A stretch of 64,000 nucleotides of DNA, from contig NW_003314309.1 in NCBI RefSeq assembly GCF_000143415.4, forward strand, positions 1,177,199-1,241,198, given 5' to 3'. Made by a program: the position numbers and the translations under genes. The notes beneath the pieces were generated by a model. It searched no databases. It saw only the letters and a list, made by a program, of their open reading frames with translations, and was not told where the DNA came from. Of this stretch, positions 1 to 64,000 are shown one piece after another (the stretch's first letter is position 1; each line of letters starts with the position of its first letter). Source of the DNA: Selaginella moellendorffii (taxonomy: Eukaryota; Plantae; Lycopodiophyta).

Positions 1-423
1 GCCATCTTTGGAACAGCACTGAGGTTTCCTGGTCTCAACACTTTGGGTCTCTCCATCGCCAGGCTCGACTTCCTTCCCGGAGGAATCATTCCCCCACACA
101 CCCATCCCAGAGCCTCGGAGATGGTCTACGTAGAAGAAGGGAGCGTCTACGCTGCCATTGTCACCGCGGACAATCGTTTGTTTGCTCGAGTGATGAACAG
201 AGGCGAAGTTATGGTGATTCCCCGAGGATTGATTCACTGGCAGATGAACGTTGGAAGAACAAATGCGAAGATCATTGCCACTCTCAACTCCCAATTTCCT
301 GGAATTCAATTTATTGGATCTTCCTTTTTTGGGTCTCGACCCCAAATCCCAAATGAGGTGCTCGAGAAGACTTTCTTCTTGGACGAGAACACAATCAATC
401 ATGTCCGATCCAACTTTATGTAA
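1..423 (+). CDS. Germin-like protein (cupin), 5' end outside the window
   Basis: Open frame from base 1 (AIFGTALRFPGLNTLGLSIARLDF). Germin box GIIPPHTHPRASE and PRGLIHWQMNVG. Close paralog of 5555..6208. Confidence 0.95.
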   Translation, partial: AIFGTALRFPGLNTLGLSIARLDFLPGGIIPPHTHPRASEMVYVEEGSVYAAIVTADNRLFARVMNRGEVMVIPRGLIHWQMNVGRTNAKIIATLNSQFPGIQFIGSSFFGSRPQIPNEVLEKTFFLDENTINHVRSNFM

Positions 424-995
424 AAATATTCATTTTTCTTTATAAAAGAAAAAATTTCAAGTCTTGAAATCGTAAGAGCAGGTTGCCCAGCATTTGCTGG
501 CCAATTTCTTTCCAAGACAAAAACTATAAATTTCCTTTCAGAGAAGATCACAGGCAACAAATTTCAGATCGTATAATTTCTGTTGGAAGCCTCATTCTCT
601 TCGCATAGAGGCTATGAGCCGTACTTTGAGTGATTGTATATCCACAAAGATCAATCATAAACTTTGGAGTAGGCAAAGATCATTGTCGAGCTACTTTGAC
701 CTGATCATGGATTCTTTTCTTTGTATTAAGACTTTCAGCTCATTAAACTCCTCGATTTAAAACAAAATCAAACACTTCAGCGTCATTACCAAGTTTGACT
801 GCCGAAGTTATTGATTAAAATTCTTTACATGGTCGGCGACCAAAATCGTGTTTCACGTTAGCCATCCATGAAAAAAAACTCTCAGCAAAGTTTCCAGTTA
901 TAAAAGCTGGAGTGCTTGGACAGCCAGAGCATTCAGCTTTTATTCAGCCAAGCACACGCATTTCACGTGTGTTTGGCACATGGGAGGGATGAATG

Positions 996-1113
996 GAGGA
1001 AATTCAGTTTATTCCAGCGTCCATGTTCGGTTCCAGTCCCGGCTGAGGTGCTCAAGAAGACCTTTATTTTGGATGAGAGGACCATCGAGCAAGTGCGATC
1101 CAAGTTCATTTGA
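996..1113 (+). pseudogene. Germin-like protein C-terminal fragment
   Basis: IQFIPASMFGS and, after a frame change, VPAEVLKKTFILDERTIEQVRSKFI* match the C-terminus of the two germins. No upstream germin box. Confidence 0.8.
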
Positions 1114-1224
1114 ATTTATTTAATATCTTCAAACTTAAAATGAAATCTAATTATTGAGCTTCCAGACCGTAAATCGTTGAGCAGAACTTGGTTGATTCGT
1201 CACAGAAGAAGATTTTGCGTGGAT

Positions 1225-2078
1225 TCATTTCTGGAAGTGAAGGGATGTGAGCAGGGTGCTCTGCTCCACATTGGACATGCGAGCATACAGGACCTGCTCG
1301 TTGACTTGGAGAAGATTAATGAGGTGAATGCACACCATGATTCCATCTCCAACAAGCTCGGAGCTTGTGTCGCCGAACTCGATCTGAAGCAGGATGTTAT
1401 GCGCACCAATGTCGTTGCTCACGTTGTCCGGATCTCGCCATGTCCCCGAGACGCCCACCTCGGTCACCGCCTTAAAAGCAAAACGCAGATCAAGTCGAAC
1501 TTAAAACATTCATAGACTAACCTGGAAGAAGTTGAAAGCGTATGCTTTCTTCTGTGGAACTGTGAGAGAAAGAAGCTCTCTTTGATCTCTGTCAAGGTTC
1601 ACGCTGCTCTCTGCGTCTCCAAACAGCAGAGCCCACAGCATATCCTTTGCATTTTCGAGCAGCATCTTCCCGGATTCCGTTCTGTGTTCATCTGAGATAG
1701 CGGCAAGGCCTTGGCCTGGTGCATCTTTGGTAAGATACCCCCTTGCTTTACCAAAACATTCCTCTGGCACTTGGGCCATTTTTCCTTGACCCATCCCAGG
1801 AGCATTTCCTCACTGATGCCCCCGCTCTGCTTGAGCCGCGAGATTATGTCCGACTGTGCATCTCCTACGATCTTAGAGACCTTCTCATTCGATGCCTTAC
1901 CGATTTGGCTATCCCTGTGCTTCAAAATGCTGATCCTGTCGCTTGCATTTTTGACACCGATGCTTTTGAGCAGATCATGGTTGAAGTCTGGGATGTGCTC
2001 CCCATTTAGCTCATTCTCATGGAACAGAATGGCATGTTTCTCCATGCTACATGGAGTTAACCAGCTCTTCCAATCCAT
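1225..2078 (-). CDS. SAM-domain protein with putative PII/GlnB-like C-terminal domain; one -1 frameshift near 1769 (pseudogene or sequencing error); intron 1471..1521
   Basis: The N-terminus DWKSWLTPCSMEKHAILFHENELNGEHIPDFNHDLLKSIGVKNASDRISILKH fits the SAM pattern. ORFs 1599..2108 and 1510..1794 join as KWPK-VPEEC if one G is restored. A GT..AG intron joins FNFFQ|AVTEVG in frame to ORF 1225..1467. Confidence 0.7.
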
Positions 2079-2477
2079 CTTGCGACTTGTGACTCTCCTA
2101 ATGAGCAATCCCTAAGTGCAGTAATGCTTTAAAAAGATAGAACTGACTTAAGCTGTGGGCCAAAGTTACTTGCACTATACTTGACTGTTATATTGAATTA
2201 TTATAATTTAAATAAAATTTATTATTTTCTACTTGTGAGTGCTCAGGATATGGGAATAAATATATAAAAATAAATAGACCAAATTCAATACTAAATTGCT
2301 ATGATGCTAACTTGTGATTGTTACATTGAATTATCATATTTTATATAAAAAGTATTACTTTCCACTTATGAGTGCTTGGGATGGGCATAAGTATATAAAA
2401 ATGGATGGATCAAATTCAATTTTAAATGGATGGTCCATGTGCTATAATGCTATAATTAATGTATTACTTAAGTAGGC

Positions 2478-2479
<2 letters not shown>

Positions 2480-2562
<83 letters not shown>
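2480..2562. repeat. (AT)n microsatellite
   Basis: About 40 uninterrupted TA units. Confidence 0.98.
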
Positions 2563-2564
<2 letters not shown>

Positions 2565-5554
2565 ATGAAAAAGTGATGATTATAAGTTAGGTGGAATATC
2601 TAAAGATCCTACTAAGCAATTATAAACTGCCATAAGAACTTAAACTCCTACATAACCACTAATATAGTAACTAACAATTATGATAGAAACAAAATCTAAA
2701 GTTATAGCATAAATATCAATTGATTATAAAATTTTGATAAACCAATTAGAATTACATATATAACTACTAAATGCTTAAACCAACTTTGAACCAAAGTAAA
2801 GGACTTTCAGAGTTACTAAAGTTTACAAAACACCGCTATAACAAATAATTTACCCTTTGGCCATCTATCAAGGCCATTATTAATTCAAACTCATGACCAT
2901 TAACAAAATCTATCTCTATATCTTCCATTTGGTCAAGATTTGAGCTTTGTGTTATTTTGAAATTCTAACCTTTTTTTTCGTCTAGCACCATACATGGGCA
3001 TTTCATTTATCTTACATATCCTCTTTATCCCCTTCTTGATGCAAAAAAGTTTTGAAACACACTACAATTATCCTCATTTTGTTATTTATATTTAGCCTCA
3101 CTTTACTATTGTATTCATTTAACTTTATTATGTTAAGGTTAAATGTTCAATTTGAACTCATTATGTTCATCCTTCTTTTACAATCCATGTCATTTTTTAT
3201 CATTCCACTACCATATCCACTCATCTTTATCCTATTGTTAGGGCTAGAATTTTGTCCATCCATCCCCTTTATGCCCTATTTTGAAAAAAATTTAAAATAT
3301 TAAAGTAAAAAAGGAAAAAGTGAATAAAGAAAAGAAGAAAAAAAAGTGGATAAAAAAGGAATTTTCAATAGCTGTAAAGGTGGATATAGGGAAGTAAAAA
3401 GAAGATATGTATTTAAAGCTTAGATAATAAGGGATATGCTGTTATAAAATACTGTAGCTACCATAAGATAAATAAGAGATTCACATTACTCAACTTTCTC
3501 GACATATAACTCAACACTTCATACAGGAAAATTTATAGAAAATTTATACTTTCAAAAGAATAAAAACTTCTCAGCAATAATAGTAAAATTAAGTCTTTTA
3601 ATGGCATTTATAATAAAAAATATCTACTTACCTCAAAACTTTGGTAGAAATGATTTAACCCTTAGAATAAAGGATATTCAATACTAGAATTAGTCGAATA
3701 CTCCATAACAAAATAAAAATAAAATTCTCAACTTCACATATATTCAACATTTAGATTAGTATGAGGAGGATAGAAAACACTCAACTCAAGTACTAAATTG
3801 AGAATGAGAATTATAATCAATATGTTAGAAGAAGGAAATATTGTAGATAAGGAAGAATACAAAGAATATAAGGTGGGTCAAATAGAGAAGTTTGGAAAAA
3901 ACAAAAGGTAAAAAGAAAAGATCAAATGGTAGTTTAAAGGATTGACATATATTTTCCAAAATCTCTAACTTATCTTCAAATATATCTCTATAATAATCAA
4001 GCTCCTTGTTACAATTCAAAATTCACTCAAATTTCTACACATTATTTTCTCATAAACTCAATTCTTGAACATTTTCCAAAAACTAAATTGTATTATTTAT
4101 AACTCTCCAATTAATAGTAAGGAGATATGGCAAGACAATAAATATAGAATATACTATGTAATCATGTTTTATAGAATTTGATGAGGGCAATATATCAAGG
4201 ATGGGCACAACATTTATATAGTCATGCCTCACAACACCAAAAGCTAGATTTAACAAAACAACATTAACAGCCTCAAGTGATAAACTCCTCAATTGATGAC
4301 AACGTGACATGACAAAAGAGGAGAATGCAATGGAGATTGAGAATGAAAAATAAATTTATAGCTATAATTTTTCTATAATATATTAATATTATATTTATAA
4401 TTAAAGACTTTATCAATTGAATAACATTGCTATTTCTATATGTAATATGCAATAAATTATTATAATAGTTATATTTTCAATATTAATGTTTTATTTACTA
4501 TAAAAAACTTGTCATTAAGAGAAGAGAAAATGACAAGATTAATAATAAAAACTTTTATCTAATTTAGGTATGGATATATGTTATTGTATAATAAGTTTTA
4601 AGTTTAAATATCATAAGTAGAAGTTTAGGATTCAATTCCTACCATGGCTAATAGTGGCTCCTCAATAAAAACATAGGCATAATAAATACATAATATCATG
4701 CTTCTTTATGATGCTAAGCATAGAGAAAGAACTTAAGTATTAATATGAAGACTAAGTTGGCTAGAACTATTAACAACATCGCAATGACTAATGAGAATTA
4801 AGATCATTATTGAAAAATGGAAAGTGATATGTTAGAAATTATTATAAGAAAACTCAGTAAATGAAGGAGATCAACTCAATCACCTTATTAATAGAAATTA
4901 AAACATAAAAAATATTACTTAAATTTTTTAGAAATACGCTCTGATTAGATGGTGAAAAGTTGATAATTTACTTTTGAGGCAAAGGAGGAAAGAAATAAAC
5001 ATTAAAAAAAGTTGGAAATAAATTTATAATCAGCTTGTCTTGGTTAAAAATTATTTTTCTGATAAATTAAAATCAAACAGAATTCCTAAAGAAACTGTAC
5101 ATTAGATGGACTATTAACTTTGATATCAGACCAAAGTTGTTTCTTTTCTAATGCTGGGGTGTAATTTTATAAAAGATTCACTTCATTTAGGGAATTGGGT
5201 TGTCCGAGTCATGTTTTCTTTTATTCAGCGTGATTCATAGAGTTAATCACTTAAGTCTATTTGCGAATTGTGTTTTCGATCACTGTGTATTAAGTTAAAA
5301 TCATAAGACCAGAAACACAGAATATTCTCAAAGCAGCTGACTTCGTCCAGCAAGCTCTACAATTTTCAAAACTCGCTGTTCCAATATAGTTGGCTCACTC
5401 GGTTGTCAAATTCTTACAATCCCAGCAACATCCAAGAAACGTACACATTGATAATCGTGTAACTTCTCAGTATATATATCTTCTCTCATCTCCAAGCGAA
5501 ATCATTCATTCATCCATCCTCTTCGAGATCCAAAAGTTTTTGATCAGTGAAAAG

Positions 5555-6208
5555 ATGGCTGTTTCCAAATCTCAAGCTCTTGGGATTGCCTTGCTCGCAA
5601 TCTTCGTCACTGTGGCAGTTTCATCCGATCCAGATCCACTCCAGGACTTTTGCATTGGAGACCTCACCGCTGTTCCAGGCGTCAATGGGTTCCCATGCAC
5701 GAACTCCTCGACAGTCACGGTGGACGATTTCATCTACAGCGGCATCGTCAATTCTTCCAACACCACGAACATCAATCGCTCCGGCGCCATCTTTGGGACA
5801 GTGCTGAGGTTTCCTGGTCTCAACACCTTGGGTCTCTCCATCGCCAGGCTCGACTTCCTCCCCGAAGGAATCATCCCCCCACACACCCATCCCAGAGCCT
5901 CGGAGATGGTCTACGTAGAAGAGGGCAGCGTCTACGCCGCCATCGTCACCGCGGACAATCGCTTGTTTGCTCGTGTCATGAACAGGGGCGAAGTCATGGT
6001 GATTCCTCGCGGATTGATCCACTGGCAGATGAATGTTGGGACTGGCAACGCGAAGATCATTGCCACTCTCAACTCCCAGCTGCCTGGAATCCAGTTCATC
6101 GCGAGATCCATGTTTGGTTCCCGTCCAGAGGTCCCAGACGAGGTGCTCGAGAAGACCTTCTTCTTGGACGAGGCCGCTATCAATCAAGTCCGATCCAACT
6201 TCGTTTGA
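5555..6208 (+). CDS. Germin-like protein, intronless, secreted
   Basis: Signal peptide MAVSKSQALGIALLAIFVTVAVSS, then DPDPLQDFC, germin box PPHTHPRASE and GLIHWQ. TATA-like tatatatat near 5471. Confidence 0.95.
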   Translation: MAVSKSQALGIALLAIFVTVAVSSDPDPLQDFCIGDLTAVPGVNGFPCTNSSTVTVDDFIYSGIVNSSNTTNINRSGAIFGTVLRFPGLNTLGLSIARLDFLPEGIIPPHTHPRASEMVYVEEGSVYAAIVTADNRLFARVMNRGEVMVIPRGLIHWQMNVGTGNAKIIATLNSQLPGIQFIARSMFGSRPEVPDEVLEKTFFLDEAAINQVRSNFV

Positions 6209-6655
6209 TCTTATCAGTAGCAAAGTTCTTCTTCTTGTATAATCTTATCCATTTGTTCTTTTCAATCGATCATTCTTCGTATAATCTCTGTAGAGCAAAA
6301 AAAATCCAAGGAAACGTTTGCTTGGCTAGAAAGAGTGACCTACCCGGAGCTTCCATCCAAGAGCCAAATCGAAAGGCGCCACCTGGCAGTGGTGCTCTTA
6401 CGCGGTGGTATATTCTATCCCCGGAAGGGAGAGTCCTAAAGTGTGTTCTTTGGATCTATTTTGTTCCTCCGCCCTCCTCCCTCCAGCTCGCCGCCGCCGG
6501 CAAGAGCGTCGCATCCGCCGGCGCCATCGCCATCGCCATCGCCTGTAGAAGCGCAGGTAAATCTTTCCCTTCTTGATCGATCCGCCTCGATCGAGCCTCG
6601 CCGGATTTCGAAAGGTCATAATCTCACGATCTTTGCTCAGAAGCGCAAGATCCGA

Positions 6656-8732
6656 ATGGCGTTCGAGAAGATCAAGGTGGAGAATCCCATCGTGGAGATG
6701 GACGGTGAGTGAGGAGATATTTTTGTTCTTCCCCTCTACAGGATCGCTCACATTTCTACGCTTTTTCGGTTTCTTCCTTGCAGGAGATGAGATGACCCGG
6801 ATCATCTGGCAAATGATCAAGGACAAGGTTTTGTCACGCGCTCTTTTTTCCCTTCTCCACATTTTTTTTCTTCTCTTCCATAGATTTTAACTTGGCCCAT
6901 TCTTGCAGCTCATTTTTCCATTCCTTGATTTGGATATTAAATACTTTGACTTGGGCCTTCCACGTCGTGACGAAACTGATGACAAAGTCACAGTTGAGAG
7001 TGCCGAAGCAACCCTCAAGTAACATATATATATATCCTCCTTTCCCTTTTTCCTGGAAAAATCTGTTTCTTCCCAATTGTAAAGGTACAATGTTGCGATC
7101 AAGTGTGCAACGATCACGCCAGGTACACCGGTGCTTTTGTGCTCGTAGTTTTCTTCTCATGCTTTGCGTATGGATTTTGGCTATCAGACGAAGCTCGAGT
7201 CAAGGAATTCGGCCTCAAGGCAATGTGGAAAAGTCCCAATGGGACAATTCGTAACATTTTGAACGGTAAGACACAGACTTTGGTGGATGGCATGTCTTAC
7301 GTGCAATGTGACGTGCAGGGACTGTTTTTAGAGAGCCGATTGTCTGCAAGAACGTCCCGAGGCTTGTTCCAGGTGAGTGTTTGCGGCGTTTCCTTTTAGT
7401 TTTGTTTACTACGACGAACTCCAGGGTGGACGAAACCAATTTGCATTGGAAGGCATGCTTTTGGAGACCAGTATCGTGCCACCGATACAGTTATCAAGGG
7501 CTCTGGAAAGCTTAAGCTGGTTTTTGGTAAGAAGAAAACAGGATTTTCTCATTTTTTTTACCTTTTGTGTACTCTGCTGTGCAGTGCCTGAGAATGGAGA
7601 GGCCTCTGAATTCGAGGTTTACGACTTCAAGGGAGATGGAGGAGTCGCTCTTTCTATGTACAACACTGATGAGGTTCGGGTGTCTGTTGCAGTAAGTCTT
7701 CTATAACGTTTTGAGTTTGTAACAGTCCATTCGTTCCTTTGCACAAGCCTCTATGACTACTGCTCTGGCAAAGAAGTGGCCTCTATACTTGAGCACCAAA
7801 AACACGATTTTGAAGAAGTACGATGGCAGGTAAAAGTTTTCAGATGGTAATTCGTGGATACAAGCTCTAAGCTACATAAGTTATCAGGTTTAAGGATATC
7901 TTCCAAGAGGTCTACGAGGCGGAGTGGAAGAGCAAGTTTGAGGAAGCTGGCATCTGGTTTGTTTCGAATTTATATGTTTGCAATCTGCTTACGTGTTATC
8001 AACAGGTACGAGCATCGCCTGATTGACGATATGGTTGCTTATGCTCTCAAGAGCGATGGTGGATATGTCTGGGCATGCAAAAACTACGATGGTGATGTGC
8101 AGAGCGACTTTTTGGCACAAGGTACATTAATGCATTCTCTCTGTCATAGAGACTAAGCATGCCTGTGGCAGGATTTGGTTCCCTTGGATTGATGACTTCT
8201 GTGCTGGTGAGCCTATAGTGATGGTTTTTCTTTCTTCTTCCACTAACTTTGCTTTCACAGGTCTGCCCCGATGGAAAGACCATTGAAGCCGAAGCCGCTC
8301 ATGGGACTGTAACTCGGCACTACAGAGTACACCAGAAAGGCGGTGAAACCAGCACCAACAGCATCGCCTCCATCTTTGCCTGGTCTCGAGGCCTTTCTCA
8401 CAGGCATGGATTAGTTTCCCTCTCTTTCCTCGTATAATATTTGCGTTGCTAAACAGGGCGACACTGGATGGCAATGCGCGGCTAAGCGACTACGCAGAGA
8501 AGCTCGAGGCGGCTTGCGTAGGAATCGTTGAGTCTGGCAAAATGACAAAGGATCTCGCTCTGCTCATCCACGGGCCAAAGTAAGATAGAATTTTCAGCTT
8601 TCCTTTGGATTTTTCGCTACTGTTTTGTTGTGCAGGGTGACAAAGAAAGATTATCTTAACACCGAGGAGTTTATCGATGCCGTGGCTGCCGATCTTAAGC
8701 TCAGGCTGACAACCGCGCCGTCCAAATTGTAA
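6656..8732 (+). CDS. ICDH: NADP-dependent isocitrate dehydrogenase, multi-exon, C-terminal PTS1 (SKL)
   Basis: Exons [79 protein letters not shown]. Ends LTTAPSKL*. Confidence 0.97.
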
Positions 8733-9365
8733 AGCCGGCTCCCGATTTCTCAGTTAGATATTTTTTCCTGAGGTGCTCGGGTATATCCAACAGACCACTG
8801 ATTTCTTATCTCTCATTGTCACAGGGAAGCGTGAGCAAACACGGCTGGAAATTCTAATTTTTTTACGATCCATCCGGACAATTTCCCTCAAATAATATAA
8901 ACTTAAAATAATTATTAACAAGGACATTTGTTTCCGGGCTAATCGCTTCCATTTCATGGTAGATTATTTTCTATCATTTCGCTAGGCACGAGGACGACGA
9001 AAGCCTATGGTCATCTAAGGATCAAGCGAGAGGTCTGGCGTAGGGAATCTAAATCGGATACTTTGCGATAGGCTTCACCATTTAAGACAATTAGAAGGCA
9101 GCTCGAAGCATGAGATATGCTATGTAACAATATCTTTTAAGCTTTTTTCTTGATATTAGATTTTTCATGAAGCTGTCGGAGTGGATTTCTACTTGGGAGA
9201 CCTTTAGAAGCCACAAAGCCTTTCAAACCAAGTCTTTCATAAGCAAGTAGCTCTTTTTTTCTGCCTTATGCATTTTTATTTATTTATTTATTTATTATGA
9301 TTCCCTATTCTAAACGTTTTTATTTTTTATTTTTTGTAGCTCGACCAACTCCTTATGCCTCCACG

Positions 9366-9540
9366 TTTGCAGCCTCCAGCTTGAAATGGAACTGGAGCCG
9401 AGGCTGCAAAGGGGATGGCGCATGATAAAAATCAGACTGTAATGCCCGCTAATCTATCCCCTATGTAGCCTTCCAGCTTGAACTGAACTGGAGCCGGCTC
9501 CAGTTCCAGTTCAAGCTGGAAGGTGGGGATTAGCGGGCAT
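9366..9540. repeat. Two adjacent related hairpins (9366..9410 and 9442..9540)
   Basis: Hairpin 1: tttgcagcctc...gaggctgcaaa. Hairpin 2: atgcccgctaatc...ccttccagcttgaactgaactggagcc|ggctccagttccagttcaagctggaagg...gattagcgggcat. Both share the core ccagcttgaa.tg(g)aactggagccg. Confidence 0.85.
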
Positions 9541-9560
9541 GGTCACCCAACGGTTTTAAC

Positions 9561-10700
9561 ATGAGTCACTCCTTTCATTGTTTTTTTTTGGAAGAAAACA
9601 ATGTCTTTTTGTTTTTTTTTTTAATTCTTTTTTCTTTGCTAGTGATTTATGGTAATGCTTGTAATTTTGAAAAAAAATTGTGTCCTACTGGAATCTTTAG
9701 CTTTTCTGATTCACTTTCGGATACTGGTAATCGCAACCTCAGCAGCAGGGCTAGGTGCATTCAGTCTTTCTGGACATTTACCAGAATTACATTGGAAAAA
9801 CCCACTGAAAGATTTTGTGATGGGTATGATTATTTATCTCGTCAATTGAAGTTGCGTGATATTGAGCCTCTCAGTTTAACTTATAGTGGTACTTATTTCA
9901 CAAGTTTAAATTTTGGTTATGCTGGAGCAATTGTTCGTTCACCTTCTTTCGCTACTCCCCATATATTGTCTGCAGATTTTATATGGCATAAACAACAAGT
10001 TAATGACCATCAAAATGGTGCTAAACTTGATAAGAAAATGCTATATGAAAAAGCACTTTGTTATATTGAAATTGGTGGCAATGATCGTGGTTATGGAATG
10101 CCAGATTTTGCATATGTGATGAATAATACAATTCCAGCGGTAGTTAAGGGTATCAAATCTAGTATTATGGATTTATACAATTCTGATGCAAAATATTTTA
10201 TGGTAATGAATCTTCCTCGTTATGATTGTGCTCCTAGTTAATTACAATTATTTTCTGATGCTACTGGGATGCATTATGATAAATTTGGATGTCTTGTTAA
10301 GGCTAGAAATACTATTGATTTATTTAATAAGTAATTATTGGATATGGTAAATGATATTAACAATCAAAATCATGTTATTGAAGTATATTATTTTGATTGG
10401 TTTTCTGCAAGTAATAATATAATTGAAACCATGGAGCAATATGGATTTAAAAGTTATAAACAAGCTTGTTGTGGCATACCTGAAGGTGATTTCAATTGTG
10501 TTACTGATAATAATACAGCATTATGTGGTTGTGGATCACCGAGTGATACTGTATTCAACAATCCAAGTGAATGTTTATTATTTGATGGCACTCATTTCAC
10601 TCAGCAGTTTTATGAAGTTTCTTCTAAACTCATTCCCAATTATATTATTCCAACTGTGAGTTTATTGCCCGGCTGTGGAGTACCAATGCCATCCTCATAA
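9561..10700 (+). pseudogene. GDSL esterase/lipase pseudogene, intronless and AT-rich
   Basis: Blocks FSFSDSLSDTGN, NFGYAGA, IGGND and FDGTHFT. In-frame TAA stops at 10239 and 10332. Confidence 0.85.
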
Positions 10701-11725
10701 AACCGATTGATATAAATTCCTAATTTCAATATCTAATTTTTTTACTTTGTTTTTTGCGAATTTAACTTGTCGTTTTTCTTTTTTACGAATGAAGCGTTCG
10801 CTTGATTGAGAGAGAACAATGCGACACTGGAATGGATGCTGAATCTGAGATGTTACACAAGCAAGAATATGGTTGCATTGTTGTGAGGTCATCACCAGCA
10901 GCTGGAACTTGAGCCTCTTGCCACCATCTGTCGTGGTGGAAAGTCTGTCGGCATTATGGATCGCGCTCTTTTCTTCTTTTTTGAAGCTAGCATTAAAGCT
11001 AGCATGAAACCTGAGGAGAATGACCAAGGAAAACAAGTCTCCCGAGTTCCAACCTCCGTCACCAGGTTGATGGAATTCCTGTTCAGTTTGGGAAGACGAC
11101 CTCTCCAGTAGTCGGCCGGGTATCGTTTACCACGTCTTCTATCAAGATAATCCTCTTGACACAATCGAGCGCTGCGGGTGGCTAAGCTCGAGATGAGAAG
11201 AACCTCTTTCAGAAATTGGTCTTCGTTTGAGAGCATCTAGTTCTATCAAAAGGTTTGCATAGCTCGGACGGAGGAATCACACTTACGTACGCGATGGAAA
11301 AGAATGCGTCTCCACAGCTGTTTATCTTGACACGGATGCTCAATATTTGAAAATATACCTTACAACGACGTGATGAGCTTGGGAGATAAAACATCACTAC
11401 CGTATGATCGATCTCGCAGAGCAAAGAACGAGGAACGACTTTGCAGCATGCCATTTTTCTCGTACTTGATTTGCTGGAGCAGCCTTCTTTGTAGACCCCA
11501 TCGATGCAGGAGAGACTTTTAAGATGGACCCGAGCAACACCATCGCAAAGTTAAGGAAAAAAAACCTGTATTTCATAACAAAAATCTTCCACTCACGAGC
11601 ACTTTGTTCTCTACAAGCTCTCTGGCTATTGCCACGAATCTCACCTTTGTACAGATAACAATTCATCCTATCCTATAAAATATGGAAAAGATAGAAGAAG
11701 AGCTCAAAAAAACTCACCACAATGC

Positions 11726-12784
11726 CTACCATCTGTGCTCGTATTCCTGCTTGTTCCATTCATCTCTTGCGGTTGGCTGTTGCCTTGAGCTTCCTTGCGG
11801 CCAGTTGTTTGAGTAATTGTTGCTGGTTTTGGGCCTCCATACTCCTGATCCATCAAAACGTCAGCTTGAGATGCGAAAACCTTGAGCTCCATACCTGTCT
11901 TGTACGAGTTTTCTTGCCAGTGTCTCGAGTTCCTGGCACCGCTGTTCCTCCAGCTCGAAGAGGAAGGCTGATTGTAGCGATTCTCCCAGCCTCTACACCG
12001 CTGCCGGTCTTGGAAAGCATCTCTGTCACCGCTTCGCCATGGATTGGCTTGGAAAGCATCCCTGTCACTGCTTCGCCATGGATTTGGCTGAGAATGCTGC
12101 TGCTTCTCGGGACTGGGCGGGAGGTCCCATCCCGTCGGAGGCAACGTTACCTCTTCTCTTGACTCGTTCGCCTGCGCGAAAGTACTGTCGAGCTTTCGTC
12201 GGCCATACTTTCCACCCTTGCGACGAGTGTTGGCCCTGTTGTCCGCCTCGACGATAAAAGCCCAGGCCTCGGCAGCTTCCTTGGACAACTTGCCTGGTTT
12301 CGTGTTCCAATCGATCTTCTCGTTGAAAACGTCCGGCTTGAGAGACGGGACGTTGCATGGCAGGTTTAAGTCCCTCGCACGCTTACGTTCCCTTGAAAAC
12401 TGTAGAGCCTCCAGAGCTCCAGAGTCGTCCCACTGCATGACATTGTCAATCTCGGGAAGGTATAGAGCAGCAGAAGAAGCATCCCATCCCCACCAGTCGT
12501 CTGCCAAAACAGAAAAAACAAAGACCGATCATCTCCGGATGCGAAAGAGAGAGAAAAATATCTAGGATCTAGAAGGACAACACAAACCATGATCATGAAT
12601 CTAGCACGGGAAGGAAAAGAAATGTAGGCTTTGGCGATGAATCGTAGGAGGAAACCATCGAATTGGGGCATCTAATCTATAGAACAAAAGAGGACATTGG
12701 AGAATCGCTGGCGCTCATACCACTTTCCACAGGCGCAGGGTAATCCGACCATCCTACCGCGTCCCCGGCGCTCTGATCCGCCAT
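11726..12784 (-). CDS. Conserved plant uncharacterised protein (family often labelled FK506-binding-like, WNDSAGEEAF/PDPD..ID.IDW type), 3 exons
   Basis: Spliced model MADQSAGDAVGWSDYPAPVES|DDWWG...DNVMQWDDSGALEALQ...NLPCNVPSLKPDVFNEKIDWN...KT|GVWRPK...EHRW*. Low-complexity W/N/R-rich tail with a 39-bp tandem duplication (PWRS.DRDAFQ x2). Confidence 0.65.
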
Positions 12785-13458
12785 TCCTGGCCCTGGCGGG
12801 GCATTCAGCTGCGCGGCGCCGCCCTAGTGCCACCCCGCCGCTCCATCTCCTCCAAAGAAGAAGCAATAGGGCTAGAAAATGGAGAAGAGCTCCTCTTTGT
12901 TAAAATCTCTTGTAAATCTTTCGTTGTAAATCTTTGTAAATCTTTCCTCGGTTTTTATCCGGTGGTCTCGTCAAGGCGACACAGATTTTCTCATGGTACC
13001 ATCCTTCTCCATCGAGTGGTGTGACAAGTGGCCACGTGGCGGGAAAAAGCTAGGGCTTGAATGGTCAGCGGTCTCAGGTTCTAGTCTCGTGGTCGCCCAC
13101 TTTTTTGTCCTTGCAAGCCATTTGTTTAGCCTGTCGAGAAGTAAATGCGCAGGGGCCGGCGTTAGGGTTCTTGGATCTTCTCTCTCTCTCTCCTCTCTCT
13201 CTCTCACGGTCAAGGTCAGCCGCTCCGGGCGATCGATCCATCGCTTTCACGCGTTGTGCTACCGTTGCGCGGGATTCGGCGGTGAGTGCCAGTCCATGGA
13301 TCGATTTGTCAAGACGGAGCTCGCGATTCCGATACTTTATCATTCTTGCGCCTTGGCGGCATGGGGGATGACGATCGTCCACAGTATCGATCGTGCTGGG
13401 GACGGCTGGATTGTCTGCTTGTAGGGATCCACATTGGCGCCAGGATTTTGGGGCCGCC

Positions 13459-15884
13459 ATGGAGAATGGGACGCTCCTGGTGGACATCGCGCTCTCCATC
13501 CGTATGATCATTCATATGTGCGAGAGTGCCAAGTCGCAGCAGGGGAATTGCTTGGTCCTGGCAGCGCAGCTGCGGCTTCTCAAGCAGCTCTTTGATGAGC
13601 TCCGGCAGTCCAAGTTCCCGCTGTCCGACGCCACGATCGAGGCGTTTGGATCGCTCCAGTCGGCGCTCCAGGGGGCCAAGGAAGTTCTTGGGCAATGCAG
13701 CAAAGGAAGCAAGATCTACTCGGTAAGCTTCTCTTTGGGAAAGAAAATGGCACTGAAGTGTTTACTTTGGTTTGTCTCCTAGTTCTTGAAAAGTCCTCAA
13801 TGCGTGGACCAGTTCCAAGAGCTGAGCGCGGAGATCGAGACCATCCTTTCGGCGTCGCGACTAGTTTTGCCGAGAGTATCGAAGCAAGTCCAGTGCATGG
13901 TACGCACAGCCATGCTCTCGACAATCTCAAACTTATATTTTTGCTTTGTTGTTTCTTGTGCAACTTCCAGGCGGAGAACTGTGTCCTCGAGTTAAGAAAG
14001 GCAAGTTACTCCAAGGACGTGCTCGAAGAACAGATAAGACAAGAGATCGAGGCGCTGCTGTGCGATCACAGGGAAGGCAGGAAGGCCAGTCGTGAGAAGC
14101 TGGATAAGCTAGCTGGGTGCCTGGGAATCACCACCAAGGAACAGATATCTGAAGAGCTCAACGCGTTAGAGAAGGATCGAGGTGAGGCCGGGAGGAACAA
14201 AGACAAGCTGGAGGAAGAGTTTATCGACCAGGTGATATCACTCTTCATGCAGCTGGCCGAAGACAATTTCGACGATGGGGATGTCAAGGGTGAGACGCAG
14301 TCACAGGAGGTGCAAATCCCGGCAGACTTTCGATGCCCTCTGTCGCTGGAGCTTATGTATGACCCCGTAATCGTGGCTTCCGGACAGACTTATGAGAGGG
14401 CCTACATTCAGCACTGGTTGGATCAAGGGAACACTCGGTGTCCCAAGACAGGGAAACCGTTGGCACACATCAATCTCATACCGAACTATACCGTTAAGGC
14501 GTTGATAGCGAGCTGGTGCCAGACAAACGACGTTCCTTTGCCGAAAGTGGATGCTGTCAAGTCTACAAACTGGCTGCCACCAACGTTTTCCGAGGCAGAA
14601 GAGGCACGAGAGGATACCTCGGTCATTCCCAGTGGTCTGGATACTGACTGTGAGGAACGTAGCTCGGACCACGGTAGCTCGACTGGTATTGTCAGTGGCC
14701 GCAGAAAAGACAAAGATGATGTTTATGAGAAAAGGATGCCGAGCGGGCCTGTGATGAGAGTGAGATCCTCCAGCACGTACAGTAGCGAACTGTCTGGTGA
14801 AGTGGAGGCCCTGGGATTGTCACCGTCACGCAACAGTCCGGATCACTTTCCCATCTTCACGAGGCAAATGCAGTCGTCAAAGCAGAAAGAAAGGAAGAGC
14901 TATAAGAGCGTCTACGCAGGAGGTGATAAGGTAGCTGACGCTGGCATTGAACGGCTCGTTCAGAACCTGGCCTCTACGGACTTGGAGGCGCAGAGAAGTG
15001 CCGCTTCTGAGTTACGTGTGATGACCAAGAACAGTATCGAGGACAGAAACAGGATCGCCCATGCAGGAGGCATCACTCCCCTCATCGCTCTTCTTTCGTC
15101 CGGAGACGCACAGACTCAAGAGAACGCTGTAACCGCACTGCTGAACTTGTCTCTCAACGAGCACAACAAAGCCGAGATCGCCGAGGCTGGAGCGATTGAC
15201 CCGCTGATTGACGTCCTCAAGTCTGGGACCAGTGACGCGAGAGAAAATGCGGCAGCCACGCTTTGCAGTATTTCTGTGGAAGACTACAAGGAAAAAATCG
15301 GTGCTCGTGGCGCCATACCTCTACTGGTCGACTTGCTGAGAACTGGCACCCCACGGGGGAAAAAAGACGCAGCGTTAGCGCTACACAACCTTTCCTTGTT
15401 CCGGGAGAACAAGGTGAGGATAGTAGCGGCAGGAGGAGTGAAGCCACTGATAAATCTCATCTGCGAGCCGAGGATGGGAATGGTGGACAGGGCGGTTGAC
15501 GTGCTGGTAACGCTGTCGAGCATTCCCGAGGGGAGAATGGCCATCGGGGAAGAGGGAGGGATTCCTCCGCTGGTGGAAGTTGTGGAAGCTGGCTCGCCGC
15601 TCGCCAAAGAACGCGCTGCGGCCGCGCTCCTGCAATTGTGCACCAACAATCCCAAGTACAGGAGGACGACTTTGCAAGAGGGTGCTCTTCCTCCGCTATA
15701 TATTCTTTCACAAATTGGAACTTCTCGAGCAAAAGAAAAGGTCCGTCTTTTTTCTTCTTCTCTTTTCTTTTCTTCTTACTTTCCTTCTTTTTCTGTTTTG
15801 ACTCTTTTGTAGGCCGCTGGTATCCTTCGTCTTTTCAGGGAGCAGCGTCAAGCAAGCATGAGCCGTAGGAATAGGCATATGTAG
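13459..15884 (+). CDS. U-box/ARM-repeat E3 ubiquitin ligase (PUB2/3/4-like)
   Basis: N-terminal UND-like region, U-box IPADFRCPLSLELMYDPVIVASGQTYERAYIQHWL, multiple ARM repeats (TQENAVTALLNLS, RENAAATL, KKDAALALHNLS). Final exon AAGILRLFREQRQ. Confidence 0.95.
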
Positions 15885-15968
15885 TGCCAATGACGCAAAG
15901 GTACTACAATAGAACTTTTGCATCATACACTTGTTTCCTTGGTTTTAATTTTCATCGAAACGTTTTAG

Positions 15969-17247
15969 CTATTTCTTCTTCTTCGGTGGCTCAGCCTTTG
16001 GTGCCGCTGCTGGGGATAGCTCCTGAAACTTCTGTACGAGTGCTTGCTCTCGCTGGCTATACTCCTCCGCTAGCTGCTGCTTTGCAACCTCCATCTTCTC
16101 GCGGACTACAAACTCCACTGCTTCTTCGAGTGTCTGTGGCTTTCTCTTACGCTCTTCGGCCAGTCTCAAAGCTTCTGCCGCCGCCGCTGCCTCCGCTGCT
16201 GCCTGGGCTGACGCGTCTTGTCTGGCTTTCTCTTCCGCTTCAGCCGCTGCCTTCGCTGCTGCCTTTGCTGCCTGCGAGAGAAACAGAAACAGTACTTCGG
16301 GTCTTTCTTTCTAGGTAGTATAGAAGGTTTCTTACGAGGGCAGCTTCGTATTCCTCGGTGATCAAGGACTCCGACAAAGGTAAGACCAGAGCTGTTTCAA
16401 TGTGCACAGTCTCTGACTTTGTTACATGGCAGTGCTCCTTGTTAAAGCAGTAGGCGTAGAGGAAGTAGTGCTGGAAAAATCTGGAGAGCCCTGGCTGAGT
16501 GGTAAGTTTCTCAAGTTTTAGTTTTCTTGTTCGTTAAAGCACTGTAGACATCGTTCATGAAGTTCATAATACTAACTTTGAGGTTGTGCTCACGTTGAGG
16601 TGAAAAACTCGGTTGCCTTTTGGACGTCCACTTGAGTGGTAAAGGACGGGTTCTCGTTCCCGCACTCGCGGCAGCTGAGAAACATCATCTTGTCCTGGAA
16701 AGCCGTCTGTGCCTCGTCAAACGAGCCGTTCCCTGCACTTCAGTCGAAGGTAAATCCTCTAGAAATTCGCTGCCATTTCTTACTCTTGACAATGTCTAGC
16801 ATGTCCAGGCCCAGAGCATACAGCTGAAGAGTTTGGTCTGCGCTGAACCCAATCTCTTGCGAGAACCTGTTCCAACCTTTTTATCCTTCTTTCTCGAAAA
16901 GGTAGGCACTTACATTATGATCCCCAGGCAATAATCGAGGACAAACGCATTCCTGGCTTTTATCTTGTAGTCGTCCAGCATGAGGATCGTGGCGAGACAT
17001 CTGTGTGTCAAGCACAGTGGATCAGCACTGACAGTTCGCTGATAGAAATAGAGGTAACTTTCCTTTTTCTTTTTGTTCTTTTTGGTTTTATCCTTTGTGA
17101 GACGCAGCGATTGAGTACTTGCGTTGCAGCCTCTTCGACGCTGCTAGATGCGAAGGCGAGCACCTGGTTGAGCTGGTCGAGCGAGAATTCGCGCGAAAAC
17201 GATCCGTCCTCCCGCGGCACTGCTGGAGTTTCTTCCGCGTTCTCCAT
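15969..17247 (-). CDS. Flagellar central-pair C1a-32 / CFAP119 (CCDC189)-like protein, multi-exon
   Basis: Spliced motif DVQKATEFFTSTFFQHYFLYAYCF, upstream GFSADQTLQL helix and a C-terminal Ala/Glu-rich coiled coil. The pattern recalls the C1a-32 (CLAMP) family. Confidence 0.65.
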
Positions 17248-17458
17248 TGGCGTGGTAAAAGGCCTAACCGCTGCCACGGTGGCGTGATCTTGGACGAACT
17301 TTGGCTTCCATGGAATAACGAGAGACCAAACTCTTATTCTCTTTGGCTAGATTTTGGCGTCCCATTTCAGATTAATAGTTCCTGGGAGATGAGAGAGCGA
17401 GAGAGAAGAAAGGGGACAAAAAGAAAACATCAAAACAACACAGGCACCGTCTTCTTTG

Positions 17459-18850
17459 TCACTCGGGCTTTTGGGGAAGGATTTCTTCTTCCGGCTGCTT
17501 GTCGTGATTAAAGCGGACGACGATGCAGCTGACGTTGTCCATGCTTCCTTTTTTTATCGCTGCTTGCGTTAGTCTCTTGGCTGCCGACTCGGGATCCATC
17601 AGCGACTTGACAAGCATCACGGCTTCCTAAAGACAAAAAAACACCACATACCGAGTATACTTCAGACTTTTGGCCTGAAGGGATTGAAACAAAAAAAAAG
17701 AAGAAGAACAAAACTCCACCTGATTCGTGACCACGTCCCATAGGCCGTCGCTGGCGATCACGAAAAACTCCACATCTTCCGTTATCACCTCCTCCTAAAA
17801 TAAAGAGAGCTTACAATCGACGACTTCCTAAAAACAGCTTCGAACCTTTATCTCTGGAATGGCAACAACGAATTGCTTCAAGAGCCTGTCTCCAAACGCT
17901 CGTGAAACTGCCAGGACGCCTCCCACACGCCAGGTGCCTGTTAGCACACACATAAGCTGGCGTGTCAGAACAAAGCACTCAAACCTGCGTGTAAAAACAT
18001 AGAAAAAAGAGGCTCCACTTACCAGCCCACGTTACAAATCCTCCCGCACTCTCAATCCGTTCCTTCTCGTCTAGTCTGCTTGGTTTGTGATCGATTGACA
18101 GCGGCACGGCTGAAGAATGAAACACATTTCCGAAAGATAAGAGAAAAGAAGAAGGAAAAGAAAAAAAGAAAAGAGGAGAAAATGAAGTGATGATCTTTAC
18201 CTTCGCCAGCCCTGCTCATTACTGCTCTCGAGTCTCCAACATTGGCGACAATGAGCTGATTGCCAACCAGTAGTGCAGTGGAAGCCGTGGTTCCAGCGTC
18301 TCTGAACTGGTCCTTCTCGTCTTTTAGATAGTCATCGTCTGTTTGCTTGTAGGTGTCAGCTGCAGGAAAACAAGGACACACTTGGCACCTCAAGAGAAAG
18401 AAGATAAACGATCATATACCGATTGCAAACTTGATGTCGCTTGTGAATTGAGGATGGCTGATCACATTCTGGAAGAGGTTCTTCTTTACAAACTCGGCAG
18501 CTCGAGGCCCTCCGTGTCCTAGGACAACACCAAGCAAACTATGACATTACCACACGCTAGAAACAGCACACAAACACATAGCTCGTACCGTCAAACACTC
18601 CAAAGAGCCCGACTTCCTGACCATCAACTTTGGCTATCCTGGCTTCAATGAAATCCTCCATCGACGCTCTTTTCCCGCACTGCCCGCAGTACCCAAACGA
18701 GAAACGTCTATCTTCACTGAACAACAAGAACCGGAGTTTAGTTTCCTAGACCAAAAAAACAAAAAACAAAAAAACACAAAAAGAAATAATAGAAGAAAGA
18801 GAGTACCTGAAGCCACCGCCACTGAAATTCTCCTTCCAAGGCCCATTCAT
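17459..18850 (-). CDS. Protein phosphatase 2C (clade F2 / WIN2-like), multi-exon
   Basis: Motifs [80 protein letters not shown]. Confidence 0.95.
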
Positions 18851-19703
18851 GATGCGAGAGGACGAGTTTCTCAACTCAGGCTGTCATAATCCCAAAAGAA
18901 TGCTCTCCCTGCATATATACGTTTTTTTTTCACGACCATCGAATCAGAGGCTCTACACTCCCGCTGCTCGCATTCTCACGAAAAATCCCTCTCAGCAACT
19001 TCCACGATAACTTCCATAATTCTCTTTGAAGAACAAAATAAGAACCAACAGAGAGGAAAAAAAAAATGAATAGATAAAAAAAAACTTGGCGAAGAAGCAC
19101 CAAACCAAAAGAAAGAAACGCTAGAAACGCGCAAGCAACGCTCTTGCTCCTCTTGCTACAGACCTAATCTCCAGCCATGGCGATTTCTAGGGCCACATAC
19201 CTCGAAATTGAGCTGACTAGGGCTCTTGCCGCGGGGAAATCCGAGCGAGAATGGATTGGATCACAACACTCTCGATCTAAGCCCGCGAATCGCCCGGCGC
19301 CGCATTGCTCTTGCGTCCTCTTGCTCCACTCGAGGCAGGCGAACAGGGGAGGAAAAGAATGGGGGAAGCGAAGATAGAAGAGAAGGAAAAAAAGAATTAA
19401 CACACACTACCTATACATCTACGAATACAATGTATATCCAGCCATGGTTTCCAGTTTAATCCCCACCGACACGTGGCGGTATTTCCAGGTGGACCCTCTC
19501 ACGAAACTTCCATGAAAGGATTACAGCAATCCAAAAAATCATCGCATCCATCTCTCTCGAAACTTCACACCCAAAAGAATATAAAATTTACAGCAATTTT
19601 CTCGCCAGCATTTTTTCTCCCTGTTCTTCGATCGATTCTTTTCTTCGTCATTCTATCAGCTTTGATCTTCTCGTCTCGCAAGTTTCTGAGCAGCGCCACA
19701 CCA

Positions 19704-21044
19704 CTATCCATCGTGATCGTCAGCTTTGATCTTCTCGTCTCGCACTTTCTTGAGCAGCTCCACCACTTTGATCATGCTGGGACGATTCTCGGGGCTCGTT
19801 TGCGAGCACCACTGAGCCACTTGAACGACCTGTTTGAGCTCCACCTCGTTGAAGTTCCCGCTGAGCTTTGGATCCGCGATATCATCCAGCCTTCCCTCGT
19901 AGATCATTGGAGTCGCCCACTCGACTATACTTTGCTTGACACTGCCACTGCTCTTGACGTCGATACTATCGCTGCTTGTGATCTTATCACCACTGCTGCT
20001 GCTGTTGGTCTTATCACCGCTGCTGCTTTTGCTGTTCACGCTTTTAGCGCTCGCGGAAAATCCCTGCTTTTCCACTGGCTTTCTACCGCTCACCAGCTCG
20101 AGGAGCAAAACTCCAAAGCTGTAAACGTCGCTCTTTTCTGACAGCTTACCATCCCCTGGAGTCGCGTGGTCCGGTGGAAAATACCCCATGGCCCCAGCAT
20201 TTACAGTGCTCGTCTCTGGCACAAGCTCCGCGAATCCAAAGTCCGCTACCTGTGCTTCGAACTCCGCATTGAGGAGCACATTGCTGCTCTTCAAATCCCC
20301 ATGGATGATGTGAGGCGTTGCGTGGTGGTGCAAGTACCTGGATAGATTCGTGCGAAACTTAGTTCTTGGTAGCAAAGGAAAAAGATGGAATCGAAAAACT
20401 TACGCTAGAGCTTCGGCAGAGCCAATGGCGATGTTCATCCTTCTTTCCCAGTCGAGGTTTGACTCCGCGGCCAAGTGTCCGTGTAAATGCGCTGACAAGC
20501 TTAAGTTCGGCATGTAGTTGTACACCAAAAGACGCTCTTTGCCTTCGGCGCAATAACCACGCAAGCTCAGTAAATTCTTGTGACGGACTCTTCCCAGGAT
20601 CTCGACCTCCACAGCAAAGTCAATCTCTCGCTTGGAGCTCCACAGCTTTAGTCTTTTCACCGCAATCTGCCAAACACATTAATTTCGTCGCAGTGAATTC
20701 CCCCGCTATGAAGAAGGAAGAGTAAAGGTGTGAACTTTTCTTCTTTTCTTTGCGGCTTACTTGAGATCCATCCCAGAGTTGTCCCCAATACACGCTGCCA
20801 AACCTTCCCTCCCCGAGTTTGTTGTCGTAATTGAAATTGTTGCTCGCGTTCTGGAGCTCCTTGAGCGAAAACAATCTCCACCCGGCATCCTGCGACCTGG
20901 AAGTGAAAGAGATCCAATCAAGTAAGAAATGAAGGACTCTGGCTTCCTCGTATCCAACACCAATCCAAAACGCGAGAGAGCTCGACAACAGAAGTACCTG
21001 TCGGCAGAGGTTCTAGCTCGAAAGCAGCTCTTGAAAAAGACCAT
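19704..21044 (-). CDS. PTI1-like receptor-like cytoplasmic kinase with an atypical activation segment
   Basis: WRLFSLKELQNASNNFNYDNKLGEGRFGSVYWGQLWDGSQ, FAVEVEILGRVRHKNLLSLRGY, HGDLKSSN, ADFGFA, SDVYSFG. Three introns. Confidence 0.92.
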
Positions 21045-21889
21045 CCTGCCGGATCCAGGCTTTTACAAGCTCCGGCTCCTCATTCTCCAATTCCCATTCA
21101 TCGCCCTCTTCGAATTCCCAGCCGGAGGGATCTCTCTGTCCACGGAAGTTGACAGATCTGGTAAATCTTCCTGGAGCCAAAGGCATATAAGAAAGAAAGA
21201 CAAGAAAGACGAAAGAAAGGAGAGAATGGGGCCAAACCCAAGAGACTGTTTGTGAGTGTAGTACCAGCGCATAGCTTCGCGGCGTCCTTGGCTAGACTTG
21301 GCGGGGGCGCCATCAAAGGCGCCACTAGAAAAGATAGAAATTAGGTGCCAAGCCAGTGTGGAAGACAGAGAAAAAGGGGGAAAGAAAGAGGGAAAAAAGC
21401 GGCAGATTTCTTACTTGACGCTGATGCCGTGACTGCCGTTCCCAGCGCGGATGCCGATGCAGCACCAGCCAGTCAATCTGCCGCGTCGTTCTCTTTTCCC
21501 CTCCATCGCCATCGCCATGTGAAATGCCAGGGCCCAGCCCTAAAATAAAAGTAAGAACCCTAATGTGCGATGACGTGGCAGAATGGTAGTTTCCATCGGA
21601 TTAAATTTATTCAATTCTTAGCTTTTATTAATACTATTAAATTTATTAATCACATCTTTTCAAAAATCTCATAAACCATTTAATATTGTTATGGTTTAGT
21701 ATTTGTATTATCCAATATACTTAAACAACTTCTCACTTGCATAATATAAAAGATGTTATATTATACTTGACATTTCTATGAAATTATTAATCCAGATTTA
21801 GTTTGCTTCTTAATTTTAAATTAATTATACAAAAATTCAAATATGTGAAAAGTTTCACACTTTATGCGTTTTAATGCTCTTTTCTTATT

Positions 21890-22430
21890 TACCATATATA
21901 AATTTATTTACCCAATATATACGATAAATATCGGGTACTATCGTATACAATATATTACCGATATTACCCAATACCCAGTATATACCCAATATATCGTATT
22001 TATTTACGCCCAATATCATCTTCCTATATGGTAAATATGAGGAAGACGAGGCTCTGAAGCCGTTACTGGACAACTTCAGGATGTCTACGAACTTCTCTCA
22101 CATTTCTGGATATTACTGAGCAGCAAAGGGGACTTCCGCAAGCAAGTGTTTCAGGAATGTCATGAGGGAATTCTTGCTGGACATCCAGGTGTAGCAGCCA
22201 CTACATTGGCAGTTCAAAAGCGTTTCCACTAGATGTATTCCATTTCCACTGTATATAGTATAGTATAGTATACTGGATACTGGAAATGGAATACATCCAG
22301 GCAGCCTATATACTAAAGGATGGGTATCGTACATATATATGGGTAATATCGTATATACCCAATATATCGTATATCGTAATAAATAAATAAATAAATATTT
22401 ATTTATTTACCTCATATTGGGACAATACAT
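21890..22430. mobile_element. Non-autonomous TE-like remnant: AT-rich subterminal-type repeats flanking a gypsy integrase H2C2 fragment (~22036..22232, +)
   Basis: Repeated tatatacccaatatatcgtat / tatcg motifs on both sides. Internal FRKQVFQECHEGILAGHPGVAATTLAVQKRFH* resembles the integrase zinc-binding domain. Confidence 0.55.
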
Positions 22431-22971
22431 ATTTTTGATAAACTATATTTTCAATCATAATGTTATGTGTTTCATGCATCATGAATTTCATGAAATAATA
22501 TATAAAGTGTCTATTGTTGTATTGTATCAGTAATAATGGAAGCTAAAATGTCTAATATATGTTCTACTCAAATAAATATAAGATCATGTCCTAGTTATAC
22601 TCTATAATTATAAATTAATTATAATGTTATAATTGATAATTAAATGTTAATCACCCTAGTAATTTTTTCAATTGCATTTTCATCTTATATGGAAATTAAG
22701 TTCAGCTTATATTTCCCAAAAGTAGAATGAGAAACAGAATGTTAACCCTGTTATGTAAGGGTTCTAAGGCTTTGATACAGTTTTTTTTCCTAGGAGACAA
22801 AAATAAAGCCATACAGCTGCTTAATAAAGATTTTAGAAGAATCAAACAAAGAATGTCATATTGATAATAATTAAGGGAGTATGGTTATGTATGAATCAAT
22901 CACTTGCTATACAACATTTCTATAATATCAAATAATTACTTGCTAAATAAAATACTCTATTGTCATTAACT

Positions 22972-23282
22972 TTTTGGTTTGCTTAAGCAAACTTGATAGT
23001 AGTGGATATATTTAGAATATGCTTAGATATTCTAGGATATTCTACCATCTAATGGTTGTTATTCATTTAGATTAATTTTTTATTTATAATTTATAAACTT
23101 TCTTAAACACTTTCTAGTATATTCTTTTTTATTCTACCATCTAATGGTTGATATGCAATAAGATTAATCTTATATTTATACATTATAAACATGTTTATAA
23201 TTATAAAATTTTATTCGATTAATTAAATTAATAAATAGGAATAAGAAAACAAAGCGTTGCTACATGCAACATGTAGCAAAAA
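22972..23282 (+). repeat. Dispersed AT-rich repeat (inverted copy at 51405..51615)
   Basis: ttttggtttgcttaagca...tagaatatgcttagatattctaggatattctaccatctaatggttgttattcatttagattaa and ttgctacatgcaacatgtagcaa recur as the reverse complement at 51.4-51.6 kb. Confidence 0.75.
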
Positions 23283-24074
23283 ATGTTTTAAACCTCTTAA
23301 AAATCTTTCTTAACATTTTCAAACTTCAATTGCTTTTGAAAATGGGAGTGAATCTGTATAATTCCCAAATATGAATTCTGTAAGAAAAATGGATCAGAAT
23401 AAATACACCCGCAATTTAATCTATGGAAACCATCTATCCTTGCTTAGTTTTTCTTCCAAGAAAAAAAATGACATAGCGAGGCTTCCTAGAGTTTTTGATG
23501 GAATTCAAGGACTGTACCCTGGCAAATTTTCCAGACACATCCTGAAAGTAGAAAGAAAAAAAACCCAAAAGAAAGAGCCAAAAATCACAGAGAGTAATCT
23601 TTGCTGTTGATATGGAAGTTCTTTTTTTGTTCTTGCCTGAGATGTAGATCGAGACCTCCTTGTACTATGCCGAATAGATTTTTATCCCTTGATTCAATCA
23701 CAAGGGATTTATGTCATTCTCAAGACTGGAAATTTCTACAAGACGATACAACTACAACAGGTCCTCGCATCAAGGAAGCAATGTATCGGACTCTCCGGTG
23801 GACCAATCGCTGCATATCTTCTTCTCGTCTCCTGCCACCACAGCTGATGAGCTTTGGGATCATTGGCTGCGCAGATGAAATCTCTTTGGCGAAAGTCACC
23901 TGTTGATGGCACGCCAGTGGATCGCATCGTTGGCATTGTCTTGGCTGCTTTGATCTTGACTATCTTCGTCTTCCAGTTTCCCGAAGCGGCGAGGCCAAAA
24001 GGTGAAAAAGTCCCCAATGTGTATGAAAAGCTATCTTGGATTTGTCCTCATCCGCGAGTGCTATTTAATAATAG

Positions 24075-24561
24075 CCAGAGTGGGCCTAATTCATCAAAAA
24101 GATCCTCCACCCTAGGAATTGGATACTTATCTTTCACAATATGTTTGTTGAGCTGCCTGTAGTCTATGCAGAGCTTCCAGGATCCATCCTTTTTTAGCAC
24201 AAGGAGAACTATGTGTTCCGATGGCACATGGCTTCGATGGAGGCCAGCGAACATACAAGCATTCGTCACTACATTGTTTTGGAACTAGGGTCTCCTACAT
24301 CAACACGAGTGTTCGTGTGCCTTGATCAGGAGGAGGACAAGTGGTTGACAACATGGTCCAGGAGTTAATGGTGCAAGAACTCATTGAGGACAAGCTCATT
24401 CACAGCCTTGTGGGAATGCCAATGCCAGCTTCTTAATCTCATCCAGCAACATCGCCAACTGATGTCCTGTATTGCATCATTCTTGTCACATTCCCTAGGG
24501 TCCCTCCTGAGACGCCTAGCACACTCTCAACCTAGGAGCCTTGTCAAGATTCTCTTCCTCC
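24075..24561 (-). mobile_element. Degenerate Ty3/gypsy fragment (RT N-terminus); target of the hAT insertion; probably continues after 27563
   Basis: [42 protein letters not shown]. Confidence 0.8.
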
Positions 24562-27500
24562 CATAGCTTCAAAACACACAAACATGAACACGGCATTCAG
24601 TTTTTGAACATGAACACGAAACATGGAAATGAACACGGATAAACACGGGTGAAAACACGAATATTCTCTAGAATATTCTACTTATCACTCCATCTCATCT
24701 AGAAGCTCCTCATTAGCAGGATCATCATCTTCGTCTTCATCCTCTTCTTCCATAGCTTCAATATCAGCATTAGTAATTTGAGGAATACTTCCTGTTTGGC
24801 TCAATCCCACAAACTTGTCAAAGGAAGTGTGGCTCCCTATTAACTTGGTATTACTGGCCACAAATACCAAGTCTGCAATCCAGCTCACTGCTAAGCAATT
24901 CCTCTTCTTTGAAGTGATGTGCCCAAAAATGCTGAACAATCGCTCCACAGATGAGGAAGAACTTGCCTGACTAAGCACTCAAATTGCCAACCTCTGCAAA
25001 TCTGGACCTGAGTAGCCATTGTCCTCCCACCACTGCACAGAACCCTTTGTTGTACGATCCATCTGAGAGTCCCCAGTGCCAAAACTACCCTCCAAGTTCC
25101 TGTATTGGCAAAGCTGATTTTTTATAGTTGACCTTTGCTGATAGTCAGGGAACTAGATCTCCAAGTACATGTTCCAATCTTTGGAAACTTCCCTGGATTT
25201 TTCCTGTCCTCGCCCCTGAAACTCTGGATTAAGCATGTATGCCACGGAGTGAAAGGTGCTATGATAAGCCCACCACCTATTTGAAATCAGTTGGTTTAGC
25301 TCCTCATACCTAAGATTGTTCTCCTCTTGTTGACAGATGTTCTTTCTCATCTGATCCATCCCCTCGTAGACCTTCCCAATCACAGGCACGTCTCCGTCAA
25401 CCATCCGTAGCAAATACATCACCCTCCTTGAAACACCCAGCATGTGGTTAACCTCGTTCTAGTATGTATTGTTGAACACAATTCCTCAGTATGCTATCCC
25501 AGAATCTGTCCTTGACTCTAGCCTTGCATTGTAAGTGTCACTCACAAACATTTGTTGTAGCTTTGGCCTCAGCTCCACCAATCTCTCCATCATAAGAAAG
25601 TTGAAGGCGAATCGTGTTTCGCTGAACTTCAACACTCGTCGTGAAGAGAAGGATGCCAAAATCGCTACTAGATGCAAATGGTTCCGGAGGAAGCCAACCA
25701 GAGTCTTTCCCTTGTTTAGCAGCCCAACCATCCATGGTAGTTTTGTGAAATCCTTGAGAATGTTGTTCAAACAATGAGCTAAGCATGGAGCCCACATAAT
25801 CCTTGGCTTCCTCGCCTCTAGAAGCCTAGCAGCAGCCTTGTTTGAAGCCTCACCATCCGTGAAAATAAGAACAACATTCTCCTCTCCAACAATCTCGATA
25901 CCTCGCTCCCATGTCGCAAAAACGTTATCAGCCGTCTTCCCACTAGAAGATATATCAATGGCCTCGAGAAAAGTCGACTGTCCTCTGCTGTATGCAACAA
26001 GCCCCATGATATGTCGATTTCTTGTGTCATTCCATGCATCAGCAACAAGAGTAACCCCACAATTCTTCCAACATGCCTTCACCTTGGCAAGTTGAACTTT
26101 AAGATTGGCTTTCTCCACTTGCAACAATTGCTCTCGCAATGCTGTCTCTGTTGGAAGATCGTAGGGAATTCCATGCCTTGCAATCTGCTGCACCATCTCC
26201 TTGAAATGGTGAAAATGAGCTTTCACAAATGGTATGTGCTCGTTCCAAAAAAATTGTCCTATAGCCATATCCACTGCTTCCTTCCTTTTTGGATCAAAAG
26301 AATCCCGGATTCCCTACTGTCGTTGCAAAAAAAACCTGGAAATTCCTTCTACAGAATTGCCACCTGGTGTAGAACTCTAGGAAGCAACAAAACTCTCTCC
26401 TCCAGTGCTTTGGATGCCTTCGACACATGTAGAAACTGCTTGTTTCTTGCTTTGGTGTTTTCCAGCCAAAACCTGGTCGTCGATGGTTTTAGCCATCTCC
26501 CTAAGCTGTTGTCTCTTCTCTGCTGAGATGACATCACAACTTAAGATTTCATGACCATCCTGCACCTGTGAGATGTCCCCTCACACGATCCACACCTGAA
26601 CTTTGTCTCTCAACGACACCACTTGCAAGACTCAGCGTCGGCATGCACCACTACGGCAGTTTGTTTGATCACCAAGGATCACTCTTCCCACCAAACGGAT
26701 GATGGATGTCGCCCTGTTGAAGTCCTCCTACTCTGGCTCCCAGATGCCATCACTCAGCTCAACCTCTAAAATCCTGCACCTGCTTCTACTCCAATCCACA
26801 ATCACTTAGTCCAACCTCTAAAATCCCACACCCTGCTGCTGCTCCAATCCACAATTGCTCAGCCTCTAAAATCCCACACCCTGCTCCTGTTCCAATCCAC
26901 AATCGGTCACGCCCTGCGCCTAAAAAAATTTTGAAAAACTCAAAATTTTAGAATCATGCCGTCAATAACACAATCGCAATGCCAAGCAACTAAGAATCAC
27001 AGCAATCTACAAAGATGCAGTGCCAAGCAGCTAAGAATTATGGCAGAAGCAATCCAAGGAGAAAATTTGGGAGAGAAAATCTACAAACCTGGAGACAATG
27101 ATCAAGAATTTTTTGCAGCGAAATCAGGTGTGGCTGAGCGCCATTCCTCCCACTCCAGCGCTAGAATCCTAGAGAGGGCATTCCCAGCCCAAGAAAATCG
27201 CCATAGATCGCTGGAAAAACCTTTTGATTGATTGTAGGAATTTTTGATTGATCGCAAGACAAGAAAACATCAAAGCGCAAAACGCTCACGTAAACCACGT
27301 GAGCTATTGTTTTAGAACACGGCGTGGTCACACAGTATTTGACCGTGTTTCAACCGTGTTTGGAGCCGTGTTTTGGAGCATTGACCAAGTCAATGAACAT
27401 GGCCCGTGTTAACATGGCTGGGGGCCGTATAGCAGGGCCGATTCGGTTTTAGAGGGGAGGCAACGAGGCAATCAAGGAGCTCCTGCATGTCATGCACACG

Positions 27501-27562
27501 GGTTTGCAGATCATCCCGAGAACACCAACACGCTGTGGTGCACAGCATGTTTTGAAGCACTG
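24562..27562 (-). mobile_element. Defective hAT DNA transposon (BED finger remnant, DUF659-type core, hAT dimerisation domain), 8-bp TSD CTTCCTCC
   Basis: TIRs catagcttcaaaacac / catgttttgaagcactg. TSD at 24554..24561 and 27563..27570. Subterminal aacacgg arrays. Motifs GVTLVADAWND, FTDGEASN, WAPCLAHCLN, SETRFA, SQASSSSSVERLFS. Several stops and frameshifts. Confidence 0.93.
26755..26905. repeat. Three ~50-bp tandem repeats upstream of the transposase
   Basis: cctctaaaatcc(c/t)(a/g)cac(c)ctgct..t.(c/t)tccaatccacaat x3. Confidence 0.85.
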
Positions 27563-28692
27563 CTTCCTCCACACTCTTGCAATTAATCCAGCCTAGTAAT
27601 GCCTATTTCCTTTATTGCATTGTTCTCATTGATGAGTGAAATTACTGTTTTCTTCACCACTTTCTTCCCATCCCTGCTGTGATCCTTTTGCTCTATCATG
27701 AATTTATCACCTCCAACGTCCACTTTCTTTACTACTGCTTTCTTCTAATCCCTGTTATTATCTTGTTTTGCCCTGCCCTTCATACCTCTAGCATCTACTT
27801 TCTTTGTTGCTTTCTTCCTGCTGGGAATTATAATGAAGCTCCTCTCTCCTTCCAATGCACCTGAGGCCAAATGGTACACCATCACTTCAGCCTAGGGTGA
27901 TGTTTGTTTCGTAGTGAGTGCATTAGCAGGACTTGAATTGATGTTCCCAAGCTGTAGTAGCCTCTTTCCTGGATTCTACAAGCTCTTGGAGCAACTTGTC
28001 ATGGTGTGACTATTGGTGAAGAATGATCTCCTTCATCTACCGCATCTCATTAGCAAAATTCTCAATAACTGGAAGTGTGTGTTCAATGGTGATAAACTTT
28101 GGTAGTGATGGGTGAACAGTTGCAGAAGGCAACTCTAATGGGGTGATGGCTTGGTTGAAATCAACTCTAGCAATCTTTAGGTCAACAAGTCTCTCTTTTC
28201 AACTTCGTGGTAAATGAAAATGCCTTGCAGCAAGACTTAACTTCTCTACTGCAAGTTCCAACGCAGACTTGCTGTGAATGTTATGATCCCTTGCTGCTCA
28301 TCTTGGACCACTCTACAATCCTAACACTGTTTTTAGTACGCTTAAAACTTGGTGATGTAGTTGACAAACTCATGAGCACTTTGCCGGAATGAAAAGAGAT
28401 CAATAAGTAGCTAATTTATGGGTCTTTTTTCAATGAAACATTCTCTAAAAGAAGCAAGTAGTGTCTGGAAGCCTATTCAGTTTTCTAGGAGAAGAGAATC
28501 TACCCAAGTTGCGACTTTGCCTTCGAAAGATTATATGAAGTTGCAGTATATATGATCATCATCAACAATCATGTTTGTGGTGTAGTAATAATCAAAGTGA
28601 CCGATATACAATACTAGAGAAACTGTCCCTAACACCTGAGAAGGTTGACAAACTACTCCCCTTCTGTAAAATATGGAGTTGGGGTCAAGCTA

Positions 28693-28781
28693 AATATGGC
28701 TGCACTATACCTCGTAGATCTAAGTCACTAGAATTTTAAATTCTAGTGACTTAGATCTACGAGGTATAGTGCAGCCATATT
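28693..28781. repeat. 89-bp perfect palindrome (44-bp arms, 1-nt centre at 28737)
   Basis: aatatggctgcactatacctcgtagatctaagtcactagaattt-t-aaattctagtgacttagatctacgaggtatagtgcagccatatt. Confidence 0.97.
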
Positions 28782-29062
28782 ACTAAATGAAAAATTACTA
28801 AAAATGAAAAAGACTCAGCTCGAGAAGGTGTAGTGTTATACTTAAGTTGCCTTTGGATGCTAGAAAGTTTACTCCATACCTTAGGGCCTTGAAGTATGGT
28901 AAAAATGTGTTAATTTGCCATACACCTAATCTATACCAGCATCAAATACCTTGAACACTGCAAATGCTCAGTCAAAGCAATTGCATTGATATGAGCAAAA
29001 AGGCTATAAATTTTTAAAGCATGAGAAAGAAAAGCCCTTGGCCAAAATAAATGGTTTAGAAC

Positions 29063-29162
29063 NNNNNNNNNNNNNNNNNNNNNNNNNNNNNNNNNNNNNN
29101 NNNNNNNNNNNNNNNNNNNNNNNNNNNNNNNNNNNNNNNNNNNNNNNNNNNNNNNNNNNNNN
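29063..29162. other. Assembly gap (100 N) followed by a degenerate hexamer repeat (CCTACT-like, 29163..29228)
   Basis: Run of N characters. Confidence 0.99.
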
Positions 29163-29949
29163 CTACTCCTGCTCCTACACTTATTCCTACTCTTGCTCCA
29201 ACTCCTACTCTTACACCTACTCCTACTAGAGGAAACAAAAATGTTAGAATGCTGGAAAAGACTAGACCTTACAAACATGCTAATGATCCCTCAAAGGGAT
29301 GGAATGCCTTCGTGGATCAAAGAAAGTGGCTGATCTTGAGGATTGAATCCCTGGGATGCCACTGCAAACATGTGTGACCTCTTGTTCCATTGACATTTGT
29401 CAGCCAGGAGTCCTTGGGTTGGCACATGCATCAAAGATGTTCCCTTGAGCTCCATCCACCCGCCTCTCTAGTGCTACTTGCCATTTCCAGATCTCCTGGA
29501 TGGAAGCCATTCCATCCTCTTGGATGCCCTTCATCGTGTTGATGGCATCTTTAAGCTCCTGCTGGTATGAGATGCCTATCTCCATGAACCTGCTTAGTCA
29601 CTCTTCCAGAGGAAGTGGGGGAATGTCGATTGGCTCCTCAAAAGCTTCAAACTGAGATGGAGATTCTTGTGTAGCCCCCAGCTTCTTCCCACAATTGTGA
29701 AGAATCGATAATGTCATGCTCTCTTCCTCCAAAACCCCAATCACCCGAAAATTTCCCTTAGTTTCTCGGACAGATTCCCTCTCTCCTCTTTGCCCTCTTG
29801 TGTGAAGTGTCGCTTGGCTCCGTATCATTGCTAAACAACTACTAAGACTCTCAGCACGATGTGATCTCTCAAAGCCAATCAAGAGTATATATACATAAAA
29901 GAGAAACAATTGACATCTTAGCTAGGAAGACAAGAGAGGAAGGACAGAG

Positions 29950-30500
29950 GAGTAATGGAAAACATAACCTACCTTTATCCCGCATCCACCTCCTTTATAT
30001 ACTGTCCATAACATTGGTGATTTCTACAAACTCATTCCCTTATACAGGTAAATACTTAGGGCTACTCAACCATAAACTTCTTCTCTCTGATGAGCCTGCT
30101 TGCCATTAATAGAGGTGGATCTATAGCTGGAGCTCAAGTAAATGGTGAAAGTGCTTCATATAGAGGGGATCAAGGTAATTTTCCAAGTATTACATCTTCA
30201 CCTAAGTGTGATGATAAAGTCAGCTTTTTTATGAGATGGTGATGCCAGGTCGCTTGGCCATAAGCCAGCTCCCTTTTCAGGTTTATGGGGCATTGTAAAG
30301 AGGCCAAGGATTAGTAGCACCCTATCTTAGTATCGGTGCGACCTTGGAACATAGTCAAGTAGGCCATATAGCTTGTTTTTGATGCAATCAAGCATTTCAC
30401 TCTCCATAGCAATGCATTGGTTGTGTGTGATGCATGATCTCGATCAACCTATAGCAGATGTCACTTGGAGAGTTGCTACAGCTATGCCTTCTGGCTAGAG
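29950..30500 (+). mobile_element. Possible highly degenerate LINE 3' fragment
   Basis: GKYLGL and KVSFFMRW...HC...HPILV...W loosely resemble the RT end and zf-RVT region. Many stops. Confidence 0.3.
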
Positions 30501-30707
30501 CAACATATCAAAGATAGAGGGAATACTGATTCCACACATAATTTTTCACATATAAAGATATATATATTCTCCAATAGAAATAATAATTTACATAACATCA
30601 TTCCACTCCTTTTGTACTTTTGTACTAGCTCAATTTCCTACTATTAAGATAAATACCTTTTAACAAAACCTATCATATCATATTTTATTAAAAAAATATA
30701 TTACCTT

Positions 30708-33700
30708 TGTGAGGGCCAAGTGTATGGCTATGATACCATATATTAATATTAGTGTAGTGGAATTTTGGTTGCTGTCGAATTAGTTTCAATCCAGACCACT
30801 CACAAACTATGGTTTTTGTGCTAATTGATATGCACATTTTTTGTATTCTCTTTCCATATTCCAAGTACTCACATTTGTGAAGGTGAGGGGCAACTTTCAT
30901 TGTCCTTGAGGAGTGCTTGGATTTGGGATTTTGGTTTAGATCTAGCTTTTTTCATTTCCTTTCTTTTATTCTTTCCTTTCAAGATTTTGGTTTAGATTTA
31001 CCTTTTCTATTATTTAGATCTCCCTTTCCTTTTAGTTTTTTCTCATTTCCCTTCTTTTGCTCTTTCCTTTTCATTTATCTTCATGGTAGAGTAGCAATCT
31101 CCTCCTTTGACTTTGGAGCAGCAATTGGTGCAATTGTTTGATGCCATGTGATTATAATTAAACAACCAAACTCTGATGGCAACATTCATGGCACGTGGTA
31201 CAACTCCCCCTAATTTTGGTGCCAATCCTCGCATTCGACTGGAGTTCTTTCGTGGGAATCCTGGGGATGATGTGTACCATTGATTCGATCACTTCATGGT
31301 GATTGCCACATATCATTCTTAGGATGATGCTTGACGTTTGTGTGAGTTTCCCACGTGTCTCCAAGGGACAGTGTTGCAATGGTACAATGGTTTGAGTGCA
31401 GCCACTCGTGGGGATTGGAGTATTTTCCCGAATAAAAATGCATTCGGACATACTGACAATTGTGATGATGCCTTCCAATAATTGCATTGTCTTCATTAAG
31501 GGCCATTTGAGTTTGTGATGCAATTTGGCATTTGTTTCTGAAGTTTCTTGCTTCATATAGAACCAAACATGTCGAAGCAGATCAAGCTAAGAATGTTGTG
31601 GCTAGCACTTCGTCAAGATCTTATCAGACTTGTGCATGCATTTGCTCTAGCCACCCTTGACGATGCTCTTCGCTTGGCACAACGTTATGAGACGTTGTGT
31701 CTTTCACTTCTCGCTGCACATTCTTCTACTCCACTTCTTGTGGGCAATGGTCCTATTCCAATGGAGGTTGATGCTATTGCTGCTCGAGTCTAAAGACAAG
31801 GGCGAGGACATGGTTGTGGCTGTGATGTTCACTGTTAGGCATGTGATGAAGTTGGTTATATTTATCGGTGTTGTCGGTGTTTTCCAGATTGACAACCTCC
31901 ATTTCTTGGGTGGAGACCTTGGCGTCAACAACGTCTTGTTGGTGCTGCTGCAGTGGAAGGTTTGGACACTGAGATACATTCAGGAAACGAGGAGTTGCGC
32001 GAGTAATAGAGGGACCTTGCACGAATAAGTCAGTAACCCCTCCATCTTTCTTTTGGGAGTATCATCAAAGGGTTCACTCGGCACTAGTTCATCCAGTGTT
32101 TACTTTCCCAGTTCATTTTTATAACAAAAGGTCTTCTATTATTCTCTCCATGTTGGTTGATACAAGTTCGAGTTTATCTTCTATTATTCGACTTATTGCC
32201 ACACGTTGCTGTCTACACTTGCATCATGTGGTGGAACCAGTTTTCATTTTTTATGGCAACGGCCGTACACATGCATGTGCACGGGATGAGGTGGACCTGG
32301 TTGTGTGTATGGGCAATCTCAAGCTTGGGTTGCAGTCATTGCGGGTGGTGCCAAGTCAAGCTTTTGATCTTATCCTTGGTATGGATTGGTTGCAACGTAA
32401 TCATGCCAAGTGTGACTTTGAGGCTTCTCCCCCTTGTCTCATACTTCCTTATATTTCATCTATTCCTCTCACTTCCGTACCTCTTTGTCCTGTAAGGAAC
32501 CAACTCCCCAAGGTGTCATAGGTTGAAGTATCCCCGAAAGCATGACCAAAATGACAAAGAGTTCATCGGATGGGACCGAGTCTGAGATCGAGTCCAAGAC
32601 CGACTTTGAGACTGAGTTCGAGATAGAGTCCGAGATCGAGTTTGAGGCCGACTCCGAGGCCGAGTTCGAGACCGAGTTCGAGACAGAGTCCGAGATCCGA
32701 GATCGGGTCTGAGACCAAGTCTGAGGCCGAGTCCGAAGTCAAGTCCGAGATTGGGTCCGAGATTGAGTCCGAGACCGAGTCCAAAGTCGGGTCCGAGATT
32801 GAGTCCGAGACCAAGTCCAAAGTCGGGTCCGAGATTGAGTCTGAGATCGAGTCCGAGTACTAATATAGGTCAAGGGGTCAAAGCCCAAAGCGTGTGTCTC
32901 CTGGGGGGGGGGGGGGGGGGGGGGGGGGCTACAGGGGGTTCCAAAAGTATAGTAGGGATAGTGAGGTCTAGGAACTAGTCTTGAAGAAACTCTTCAGTGG
33001 TGCTTCCAAACTAATTTGAGATTGAGACTGGGGCCGAAGGGCCTTGGGTGGGAGTGAGCATGGACTTGGGTGGTGTCGAAGGGGCTACCCAAGGAAGTGC
33101 TCAAGAGCAACTTTCACTCCTGAAAGGAAAACTGACTGCGGTGCTCCCAACTCATGTGGAGTGGTGCCCCACTTGAGTACCTTGCGGCTCATTGGTCCTC
33201 GCCCTTTTTAGGGGCTTGGGCCTTCCCTTCGGGATGGAAGTGGGGGGGTAGAGGTATCCATACCGGGGCATTAGGCCATAGTGTTTCGCCCCGGCATCCT
33301 GAAGCATGTGTTGCATCCAAGACTTGGGATATAGAGGGTCCCATGATCAAGTTTTGTTATACCAAGTGATGCTAAGAACCTGGAGGCTTGGTGTGCTTGG
33401 CTACTTGTGTCTGCGGGGAGTGTAGCCGAACTTTAAGTCCAGTCTAACCCGGGGAAGGGGTATTGAGAGAGATTTGGGAATCCGTGGATGGATGGCTAAC
33501 ACTTCGTTGCTCGTGCAGTGAGTAACTGAACCCAAGTAAGACTCAGTAGGAGTTGGTACAATAGGCGAGAACCTTGGCGAGGGAACTTAATTAAAGCCAA
33601 GGCAGTGTTGGTCGAATAGACGAGGTAAGCTGGCAAATTGGAAAGGAAAAATTTATGGCTTACATGTCCCTCTACTTTTACTTTTGCTTCCATTACTTTT

Positions 33701-36700
33701 GTCCCCCCACTATTTCCTCCTATATTTCCGTCTTGTTCTACTCTTCTCTTTTCCAATCCCTTCGACCATCTTTGTGTTGTAACAATTGACCGGCTCATGA
33801 AGGAGTATTCTGATCTCTTTAAATTTGATCTATCGTCTAGGGCCAAGATTGCCACACATCATCCAATTCCAATCAGGGATGCTCATCCAATCAATGTTCC
33901 TATTCATCGTCGGTCACCCAAAGAAATCAAGATTTTACTTGCAAATATTAAGGAGATATTGGAGAAGGATGTAATTTAGAAGTTGTAGAGTCCTTAGGCA
34001 TATGAACTTCATCTTGTGATAAAGCCTAATGGGAGTATTTGTTTCTGCATCGACTATCGTCCGTTAAACGAAGTGACAATCTCGGATGTGTACTCTCTTC
34101 CTCACACTGCTAATCTCTTGGATCGTCTAAGGCAAAGTCGTTGGTTCACCAAGCTCGATCTTGCTTCTGGGTACTGGCAAATACCAATGGCTGAAAAAAT
34201 ATTCCTAAGACTGCTTTTTGTACATTGTTTGGTTTGTACGAGTTCTTGGTAATGCCGTTTGGTTTGAACAATACTCCAGCAACTTTCCAGCAGATGATAG
34301 AAGAGGTTCTTTGCAATATGCCGAAGATGACTGTTGACTTCATTGATAATATCTTGATCCACTCATAAGGGAGGTGGGAGGAGCACATTCGTGATGTTTG
34401 TAAAGTGTTGGATCGGCTATAGGATATTGGTTTAAAGCTGAAGCAGTCAAAATGTGTGTTTGGGTCCAAGGACACAACTTATCTTGGGTATTGTATTTCT
34501 CGTGAGGGTTTGCAAATTGATCATGACAAACTTGTGGCTGTTCTAAAGTTCATTACTCCGAAGTGTGTGAATGATGTGTAGTGCTTTCTGAGCAAAATGT
34601 AGTATCTTGGTTGTTTTATGGATCATCTTTCTAATTGCACTACACCATTGCAAGTGTTGCTGAAGTCATCAACGTCATCTTTCATCTAGTATTTGGATTG
34701 TGAGTGGGCGTTCATGGATCTCAAAGAGCTCTTGACGACTCCTCCAGTTTTGGTATATCCTAACTACACTCAACTTTTTATTTTGCATGTGGATTTGGTC
34801 TTAGAGGTATGTTAATGCAAGAAAGCCTAAGTGTGCTTGGTCAGTGCCATCCCATTGCATATATAAGCCGTACATTACAACCAGCAGAGGTAAACTACTC
34901 CACGACAAAGAAGGAGTGTTTAGCAACAATCTGGGGTTTCAAGAAACTTCATGTATATCTACATGGTTCTCGTATGTTACTTGAAGGTGATCATGTTGCC
35001 ATTACTTCATTATTGAAGCGAAAGAACCTGGTTGGTCATACTGTTTGGTGGGCTTTAAAGCTTCAGATATATGATTTTGATGTTGTTCATCGTCCAGGGA
35101 GTTATATGGTTGATGCTGATGCCCTTTTTCGAGTTCTTCTTTCTTCTCCACTCTCTTTTTATATTTCTGACGAACTTATTGTTCCAACATCTATGGATTT
35201 TCTAAATGAGGATTCTGTGCCATCGGCAGTTGCTATACTTGACGTTCAGTATCCACAAGGTGCAAAACAAGATTTACCTTTTCTTGATGAGGCTCAAAAG
35301 CTTGAGCTATAGATTCGAAGGCTTCAAGATGGGTTTGAGAATCTTACATCACTTATTAATGACTTGCCATTCCAACATTTACATTCTTAGTATCGCCTTA
35401 AAGATGGCCTTCTTTATTTTATGGGGACAGATCCTAATAATCTTTTATGGCTAGTGGTGTTTTTTGTCTTTATTCCACAGTTTCTCCATGTCTACCATGA
35501 TTCTCTTGTTCTAGGTGGGCATATGGGACATCGTCGTATGACCGAGAAGCTACGCAGGTCTTTCTATTGGCCAGAGATACAACGTGATGTTATCCGGTAT
35601 GTGCGTAGCTATGTTTGGTGCCAAACTCATAATACTTCCCTTTATGCTACAGAACGATGATTGGAGTCAATTGCAATTTCCCGTCCATTTGAGTTGGTGG
35701 CATTTGATCTTATGGGACCTTTTCCACAGTCGACTGCTGGCAATGAGTATGTTATTATTACTTTTGACAACTTGATTTGTTGGGTAGAAGTTGGTGCTCT
35801 TGCTAGTGCCTCTGCAACTGTTGTTGGATACTTCCTCCTCAATCGAGTGGTGTTCCAACATTCTTGTCCAGAGCAGATTCTTTCGGATAATGGTCCTGCA
35901 TTTATGGCTAAGGCATTTCATATTTTGATGTCTCGGTTGGGGATATGCCACACTTTCATGAGTGCTTATCATCCACAATCAAACAGTCTAGTGGAATTGT
36001 TCGTTTGGACATTTAAAGAGATGATTGCGAAATATGTGAACTTTCAGCATTTAAATTAGGACAGTTATTTGCTGTCTCTTCGGTATGCATATATCATAAG
36101 GGTGCAGAGTTCTGTTGATGCTTCACTATATAAACTCCTATATGGTCATGATCTAATATTACCAACAAAGTTGGGTTTACCTTCGCAATTGCCACAAACT
36201 GCTGATGCTAGGTCGTGGGATCAGTATTTGATGAGCATTTTTCCACTTGTCTAAGCAAAGTTTGCTGAACACTTAGGCCACGTACAAGTGGGACAACAAT
36301 GACACTACAATTCCCATTATTGTCCACCTGCAAAGTACAAAGTGGATGACTTGGTATTAGTCCATTTTCCCCATTTTACGGTATGTGGTTTATTTAAGAG
36401 GCTCTTTATTTAGTGGAAAGGACCATATCAAGTGTTGCGGCAAGTTAGACCACAAGTTTATGAAGTTCAACATGACGTCCAGCAAGCTGATCCTTTAGAG
36501 ATTGTGCATGTGCAACAGTTGAAACGCTTCATACAAAGGGATTAGGAGCAATTAATACCACCTATAAATCCACTGATGCCTCCTCCTGACATTCCTCCAG
36601 ATCCCAGCTCATCTACAAGAGAACCTTAATGGTCTTCCATTATTCCAAGAGGAGGGGATGATGTGAGGGCCAAGTGTATAGTTATGATGCTGTATACTAA

Positions 36701-36837
36701 TATTAGTGTAGTGAGATTTTAATAACTGTCGGATTGGTTTCAATCTGGACCACTCACTTCTATATATAAACTAGAGTTTTTGGGCTAATTGATATGTACA
36801 TTTTTTGTATTCCCTTTCCATATTCCAAGTATTCACA
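30708..36837 (+). mobile_element. Full-length degenerate Ty3/gypsy LTR retrotransposon (gag-PR-RT-RH-INT), LTRs 30708..30873 and 36662..36837, TSD CCTT
   Basis: TG...CA LTR pair and PPT aagaggaggggatga. GPIPMEVD, LVDTSSS, FCIDYRPLN, KLDLASGYWQI, MPFGLNN, FIDNILI, PIAYISRTL..AEVNYSTT, GGHMG, ILSDNGPAF, SAYHPQSN, KGPYQV. Many stops. Confidence 0.95.
32491..33664. mobile_element. Nested solo LTR (TGTAAG...CTTACA, 5-bp TSD TGTCC) inserted between PR and RT
   Basis: tgtcc|tgtaagg ... ggcttaca|tgtcc. Interrupts the pol region. Contains a hexamer array at 32570..32860 and a G25 tract at 32903..32927. Confidence 0.85.
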
Positions 36838-37716
36838 CCTTCTTTATGATTTGGAGTTGACTAAACTTAATACAAAATTACTCTGAAAAGAAAATTTATT
36901 AAAGAAAATAAAACCAAAAGAAATCTTTACTAATGAGGACTTCAAATATAAAAATTAAGAAAAACATATTAAAATAAAATGTAATATTAACATGTATATA
37001 ATATTTAATAAAAATTTAATAATTGAGTGAATATAGTTAAAGTGATTTTTGGGATTTGAACATTATAATACTGAATTCATCTCTAGTTATAATTAAAATA
37101 TTTTAAAAATTTCATAAATATAGTGATTACCTTTCCATTCATGCTAAAATTTATATATATTCATACAAGCTTTAAACAGGTGAAAAAATATCTTATTGCT
37201 TGCACTTATTTTGTGAAGGATTATTTAATGTAATATAATTTTGTGAGAATACTAACAATTATAACTAAAAACAAGATCACAGAAACAAAAACAAAAACAA
37301 AAAAAATACATAAATTTAATAAAACAATTATTTATATTTCAACAACAACAAATTCACTAATATTGAGTATTATATTGTACTGAAGAGTTTTTTATATATG
37401 TTAACCACTGTAAATGCAGCAACATCAACTTTTTTCCCCAAGGGTTTAACATTCTAAACCCACTTCTAAAGTTTTTAATTTTGAAATGCTTCAATAATCA
37501 ATGAAAGTTTTTTTCCTCTATGTTAAAATAAAAAAATAGTTTTCAAGTGTTAAATATCTCTGAATTCTTCAATTATATTGGCCTTTTAATCTTTTAGTTT
37601 CATTTTATAACTTTAAAAAATGTTCACATAATATAACTTAAAAAAACAAAATAAAATAAAATAAAAATGATTGTAAACATTTTATGTAATGTAATATGAT
37701 AATATTTTATAAGAGG

Positions 37717-38841
37717 TCAATCAGTCGGAGCATCAGCCTCAAAGGCCGCTTGGAGAGAAGCTTGCACTGCTGGATAGACGAACACCAGAATGTTCTCCAT
37801 TTTGGTCCAGAACTCGTTGGGCATCAGCTCCAGCACTGTGTCCACGACCACCTCCTCCGAATCCACCACTTGATGCATACCAGCATGCAAACGCCACGGG
37901 ATCGATCTGGCATACTCGAGCCCCACGGTGAGCCCTGCATCGTTTAACAATGCCACGACTCTGAAAGACATAACAGTCACATGTAAGTATTAGTTGACAG
38001 AAGAAAAAAAGAAAAAGAAAAAGAAAAACTTACCCTGGAATGTTGAAAAACGCATTCCAATTTATTTTTCCATCGGCTGCGAGTGGGATCTCCACATCTG
38101 CTTCTCTCGCAAGCCTCACGCATTTCTCCCGAGCGGCCTCCCAGAGCTTTCGCAGAAGTACTCGCTCGACCATGTGCAATGCAGATAACCTCTGCTGCAA
38201 TGCTGAGAGTTGACGGCCTTGGGCTGAAAGCTGACGACTCTGGTCTGTAAGTTCTTCCTTCAGCTTCGAAGTTTCCTCCTCCAGTTGCTCCTCGAGCTTT
38301 GCCACTCTCTCCGTGAGTTTAGTATTCTCCTCCTTAAGGCTCTCCCCTGAGTCCTTCTGCAGCTCCTGGATTTTCTCAGCTTGCTCTTTGTTCACCTTCA
38401 TAAGCTTGTCCTTTGTGTTCTTGATCTCTTCTTTCTGGTTGGTGACTTGCAGGATCAACTTGGAGTTCAGATCTTTGAGTCTCATGTTTGCGCCCTCCAG
38501 TCCCTGGTCTGGCTTGGGAACAACCCTGATGTAGTTCTGTCTGGCCCATGCCTCAGGCTTCAGCCTCGAGTTCTTGTAGCTAGGATCACTGATTTTGGCC
38601 TCCAGATCTTCCTTCCGCAGGTTGAAACGTTTCGCTGCCGCATCCACCGCAAAACCAAAAGCGCCATCCAGAGATTTCTTCCAGTCACCCGCTGGAAGAG
38701 GCCATGCAGACAGAGTGCACTCCACGTAAAGAATCGGGACGGACGGACGATTCTCTCCAGGCGCAATATAGTTCCCTGCAAAAAAAAAGGAGGATTCCAG
38801 GACAAAGAGCTACCACAAAGTGACTTACCGCTGCTGCTCAT
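37717..38841 (-). CDS. Orphan coiled-coil protein, copy 1 (3 exons)
   Basis: ATG AGC AGC AGC G|gt...ag|GNYIAPGENRP...long heptad region...INWNAFFNIPG|VVALLNDAG...DAPTD*. Canonical splice sites, no stops. Confidence 0.75.
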
Positions 38842-38989
38842 CGCTCCTTTCGTCAAGAACCCTAAACGACTGAGATTAATTTTCATCTAACTGCTGTTGT
38901 CAATTTAGATTAATTTTAATACACTACCAAAATCACTTTTGTTAAAACTGAATTAATATCAATTATTATTAAACGTTACTAATTGAGTC

Positions 38990-40435
38990 TCTATGTAATT
39001 GAAACCGCCAAGAGACTTTGTCGAGAAGGGGAACTCTTTTAACTGCGAGAATGGTTTTAAATTGATAGAAATATGAAAAATTTGTATGTTGCCGTAGTAA
39101 GCCATCTTCTCCGCATCAAAACTGCTCATGAACAGCGTTGATAAATTCTTTTGCAGGCTTCCTGTCTCCAAAAATAAAAAGCTCACAAAACAATTTACAA
39201 ATTACGTAGTCTCTAACCTGCAACCATAGGTGAGAATTTGCCGACCAATGTCCTCATTCACGACCACCTATAAGAAAATATATAGTTCATCTATGTAGAA
39301 CATTTTACTGCTTTTACTTCTGTGTACAATGACTCCGGCTCGTTTGGGATCCACGCATCTTCTGTGAGTAGCTCTTGAGTAATATTTGTCTCAAACGCAT
39401 GTTCTTGTGCTGTTTATCTAGGAGCACAAGTTTGTAGACGGACTGGTAGATGTTATAGAAGACGAGCTTATTTCTGTGGCAGAACCTGGAGAAGGTACTC
39501 AACTTGAAACTCTCTTTTTTCACTTCTCTATGAACGTTCTTTCCATTGTAGTCGACGAAGAATGCAACCATTTCACTTGTTTGATGAATCTCGAGTCTCA
39601 GGTTCGTGATTTCTCGTTTCTCTATGCCTTGGGATGGACAGTGAGAACGGGAGTATCTGGACGTCAGTGCCAAACTAAGTAAGAACACAAAATCCAAACC
39701 ACGATTCATACATACACAATCTGGAATGGATGCCCTTGCCCAGGCTCCGGTTGAAAACGAGCCAACTAAAACGGAAACAAGAAAAAAGAAACACAAAGTT
39801 TGAGCATAAACATTTTCTTCCAGCAAACTTGAGAAAGAAGGGGAAGCTTTACCTATAACACAGTTGCCGCAACAGCATCGCGTTCGTTTCTCCACCCACC
39901 AGGGATTTCAAAAGCGATGGAAACCCACGTAGTCTGCTTAAAAATGAAAGAGTTAAATGCATTTAGACTTCCAACAAAGAGAAAACGCAAAAAGGAAAGA
40001 AAGGAAAAACTCTTACATCACTCTCGCTTGAAGGCGCCACTGGCCACTAACATACTCGGACTTCACAGGCTCTGGAGGTGCCATTTCTTTCTCTTTTTTT
40101 CTTTTTCTTCTTACGGGGTTGATTGGATCCACAGGCTGACATCTTGGTGGCAAGCGAGTCCTCGTTGGAAAAAACTGACTTGCGTGCTCTTCCTACTTTC
40201 GTTATTCTTGTATTTTTTCTAACAGCAGGGAGATTTTGCAGGCAAACTAAACAGCTTCACGGATGGTTTTCGCTGGGTCTGGCGCCAAGCACGTTCTCGC
40301 TGGTGAAACCGTTGTTAGAGGACATGCCTCTGGTACCTGTTCTTTGATTTCCCACTCATGGAAAGCCGGGTTCTGGATGCTATCGGCAAGAAGCTCCACA
40401 ATCTCGAAGCTTCACCCGTATAAGACATATACCAG
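38990..40435. pseudogene. Mitochondrial processing peptidase alpha subunit pseudogene A, internally inverted
   Basis: VVVNEDIGRQILTYG (-), TSVYNDSGSFGIHAS (+; inverted 39297..39626), IAFEIPGGW/ERDAVAATV (-), ELLADSIQNPAFHEWEIKEQ (-). Confidence 0.85.
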
Positions 40436-40523
40436 ATATCATTATAACATTTACATGTTACAAGAGTTACGAAATGAATTTCTATCTGATATTACTAAGA
40501 AACAAATTTTTGGAAAATGTATT

Positions 40524-40573
<50 letters not shown>

Positions 40574-40587
40574 CGTGTGCGCGCGCA
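40524..40587. repeat. Compound (GT)n(GA)n microsatellite; paralogous (GT)n at 45568..45586
   Basis: Read directly from the sequence. Confidence 0.95.
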
Positions 40588-41239
40588 TTAATATTTCTAA
40601 TATCAATTTCTTTATAAATTGTTGTATTTGTGTTTAAATTAAATCCTATGTGATATATCTTTTATCCAATATAATTTAAGTTTTATTTTACCTGTAAATC
40701 AAATAATACTAAATATATTTCAGTAAAATTTTGCTGTTCAGAATAACATGATTAAAATTGAACAACTTAAAAATATAACACAAAAAACATTGTGAACATT
40801 ATCATTGTAAATATTAAGATGGCATTGCAAATTGTAAATATTAAAATTTATCTGTATAAATATATTTATTATTAAAATAATCATATAAAATGGAATTTAA
40901 ATTTCAGCTATGTTTACAATTTGGTGAAGATCTTTTAGATATGCATTAGTAAAAATCTTACTATTTTTTATTATACTGGGGATATAGGGATTTTTCAAAT
41001 TCAAAATGCCTGATCATCTTACATCTGTAATTTGTCTTCCTGTCCATCTTTCAAACTTTCAAAACAGGTACAATCTAAATGTAAATATTATATCTTAAAT
41101 GCATTCTCTCACAAATATTGAATTATATCATTTACGTCTTATCTTATTGGTACTACATTTTTCAATAATCTAGAAACAGTTAACAATATTTGCTATCTAA
41201 CAAGTTATTTCTACTAGAGGTCTTTTATTTGACAATACT

Positions 41240-42270
41240 GAGTGAGAAAAAGGCCTAAAAGGTGCTGAGCTTACGTTTCTTTCAAAATGGCAGATATTTT
41301 ATGGCCTGTGCCTGCAAAAAATGAAGCAAGTAAGCTTTCTTTGTGTTTGATTCACGTCTTTACCAGGTCCTAATTGCAGAAATCCCGTAAAAATGCCTTG
41401 CAAAGATTCCATCCGGTGTGCTCTTGTGCACTGATGTCGCTGCTCGCGGATATACCTGGTGTCGACTGGATTGTTCAGGTAAAGTTCGCTTACGCTTCGC
41501 AGCCCAGTATGATCCTCCTCAAGATCCAAACACGTTTGTTCGCAGAGTCAGGCGTACTGCAAGAACAGGACGCATTGGACATTAGGTTGTTTTCCTCATG
41601 GAGAAAAGACTTAAAAGCATTTGTATCATATTTTCGAGCATACAAGAGCAGCACCACTGTAACTACATTTTCTGGTTTACTTCTTTGTCCTCTATTTGTA
41701 TTTAGGTGGAAGAAACTGCAGGTTGGCAAGATTGCTATGGGATTTGGCCTCTTGCAGCTACTTTTGACGCCTCCCGAGAGAGATTCCAAGTCTCAAAAGC
41801 CAAAGAAAATCGCGGGCGTTGAAGGTCCCCAGCAAAAAACAAGAAGCTCAAGAGCCATGCAGTGGAAGAAGCAATGACAAAAGCAGAAGCTCTAGTTACC
41901 ACTGTGTAAATGCTGCGAGTGGCTCCCAGTCCGTAAAAGGGCTGTGGTGCACTTAGTCAGCCATTAGCACGCAAGGAAACTCTCACCTCCTGCTATTTTC
42001 GATTGACTCATTTGCTATTTTTATTTGCTAGATGGAAGTTACTCTGTGACAGGCAAAGAAAATGAGCACGAAAATTTAGCGACAAAGAGCTTTTACGTTT
42101 ACTTTAGCTTACTCGCTTAACTTTTTGAGTATCTTCCGAAAGTAAGAACAGCAGACTTGTAAAAGAGGCTCTAGAACTCAAGAGGATGGCTACTGAAGGG
42201 AGAAAATTCGAGGGCGTTGCAAAACCTGACACGAGAAACAAAAGCTCAGTGCTTAGTAAGCTTGAAATTG
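41240..42270 (+). pseudogene. DEAD-box RNA helicase (DDX55/RH18/Spb4-like) C-terminal pseudogene fragment
   Basis: [39 protein letters not shown] (frameshifted), [15 protein letters not shown]. The 3' boundary is uncertain. Confidence 0.75.
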
Positions 42271-42278
42271 ACACACCT

Positions 42279-43566
42279 TTACTCAGTCGGAGCGTCAGCC
42301 TCAAAGGCTGCTTGGAGAGAAGCTTGCGCTGCTGGATAGACGAACACCAGAATGTTCTCCATTTTGGTCCGGAACTCGTCGAGCATCAGCTCCAGCACTG
42401 TGTCCACAAACACCTCCTCTGACTCCACCACTTGATGTACACCGGCATGCAAACGCCGCAGGATCGATCTGGCATACTCGAGCCCCACGGTGAGCCCTGC
42501 ATCGTTTAACAATGCCACGACCCTGGAAGAAATAAAAGTCACATGTAAGTACTAGTTGACAGAAGAAAGAAAGAAAAGAAAAAGAAAATCTTACCCTGGA
42601 ATGTTGAAAAACTCATTCCAATTTATTTTTCCATCGGCTGCAAGTGGGATCTCCACATCTGCTTCTCTCGCAAGCCTCACGCATTTCTCCCGAGCGGCCT
42701 TGCAGAGCTTTCGCAGAAGCACTCGCTCGAACATGCGCAATGCAGATAACCTCTGCTGCAATGCTGAGAGTTCACGGCCCTGGGCTGAAAGCTGACGACT
42801 CAGGTCTGTAAGTTCCTCCTTTAGCTTCGAAGTTTCCTCCTTCCGCTTCAAAGTTTCCTCCTTCAGCTTCTCCTCGAGCTCTGCCACTCTCTCTGTGAGT
42901 TTGGTATTCTCCTCCTTAAGGCTGACGATCTCCCTTGAGTCCTTCTGCAGCTCCTGGATTTTCTCAGCTTGCTCTTTGTTCACCTTCATAAGCTTGTCCT
43001 TTGTGTTCTTGATCTCTTCTTTCTGGTTGGTGACTTGCAGGATCAACTTGGAGTTCAGATCTTTGAGTCTCGTGTTTTCGCCCTCCAGTCCCTGGTCTGG
43101 CTTGGGAACAACCCTGATGTAGTTCTGTCTGGCCCATGCCTCAGGCGTCAGCCTCGAGTTCTTGTAGCTAGGATCACTGATTTTGGCCTCCAGATCTTCC
43201 TTCCGCAGGTTGAAACGTTTCGCTGCCGCATCCACCGCAAAACCAAAAGCGCCATCCAGAGATTTCTTCCAGTCACCCGCTGGGAGAGGCCATGCAGACA
43301 GAGTGCACTCCACGTAAAAAATCGGGACGCACGGACGATTCTCTCCAGGCGCAATGTAGTTGCCTGGAAGAAAAAAAAAACGAGGATTCCAGGACAAAGA
43401 GCTACCACAAAGCTTCTACGAGGGCAGAGGCATGAATACCCTATTCTGCTTGGCATCCAATCTCTCAGCTTCGAGGGGGAATTCCCTCTTTTCTCTGGCG
43501 AGAGATATCTTGGCAAGGGGGGCGCCAATCAATCGGGAGTGACTTACCGCTGCCGCTGCTGCTCAT
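42279..43566 (-). CDS. Orphan coiled-coil protein, copy 2 (3 exons)
   Basis: Near-identical to copy 1 with in-frame insertions (EETLKRK heptad and IV). Intact frame and splice sites. Confidence 0.75.
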
Positions 43567-43714
43567 CGCTCCACTCGCCAACCACTTCGCTAATAACCCT
43601 AAACGAATGTTGGGTCATAGGATTAATTTTCATCTAACGGCTGTTGTCAATTTAGATTAATTTTTAAACATTTGCCAAAATTACTTTTGTTCTAATTATT
43701 ATTAAAAGTTATTA

Positions 43715-45435
43715 AGTATGTTATTGAAACCGCAACTTTAGGATAACATTTCGAAACACTACAACCAAGCCTTATGAGTATTCTCCCCACCTTCCACCTT
43801 TGGATGCTCTAGCCATGTGGCTAAAGTGAGGTTCTGACGAGCCACACTAGGTAAGAAACTTTGTCAAGAAGAGCAACTCTTTTAACTGCGAGAAAGGTTT
43901 TAAATTGATAGAAATATGAAAACTTTGTGATATATATACCATCGCCACCGTAACAAGCCATCTTCTCTGCAACTTTACAAAGGTCGTCAAAAATGCTCAT
44001 GAACTGTGTTGATAAATTCTTTTGCAAGCTTCCTGTCCCCAAAAGAAAAAGCTCACAAAACAATTTACAAATTATGTTGTCTCTAACCTGCAACCATAGG
44101 TGAGAATTTGCCGATCAATGTCCTTATTCACGACCACCTATAAGAAAATATATAGTTCCTTTGTGCATAGAGAAACGAGAAATCACGAACCTGAGGCTTG
44201 AGATTCACCAAAACAAGTGAAATGGTTGCATTCTTCGTCGACTACAATGGAAAGAACGTTCATAGAGAAGTGAAAAAAGAGAGTTCCAAGTTGAGTACCT
44301 TCACCAGGTTCTGCCAGCTCTCTACCAGTCCGTCTACAAACTTGTGCTCCTAGATAAACAGCACAAGGACACGCATTTGAGACAAATATTACTTGAGAGC
44401 ACTACTCACAGAAGATGCGTGGATCCCAAACAAGCCAGAGTCATTGTACACAGAAGTAAAAGCAGTAAAATTTTCCACCTTGGGATGGACAACGAGAATG
44501 CGAGTATCTAAACGTCAGTGCCAAACTAAGTAAGAACACTAAAACCAAACCACGATTCATACATACACAATCTGGCAGTTGAAAACGAGCCGACTAAAAC
44601 GAAAATAAAAAAACACAAAGTTCGAGCATAAACATTTTCTTCCAGCAAACTTGAGAAAGAAGGGGAAGCTTTACCTGTAGCACAGTTGCTGCAACAGCAT
44701 CGCGTTCGTTTCTCCAGCCACCAAGGATTTCAAAAGCGATGGAAGCCCATGTAGTCTGCTTAAAAATGAAAGAGTTAAATCCATTTAGACTTCCAACAAA
44801 GAGAAAACGCAAAAATTAAAGAAAGGAAAAACTCTTACATCACTCTCGCCTTGAAGGGGCCACCTCTGGGGGCGCCACCAGAGGCATGTCCTCAAACAAC
44901 GGTTTCACCAGCGAGAGAAAATAGTCGTGCTTGATGCCAGACCCAGCGAAAACCATCCGTGAAGCTGTTTAGTTTGCCTACAAAATCTCCCTGCTATTAG
45001 AAAAAACACAAGAATAACGAAAGAGAAAGCTAGAAACTCGTGAAAAGCACGAGAGTCAGAGTTTATCCAAGGAGGACTCACTTGCCACCAGCACTTTGCC
45101 AAGAGGGCCATTGTAACCAGCGGGATGCAAAGCTTCCAGAAGCATTGCTTGAGTTGGCAATATCTTTAATCTCTTCTCTCAAGATTTCAGCCTGTGAATC
45201 CAATCAACCCTGTAAGAAAAAAAAAGAAAAAAAAAAGAAAGAGATACCTGTTCTTTGATTTCCCACTCATGGAAAGCCGGGTTCTGGATGCTATCAGCAA
45301 GAACAATCTCAGGAACAAAGCGCCTTATCACATCACCCATATAAGACATTTGCTCTCGTGAAAGCAGATGCAAGAATAGTACCGTCGATGGCTTCTGCTT
45401 CCTGGACAAGCCTCAAGTGCGTCCTGTTTTGCATC
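43715..45435 (-). pseudogene. MPP-alpha pseudogene B (collinear, intron-containing, 5'-truncated)
   Basis: SREQMSYMGDVIRRFVPEIVLADSIQNPAFHEWEIKEQ, LLEALHPAGYNGPLGKVL, IAFEILGGWRNERDAVAATVLQ, EDIDRQILTYG. Frameshifts present. Confidence 0.88.
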
Positions 45436-47086
45436 CTCTTAAAAACCATGTGAATAGTAGACCAAATATATTTATAATATTTACATGTTTCTAGAGTTTT
45501 TCATATAAAACGAAATGAATTTCTATATGATTATACTAAGAAATAAATTTTTGGAAAATGTATAATATGTGTGTGTGTGTGTGTGTGGAAAAATTGCTTA
45601 GAACAGCATGACAATATTTTAAATTGGGATGAAATTTCAGGCTTTATAAATATACATTACATCTCAGCACCAGAAGCTATATGGTAATTTTTCAAATTCA
45701 AAATGCATAAATATTTTTAATATTAACTTCTTTATAAATTGTTGAGCCTATTTGATATGTATTTTATTCAATATAATTTTAAAATTTAATTTTACTTGTA
45801 AATAAAATAATACTAAATTATATTTCAGTAAAATTTTGTTGTTCACACCAATATGATTAAAATTGAACAACTTAAAAATATAACACAAACATTATCATTG
45901 TAAATATGGACATAGCATCCAAAAAAACTATACTTTAAATTGAGATTATTGATAAAACTAAAAAGTATATGAAGGTGAGCAATTAAGACAATAATAAATT
46001 ACGCATGTGGTTTTAATGTATTTTTTAATTCATTTATTGAAAACATAATAAAAGTTTAACCATTATATGGTTAAGTTTTTATTCTAAAGTTTTATGAATA
46101 TAATTACATAATATATTTATCCTTCCTCAGTAATTTATATCACTTATTTGTTTTTTCAAAATTTAGGGTAACAAATAATAAAATTTGAAAATTATATTCT
46201 TCAAAACATAAACACAAAATTTATAATTAGAATTAAATTTTAATTCAATATTAAATAACACTTTTATTTTTAGAATTATCAGTGTTAAGATCTATAAATA
46301 TATTTATATATATACATGTATTACCCTACTTAGGTAATACACTAATTATAGTACAACATATGGATCATCCTAAAAAACTTTATTTTTTAGAGATAAATTG
46401 CAATGCCCCTCATCTCCACCAATGTGACTAAATGGGAATAAATATATTAATTAGGGTTAAGATCCCTACTTATATACAAATAATATTTTGTTCTAATATT
46501 CTATAAATGACTAATTTTTCCATTCTACTTTAGTCACTTAACCCACATCCAACCACTTGAAAGAGTCTCATTCACCATAAATCCTATTCTAGATTTAGGG
46601 CTTAACCTTGCACTTGGTCCAAGTGCTTTATATATTCAATCCCATGAGCACACTCAACAACTACCTACATATCAACCAATGTCCCTTTTTCCATCCCCAC
46701 CAAGTTCTGTTTCATCCATGATTGTGCTTGCCAACATTGCCACTGGGTTAAGGCCCAAAGGCCTGACCATTAAATTCCACTTACCTTTGGGACTTTCACC
46801 ATGTGAACATATCTTTGGTCACTACACCAGAAGATTTTTTTTTTTTCTTTCATAGGATTTTAGGACAATATTTTGAAACACAATAGCCCTACACAAGCTT
46901 TGTGGATACTCTCCTTACCTCCCACCTTTGGATGGGGCTAAAACAAGGTTCCTTTAAGCCATACCAAGTATCCAACTAGGTAATCCTACCTACACTTGGA
47001 TTGGGAGCATTGAACATTTAATCTTTTGGGGGAATTAAAGTTGGCTCTTGAACACTTCACTAAGTTTCCTCACTTGTTAATCTATC

Positions 47087-47553
47087 CCGAGTGCCTATTA
47101 CCTTTGTCTCAACTGTGGGCTGGCTGCTTGTATGCCATCTAGCCAATCCAAAATCTCCAACCTGTTACCATATAAGTAATCTAGAAATCATATAGTAACA
47201 ATGGTAAATATCTCACCATTGGAGCATAGTCATGTGTGAGAAGAATGTTGTGTGGCCTGAGATCTCTGTGAATTACATAGTTCCAACGCGGCATTCCTCG
47301 TGAAGATATCGCATCGCTCTGGCAGCCCCCAAAGCGATTCCCTCTCTTGCACACCATGGTAGCACCGTGTTTTTGCCTGTCACCATTGTCACATGTGTAT
47401 TTCAGTGTTTAGAAAAAGAAACGAAAAGCCAAATAAGTGATAGCCGAGTGACTTGTTGCACACAAACTCGTAAACGAGCATTCTCTTTCCATTCGACGCA
47501 AAATCCTAGCAAAGTTACCAGGTTTCGGTGCTGTGCTCCACTCAGAACCTCTG
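47087..47553 (-). pseudogene. Inverted duplicate fragment of the downstream RLCK kinase (copy of ~55380..55855, introns included)
   Basis: The reverse complement matches [19 protein letters not shown]...[18 protein letters not shown]...[10 protein letters not shown]...VIGTLG, including intron sequence. Confidence 0.9.
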
Positions 47554-48029
47554 CGTGCCAATGGCTTCAGGAGTGCATTTGTCGTTCCCATCGTCTAGAT
47601 TCTTCACAATTCGCGAGCATTCGGCTGTGCCTTAGTTTAGTTGCTCTTGAGTCCTCATGTTTTTTGTTTCTGTAGATATGGCATGCTTATTTTCTTCTTC
47701 TCTTTTTTTCTTCGTGTTGTAGCTACTGTAGGTAGAGTTACCTCGTGTTATTTATTTCTTTGTCTTGTTAGTTTCCTCACACTTTTGTACATCTCAGATT
47801 TTTTTTGTGTCTTTTCAGGAAAAACGAAATTTATCCGCTGCTGCTTGGTGGTGGTGTTAGATGTTTGTTTAGATGTTTCCAACTTGGAGAATTCATCCAT
47901 AGCCGAAGTTTTGGTTGGCACGCTGCTGGACATCATGCAGCAGTGTTCTTCTCACCTGGACTTTTCTTCCAAGAAAAGGTAGTCGCTCAACAATCTGAGA
48001 CGACTCTGGTGCCAACTTGTTGGAGTAGT

Positions 48030-50350
48030 GATGTGATAAGGAGCTTTGTTCCCGAAATTGTGGAGCTTCTTGCCAATAGCATCCAGAACCTGGCTTTCCA
48101 TGAGTGGGAAATCAAAGAATAGGTATCTCTTTCTCTTCTTTTTTCTTCTTACGGGCTTGATTGGATCCACAGGCTGACATCTTGAGAGAAGAGATTAAAG
48201 ATATTGGTGAAAGATCCTCCTCAAGGGCCCCTTGGCAAAGTGCTGGTGGCAAGCGAGTCCTCGTTGGATAAACTCTGACTCTCGTGCTTTTCACGAGTTT
48301 CTAGCTTTCTCATGTCTTCCTGCTTTCGTTATTCTTCTGTTTTTCTAACAGCAGGGAGAGATTTTGTAGGCAAACTAAACAGCTTCACGGATGGTTTTTG
48401 CTGGGTTTGGCGTCGAGCACGACTGTTTTCTCTCGCTGGTGGAACCGTTGTTTGAGGGCATGCCTCTGGTGGCGCCTCCAGAAGTGGCGCCTTCAAGGCG
48501 AGAGTGATGTAAGAGTTTTTCCTTTCTTTCATTTTTGTGTTTTCTCTTTGTTAAATGGATCTAACTCTTTCATTTTTAAGCAGACTACGTGGGTTTCCAT
48601 CGCTTTTGAAATCCCTGGTGGCTGAAGAAACGAACGCGATGCTGTTGCGGCAACTGTGTTATAGGTAAAGATTCCCTTCTTTCTCAAGTTTGCTCTATGT
48701 TATTGAAACTGCAAAGGAACTCTTTTAATTGCAAGAAAGGTTTTAAATTGATAGAAATATGAAAACTTTGTGATATACGTACCGTCGCTGTAGCAAGCCA
48801 TCTTCTCCGCAACTTTACAAAGGTCATCAAAAGTGCTCATGGACTGCGTTCATAAATTCTTTTGCAGGCTTCCTGTCCCCAAAATAAAAAGCTCACAAAA
48901 TAATTTACAAATTACGTAGTCTCTAACCTGCAACCATAGGTGAGAATTTGCCGACCAATGTCCACAACCACCTATAAGAAAATATATAGTTCATCTATGC
49001 ATAGAGACGGGAAATAAGGAACCCAAGACTCTGAGATTCACCAAAACAAGTGAAATGGTTGCATTCTTCGTCGACTACAATGGAAAGAACGTTTATAGAG
49101 AAGTGAAAAAAGAGAGTTCCAAGTTGAGTACCTTCTCCAGGTTCTGCCACAAAAATAATCTCGTCTCCTATAATATCTACCAGTCCGTCTACAAACTTGT
49201 GCTCCTAGATAAACAGCACAAGAACACGCGTATGAGACAAATATTACTCGAGAGCTACTCACAGAAGACGTGTGGATCCCAAACAAGCCGGAGTCATTGT
49301 ACGCAGTAAAATTTTCCACCTTGGGATGGACGCGAGTATCTTGACGTCACTGCCAAACTAAGTAAGAACACAAGAACCAAACCACGATTCATACATACAC
49401 AATCTGGAATGGATGCCCTTGCCCGGGCCCCCGGTTGAAAACGAGCCGTCTAAAACGAAAAAAAGAAAGAAAGAAAGAAACACAAAGTTTGAGCATAAAC
49501 ATTTTCTTCCAGAAAACTTGAGAAAGAAGAGGAAGCTTTACCTGTAACACATTTACTGCAACAGCATCGCGTTCGTTTCTCCAGCCACCAGGGTTTTCAA
49601 AAGCGATGAAAACCCACGTAGTCTGCTTAAAAATGAAAGAGTTAGATCCATTTAGACTTCCAACAGAGAGATAAAATGAAAGAAAGGAAAAACTCTTACA
49701 TCACGCCTACAAACATACAACCAACATACTCAGACTTTGCAGGCTCTGGAGGCGCCACCAGAGGCATGTCCTCAAACAACGGTTTCACCAGCGAGATTCT
49801 CGATGCCAGACCCAGCGAAAACCACCGTGAAGCTGTTAGGCAGGAAGACATGAGAAAGCTAGAAACTCATGAAGGGCACGAGAGTCGAGTTTATCCAACG
49901 AGGACTCGCTTGCCACCAGAGTTTTGCCAAGAGGGCCCTTGTAACCAGCGGGATGCAAAGCTTCCAGAAGCACTGCTTGTGAATCTTTGGCAATATCTTT
50001 AATCTCTTCTCTCAAGATGTCAGCCTGTGGATCCAATCAACTCCGTAAGAAAGAAAAAAAAAAAGAGAAAGACATACCTGTTCTTTGGTTTCCCACGCAC
50101 TCAGGAACAAGGCTGTAAATTTTTTTGTGAGCTTTTTATTTTGGGGACAGGAAGCCTGCAAAAGAATTTATGAACGCAGTCCATGAGCACTTTTGATGAC
50201 CTTTGTAAAGTTGCGGAGAAGATGGCTTGCTACGGCGACAGTACGTATATCACAAAGTTTTCATATTTCTGTCAATTTAAAACCTTTGTCGCAGTTAAAA
50301 GAGTTGCTCTTCTTGACAAAGTTTCTTCGCGGTTTCAATAACATAGAGCA
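48030..50350. pseudogene. MPP-alpha pseudogene C: inversion flanked by inverted duplications
   Basis: + strand 48030..48695, - strand 48696..50095, + strand 50120..50350. 48790..48900 is the reverse complement of 50122..50233. Confidence 0.85.
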
Positions 50351-51651
50351 TAAACTTTTAATAATAATTGATAGTAATTCGGTTTTAACAAAAGTGATTT
50401 TGGTAAATGTATTAAAATTATTCTAAATTAGACGAAAAGTAATCTTCATTCGTTTAGGGTTCTTGGCGAGTGAGGAAATTGAACTTTTTGAAATAATTAC
50501 ATCTCATATAATATGTGAATATTGTAAGCCAAATAGTCCTTTCCTGAAAAAACTTTCTCAGAAGGTTATCCTATAAAACTTAACTTATTAATTGATATTA
50601 TAACATGTAAGGGTTTTATTAATATTGAATTTTAAGCAACTATAAAAATCATTACCTATCTATTTTCATATATTAATATTATACTACAACTATTGAAATC
50701 CATGCAATAGCTCAACAATTTGACAATATTTTAAATTGGGATGGAATTTCAAGCTTTATAAATATATGTTACATCTTAATACCAGAATCAATATAAGGAT
50801 TTTTCAAATTCGAAATGCATTAATATGCATCAATTCTTTATAAATTGTTGTATTTTCAAGCCTATGTGTTATATATATTTTATCCAATATAATTTTAAAT
50901 TGTAAATCAAATAATAATAAATTATATTTCAAGTAAACTTTTGTTGTTCACAACAATATGATTAAAATTGAACAACTTAAAAATGTAACACAACAAACAT
51001 TGTGAACATTATCACTGTAAATATTGAGATGATATCGCAAAACACTATAATTTAAATTAAGATTATTATGAAGTTGAACAATTAAGTAAAAATTAACTTA
51101 CTCATATGGCTTTAATGTATTTTATTAATTTATTTATTGAAAACATTGAATTTAAAAGTTTAACCATTATAAGGATAATTGTTTTTATAAAATTTTGTGA
51201 ATATAATTACATGATATATTTATCCTTCCTCAGTAATTTACATCAATTGTTTTTTTTCAAATTTTGGGTAACAAAGAATAAAATTTGAAAATTATATTCT
51301 TCAAAACACAAATACAAACTTTACAACCAGAATTAAATTTTAATTCAACATTTAACAACATTTTTATTTTAGAATTATCAGTGATTATTTTGAGTATATA
51401 AATAAATTGCTATGTGTTGCATGTAGCAATGCTTGGTTTAGTTAATAGTAATTTTATTATTACTTATTAATCAATTGATAAAATAAAGTTTACATTAAGA
51501 AAGTTTATAAATTATAAATACGAGATTAATCTAAATGAATAACAACCATTAAATGGTAAAATATCCTAGAATATTTAAGCATATTCTAGATATATCCTGC
51601 TTAAGCAAACCAAAAATAACTAACTTAACTATTTAACTGCAAAACCAACCT

Positions 51652-53755
51652 TCACTCTGGAAAATAGATACTAAGAATTGATGTTAGTAAGTACATCACT
51701 TGCTCATCCTGTGAAAAATAAGCTCAAAAGTGATAATTTGTAGTCAACTCTAGCACAAATTTCCCTGCCTGGTTCTCCAACGTCAAAAGATAGACATTTG
51801 CGTGGAAAGAGAGTGATGCTTGATCACAACTGCATGTACAGAAATAACAAAACCAAGTGCCACTTTCATCCGTCACACGCCGACCACAAGCACCATGTAT
51901 TTATGGAGGTGGAGCTCCACTCTTTCGAGCCTTACTCTGCACACCTGACATCATCTCCTCGGGTCAAAGAGAGAGTTTCAAATCTCTCCTACCTGGCCAT
52001 AGCCAGACCATCGAGAGACAGGAACAATGCTGTGAAGACACAGGGAAGAGATGACTGCAGTGAGATGGGAAACGTTCACGAAAGATGCTCCTTCCGTGCT
52101 TTCGGTCCAAGAACATTTCAGCCTGCAACAAATAATTGTTAAGGAGACTAGATAGTTTTTCTTTTACCTTCCACCAGTATCTGTATAAGTAGCAAGGCCG
52201 GATATAAACACAAGTTGTCCGGAATAAACCTCGCCAAAAGACCTGCCAGCCAAAGTCACTCTCAGAAAAAATCAAAACTAAAAGAAAAACAATTAAACAT
52301 TTTTACCAGCTCTCCAGCATGAACTAAAGCTCAATCTCGATAATTCCCGTGTCGTCGTTAATAGACAGTATAAATGGTTGCTTGGCAGATGAAATCTGAC
52401 AACCAACAAACGCTGCTGTACCATAAACTGCAAGGTTGAACATCTTCGGTCTCAAGTCCTTTACCAGAAGCTACGTAAGTTACACACGTCAGTCAGTAGG
52501 AATGAGAAAATTTGCATTATACATACACGAGCGGGGAAATGGTTGAGATCAACAGCACCGTGTGGGTTGCGTGGAATTAGCACTTCCGATCCAAGACATG
52601 TTTCGTGATCAGACGCTACTGTCACCTTTGACAACGATTCGAAGATTATTCCGAAGTAAACGCAGTTTTACCTCTTGCTCGAGTTGAAGACAGGGCGGCA
52701 CACAATCGATCCGAGTGCATGTTCCAGACTCCAGGCTTATCTCCATTGTGTCACAGTTTACAAAGGGTCGTTCAAGGGCCAACATGCTTCCGTCACTGCA
52801 ATCACGTAAAACATGTTCACTACAAAAGCAGAAAGCCTGATACGAAACTTTAGCAAATTGGCAATAGGAACCTGGTCATTCCACAGGACGAATGGCACCG
52901 TGATTTCCTCACTATCAACAAGCAAGATTGTTTTCCATCTTCTGTCGCCGTTCGTCTCAGTCTCCATGGACTTTTCGTCACAAAGTGATTAAGCCATACT
53001 CGATCGATCACGCGAAACAACACTTGGCATAAATATGGTAATCTCCGGCAGCTCCACGTTGTATAGACGGGAAAGTGTCAGAGAGAAACTGCGCGCCGAG
53101 CAGCATTGCATCGTGTTCTTGGTCCTGCGTAGAAAACAGTAGCTAACTCACAAAAAATCAAACATTCACTGCACCTCGCCAAGGTGCTCTGTGGGTAAAA
53201 GACGCGGAGCACACGATCCAGCTCCAACTCTCAGCCTACAACCTGTCATGCGTAGATCTCGACCTCTCTTAATAGTTCCCTCCTCATCTTGTACCATGTC
53301 AAAAAATCTATGAACAAAAGAAGCCATCAACAAAAAAAGGTAAAGACGAATACCAGAAGTTCTTGGCTTACTTTCGGTGCAGATAGTGGTCGACTGTGTT
53401 CCCGCTGGAAAGATCTCCAAGCGTAAGAAGATAGCTATTACTCCCTGGAAACTTTGTGTGTGATACCATCAATCAATCGAGAATGCAAGCTAAATGAGCT
53501 TACCAGGCAAGACGTGGATGTCCAGAACAACGACCTCCATTACGGCATCCAAACAAACCTCACCTGGAAGAGCTCCGCGAGAAGAATCCCTTCCGTGACC
53601 CCGCGGGGATGAGCTTGGCAGCACGACAAGACGCAGGACATCATCCACGCCCATCCGGGCATCGCCGCGCCATCGTCGTGCCGCCGCCGGTACTCCTCGA
53701 GCTCCTTCCTCGCCCATTCTATAAACCCTAGAATATCATTTCCCGCCATCGCCAT
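51652..53755 (-). CDS. Multi-OB-fold nucleic-acid-binding protein (CDC24-OB domain / At3g17030-like); 3' end looks disrupted
   Basis: GWAWMMSCVLSCCQAHPRGVTEGILLAELFQ, DHYLHRK, LRMTGCRLR..PRLLPTEHL, VPFVLWNDQVPIANL, and a C-terminal HGACG...WFCYFC zinc-finger-like segment. Many short introns. Confidence 0.7.
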
Positions 53756-53975
53756 TCCAAATTTACACACGGGTAAAGTTATAAGCAGCCAGTGGACGAG
53801 AATCCCGATGTTCCCTTGTCTCTTACCTCTTTGTTTACTCTCTTTGCTCGATACTTGTGGAATCCCGGCCTTAGAATCTCTTCCTTCTCCCAAGAAAGGA
53901 TTCCAGGGTCATCACCCCGAGAGGAGAATTCAAGCAAAGATCTATCACAAGATCAAAGGGAACTAGAAAGAAGAA

Positions 53976-56496
53976 ATGGATCGAAAATCTTTGTCTAGTG
54001 TTCCTTTGCCGAGCAACATAGCCATACTTTCGGGCAGCACTGTGCCTGGCCATTTTTCTTCTACTTCTAGTTCTACTGCTACTACTACTACTCTTCCTTC
54101 GAATCGAAACATTGTGGTAATTTTTGATGCGTCGAGGGAGATGTCAAGCATCGCTGTGGAGTGGACGTTGGAGAGAATTCTTCAGCATGGGGATGTCTTG
54201 ACACATCTTGGGATTTTACCGCAAACAGTCACAGGAATTGCAAAACTCAGTAAGTTTTTCGCTTCTTTTTTGCCTTTTATTTTAATATTTATTGTTTAGT
54301 GCGATACAAGCCCCAGAAGGGGACTGAACAGTCTATCGTTGGCAACCAGGATGAGGAAATTTGTAAGAAACTGAAGCTCTACAGCTTAATTCTCAGTGAT
54401 ATTCAAAAGGCATGCGAGGATCTAAACGTAAGAAATCATTCTAAACTTTTGGTTTTTTTTTTAATGTATATTCTTTTTAACAGGCTAGTTTAGATCTTCG
54501 AATTGTTACTGGGTATCCACTGAATCTAGTTGCTGTGACCGAAATAAGAAAACTACAGCCTACATGGGTTATTCTAGACAGGTTTTTTTTTTCTTCTTCT
54601 TCTTCTGTTTTTTAGGTCCTCATACTATGAATCTGGATAGAAATATGAAGAGACATCGCAAGCATATAAACGACCAGCTCTCCTGCAACATGATTCTCAT
54701 GGATCGGAACAACGAAGGCAAAATTCTCAAGCTTTGTGCCCCGGTGGTGTTGGGACCATCTCTCCAGTTCCAAGACATCTCCTCCGACTCCCAAATCCTC
54801 GACACAGTTGGAAAGTATCGTCACTTTTCATCCTCCGGAGGGGATTCGGACAGCGATACGATCCTCACACACAGTAAACACGGTGAATAGAATTTTCGTT
54901 ATTTACATTATTATATTCAATTTTTCCATGGTTTCATGTTCAAAGCACGCAGAGGAGGAACATCAAATAACAGTGTCACTGTTGATCCTGGCCCGAGTGA
55001 GAATGCGGCAGTGGAGTTGGACGCTGTACTGCCGAGAGAATTGGATGAAACCAACACTGCAATCAAGCTGGATAAAGAGAAACTTACGACTGATGAAGCG
55101 ATCACCGAGGACACCATCCTCTTCCCAAAACCCGGGAGCTCGGCACTGCCACTTTGCTCGATTTGCAAGCACAAGCCCCGCGATTTCAAGAGACAGACGA
55201 GAGAGTTTACGTATTCTGAGCTGGAGGAGGCGACAGACAATTTCTCGCATGCCAACTTTCTGGCCGAGGGAGGATTTGGGTTTGTGTACAAGGGCGTTCT
55301 CAAAGGTGGCCAACACATTGCCGTGAAGCAACACAAGCTCGCCAGCACGCAAGGAGGGAGGGAGTTTTGTGCAGAGGTCAAGGTTCTGAGTGGAGCACAG
55401 CACCGAAACCTGGTAACTTTGCTAGGATTTTGCGTTGAGGGTGGCAAGAGAATGCTCGTTTACGAGTTTGTGTGCAACAAGTCACTGGACTATCACTTAT
55501 TTGGTACTTTCTTTTCTTTTCTTTTCTTTTTTTTCTAAACACTTGGCTTTGACATGTGACAATGGTGGCAGACAAAAACACGGTGCTACCATGGTGTGCA
55601 AGACAGGGAGTCGCTTTGGGGGCTGCCAGAGCGATGCGATATCTTCACGAGGAATGCCGGGTTGGAACTATAATTCATAGAGATCTCAGGCCACACAACA
55701 TTCTTCTCACACATGACTATGCTCCAATGGTAACCATTGTTACTATATCGTTTCTAGATTACTTATATGGTACCAGGTTGGAGATTTTGGATTGGCTAGA
55801 TGGCATACAAGCAGCCAGCCCGCAGTTGAGACGAAGGTAATTGGCACACTCGGGTAAGAAACCAAAACTCCTATGTTATTTTAATATGACATTTAATGTT
55901 TAGAATTGAAGGTATTTGGCTCCGGAGTATGCTTCAAGTGGACAAGTTACAGAGAAAGCCGACGTGTATTCGTTTGGTGTGATTTTACTCGAAATGGTCA
56001 CAGGCCGGAGATCACTAGATATATCCCTGCCTCATGCAGAACAATGTCTCACAGAATGGGTAAGATTCATTTTTTAAAAAATTTCTATTTAATATTAATT
56101 ACAGGCTCGTCCAAAACTCGATGTAAGAGATGCCGATTCTTTACTGGATCCACGACTGGTTAAAGATTTACTCCAGGAGTCACAGCTTTACGAGATCCAA
56201 GCAATGGTCCACGCAGCGGCATTTTGCCTAAGAAGAGAACCCTCGCAAAGGCCAAGAATGAGTCAGGTTGATACTTACGAAGAAAAATCATGAACTTACA
56301 AGGTTGACATTGTTGCATGTAGGTGTTGCGAATTTTGGAAGGCGAGAGAGGTGAAGCACCCACCATAGCTCTAACAATGTCTACCACCTGGGATCCCACA
56401 ACCAAGAGCCGGATCCCACGAGTTCCAAGCAATACCACGCCCAAAAGTCCGAGCAAGCAAAGCTTTCTCTCATATAATGAGATGATCACCAGCTAG
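53976..56496 (+). CDS. Receptor-like cytoplasmic kinase with USP-like N-terminus (family of 'inactive protein kinase SELMODRAFT_444075')
   Basis: [100 protein letters not shown]. Confidence 0.92.
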
Positions 56497-56621
56497 ATGG
56501 CATGAGCTATCATGAAAGTTGACTATAGGTAATATACTCAAGAGAAAAAGAGAAACTATTATTCGTGATGTTGTTACAAGAAGCTACTATAATCCAAAGT
56601 CATACAAATAGCTTCTCAGGA

Positions 56622-56830
56622 TCAAAGTTTCAAAGAGTGATCTTGGCTGGCGGCATCCATCGCAAAGAACTCGGAGATCACCTCCAGCGGCATGCCTTTC
56701 GTTTTGACAGGGTGAAGATCCAGGGCACTAACACCACCACCGCAAAGCAGCCAAACAAGCCACCGATTCCCAGCACCCCGCGGAGCTTCAGGCACATCTT
56801 GGTGAGGAGGATGTTGCAAGTCCATAAATG
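56622..56830 (-). pseudogene. Tonoplast sugar transporter (TMT/TST-like) C-terminal fragment
   Basis: LGIGGLFGCFAVVVLVPWIF then, after a frameshift, KTKGMPLEVISEFFAM, matching the family end PETKGMPLEVITEFF. Confidence 0.7.
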
Positions 56831-58179
56831 TCAGGTTCATTAAATTCAAAACAAGATTATAGATCCGTTGGAAGGAAGGAAAAATAATTTCTAGCCGATT
56901 ATCTATAAAATAGAGACCTGGTTAAAATAAAAACATGGCACCACATTGGGATTTCATTCGCCTTTGCTTTGTGCTCCTCTTCTACTTGGCCCATCATCCT
57001 CTAGAATGATTATCCATTTGGAGGTAATATTCTTCTCACAAGGTCACTCAGCATTGTTTACACTCAGAAAGACATAAAGGTGGACTTCATGATAGAAAAT
57101 TAACTCTGCAAGAGTGTTAATGTTCTCCATTCGTGGGATCTATTTGCACCATTGGTTAATAATGCCACTTGAGGAAGAGAAAGCTTGAAAAGAACCGAGA
57201 AGAATTTCTCATTTTACTCTCTCTTTTATTTAATCAGTAAGGCTGATTGATTCTGCGCAGACCTTTCCTCAACCGGTTTAATCACCGTCTGGATGCGTTG
57301 ATTCTTTGATATTTACCAGATTGGAGACAGCAGCCATTTAGACAAGAGGTAGTTTGAATTTCAAGTTCACGGGGATCAAATCAACTTTACCTGCGAAGCA
57401 GGCGTTTTGTCTACTCTGGTTAGATTAAACATTCATAACTCTAGCTCTAGATGTCAGAATTTGAATTCTGACATTCATGTTAACAGTGCTTAAATTCTCA
57501 GGAATCCCGGCGAAGGCTGTGATTTTCTTGGACAGTAGAATTACTGCCATGTGGGCATAACTACTGCCACATCATCTATACAACTTAAGGATGATCCACT
57601 TGTTTTTTATAAACAAGAAAATATCAAATCAAACAATTTGCTTGAGTTAATGCACCCGATTCATGTGACCTGAATGAGGTGGAAACTGTCACAATCTGAG
57701 AGTGAGGGACTACAGTGCTTGTGATGGGTTTTGCACTCTGATTCAATGGTAACTGCAGAAGAAGAGGAAGCATCTTTGCAAGGTACCGGACCGGCTTATT
57801 CGACTCGGAATCTTCCCGCTGGTATCAGCCACCAGTCAAGGGTCCACAATTTGTCCACTCGCCATTAGAAAAAAAATAAAAAAATTTCAATCTTCCAGAC
57901 CTTAACTGGTAATTAAAACCAGGGCTTGATAGCAATTTATTACTTTTGACAACTTATTTCCGGTGTCATTCGCTCCCATCCAATGGTTGAGGATGACGGA
58001 ATAAGTGACATGTGCACAAGACTTCCAATACTATAAGTCCATGTCCCAATTAACCAGCTATAAAATACTCATGTTTAATGTGTGTCAATAATCCTTTTGC
58101 AGGTTCACCTATGGAAACCTTATTACAACTTCTATTTCCTCTAAATGATAAGAATCATGCTTCTACACAAGCATAAACT

Positions 58180-59700
58180 AAATGAGGCTATGCACATTTG
58201 ATAGCAACGTAAAGGCAACATGGCTGCAAGGATTTAGTCTACAAGCATTCCTTGCTGCTCGTTCCCCTTGCTCAATCTCACAAGAGTTGTCCAAGCAATC
58301 TTATTGGCTGCAAAGTGCATGCTGTGGAGCAGCTCCTCGGCTTGCTCCAGCCGCCGTGCTTGTCCCAGCAAATCTATCAAACAGTGGAACTGCTTGATCA
58401 CCAGTAAAATGCCATGAGCTTCCACCATGATCCCAAAGTGCTCCCTTGCTGAGTTGACCACGCCTTCGTGATTGCAAGCCATGAGAACGCTCACATAAGT
58501 GATGTAGCTCGGCCTCACTCCTTTGAGGAGCATTGAGCCAACGAGCTCCAGGATGGTTTTCAAGTCGCCATTCTAGGATGATCGAATTCCAAGTGTAGAG
58601 ATCCTGCTTGGGCATTCGATTAAACACATCCAGGGCCTCCTCAAGCTGGCCATTTTGGGGAAAGCCAGAAACCATAGTTGTCCATGAAACTTTGTCATGG
58701 ACAGGCATTTTCTCAAAGGTAACGATGGTATTACGCAAATGCCCATACATGCCATTCGCAGAAATGAGGCACTTCCACGAAAAAGCAATTCGTGTGGGCA
58801 TAGTGTCAAACGTAGTCTTTGCCATCTCAACCCTTCCATTCTGAGAGTATGCCTGAATCATGGCCGTCCACGTGACCGAGTCCCAACAAGGCATATTTGC
58901 AAAGACAAGCTCTGTCTCATCAAGATCCCAGTTCTGGGCATAAACCGTGATTACGGACGTCCAGGCCACAACGTCCTTGGACGGCATTTTGTCAAAAAAA
59001 CGCCTAGCTACGTCTACCAAGCCCTGATTCCATACGCGGCTATCACGATTGTCCATGAAAGGGCGCTCAGGTCTGGCATGGACTCCCACGGCTCCACCGA
59101 CTTAATAAAAATGCCCATTTTGGGCAATGTTTGCACAATAGCTTTCCATGCGACCAGATTTCTTTCAGGTATTTTGGTAAAGATGTTCCATGCTTCAAGA
59201 ACTCGACCGTTGCCAGCGTAGGCTGCCAACATGGCAGTCCACGACACAAGGTCGTGCTGACGCATACTGTCGAATATACTTCTTGCCTCGTCCAGATACC
59301 CTGCAACGGTATATGCTGACAGCATGGCAGTCCACGATACCACATTTAGCCAGGGAGTCCTGTCGTACCAGATTCGCGCCTGGTCGACCAGGCCATTGTG
59401 GCTTTACGCTTTTGAGACATTTATTCCAGGATACAGCGTGTTCTCTCAAAGAAATCTCGTGCCATGTCAAGATGCCCATGCATGGCATATGCTGTAACAA
59501 TAGAGTTCCACAAGCAAACATTCCGTTCTTCCAATCTATCGACGTCCAGACAATGGGAAGTTTTACTTCCAAAGGATCAACTAATGATTCTTACGTTGGA
59601 TCGGAAGCGCTCATCGCCCAAGACGCTCGCACACCCTGACCAAATCACCGCAGCAAGATTTCAGCAGCCTCACGAAGCCAGGAACATCACACATGAGACG
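58180..59700 (-). pseudogene. PLS-class PPR pseudogene
   Basis: Repeated FDKMP..DVVAWT / VSWTAML..YA motifs and HCLIDLLGQARRLEQAEELL..M. Split across several frames. Confidence 0.88.
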
Positions 59701-59789
59701 GGTGAGATCGATCCATTGACAAAATTAACGAAATTCTTTGCAGTCAGTCACAGCTAAGAGCCGAGAAGAATCCCAGTCTTTCTCACACA

Positions 59790-60200
59790 ACCCTTCACCT
59801 CGACGAGCTCCACGTCGAAGATCTCGAGTTGGGTCCTCCGGTCGGCCTCTCGACATTCTTTAGCTCCAAGCAGTTCGTACGTTTGATCCCTTCCTCAAAC
59901 CCAGGAACCAATCCACCATCGCCCAGTCGCGTCTTGGATGGCTGCCCCTTCTGGTAGCTACTGTCGCTCCTTCTCCCGGACTCGTTGTAGCTAATGTAGT
60001 TGACGATCACTTCACTGGCCATCGCTGGGGAATTTGCCGCTCCCCTGTTCCAGGTCGAGGTAAATCAATCCGGTGTTCGTGGTCGGTGGTCACATACTCG
60101 GGGCTCGCCCACGACCTTGACCTTGAATCCCACCCGCTGGCTGGACTCCAGCAGCTTCTCTTCCTGCGCGGCGGCCTTGGATTTGATGACCGCTTGAGCG
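59790..60200 (-). pseudogene. Chloroplast FKBP20-2-like PPIase pseudogene with an internal micro-inversion
   Basis: GLIYLDLEQGSG, IVNYISYNESGRRSDSSYQKGQP...LVPGFEEGI and EIFDVELVEVK are on the - strand, but ELGPPVGLSTFFSSKQF is on the + strand (~59826..59876). Confidence 0.8.
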
Positions 60201-60362
60201 GCATTGCCCGCGCTGCCGATCGCGAGGGGAGAAAGCCGAAAGCCCTAATACACGTGTCACAATGCCACGTGGCAGCGAGCCAAGAAATCTCTCATTTCGG
60301 GGCTTCCAAACGATGTCGCTCGCCACTGCCTCGCCAAGGTCCCCAGGATCTACCACCGCACC

Positions 60363-61165
60363 ATGCGATCGGTGTCAACGACATTTCCTGGCGGTAAGAA
60401 GGAAGAATGGCATTGCGGATGCCTGGCTCGTTGTGATCCTCATGGAAAATGGGCACAACTCCTACTGCATCTACAATCTTCCCTCCAAATCCAAAGCACC
60501 TCTTCCAGATCGGGGCTAGAATTCGGCGGTGCAATTCGCCACATTCAAGACCGCGGCGGTGGGCACTCTCCTCGTCGCGCTGGAATCCAGGACGAGCTCT
60601 CGCCGCTCGACCGTGGAGAACCACACCCGGATCTTCGATTCTACCGAGAACAAGTGGCAGCCAGGATCACCGCCAACTGTCGCGCGGTCGCAGTTCGCTA
60701 TGGCGACAGTGAATGGGAGCTGCGACCACGACGGTGACTTTGTCGTCGTGACCGAGTCGTACGATGTCGCGACCGACACGCCGCGGTCGCTCGTCCGGCG
60801 CTTCTCTTCGTCGCATTGCGAGGTGCTGGTCTATGATCCTGGCAGCGATTCCTGGCACCGCGATTCCTCCGGGATGAGCGCCATGGATCACGGAGAGCTC
60901 ATCTCTACCTCCAGCGGGATTTACAGCTTGACCGCCTCGGACCGCCTCTACAAGTTCGTGGACGGGGAATGGGTTCTCGCCGGGAGCATCCAGCGCAAGC
61001 CATCCCTCTCCGGCTTTCAATGTCCACTCGCAGCGGGCATTTGGGCTCCGGGACGAGATCTTCGTTCTGGGCGGTGATGATCTGGGAAGAAGCTCTTGAT
61101 TGGAGAGGATCTCATTTGCCACGGATTGTTCCTCTGGTTTAGAGCTGGCTCCGTGGTCATGGGAT
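60363..61165 (+). pseudogene. Kelch-repeat (F-box/kelch-like) degenerate gene
   Basis: TRIFDSTENKW, EVLVYDPGSDSW and LYKFVDGEW kelch-like ends. Frameshifts; no clear F-box. Confidence 0.55.
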
Positions 61166-61181
61166 AGGTCGATCCTGCTAG

Positions 61182-63011
61182 ATGAGCTTGCGGCGAATTC
61201 GGGTGCTCCGCGAGCGGTTCCACACGGCAGCGGCATCGGTGATGAGTGACAATGCCAAGTTCTTGGAGACCGATGTGGACGGATGGAAGCGAAGGTATGG
61301 AGAACTCTCGCGAGCTGTGGATGCCGTGGTCGAGCAAGCAGGGGAGATCAGCATCAACACGACAGTTTCGAGAGCTTTCGTGTCTCTTCTCAAGTGGTGC
61401 GTACAAGAGAATAATCTAGCACAAGTTCGTCGTGTGCACGACTTCGTTTCCGCGAGGCATCCCGGCTGCGCCCAAGACCAGTTCGTGGGAAACATGATCC
61501 TACAGGCATATCGGAAGCTTGGGCAGCTTGATCTAGCGTGTGCGGTATTTGCCGGCATTTGCAACAGAGATCTTTTCTCGTGGACTATCATGATCGCAGC
61601 TTTTGCCCGGGATGGGCACTTCTCCGAGGCATTGTTGCTGTTTAGACGGATGGAGCTCGATGGAATAAAGCCATCCCCGGTGACTTGCGTGACAGTTCTT
61701 GCCTCCTTCACGGGACCCAGGCTTCTCCCGCAAGCTAGAAAGTTTCACGCAAGGATCGAAGCTTTGGGCCTGGAATCAAACGTTATAGTCGGGACTGCGG
61801 TGATCACAATGTATGGGAAATGTGGAAGCCTGACAGATTCCAGGCTAGTTTTCGAGAGAATGCCGCAAAAGAACCTCGTCACCTGGACGACGCTGATATC
61901 GACCTATGCCCAGCACGGCCATGGAAAAGAAGCGATAGAGATTTTCGAGAGGCTGCTCGCTCATGGAGGATTGGAACCTGACGCGGTTGCTTGCGTGAGC
62001 GCTCTCGACGCTTGCTCGAGCCTGGCATCGCTAGAGCAGGGCAGGAAAGTTCACAGGATCGTCGTCTCGAGGGGATTCGAGAGCAACACAGTCGTAGCAA
62101 ACGCTCTCGTGTTCATGTATGGGAAATGCGGGGCTGTGGAAGAATCGAGAGCAGCGTTTGACACGATCCAACACAAGAATCGCAACTCATGGAACTGCAT
62201 GCTCACGGTTTACACCCAAGGAGGCCACTTCCGCGAGGCGATGGAGCTCTTCAAAAGGATCGACGTAGAGCCGGACCACGTCACTTTTCTCTGCCTTGTT
62301 CTTGCTTGCTCTGGTGCGAAAGACCTTGCCGAAGGAATTGCCACTCACAGGCTGATCGAAGAGAGCGAGGTTGCTTCGAACGAGGCCCTGTGCCACTCGC
62401 TCATGAACATGTACTCCAAGCTTGGGAGGCTAGAGAGCGTTCGGGAAATCTTCGAAAAGATGGCGAGCAAGAACGTGATCTCCTGGACGTCCATCGTCTC
62501 GGCCCACGCCCAAGCCGGGGATCTGGAGATGACGCAGTCGCTCTTCGCGGGAATGCAGCTCGATGGCGTCGCTCCAGACAGCATCGCGTTTGTGAGCGTC
62601 TTGTCTTCGTGCAGTCACGGAGGATTGCTCGAGAGCTTCCCAGTGCTCTTGCGGTGCATGGTGGAGGACTGCGAGATCCTTCCACGCGTGGAGCACTACG
62701 GCTGCGTTGTGGACGCTCTGGGACGGTGCGGGAAGCTTGACGAGGCGGAGAGGTTTGTGGAGGAGTTGCCGGTGAGAGTGGCAGTGCTGTGGATCGCGCT
62801 GCTAGCGGCGTGTTCCACTCACAAGGATGTGAGGCGCGCAAGGCGGGTCGCGGAGCGGGCATTTGCACTGGAGCCTCGGAATTGGTCGACGTATGTGATG
62901 TTCGCAAACATCCTGGGCGAGGCCGGTGAGCGGGATGAAAGCGCCGCGATCAAGCAGAGAATGGAGGAGTTGAAAGCTCGATCACAAGAAAAAGGAGCAC
63001 ATATTTCGTAA
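61182..63011 (+). CDS. PLS-E class pentatricopeptide repeat protein, intronless, 609 aa
   Basis: Tandem PLS motifs (VGTAVITMYGKCG, NLVTWTTLI, VANALVFMYGKCG) and an E domain (HYGCVVDALGRCG...WIALLAAC..H...LEP..STYVMFANI). No DYW domain. Confidence 0.95.
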   Translation: MSLRRIRVLRERFHTAAASVMSDNAKFLETDVDGWKRRYGELSRAVDAVVEQAGEISINTTVSRAFVSLLKWCVQENNLAQVRRVHDFVSARHPGCAQDQFVGNMILQAYRKLGQLDLACAVFAGICNRDLFSWTIMIAAFARDGHFSEALLLFRRMELDGIKPSPVTCVTVLASFTGPRLLPQARKFHARIEALGLESNVIVGTAVITMYGKCGSLTDSRLVFERMPQKNLVTWTTLISTYAQHGHGKEAIEIFERLLAHGGLEPDAVACVSALDACSSLASLEQGRKVHRIVVSRGFESNTVVANALVFMYGKCGAVEESRAAFDTIQHKNRNSWNCMLTVYTQGGHFREAMELFKRIDVEPDHVTFLCLVLACSGAKDLAEGIATHRLIEESEVASNEALCHSLMNMYSKLGRLESVREIFEKMASKNVISWTSIVSAHAQAGDLEMTQSLFAGMQLDGVAPDSIAFVSVLSSCSHGGLLESFPVLLRCMVEDCEILPRVEHYGCVVDALGRCGKLDEAERFVEELPVRVAVLWIALLAACSTHKDVRRARRVAERAFALEPRNWSTYVMFANILGEAGERDESAAIKQRMEELKARSQEKGAHIS

Positions 63012-63125
63012 TTCACATGATCTTGGCGCTCGTGAGATGGTGCGCAAGAGCCTCATTCGTTTGAAAACAAGTGACCTTCTTCCCAGAGAGATCAGCAAGA
63101 CCAATCGATGGATAGTTGAGGTGGC

Positions 63126-63490
63126 TTGCTTGAACCATCTCCAAGACCATTTGATTACGGAGGTGGACATGTTAATCCCAATGCTGCAGCTCATTCAGGA
63201 TCTAACATGTCAAACTACGTTGGACTTGTGTCTGGGCGACGGAAAGATGTGCTCAAAGCATATCAGTCGCTCTGCCATGACGGCTTCCATTTTGACAACA
63301 ACAGCCTGTAAACTATTTGATCCAAGAATGCAAGATTTCATAGTCAGTTGTAACCAAGGAAGATGTGATAGCTGCAAGACTCCTCTCAAGATGGTATGCT
63401 TTCAACAATGGAAGCCATGGAAGTTCCAGACATTGTCTGGAACCTATGGAGTGCTGCAGCTATAATAAATGGGAACCACATCAGGTTATA
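63126..63490 (+). pseudogene. Subtilisin-like protease C-terminal fragment
   Basis: SPRPFDYGGGHVNPNAAAH motif; sequence downstream is degenerate. Confidence 0.65.
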
Positions 63491-63656
63491 TAAGGATTCC
63501 TAATTGTAGCAAATCCACCTTGATGATGGCAAGGATTTGTGAGATGAGTAAACTTAAAGATGCTTAACCTTAAATAATTAATTGGAAAAGAAAGTGCTGG
63601 ATTGAGAAATATTTACACTATATAGTTTTTCTCCCTAAACCCTACTTAAGAAAAAA

Positions 63657-63661
<5 letters not shown>

Positions 63662-63700
<39 letters not shown>
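63662..63700. repeat. (AT)n microsatellite
   Basis: Read directly from the sequence. Confidence 0.97.
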
Positions 63701-63702
<2 letters not shown>

Positions 63703-64000
63703 ACAAGAGAAAGATCAAACCTTTGTTCAAGTTCTAGAGTAGACTTTAAATTTGACATATAAAAGAATATGAAAAGACTAACTTGAAATTAGTAACTCAC
63801 GATTGTGGCTTGATTAAAAACTTGGATTTTCCTGGCTTTGTTGCTGCTCCCTATAGCTATGTTCTTGTATAGATAAAAGGAAAAAATTATCTTAGATGAG
63901 AAAGCTTTACTTACCTTTCTTGTAGTCAAGAAAATTACTTTTTGAATCAGCTCTTTTGGATATTTAATTATCCAAAACTCAGAATCAGCAAGCTTAATAT

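What the first reader, a model, noticed from the sequence alone, without database searches (positions are those of the whole stretch)
1225..2078. Hidden SAM-domain + PII/GlnB-like fusion gene inside a germin cluster (possible bacterial-origin signalling or enzyme module)
Seen: three separate ORFs merge into one ~267-aa protein using one GT-AG intron (1471..1521) and one restored G (KWPK-VPEE, ~1769). Its N-terminus matches a SAM domain. Inference: the last ~100 aa follow the PII/GlnB ferredoxin-like topology. b1 ELLSLTVPQKK compares with KKIEAIIRPFK; b2 AVTEVGVSGTW with GMTVSEVKGFG; then a T-loop; b3 NILLQIEFGD with KVKIEIVV.D; a helix; and b4 VLYARMSNVEQST with KIFVSPVEEVI. The GTW and EQ.LY pattern is closer to DUF3574 or phage S-adenosylmethionine-lyase-type members than to canonical PII. 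I do not recognise this architecture among plant genes. The C-terminal part reminds me of bacterial/cyanobacterial hypothetical proteins (recollection, unverified). A polymerising SAM domain fused to a trimeric ligand-binding or enzymatic fold could be an undescribed sensor/effector.
Basis: partly seen in the sequence, partly recalled or inferred. Interest (0 to 1): 0.85.

Follow-up and report, generated by a model that had tools for sequence, protein, structure and literature searches.

The report
Frameshifted SAM plus PII-like gene copy
This is a transcribed but frameshifted copy of a spikemoss gene whose intact twin encodes a SAM domain fused to a bacterial-type module with a PII-like fold and unknown function; among named eukaryotes that module turned up only in liverworts, mosses and lycophytes.

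Summary
The three minus-strand ORFs at 1225-2078 are one Selaginella moellendorffii gene, already annotated with two wrong models: SELMODRAFT_420938 (251 aa) and LOC9647430 (172 aa). Pfam confirms the SAM domain. RNA-like contigs from three studies splice out the 51-nt intron 1471-1521. The frame break is real, but it is a 2-nt surplus in a G5 run at 1738-1742, not a lost G near 1769. An intact 266-aa copy, SELMODRAFT_410658, lies on a colinear scaffold, is 98% identical in the gene, and appears in the same RNA runs.

Residues from about 74 to the end have no Pfam, NCBIfam or PADLOC family. They match bacterial ~248-aa hypothetical proteins (Chloroflexota, Actinomycetota, Cyanobacteria and others) at up to 58% identity. 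SAM-bearing versions form one clade. The named ones come from Marchantia, Ceratodon, Diphasiastrum and Selaginella.

AlphaFold (pLDDT 92.5) gives four helices followed by a beta-alpha-beta-beta-alpha-beta domain. Every match to that domain among the 50 best rows of the unfiltered structure search is a PII-like protein, a protein that shares that fold, or a design, but the scores are modest (Z 5-6.7).

Function is untested. I infer an oligomeric ligand-binding or catalytic module. The scan did not note this gene elsewhere.

The parts
1225..2078 (-). Whole coding span of the window's copy (start codon at 2078, stop at 1225-1227), with one real intron and one frame break.
   Evidence: ORF list and sequence. 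100% match to SELMODRAFT_420938.
1914..2066 (-). SAM domain, residues 5-55.
   Evidence: Pfam SAM_2 at 30.3 bits (cut-off 20.5), with SAM_1 and SAM_4 weaker. Coordinates.
1738..1742 (-). G5 run (C5 on the + strand) that carries 2 letters more than the intact copy. This is the frame break.
   Evidence: Homologue alignment. 'Left out 2' at 1738 in contigs of all four runs. Direct alignment to the GL377578.1 copy.
1692..1738 (-). The 47-nt 'intron' of GenBank model EFJ17646. It is not removed in any RNA contig seen, and it encodes the conserved loop YLTKDAPGQGLAAIS in the second frame (1693-1737).
   Evidence: Contigs run straight across it (records 4-6, 16-18, 23-25). The loop holds the near-invariant residues L, P and G.
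1599..1601 (-). Premature stop in the window's own frame. The predicted product is 159 aa: 113 native residues plus 46 out of frame.
1471..1521 (-). Real GT-AG intron of 51 nt.
   Evidence: Joint 1469->1521 in contigs of X1, X3 and X7, absent from the DNA-like X11. Sequence.
1627..1859 (-). Helical segment shared with bacterial homologues (residues ~74-150 of the intact reading). It contains the frame break.
   Evidence: Alignments. AlphaFold helices 9-22, 26-39, 42-47 and 70-88 of the model.
1249..1584 (-). GlnB/PII-like beta-alpha-beta-beta-alpha-beta domain (residues 165-259 of the intact reading), interrupted by the intron. Motifs: GTWRDP at 1429-1446, VNEQVLYAR at 1279-1305, NVEQSTL at 1252-1272.
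   Evidence: AlphaFold model with pLDDT 92.5. Structure searches. Conservation map. Coordinates.
1156..2110 (-). Stretch covered by contigs of the RNA-like runs, i.e. the transcribed span seen.
   Evidence: table 8 (records 16 and 19 of X3).
43..423 (+). Germin-like (Cupin_1) ORF flanking the gene on the left. A further germin C-terminal fragment lies at about 1000-1113.
   Evidence: Pfam Cupin_1 E 1.2e-36. ORF list.
5555..6208 (+). Full germin-like gene flanking on the right.
   Evidence: Translation. The 96.7%-identical stretch of L093 carries a called Cupin_1 gene.

Best explanation
What it is (shown, about 0.9). The locus is one copy of a Selaginella moellendorffii gene. Its intact form (SELMODRAFT_410658, 266 aa) has an N-terminal SAM domain, then about 195 aa shared with ~248-aa bacterial hypothetical proteins. 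That shared part is a four-helix segment followed by a C-terminal beta-alpha-beta-beta-alpha-beta domain.

The window's copy carries two extra G in a G5 run (1738-1742). Its own reading frame therefore ends after 159 aa: the SAM domain, part of the linker and 46 out-of-frame residues. This copy is still transcribed and its 51-nt intron is spliced. The intact copy sits on a colinear scaffold and is probably the other haplotype.

Origin (inferred, about 0.7). The module entered an early land-plant lineage from bacteria. The bacterial N-terminal helical segment was exchanged for a SAM domain. The gene survives in liverworts, mosses and lycophytes.

How it works (inferred, about 0.35-0.4). The beta domain is a PII/GlnB-like module that assembles into an oligomer, most likely a trimer. 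It would bind a small phosphorylated or nucleotide-like ligand in clefts lined by the near-invariant residues at four places: the end of strand 2 (G-x-W-x-D-P), the helix 2-strand 4 loop (N-x-L-x-x-N-E), strand 4 (Y-x-R) and the C-terminal tail (E-x-x-T-L). These are the positions that correspond by topology to the T-loop base, the B-loop and the C-terminus of PII proteins. In plants the SAM domain would add head-to-tail self-association. The protein would then act as a ligand-controlled assembly or scaffold.
For: Identity and gene structure.

Frame break and intact copy:
- 'Left out 2' at 1738 with linked changes in four runs.
- The rebuilt reading equals P0275 over that stretch.
- GL377578.1 is colinear with window 1-6450. 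The gene is 98% identical, with 9 synonymous and 7 conservative replacement changes.

Transcription and splicing.

The family:
- 189 representatives at E<=1e-3 in an exhaustive HMMER search.
- 182 bacterial loci confirmed, with up to 58% identity.
- No Pfam, NCBIfam or PADLOC model.

Plant side:
- Among the 150 best representatives, only the plant-type proteins have a SAM-like N-terminus.
- Named members are from Marchantia, Ceratodon, Diphasiastrum and Selaginella. They sit on multi-Mb plant scaffolds or chromosomes.
- Plant rows form one clade with SH-aLRT 99 in two trees.
- Plant and bacterial N-termini are unrelated by hhalign (probability 0.2%).

Fold:
- AlphaFold pLDDT 92.5 and pTM 0.87.
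- In the unfiltered comparison with 48,161 chains, every match to the beta domain among the 50 best rows is a PII-like protein, a protein that shares that fold, or a design. The remaining rows align the helices.
- In the second look at Foldseek's best 1000 chains, 48 of the 50 rows are PII-like proteins. The two others are a designed cage and a ribosome entry.

Ligand or catalytic site:
- 22 near-invariant polar residues, including five Arg and two Lys, concentrated on the loops named above.

Modularity:
- Stand-alone ~130-aa versions exist.
- Fusions to a GH3 domain and to zinc ribbons exist.

General properties of PII-like proteins (trimers, ligand at the T-loop clefts, occasionally enzymes): PMC10890737, which cites PMC7877911.
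Against: - Structural scores are modest: Foldseek E 4e-3 or worse, TM about 0.5 by target, Z no higher than 6.7. The tool's own note says Z under 8 can reflect a common arrangement.
- No family member matched the Pfam P-II model in the lists returned.
- The strand 2-strand 3 loop is about 8 residues in the model, whereas the PII T-loop has about 19 (my knowledge). The G-D-G-K type B-loop motif of PII (my knowledge) is absent.
- I had no coordinates. I therefore could not test whether the conserved residues cluster, or whether the N-terminal helices block the face used for trimerisation.
- No trimer model could be run.
- Bacterial neighbours are not conserved, so context says nothing about function.
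- The tree does not place the plant clade inside any bacterial group. The AU test does not reject bacteria as one clade (p 0.62).
- Absence from seed plants, ferns and algae rests on named database hits only.
Confidence: 0.62

Rival explanations
1. The module is an enzyme rather than a sensor. The oligomer interface forms an active site, as in phage SAM lyases, which have a PII-like fold. The many invariant Arg, Lys, Asp, Glu, Asn and Tyr residues would be catalytic or substrate-binding.
For: - 22 near-invariant polar residues, and 45-58% identity between plants and bacteria, which indicates very strong constraint.
- SAM lyase chains appear among the structural matches: 6zm9 at Z 5.1 and 9lqe at E 0.038.
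- Two distant members touch DUF3574 below threshold, and Atlas shows DUF3574 at TM 0.48.
- PII-like proteins with enzymatic activity are known (PMC7877911, PMC9974498).
Against: - SAM lyase scores are lower than those of the non-enzymatic PII-like proteins.
- No sequence match to any enzyme family.
- Fusion to varied N-terminal modules (SAM, GH3, zinc ribbon) looks more like a regulatory or binding module.
- No metabolic gene neighbourhood.
Confidence: 0.22
2. The beta domain is simply a ferredoxin-like fold with no evolutionary or mechanistic link to PII proteins. The module works through protein-protein or nucleic-acid contacts, with SAM as a second interaction domain.
For: - Z no higher than 6.7 and Foldseek E no better than 4e-3, within the zone of common arrangements.
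- No P-II Pfam signal.
- Short strand 2-strand 3 loop and short helix 1.
- The top row of the wide search is a helical match.
Against: Among the very many ferredoxin-like folds in the PDB, the matches to the beta domain in the top 50 rows were PII-like proteins and proteins sharing that fold, not ACT, RRM or ferredoxins. Conserved residues fall on the loops that form the PII ligand cleft.
Confidence: 0.15
3. The window's copy is intact and functional as annotated (251 aa), because a 47-nt intron (1692-1738) removes the frame problem.
For: The stretch starts with GT and ends with AG. Introns of about 50 nt occur in this genome: the neighbouring real intron is 51 nt.
Against: RNA-like contigs of three studies run unspliced across 1692-1738, and no such joint was reported. 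The skipped 15 residues are conserved in all homologues and hold three near-invariant residues. The intact copy encodes them in frame.
Confidence: 0.03
4. The frame break is an assembly or sequencing error in the reference, and only one, intact, form exists in the plant.
For: The difference lies in a homopolymer run.
Against: Contigs identical to the window across 1690-1835 (G5 form) occur beside the G3 form, each with its own linked base changes. This holds in runs X1, X3 and X7, from three studies (records 5/6, 17/18, 24/25). The neighbouring tandem copy (LOC9647429) is also modelled from the second-frame ORF only.
Confidence: 0.03
5. The module was inherited vertically (ancient eukaryotic or plastid/cyanobacterial origin) and lost many times, rather than transferred from bacteria into early land plants.
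For: Cyanobacteria (Okeania, Dapis, Xenococcus) have the family. The tree does not nest plants within a bacterial group with support, and the AU test leaves plants outside all bacteria as acceptable.
Against: No alga or other eukaryote appeared among the named hits. Cyanobacterial rows sit deep inside a Chloroflexota-dominated clade, far from the plant clade. Plant-bacterium identity of 45-58% is high for an ancient split.
Confidence: 0.1

Closest known systems
Canonical PII signal proteins (GlnB/GlnK, Pfam P-II PF00543)
   Same: Beta-alpha-beta-beta-alpha-beta domain of about 100 residues. Structural alignment over 83-93 residues at Z 5.4-6.0 and rmsd 2.8-3.4 A. Conserved residues lie at the topological equivalents of the T-loop base, the B-loop and the C-terminus.
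   Different: - No P-II Pfam match.
- Strand 2-strand 3 loop of about 8 residues instead of a long T-loop.
- Short helix 1.
- An obligatory four-helix segment in front.
- An extra N-terminal module (SAM in plants, an unrelated helical segment in bacteria).
- Oligomer and ligand unknown.
PII-like proteins: NIF3 inserted domain (3lnl, 2gx8), CPII (5drk), SbtB (6mm2), CutA1, PstA, DUF3240 (3ce8)
   Same: These are the best structural matches to the beta domain: Z 5.6-6.6, rmsd 1.7-3.0 A over 74-90 residues, covering nearly the whole small chains.
   Different: Sequence identity is 7-16%. No sequence-level link. None of them carries the motifs G-T-W-R-D-P or V-N-E-Q-x-L-Y-A-R. None has the helical segment or a SAM fusion.
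Phage SAM lyase (Svi3-3, 6zm9; 9lqe) and Pfam DUF3574
   Same: Same fold class. Weak matches: Z 5.1, Foldseek E 0.038, Atlas DUF3574 cluster at TM 0.48. Two distant family members hit DUF3574 at E 0.0084 and 0.19.
   Different: All values are below family thresholds (16.4 bits against a cut-off of 25). The main family and the plant proteins give no DUF3574 hit. No evidence of lyase residues.
Podospora anserina BP (het-B), a eukaryotic PII-like protein whose nearest non-fungal relatives are bacterial (PMC10890737)
   Same: A PII-like module in a eukaryote lineage with bacterial affinity and a patchy distribution. Function in the eukaryote is largely unknown.
   Different: BP is a small stand-alone protein recognisable as PII-like by sequence. 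The gene here is a separate family, fused to SAM, in land plants.
SAM-domain fusion proteins that couple self-association to another module (for example SARM1 in animals, LEAFY's SAM-like oligomerisation domain in plants; my knowledge)
   Same: An N-terminal SAM domain that passes Pfam thresholds, placed before a second functional module.
   Different: The partner module is new for SAM fusions as far as I could find. Whether this SAM domain polymerises was not tested.

Membership tests
SAM domain (Pfam PF07647 SAM_2) | Profile match above the curated cut-off. | tested here: met
   30.3 bits against a cut-off of 20.5, residues 5-55. Also met in P0003, P0004, P0010 and others.
SAM domain | Self-association or polymer formation. 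| not testable with these tools
   No multimer prediction or experiment was available.
Canonical PII (GlnB/GlnK, PF00543) | Profile match to P-II, including the signature B-loop motif. | tested here: not met
   No P-II hit in the per-protein scans. P-II was not among the 25 most frequent families listed for the 72 members scanned at E<=10. The helix 2-strand 4 loop reads N-L-L-Q/E-V-N-E-Q.
Canonical PII (GlnB/GlnK, PF00543) | Long flexible T-loop between strands 2 and 3. | tested here: not met
   The model has strand 2 at 124-132 and strand 3 at 141-155, so the loop is about 8 residues.
GlnB/PII-like superfamily (fold level) | Beta-alpha-beta-beta-alpha-beta domain that superposes on PII-like structures better than on other ferredoxin-like folds. 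| tested here: inconclusive
   All matches to the beta domain in the top 50 of an unfiltered search are PII-like proteins, proteins sharing that fold, or designs. Z is 5.0-6.7 and rmsd 1.7-3.4 A. These values are under the level (Z 8) that the tool regards as clear.
GlnB/PII-like superfamily | Trimer with ligand sites in the inter-subunit clefts. | not testable with these tools
The only indication is that the conserved loops are topologically equivalent.
DUF3574 (PF12098) | Profile match above the curated cut-off of 25 bits. | tested here: not met
   Best is 16.4 bits (E 0.0084) in P0131 and 12.1 bits in P0109. None in the main family or the plant proteins.
Phage SAM lyase | Structural and sequence similarity to Svi3-3/T3 SAMase, and SAM cleavage. 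| tested here: inconclusive
   Z 5.1 to 6zm9 and Foldseek E 0.038 to 9lqe. No sequence match. Activity not testable.
Genes of land plants acquired from bacteria | A true plant gene (introns, plant scaffold), a single plant clade, a broad bacterial distribution, and absence from other eukaryotes. | tested here: inconclusive
   - Met: spliced intron and plant neighbours; plant clade at 99; 182 bacterial loci in at least six phyla.
- Not resolved: nesting within bacteria (AU p 0.62).
- Absence elsewhere rests on named hits only.

The most novel reading that the evidence does not exclude
The ~195-aa module is an undescribed branch of the PII-like superfamily: a four-helix segment plus a GlnB-like domain with its own invariant loop motifs. 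It senses or converts a nucleotide-like metabolite in soil and freshwater bacteria. The ancestor of land plants captured it from bacteria and fused it to a polymerising SAM domain. That would create a ligand-controlled assembly kept only in bryophytes and lycophytes (a core gene in Marchantia) and lost in the lineage leading to seed plants.
Probability: 0.25. Interest if true: 0.7.

Novelty: new variant of a known kind. Interest (0 to 1): 0.5.

Why it matters
At family level, this is a strongly conserved protein module (45-58% identity between plants and bacteria). It has no Pfam, NCBIfam or PADLOC model and no literature that I could find. It occurs in hundreds of bacterial lineages and, fused to SAM, in the non-seed land plants used as models (Marchantia Mp1g11380, Ceratodon, Selaginella).

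If the PII-like reading holds, it adds a new architecture to a superfamily known for metabolite sensing. It also adds one more candidate to the set of bacterial genes taken up early in land-plant evolution.

At locus level the result is practical. Both public gene models of this copy are wrong. The copy is frameshifted. The intact gene to study is SELMODRAFT_410658.

Tried and rejected
- Single-sequence AlphaFold of the 251-aa GenBank model: useless (pLDDT 36).
- ESM Atlas feature searches with the C-terminal part, the intact protein and a bacterial member: nothing usable, or only SAM families.
- Sequence searches of the PDB with the protein and with a 72-row profile: no meaningful hit.
- NCBIfam and PADLOC: blank.
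- BFVD fold search: only weak small phage proteins of unknown function, and LANA-type matches.
- Gene neighbourhood in bacteria: no conserved neighbour. The best neighbour cluster appears in 9 of 83 loci, and no recurrent same-strand partner exists.
- A lead from RibD_C and pterin genes near three annotated loci: it did not recur in the 80 genome loci.
- Bridging to DUF3574 through relatives of P0131: failed, because only one relative was found.
- Weak PRA-PH hits in 4 of 72 members (best E 0.0016): treated as noise.
- Rooting the tree with the distant short subfamily: put plants next to Streptomyces (SH-aLRT 88), but the AU test does not support nesting. No donor is named.
- Homology between the plant SAM N-termini and the bacterial N-termini: rejected by hhalign.
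- Gene identifiers in 8.4 million papers: no hits in main texts. One Marchantia pangenome table lists Mp1g11380 as a core gene with only a SAM annotation.
It was repeated with the 17-row alignment.
Full report
**The locus**

The finding lies on the minus strand. Three ORFs (1599-2108, 1510-1794, 1225-1467) read in series from the ATG at 2078 to the stop at 1225-1227. The first 103 residues are identical to GenBank protein SELMODRAFT_420938 of Selaginella moellendorffii (P0001, 251 aa). A tblastn of that protein finds only this one copy in the window. Pfam places a SAM domain at residues 5-55 (SAM_2, 30.3 bits, cut-off 20.5). The flanks carry germin-like genes: Cupin_1 at 43-423, a fragment near 1000-1113, and a full gene at 5555-6208.

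**Gene structure**

Contigs of three RNA-like runs from three studies join 1469 to 1521 (51 nt, GT..AG on the minus strand). The DNA-like run reads straight through. This also shows that the gene is transcribed from at least 2110 to 1156.

In an alignment with 16 homologues the first frame remains homologous through W-P-K-C-Q-R-N-V-L-V-K-Q-G. The second frame takes over at Y-L-T-K-D-A-P-G-Q-G-L. That puts the break in the G5 run (C-run 1738-1742 on the + strand).

In all four runs a second form lacks 2 letters at 1738 and carries linked base changes. Rebuilding that form in a script gives an open 266-aa reading. Over that stretch it equals SELMODRAFT_410658 / XP_002969987 (P0275, 266 aa), which sits on scaffold GL377578.1.

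That scaffold is colinear with window 1-6450 apart from a 5.4-kb insertion. Within the gene the two copies differ by 9 synonymous changes, 7 conservative replacement changes, 1 intron change and the 2-nt indel (98% identity). I take them for the two haplotypes of the assembly. A recent segmental duplicate is not excluded.

The window's own frame stops after 159 aa: 113 native residues plus 46 out of frame, with the stop at 1599-1601. The G5 form is not an assembly error. Contigs identical to the window across 1690-1835 occur beside the G3 form in runs X1, X3 and X7, which come from three studies.

**Public gene models**

Both models of this copy are artefacts of the break.
- EFJ17646 skips it with a 47-nt "intron" (1692-1738). 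No RNA contig removes this stretch. It encodes 15 residues conserved in every homologue, three of them near-invariant.
- RefSeq XP_024542184 (172 aa) starts at a Met inside the second frame.

A tandem neighbour on the same scaffold (SELMODRAFT_420937 / LOC9647429) is modelled in the same truncated way. It has Arg in place of the invariant Trp of G-T-W-R-D-P. It lies outside the window.

**The family**

An exhaustive HMMER search with residues 104-251 of P0001 found 189 representatives at E<=1e-3. Most are bacterial proteins of about 248 aa. None has a Pfam, NCBIfam or PADLOC family.

A scan of one genome per prokaryotic species confirmed 182 loci. They are in Chloroflexota, Actinomycetota (Streptomyces, Microbacteriaceae, Nocardioides), Cyanobacteria (Okeania, Dapis, Xenococcus), Saprospiraceae and Acidobacteria, plus two bins titled Klebsiella. 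Identity to Selaginella residues 113-244 reaches 58%.

Homology between plant and bacterial proteins runs from about plant residue 74 to the end, roughly 195 aa. The N-termini differ: SAM in plants, and another helical segment in bacteria with no profile-profile similarity (hhalign probability 0.2%). Shorter stand-alone versions (~130 aa) exist, as do fusions to a GH3 catalytic domain and to zinc ribbons. I found no conserved gene neighbour in bacteria.

**Distribution in eukaryotes**

Among the 150 best representatives only the plant-type proteins have a SAM-like N-terminus. The named members are:
- Selaginella moellendorffii
- Diphasiastrum complanatum
- Ceratodon purpureus
- Marchantia polymorpha (Mp1g11380)
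- Marchantia paleacea

They sit on multi-Mb scaffolds or chromosomes. About fifteen further unnamed members come from metagenome or run assemblies. No seed plant, fern, alga or other eukaryote was among the named hits. This is not proof of absence.

In two trees the SAM-bearing rows form one clade (SH-aLRT 99). With a distant subfamily as outgroup they sit next to Streptomyces rows (88, unstarred). The AU test does not reject a tree with all bacteria together (p 0.62). Cyanobacterial rows are far from the plant clade.

My reading is a single acquisition from bacteria by an early land plant, followed by exchange of the N-terminal segment for SAM and later loss in the lineage leading to seed plants. 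The donor is unresolved. Contamination is excluded by the spliced intron, the SAM fusion and the plant neighbours.

**Fold**

With a 72-row alignment, AlphaFold models residues 66-275 of the 68%-identical intact homologue P0003 at pLDDT 92.5 and pTM 0.87. The elements, in model numbering, are:
- helices 9-22, 26-39, 42-47 and 70-88
- strand 101-110
- short helix 111-117
- strands 124-132 and 141-155
- helix 160-177
- strand 183-188

Foldseek against the PDB gives no hit below E 1e-3. Its list is led by the NIF3 inserted domain, GlnK, CutA and related proteins, and it includes a SAM lyase. In the unfiltered comparison with 48,161 chains, every match to the beta domain among the top 50 is a PII-like protein, a protein sharing that fold, or a design: DUF3240, CPII, PEPE_1480, NIF3, SbtB, HisG C-domain, CutA, SAM lyase and TM0021, at Z 5.0-6.0. 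The other rows align the helices. The second look at Foldseek's own matches gives Z 6.6 (rmsd 1.7 A over 74 residues) for NIF3 3lnl, Z 6.5 for CPII, and Z 5.4-6.0 for GlnK, SbtB, CutA and PstA. The Atlas search returns NIF3, DUF3574 and P-II clusters at TM 0.23-0.56 by the matched row.

These scores lie in the range that the tool itself calls ambiguous. What counts is the consistency of the matches, not their height. The family is not canonical PII:
- It has no P-II profile match.
- The strand 2-strand 3 loop is about 8 residues.
- The PII B-loop motif is absent (the motif itself is from my knowledge).

The suggested closeness to DUF3574 or SAM lyase rests only on sub-threshold hits in two distant members and on lower Z values.

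**Mechanism (inferred)**

Across 76 plant and bacterial sequences, 41 positions are at least 95% conserved. Of these, 22 are polar, including five Arg and two Lys. In the beta domain they lie at:
- the end of strand 2 (G-x-W-x-D-P)
- the start of strand 3 (D, N)
- the helix 2-strand 4 loop (N-x-L-x-x-N-E)
- strand 4 (Y-x-R)
- the tail (E-x-x-T-L)

By topology these correspond to the T-loop base, the B-loop and the C-terminus, which form the ligand clefts of PII trimers. The properties of the superfamily are as summarised in PMC10890737. PII-like proteins with enzymatic activity are described in PMC7877911 and PMC9974498.

I therefore favour an oligomeric ligand-binding module (about 0.35-0.4) over an enzyme (about 0.2) or an unrelated ferredoxin-like interaction domain (about 0.15). 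In plants, SAM would add self-association. None of this could be tested here.

**Verdict**

Four corrections apply:
- The gene is already annotated, though with wrong models.
- The function is open.

The window's copy itself is a frameshifted, still-transcribed allele or duplicate. The interest lies in the family. My look-ups in the scan's earlier notes found no note on this gene or family.

Noticed in passing
left of window position 1 (same scaffold; not in the window): A tandem twin, SELMODRAFT_420937 / LOC9647429 (167 and 172 aa models), is also modelled only from the second-frame ORF. It therefore probably carries the same frameshift. It has Arg in place of the family's invariant Trp (G-T-R-R-D-P). 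The duplication seems to have come after the frameshift.
   Followed up: partly
window 30712-36829, and L093 4150-9138: The intact copy's scaffold has a ~5.4-kb insertion between the gene and its right-hand germin. The insertion is 83-85% identical to window 30712-36829, so it is a dispersed repeat, probably a transposable element.
   Followed up: no
window 2480-2563: Long (TA)n microsatellite in an AT-rich, gene-free stretch just upstream of the gene's 5' end.
   Followed up: no
window 916-1113: Short ORF whose end resembles the C-terminus of the germin-like ORF at 43-423. It looks like a germin gene fragment between the germin and the SAM gene. It has no Pfam hit on its own.
   Followed up: partly
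window 13695-15812, 61182-63011, 25486-26274, 9561-10241: Other genes in the window by Pfam: a plant U-box/ARM E3 ligase, a PPR protein with an E motif, a DUF659 (hAT-transposase-related) ORF, and a weak GDSL-lipase ORF.
   Followed up: no
proteins P0113 and P0120 (database hits, not in the window): Distant members of the family are fused to a glycoside hydrolase family 3 catalytic domain (501 aa) or to double zinc ribbons (318 aa). The beta domain is thus a mobile module.
   Followed up: partly
L085 1550-2872 (JGI metagenome contig): In a close relative (P0002) the SAM exon is a separate ORF, and the rest of the protein is one ORF with no intron at the Selaginella position. Intron positions therefore differ among plant members.
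   Followed up: no
window 1638: All four runs, including the DNA-like one, show only the base of the intact copy at this position. No contig with the window's base was seen there. Contigs can drop variants, so this may mean nothing.
   Followed up: no
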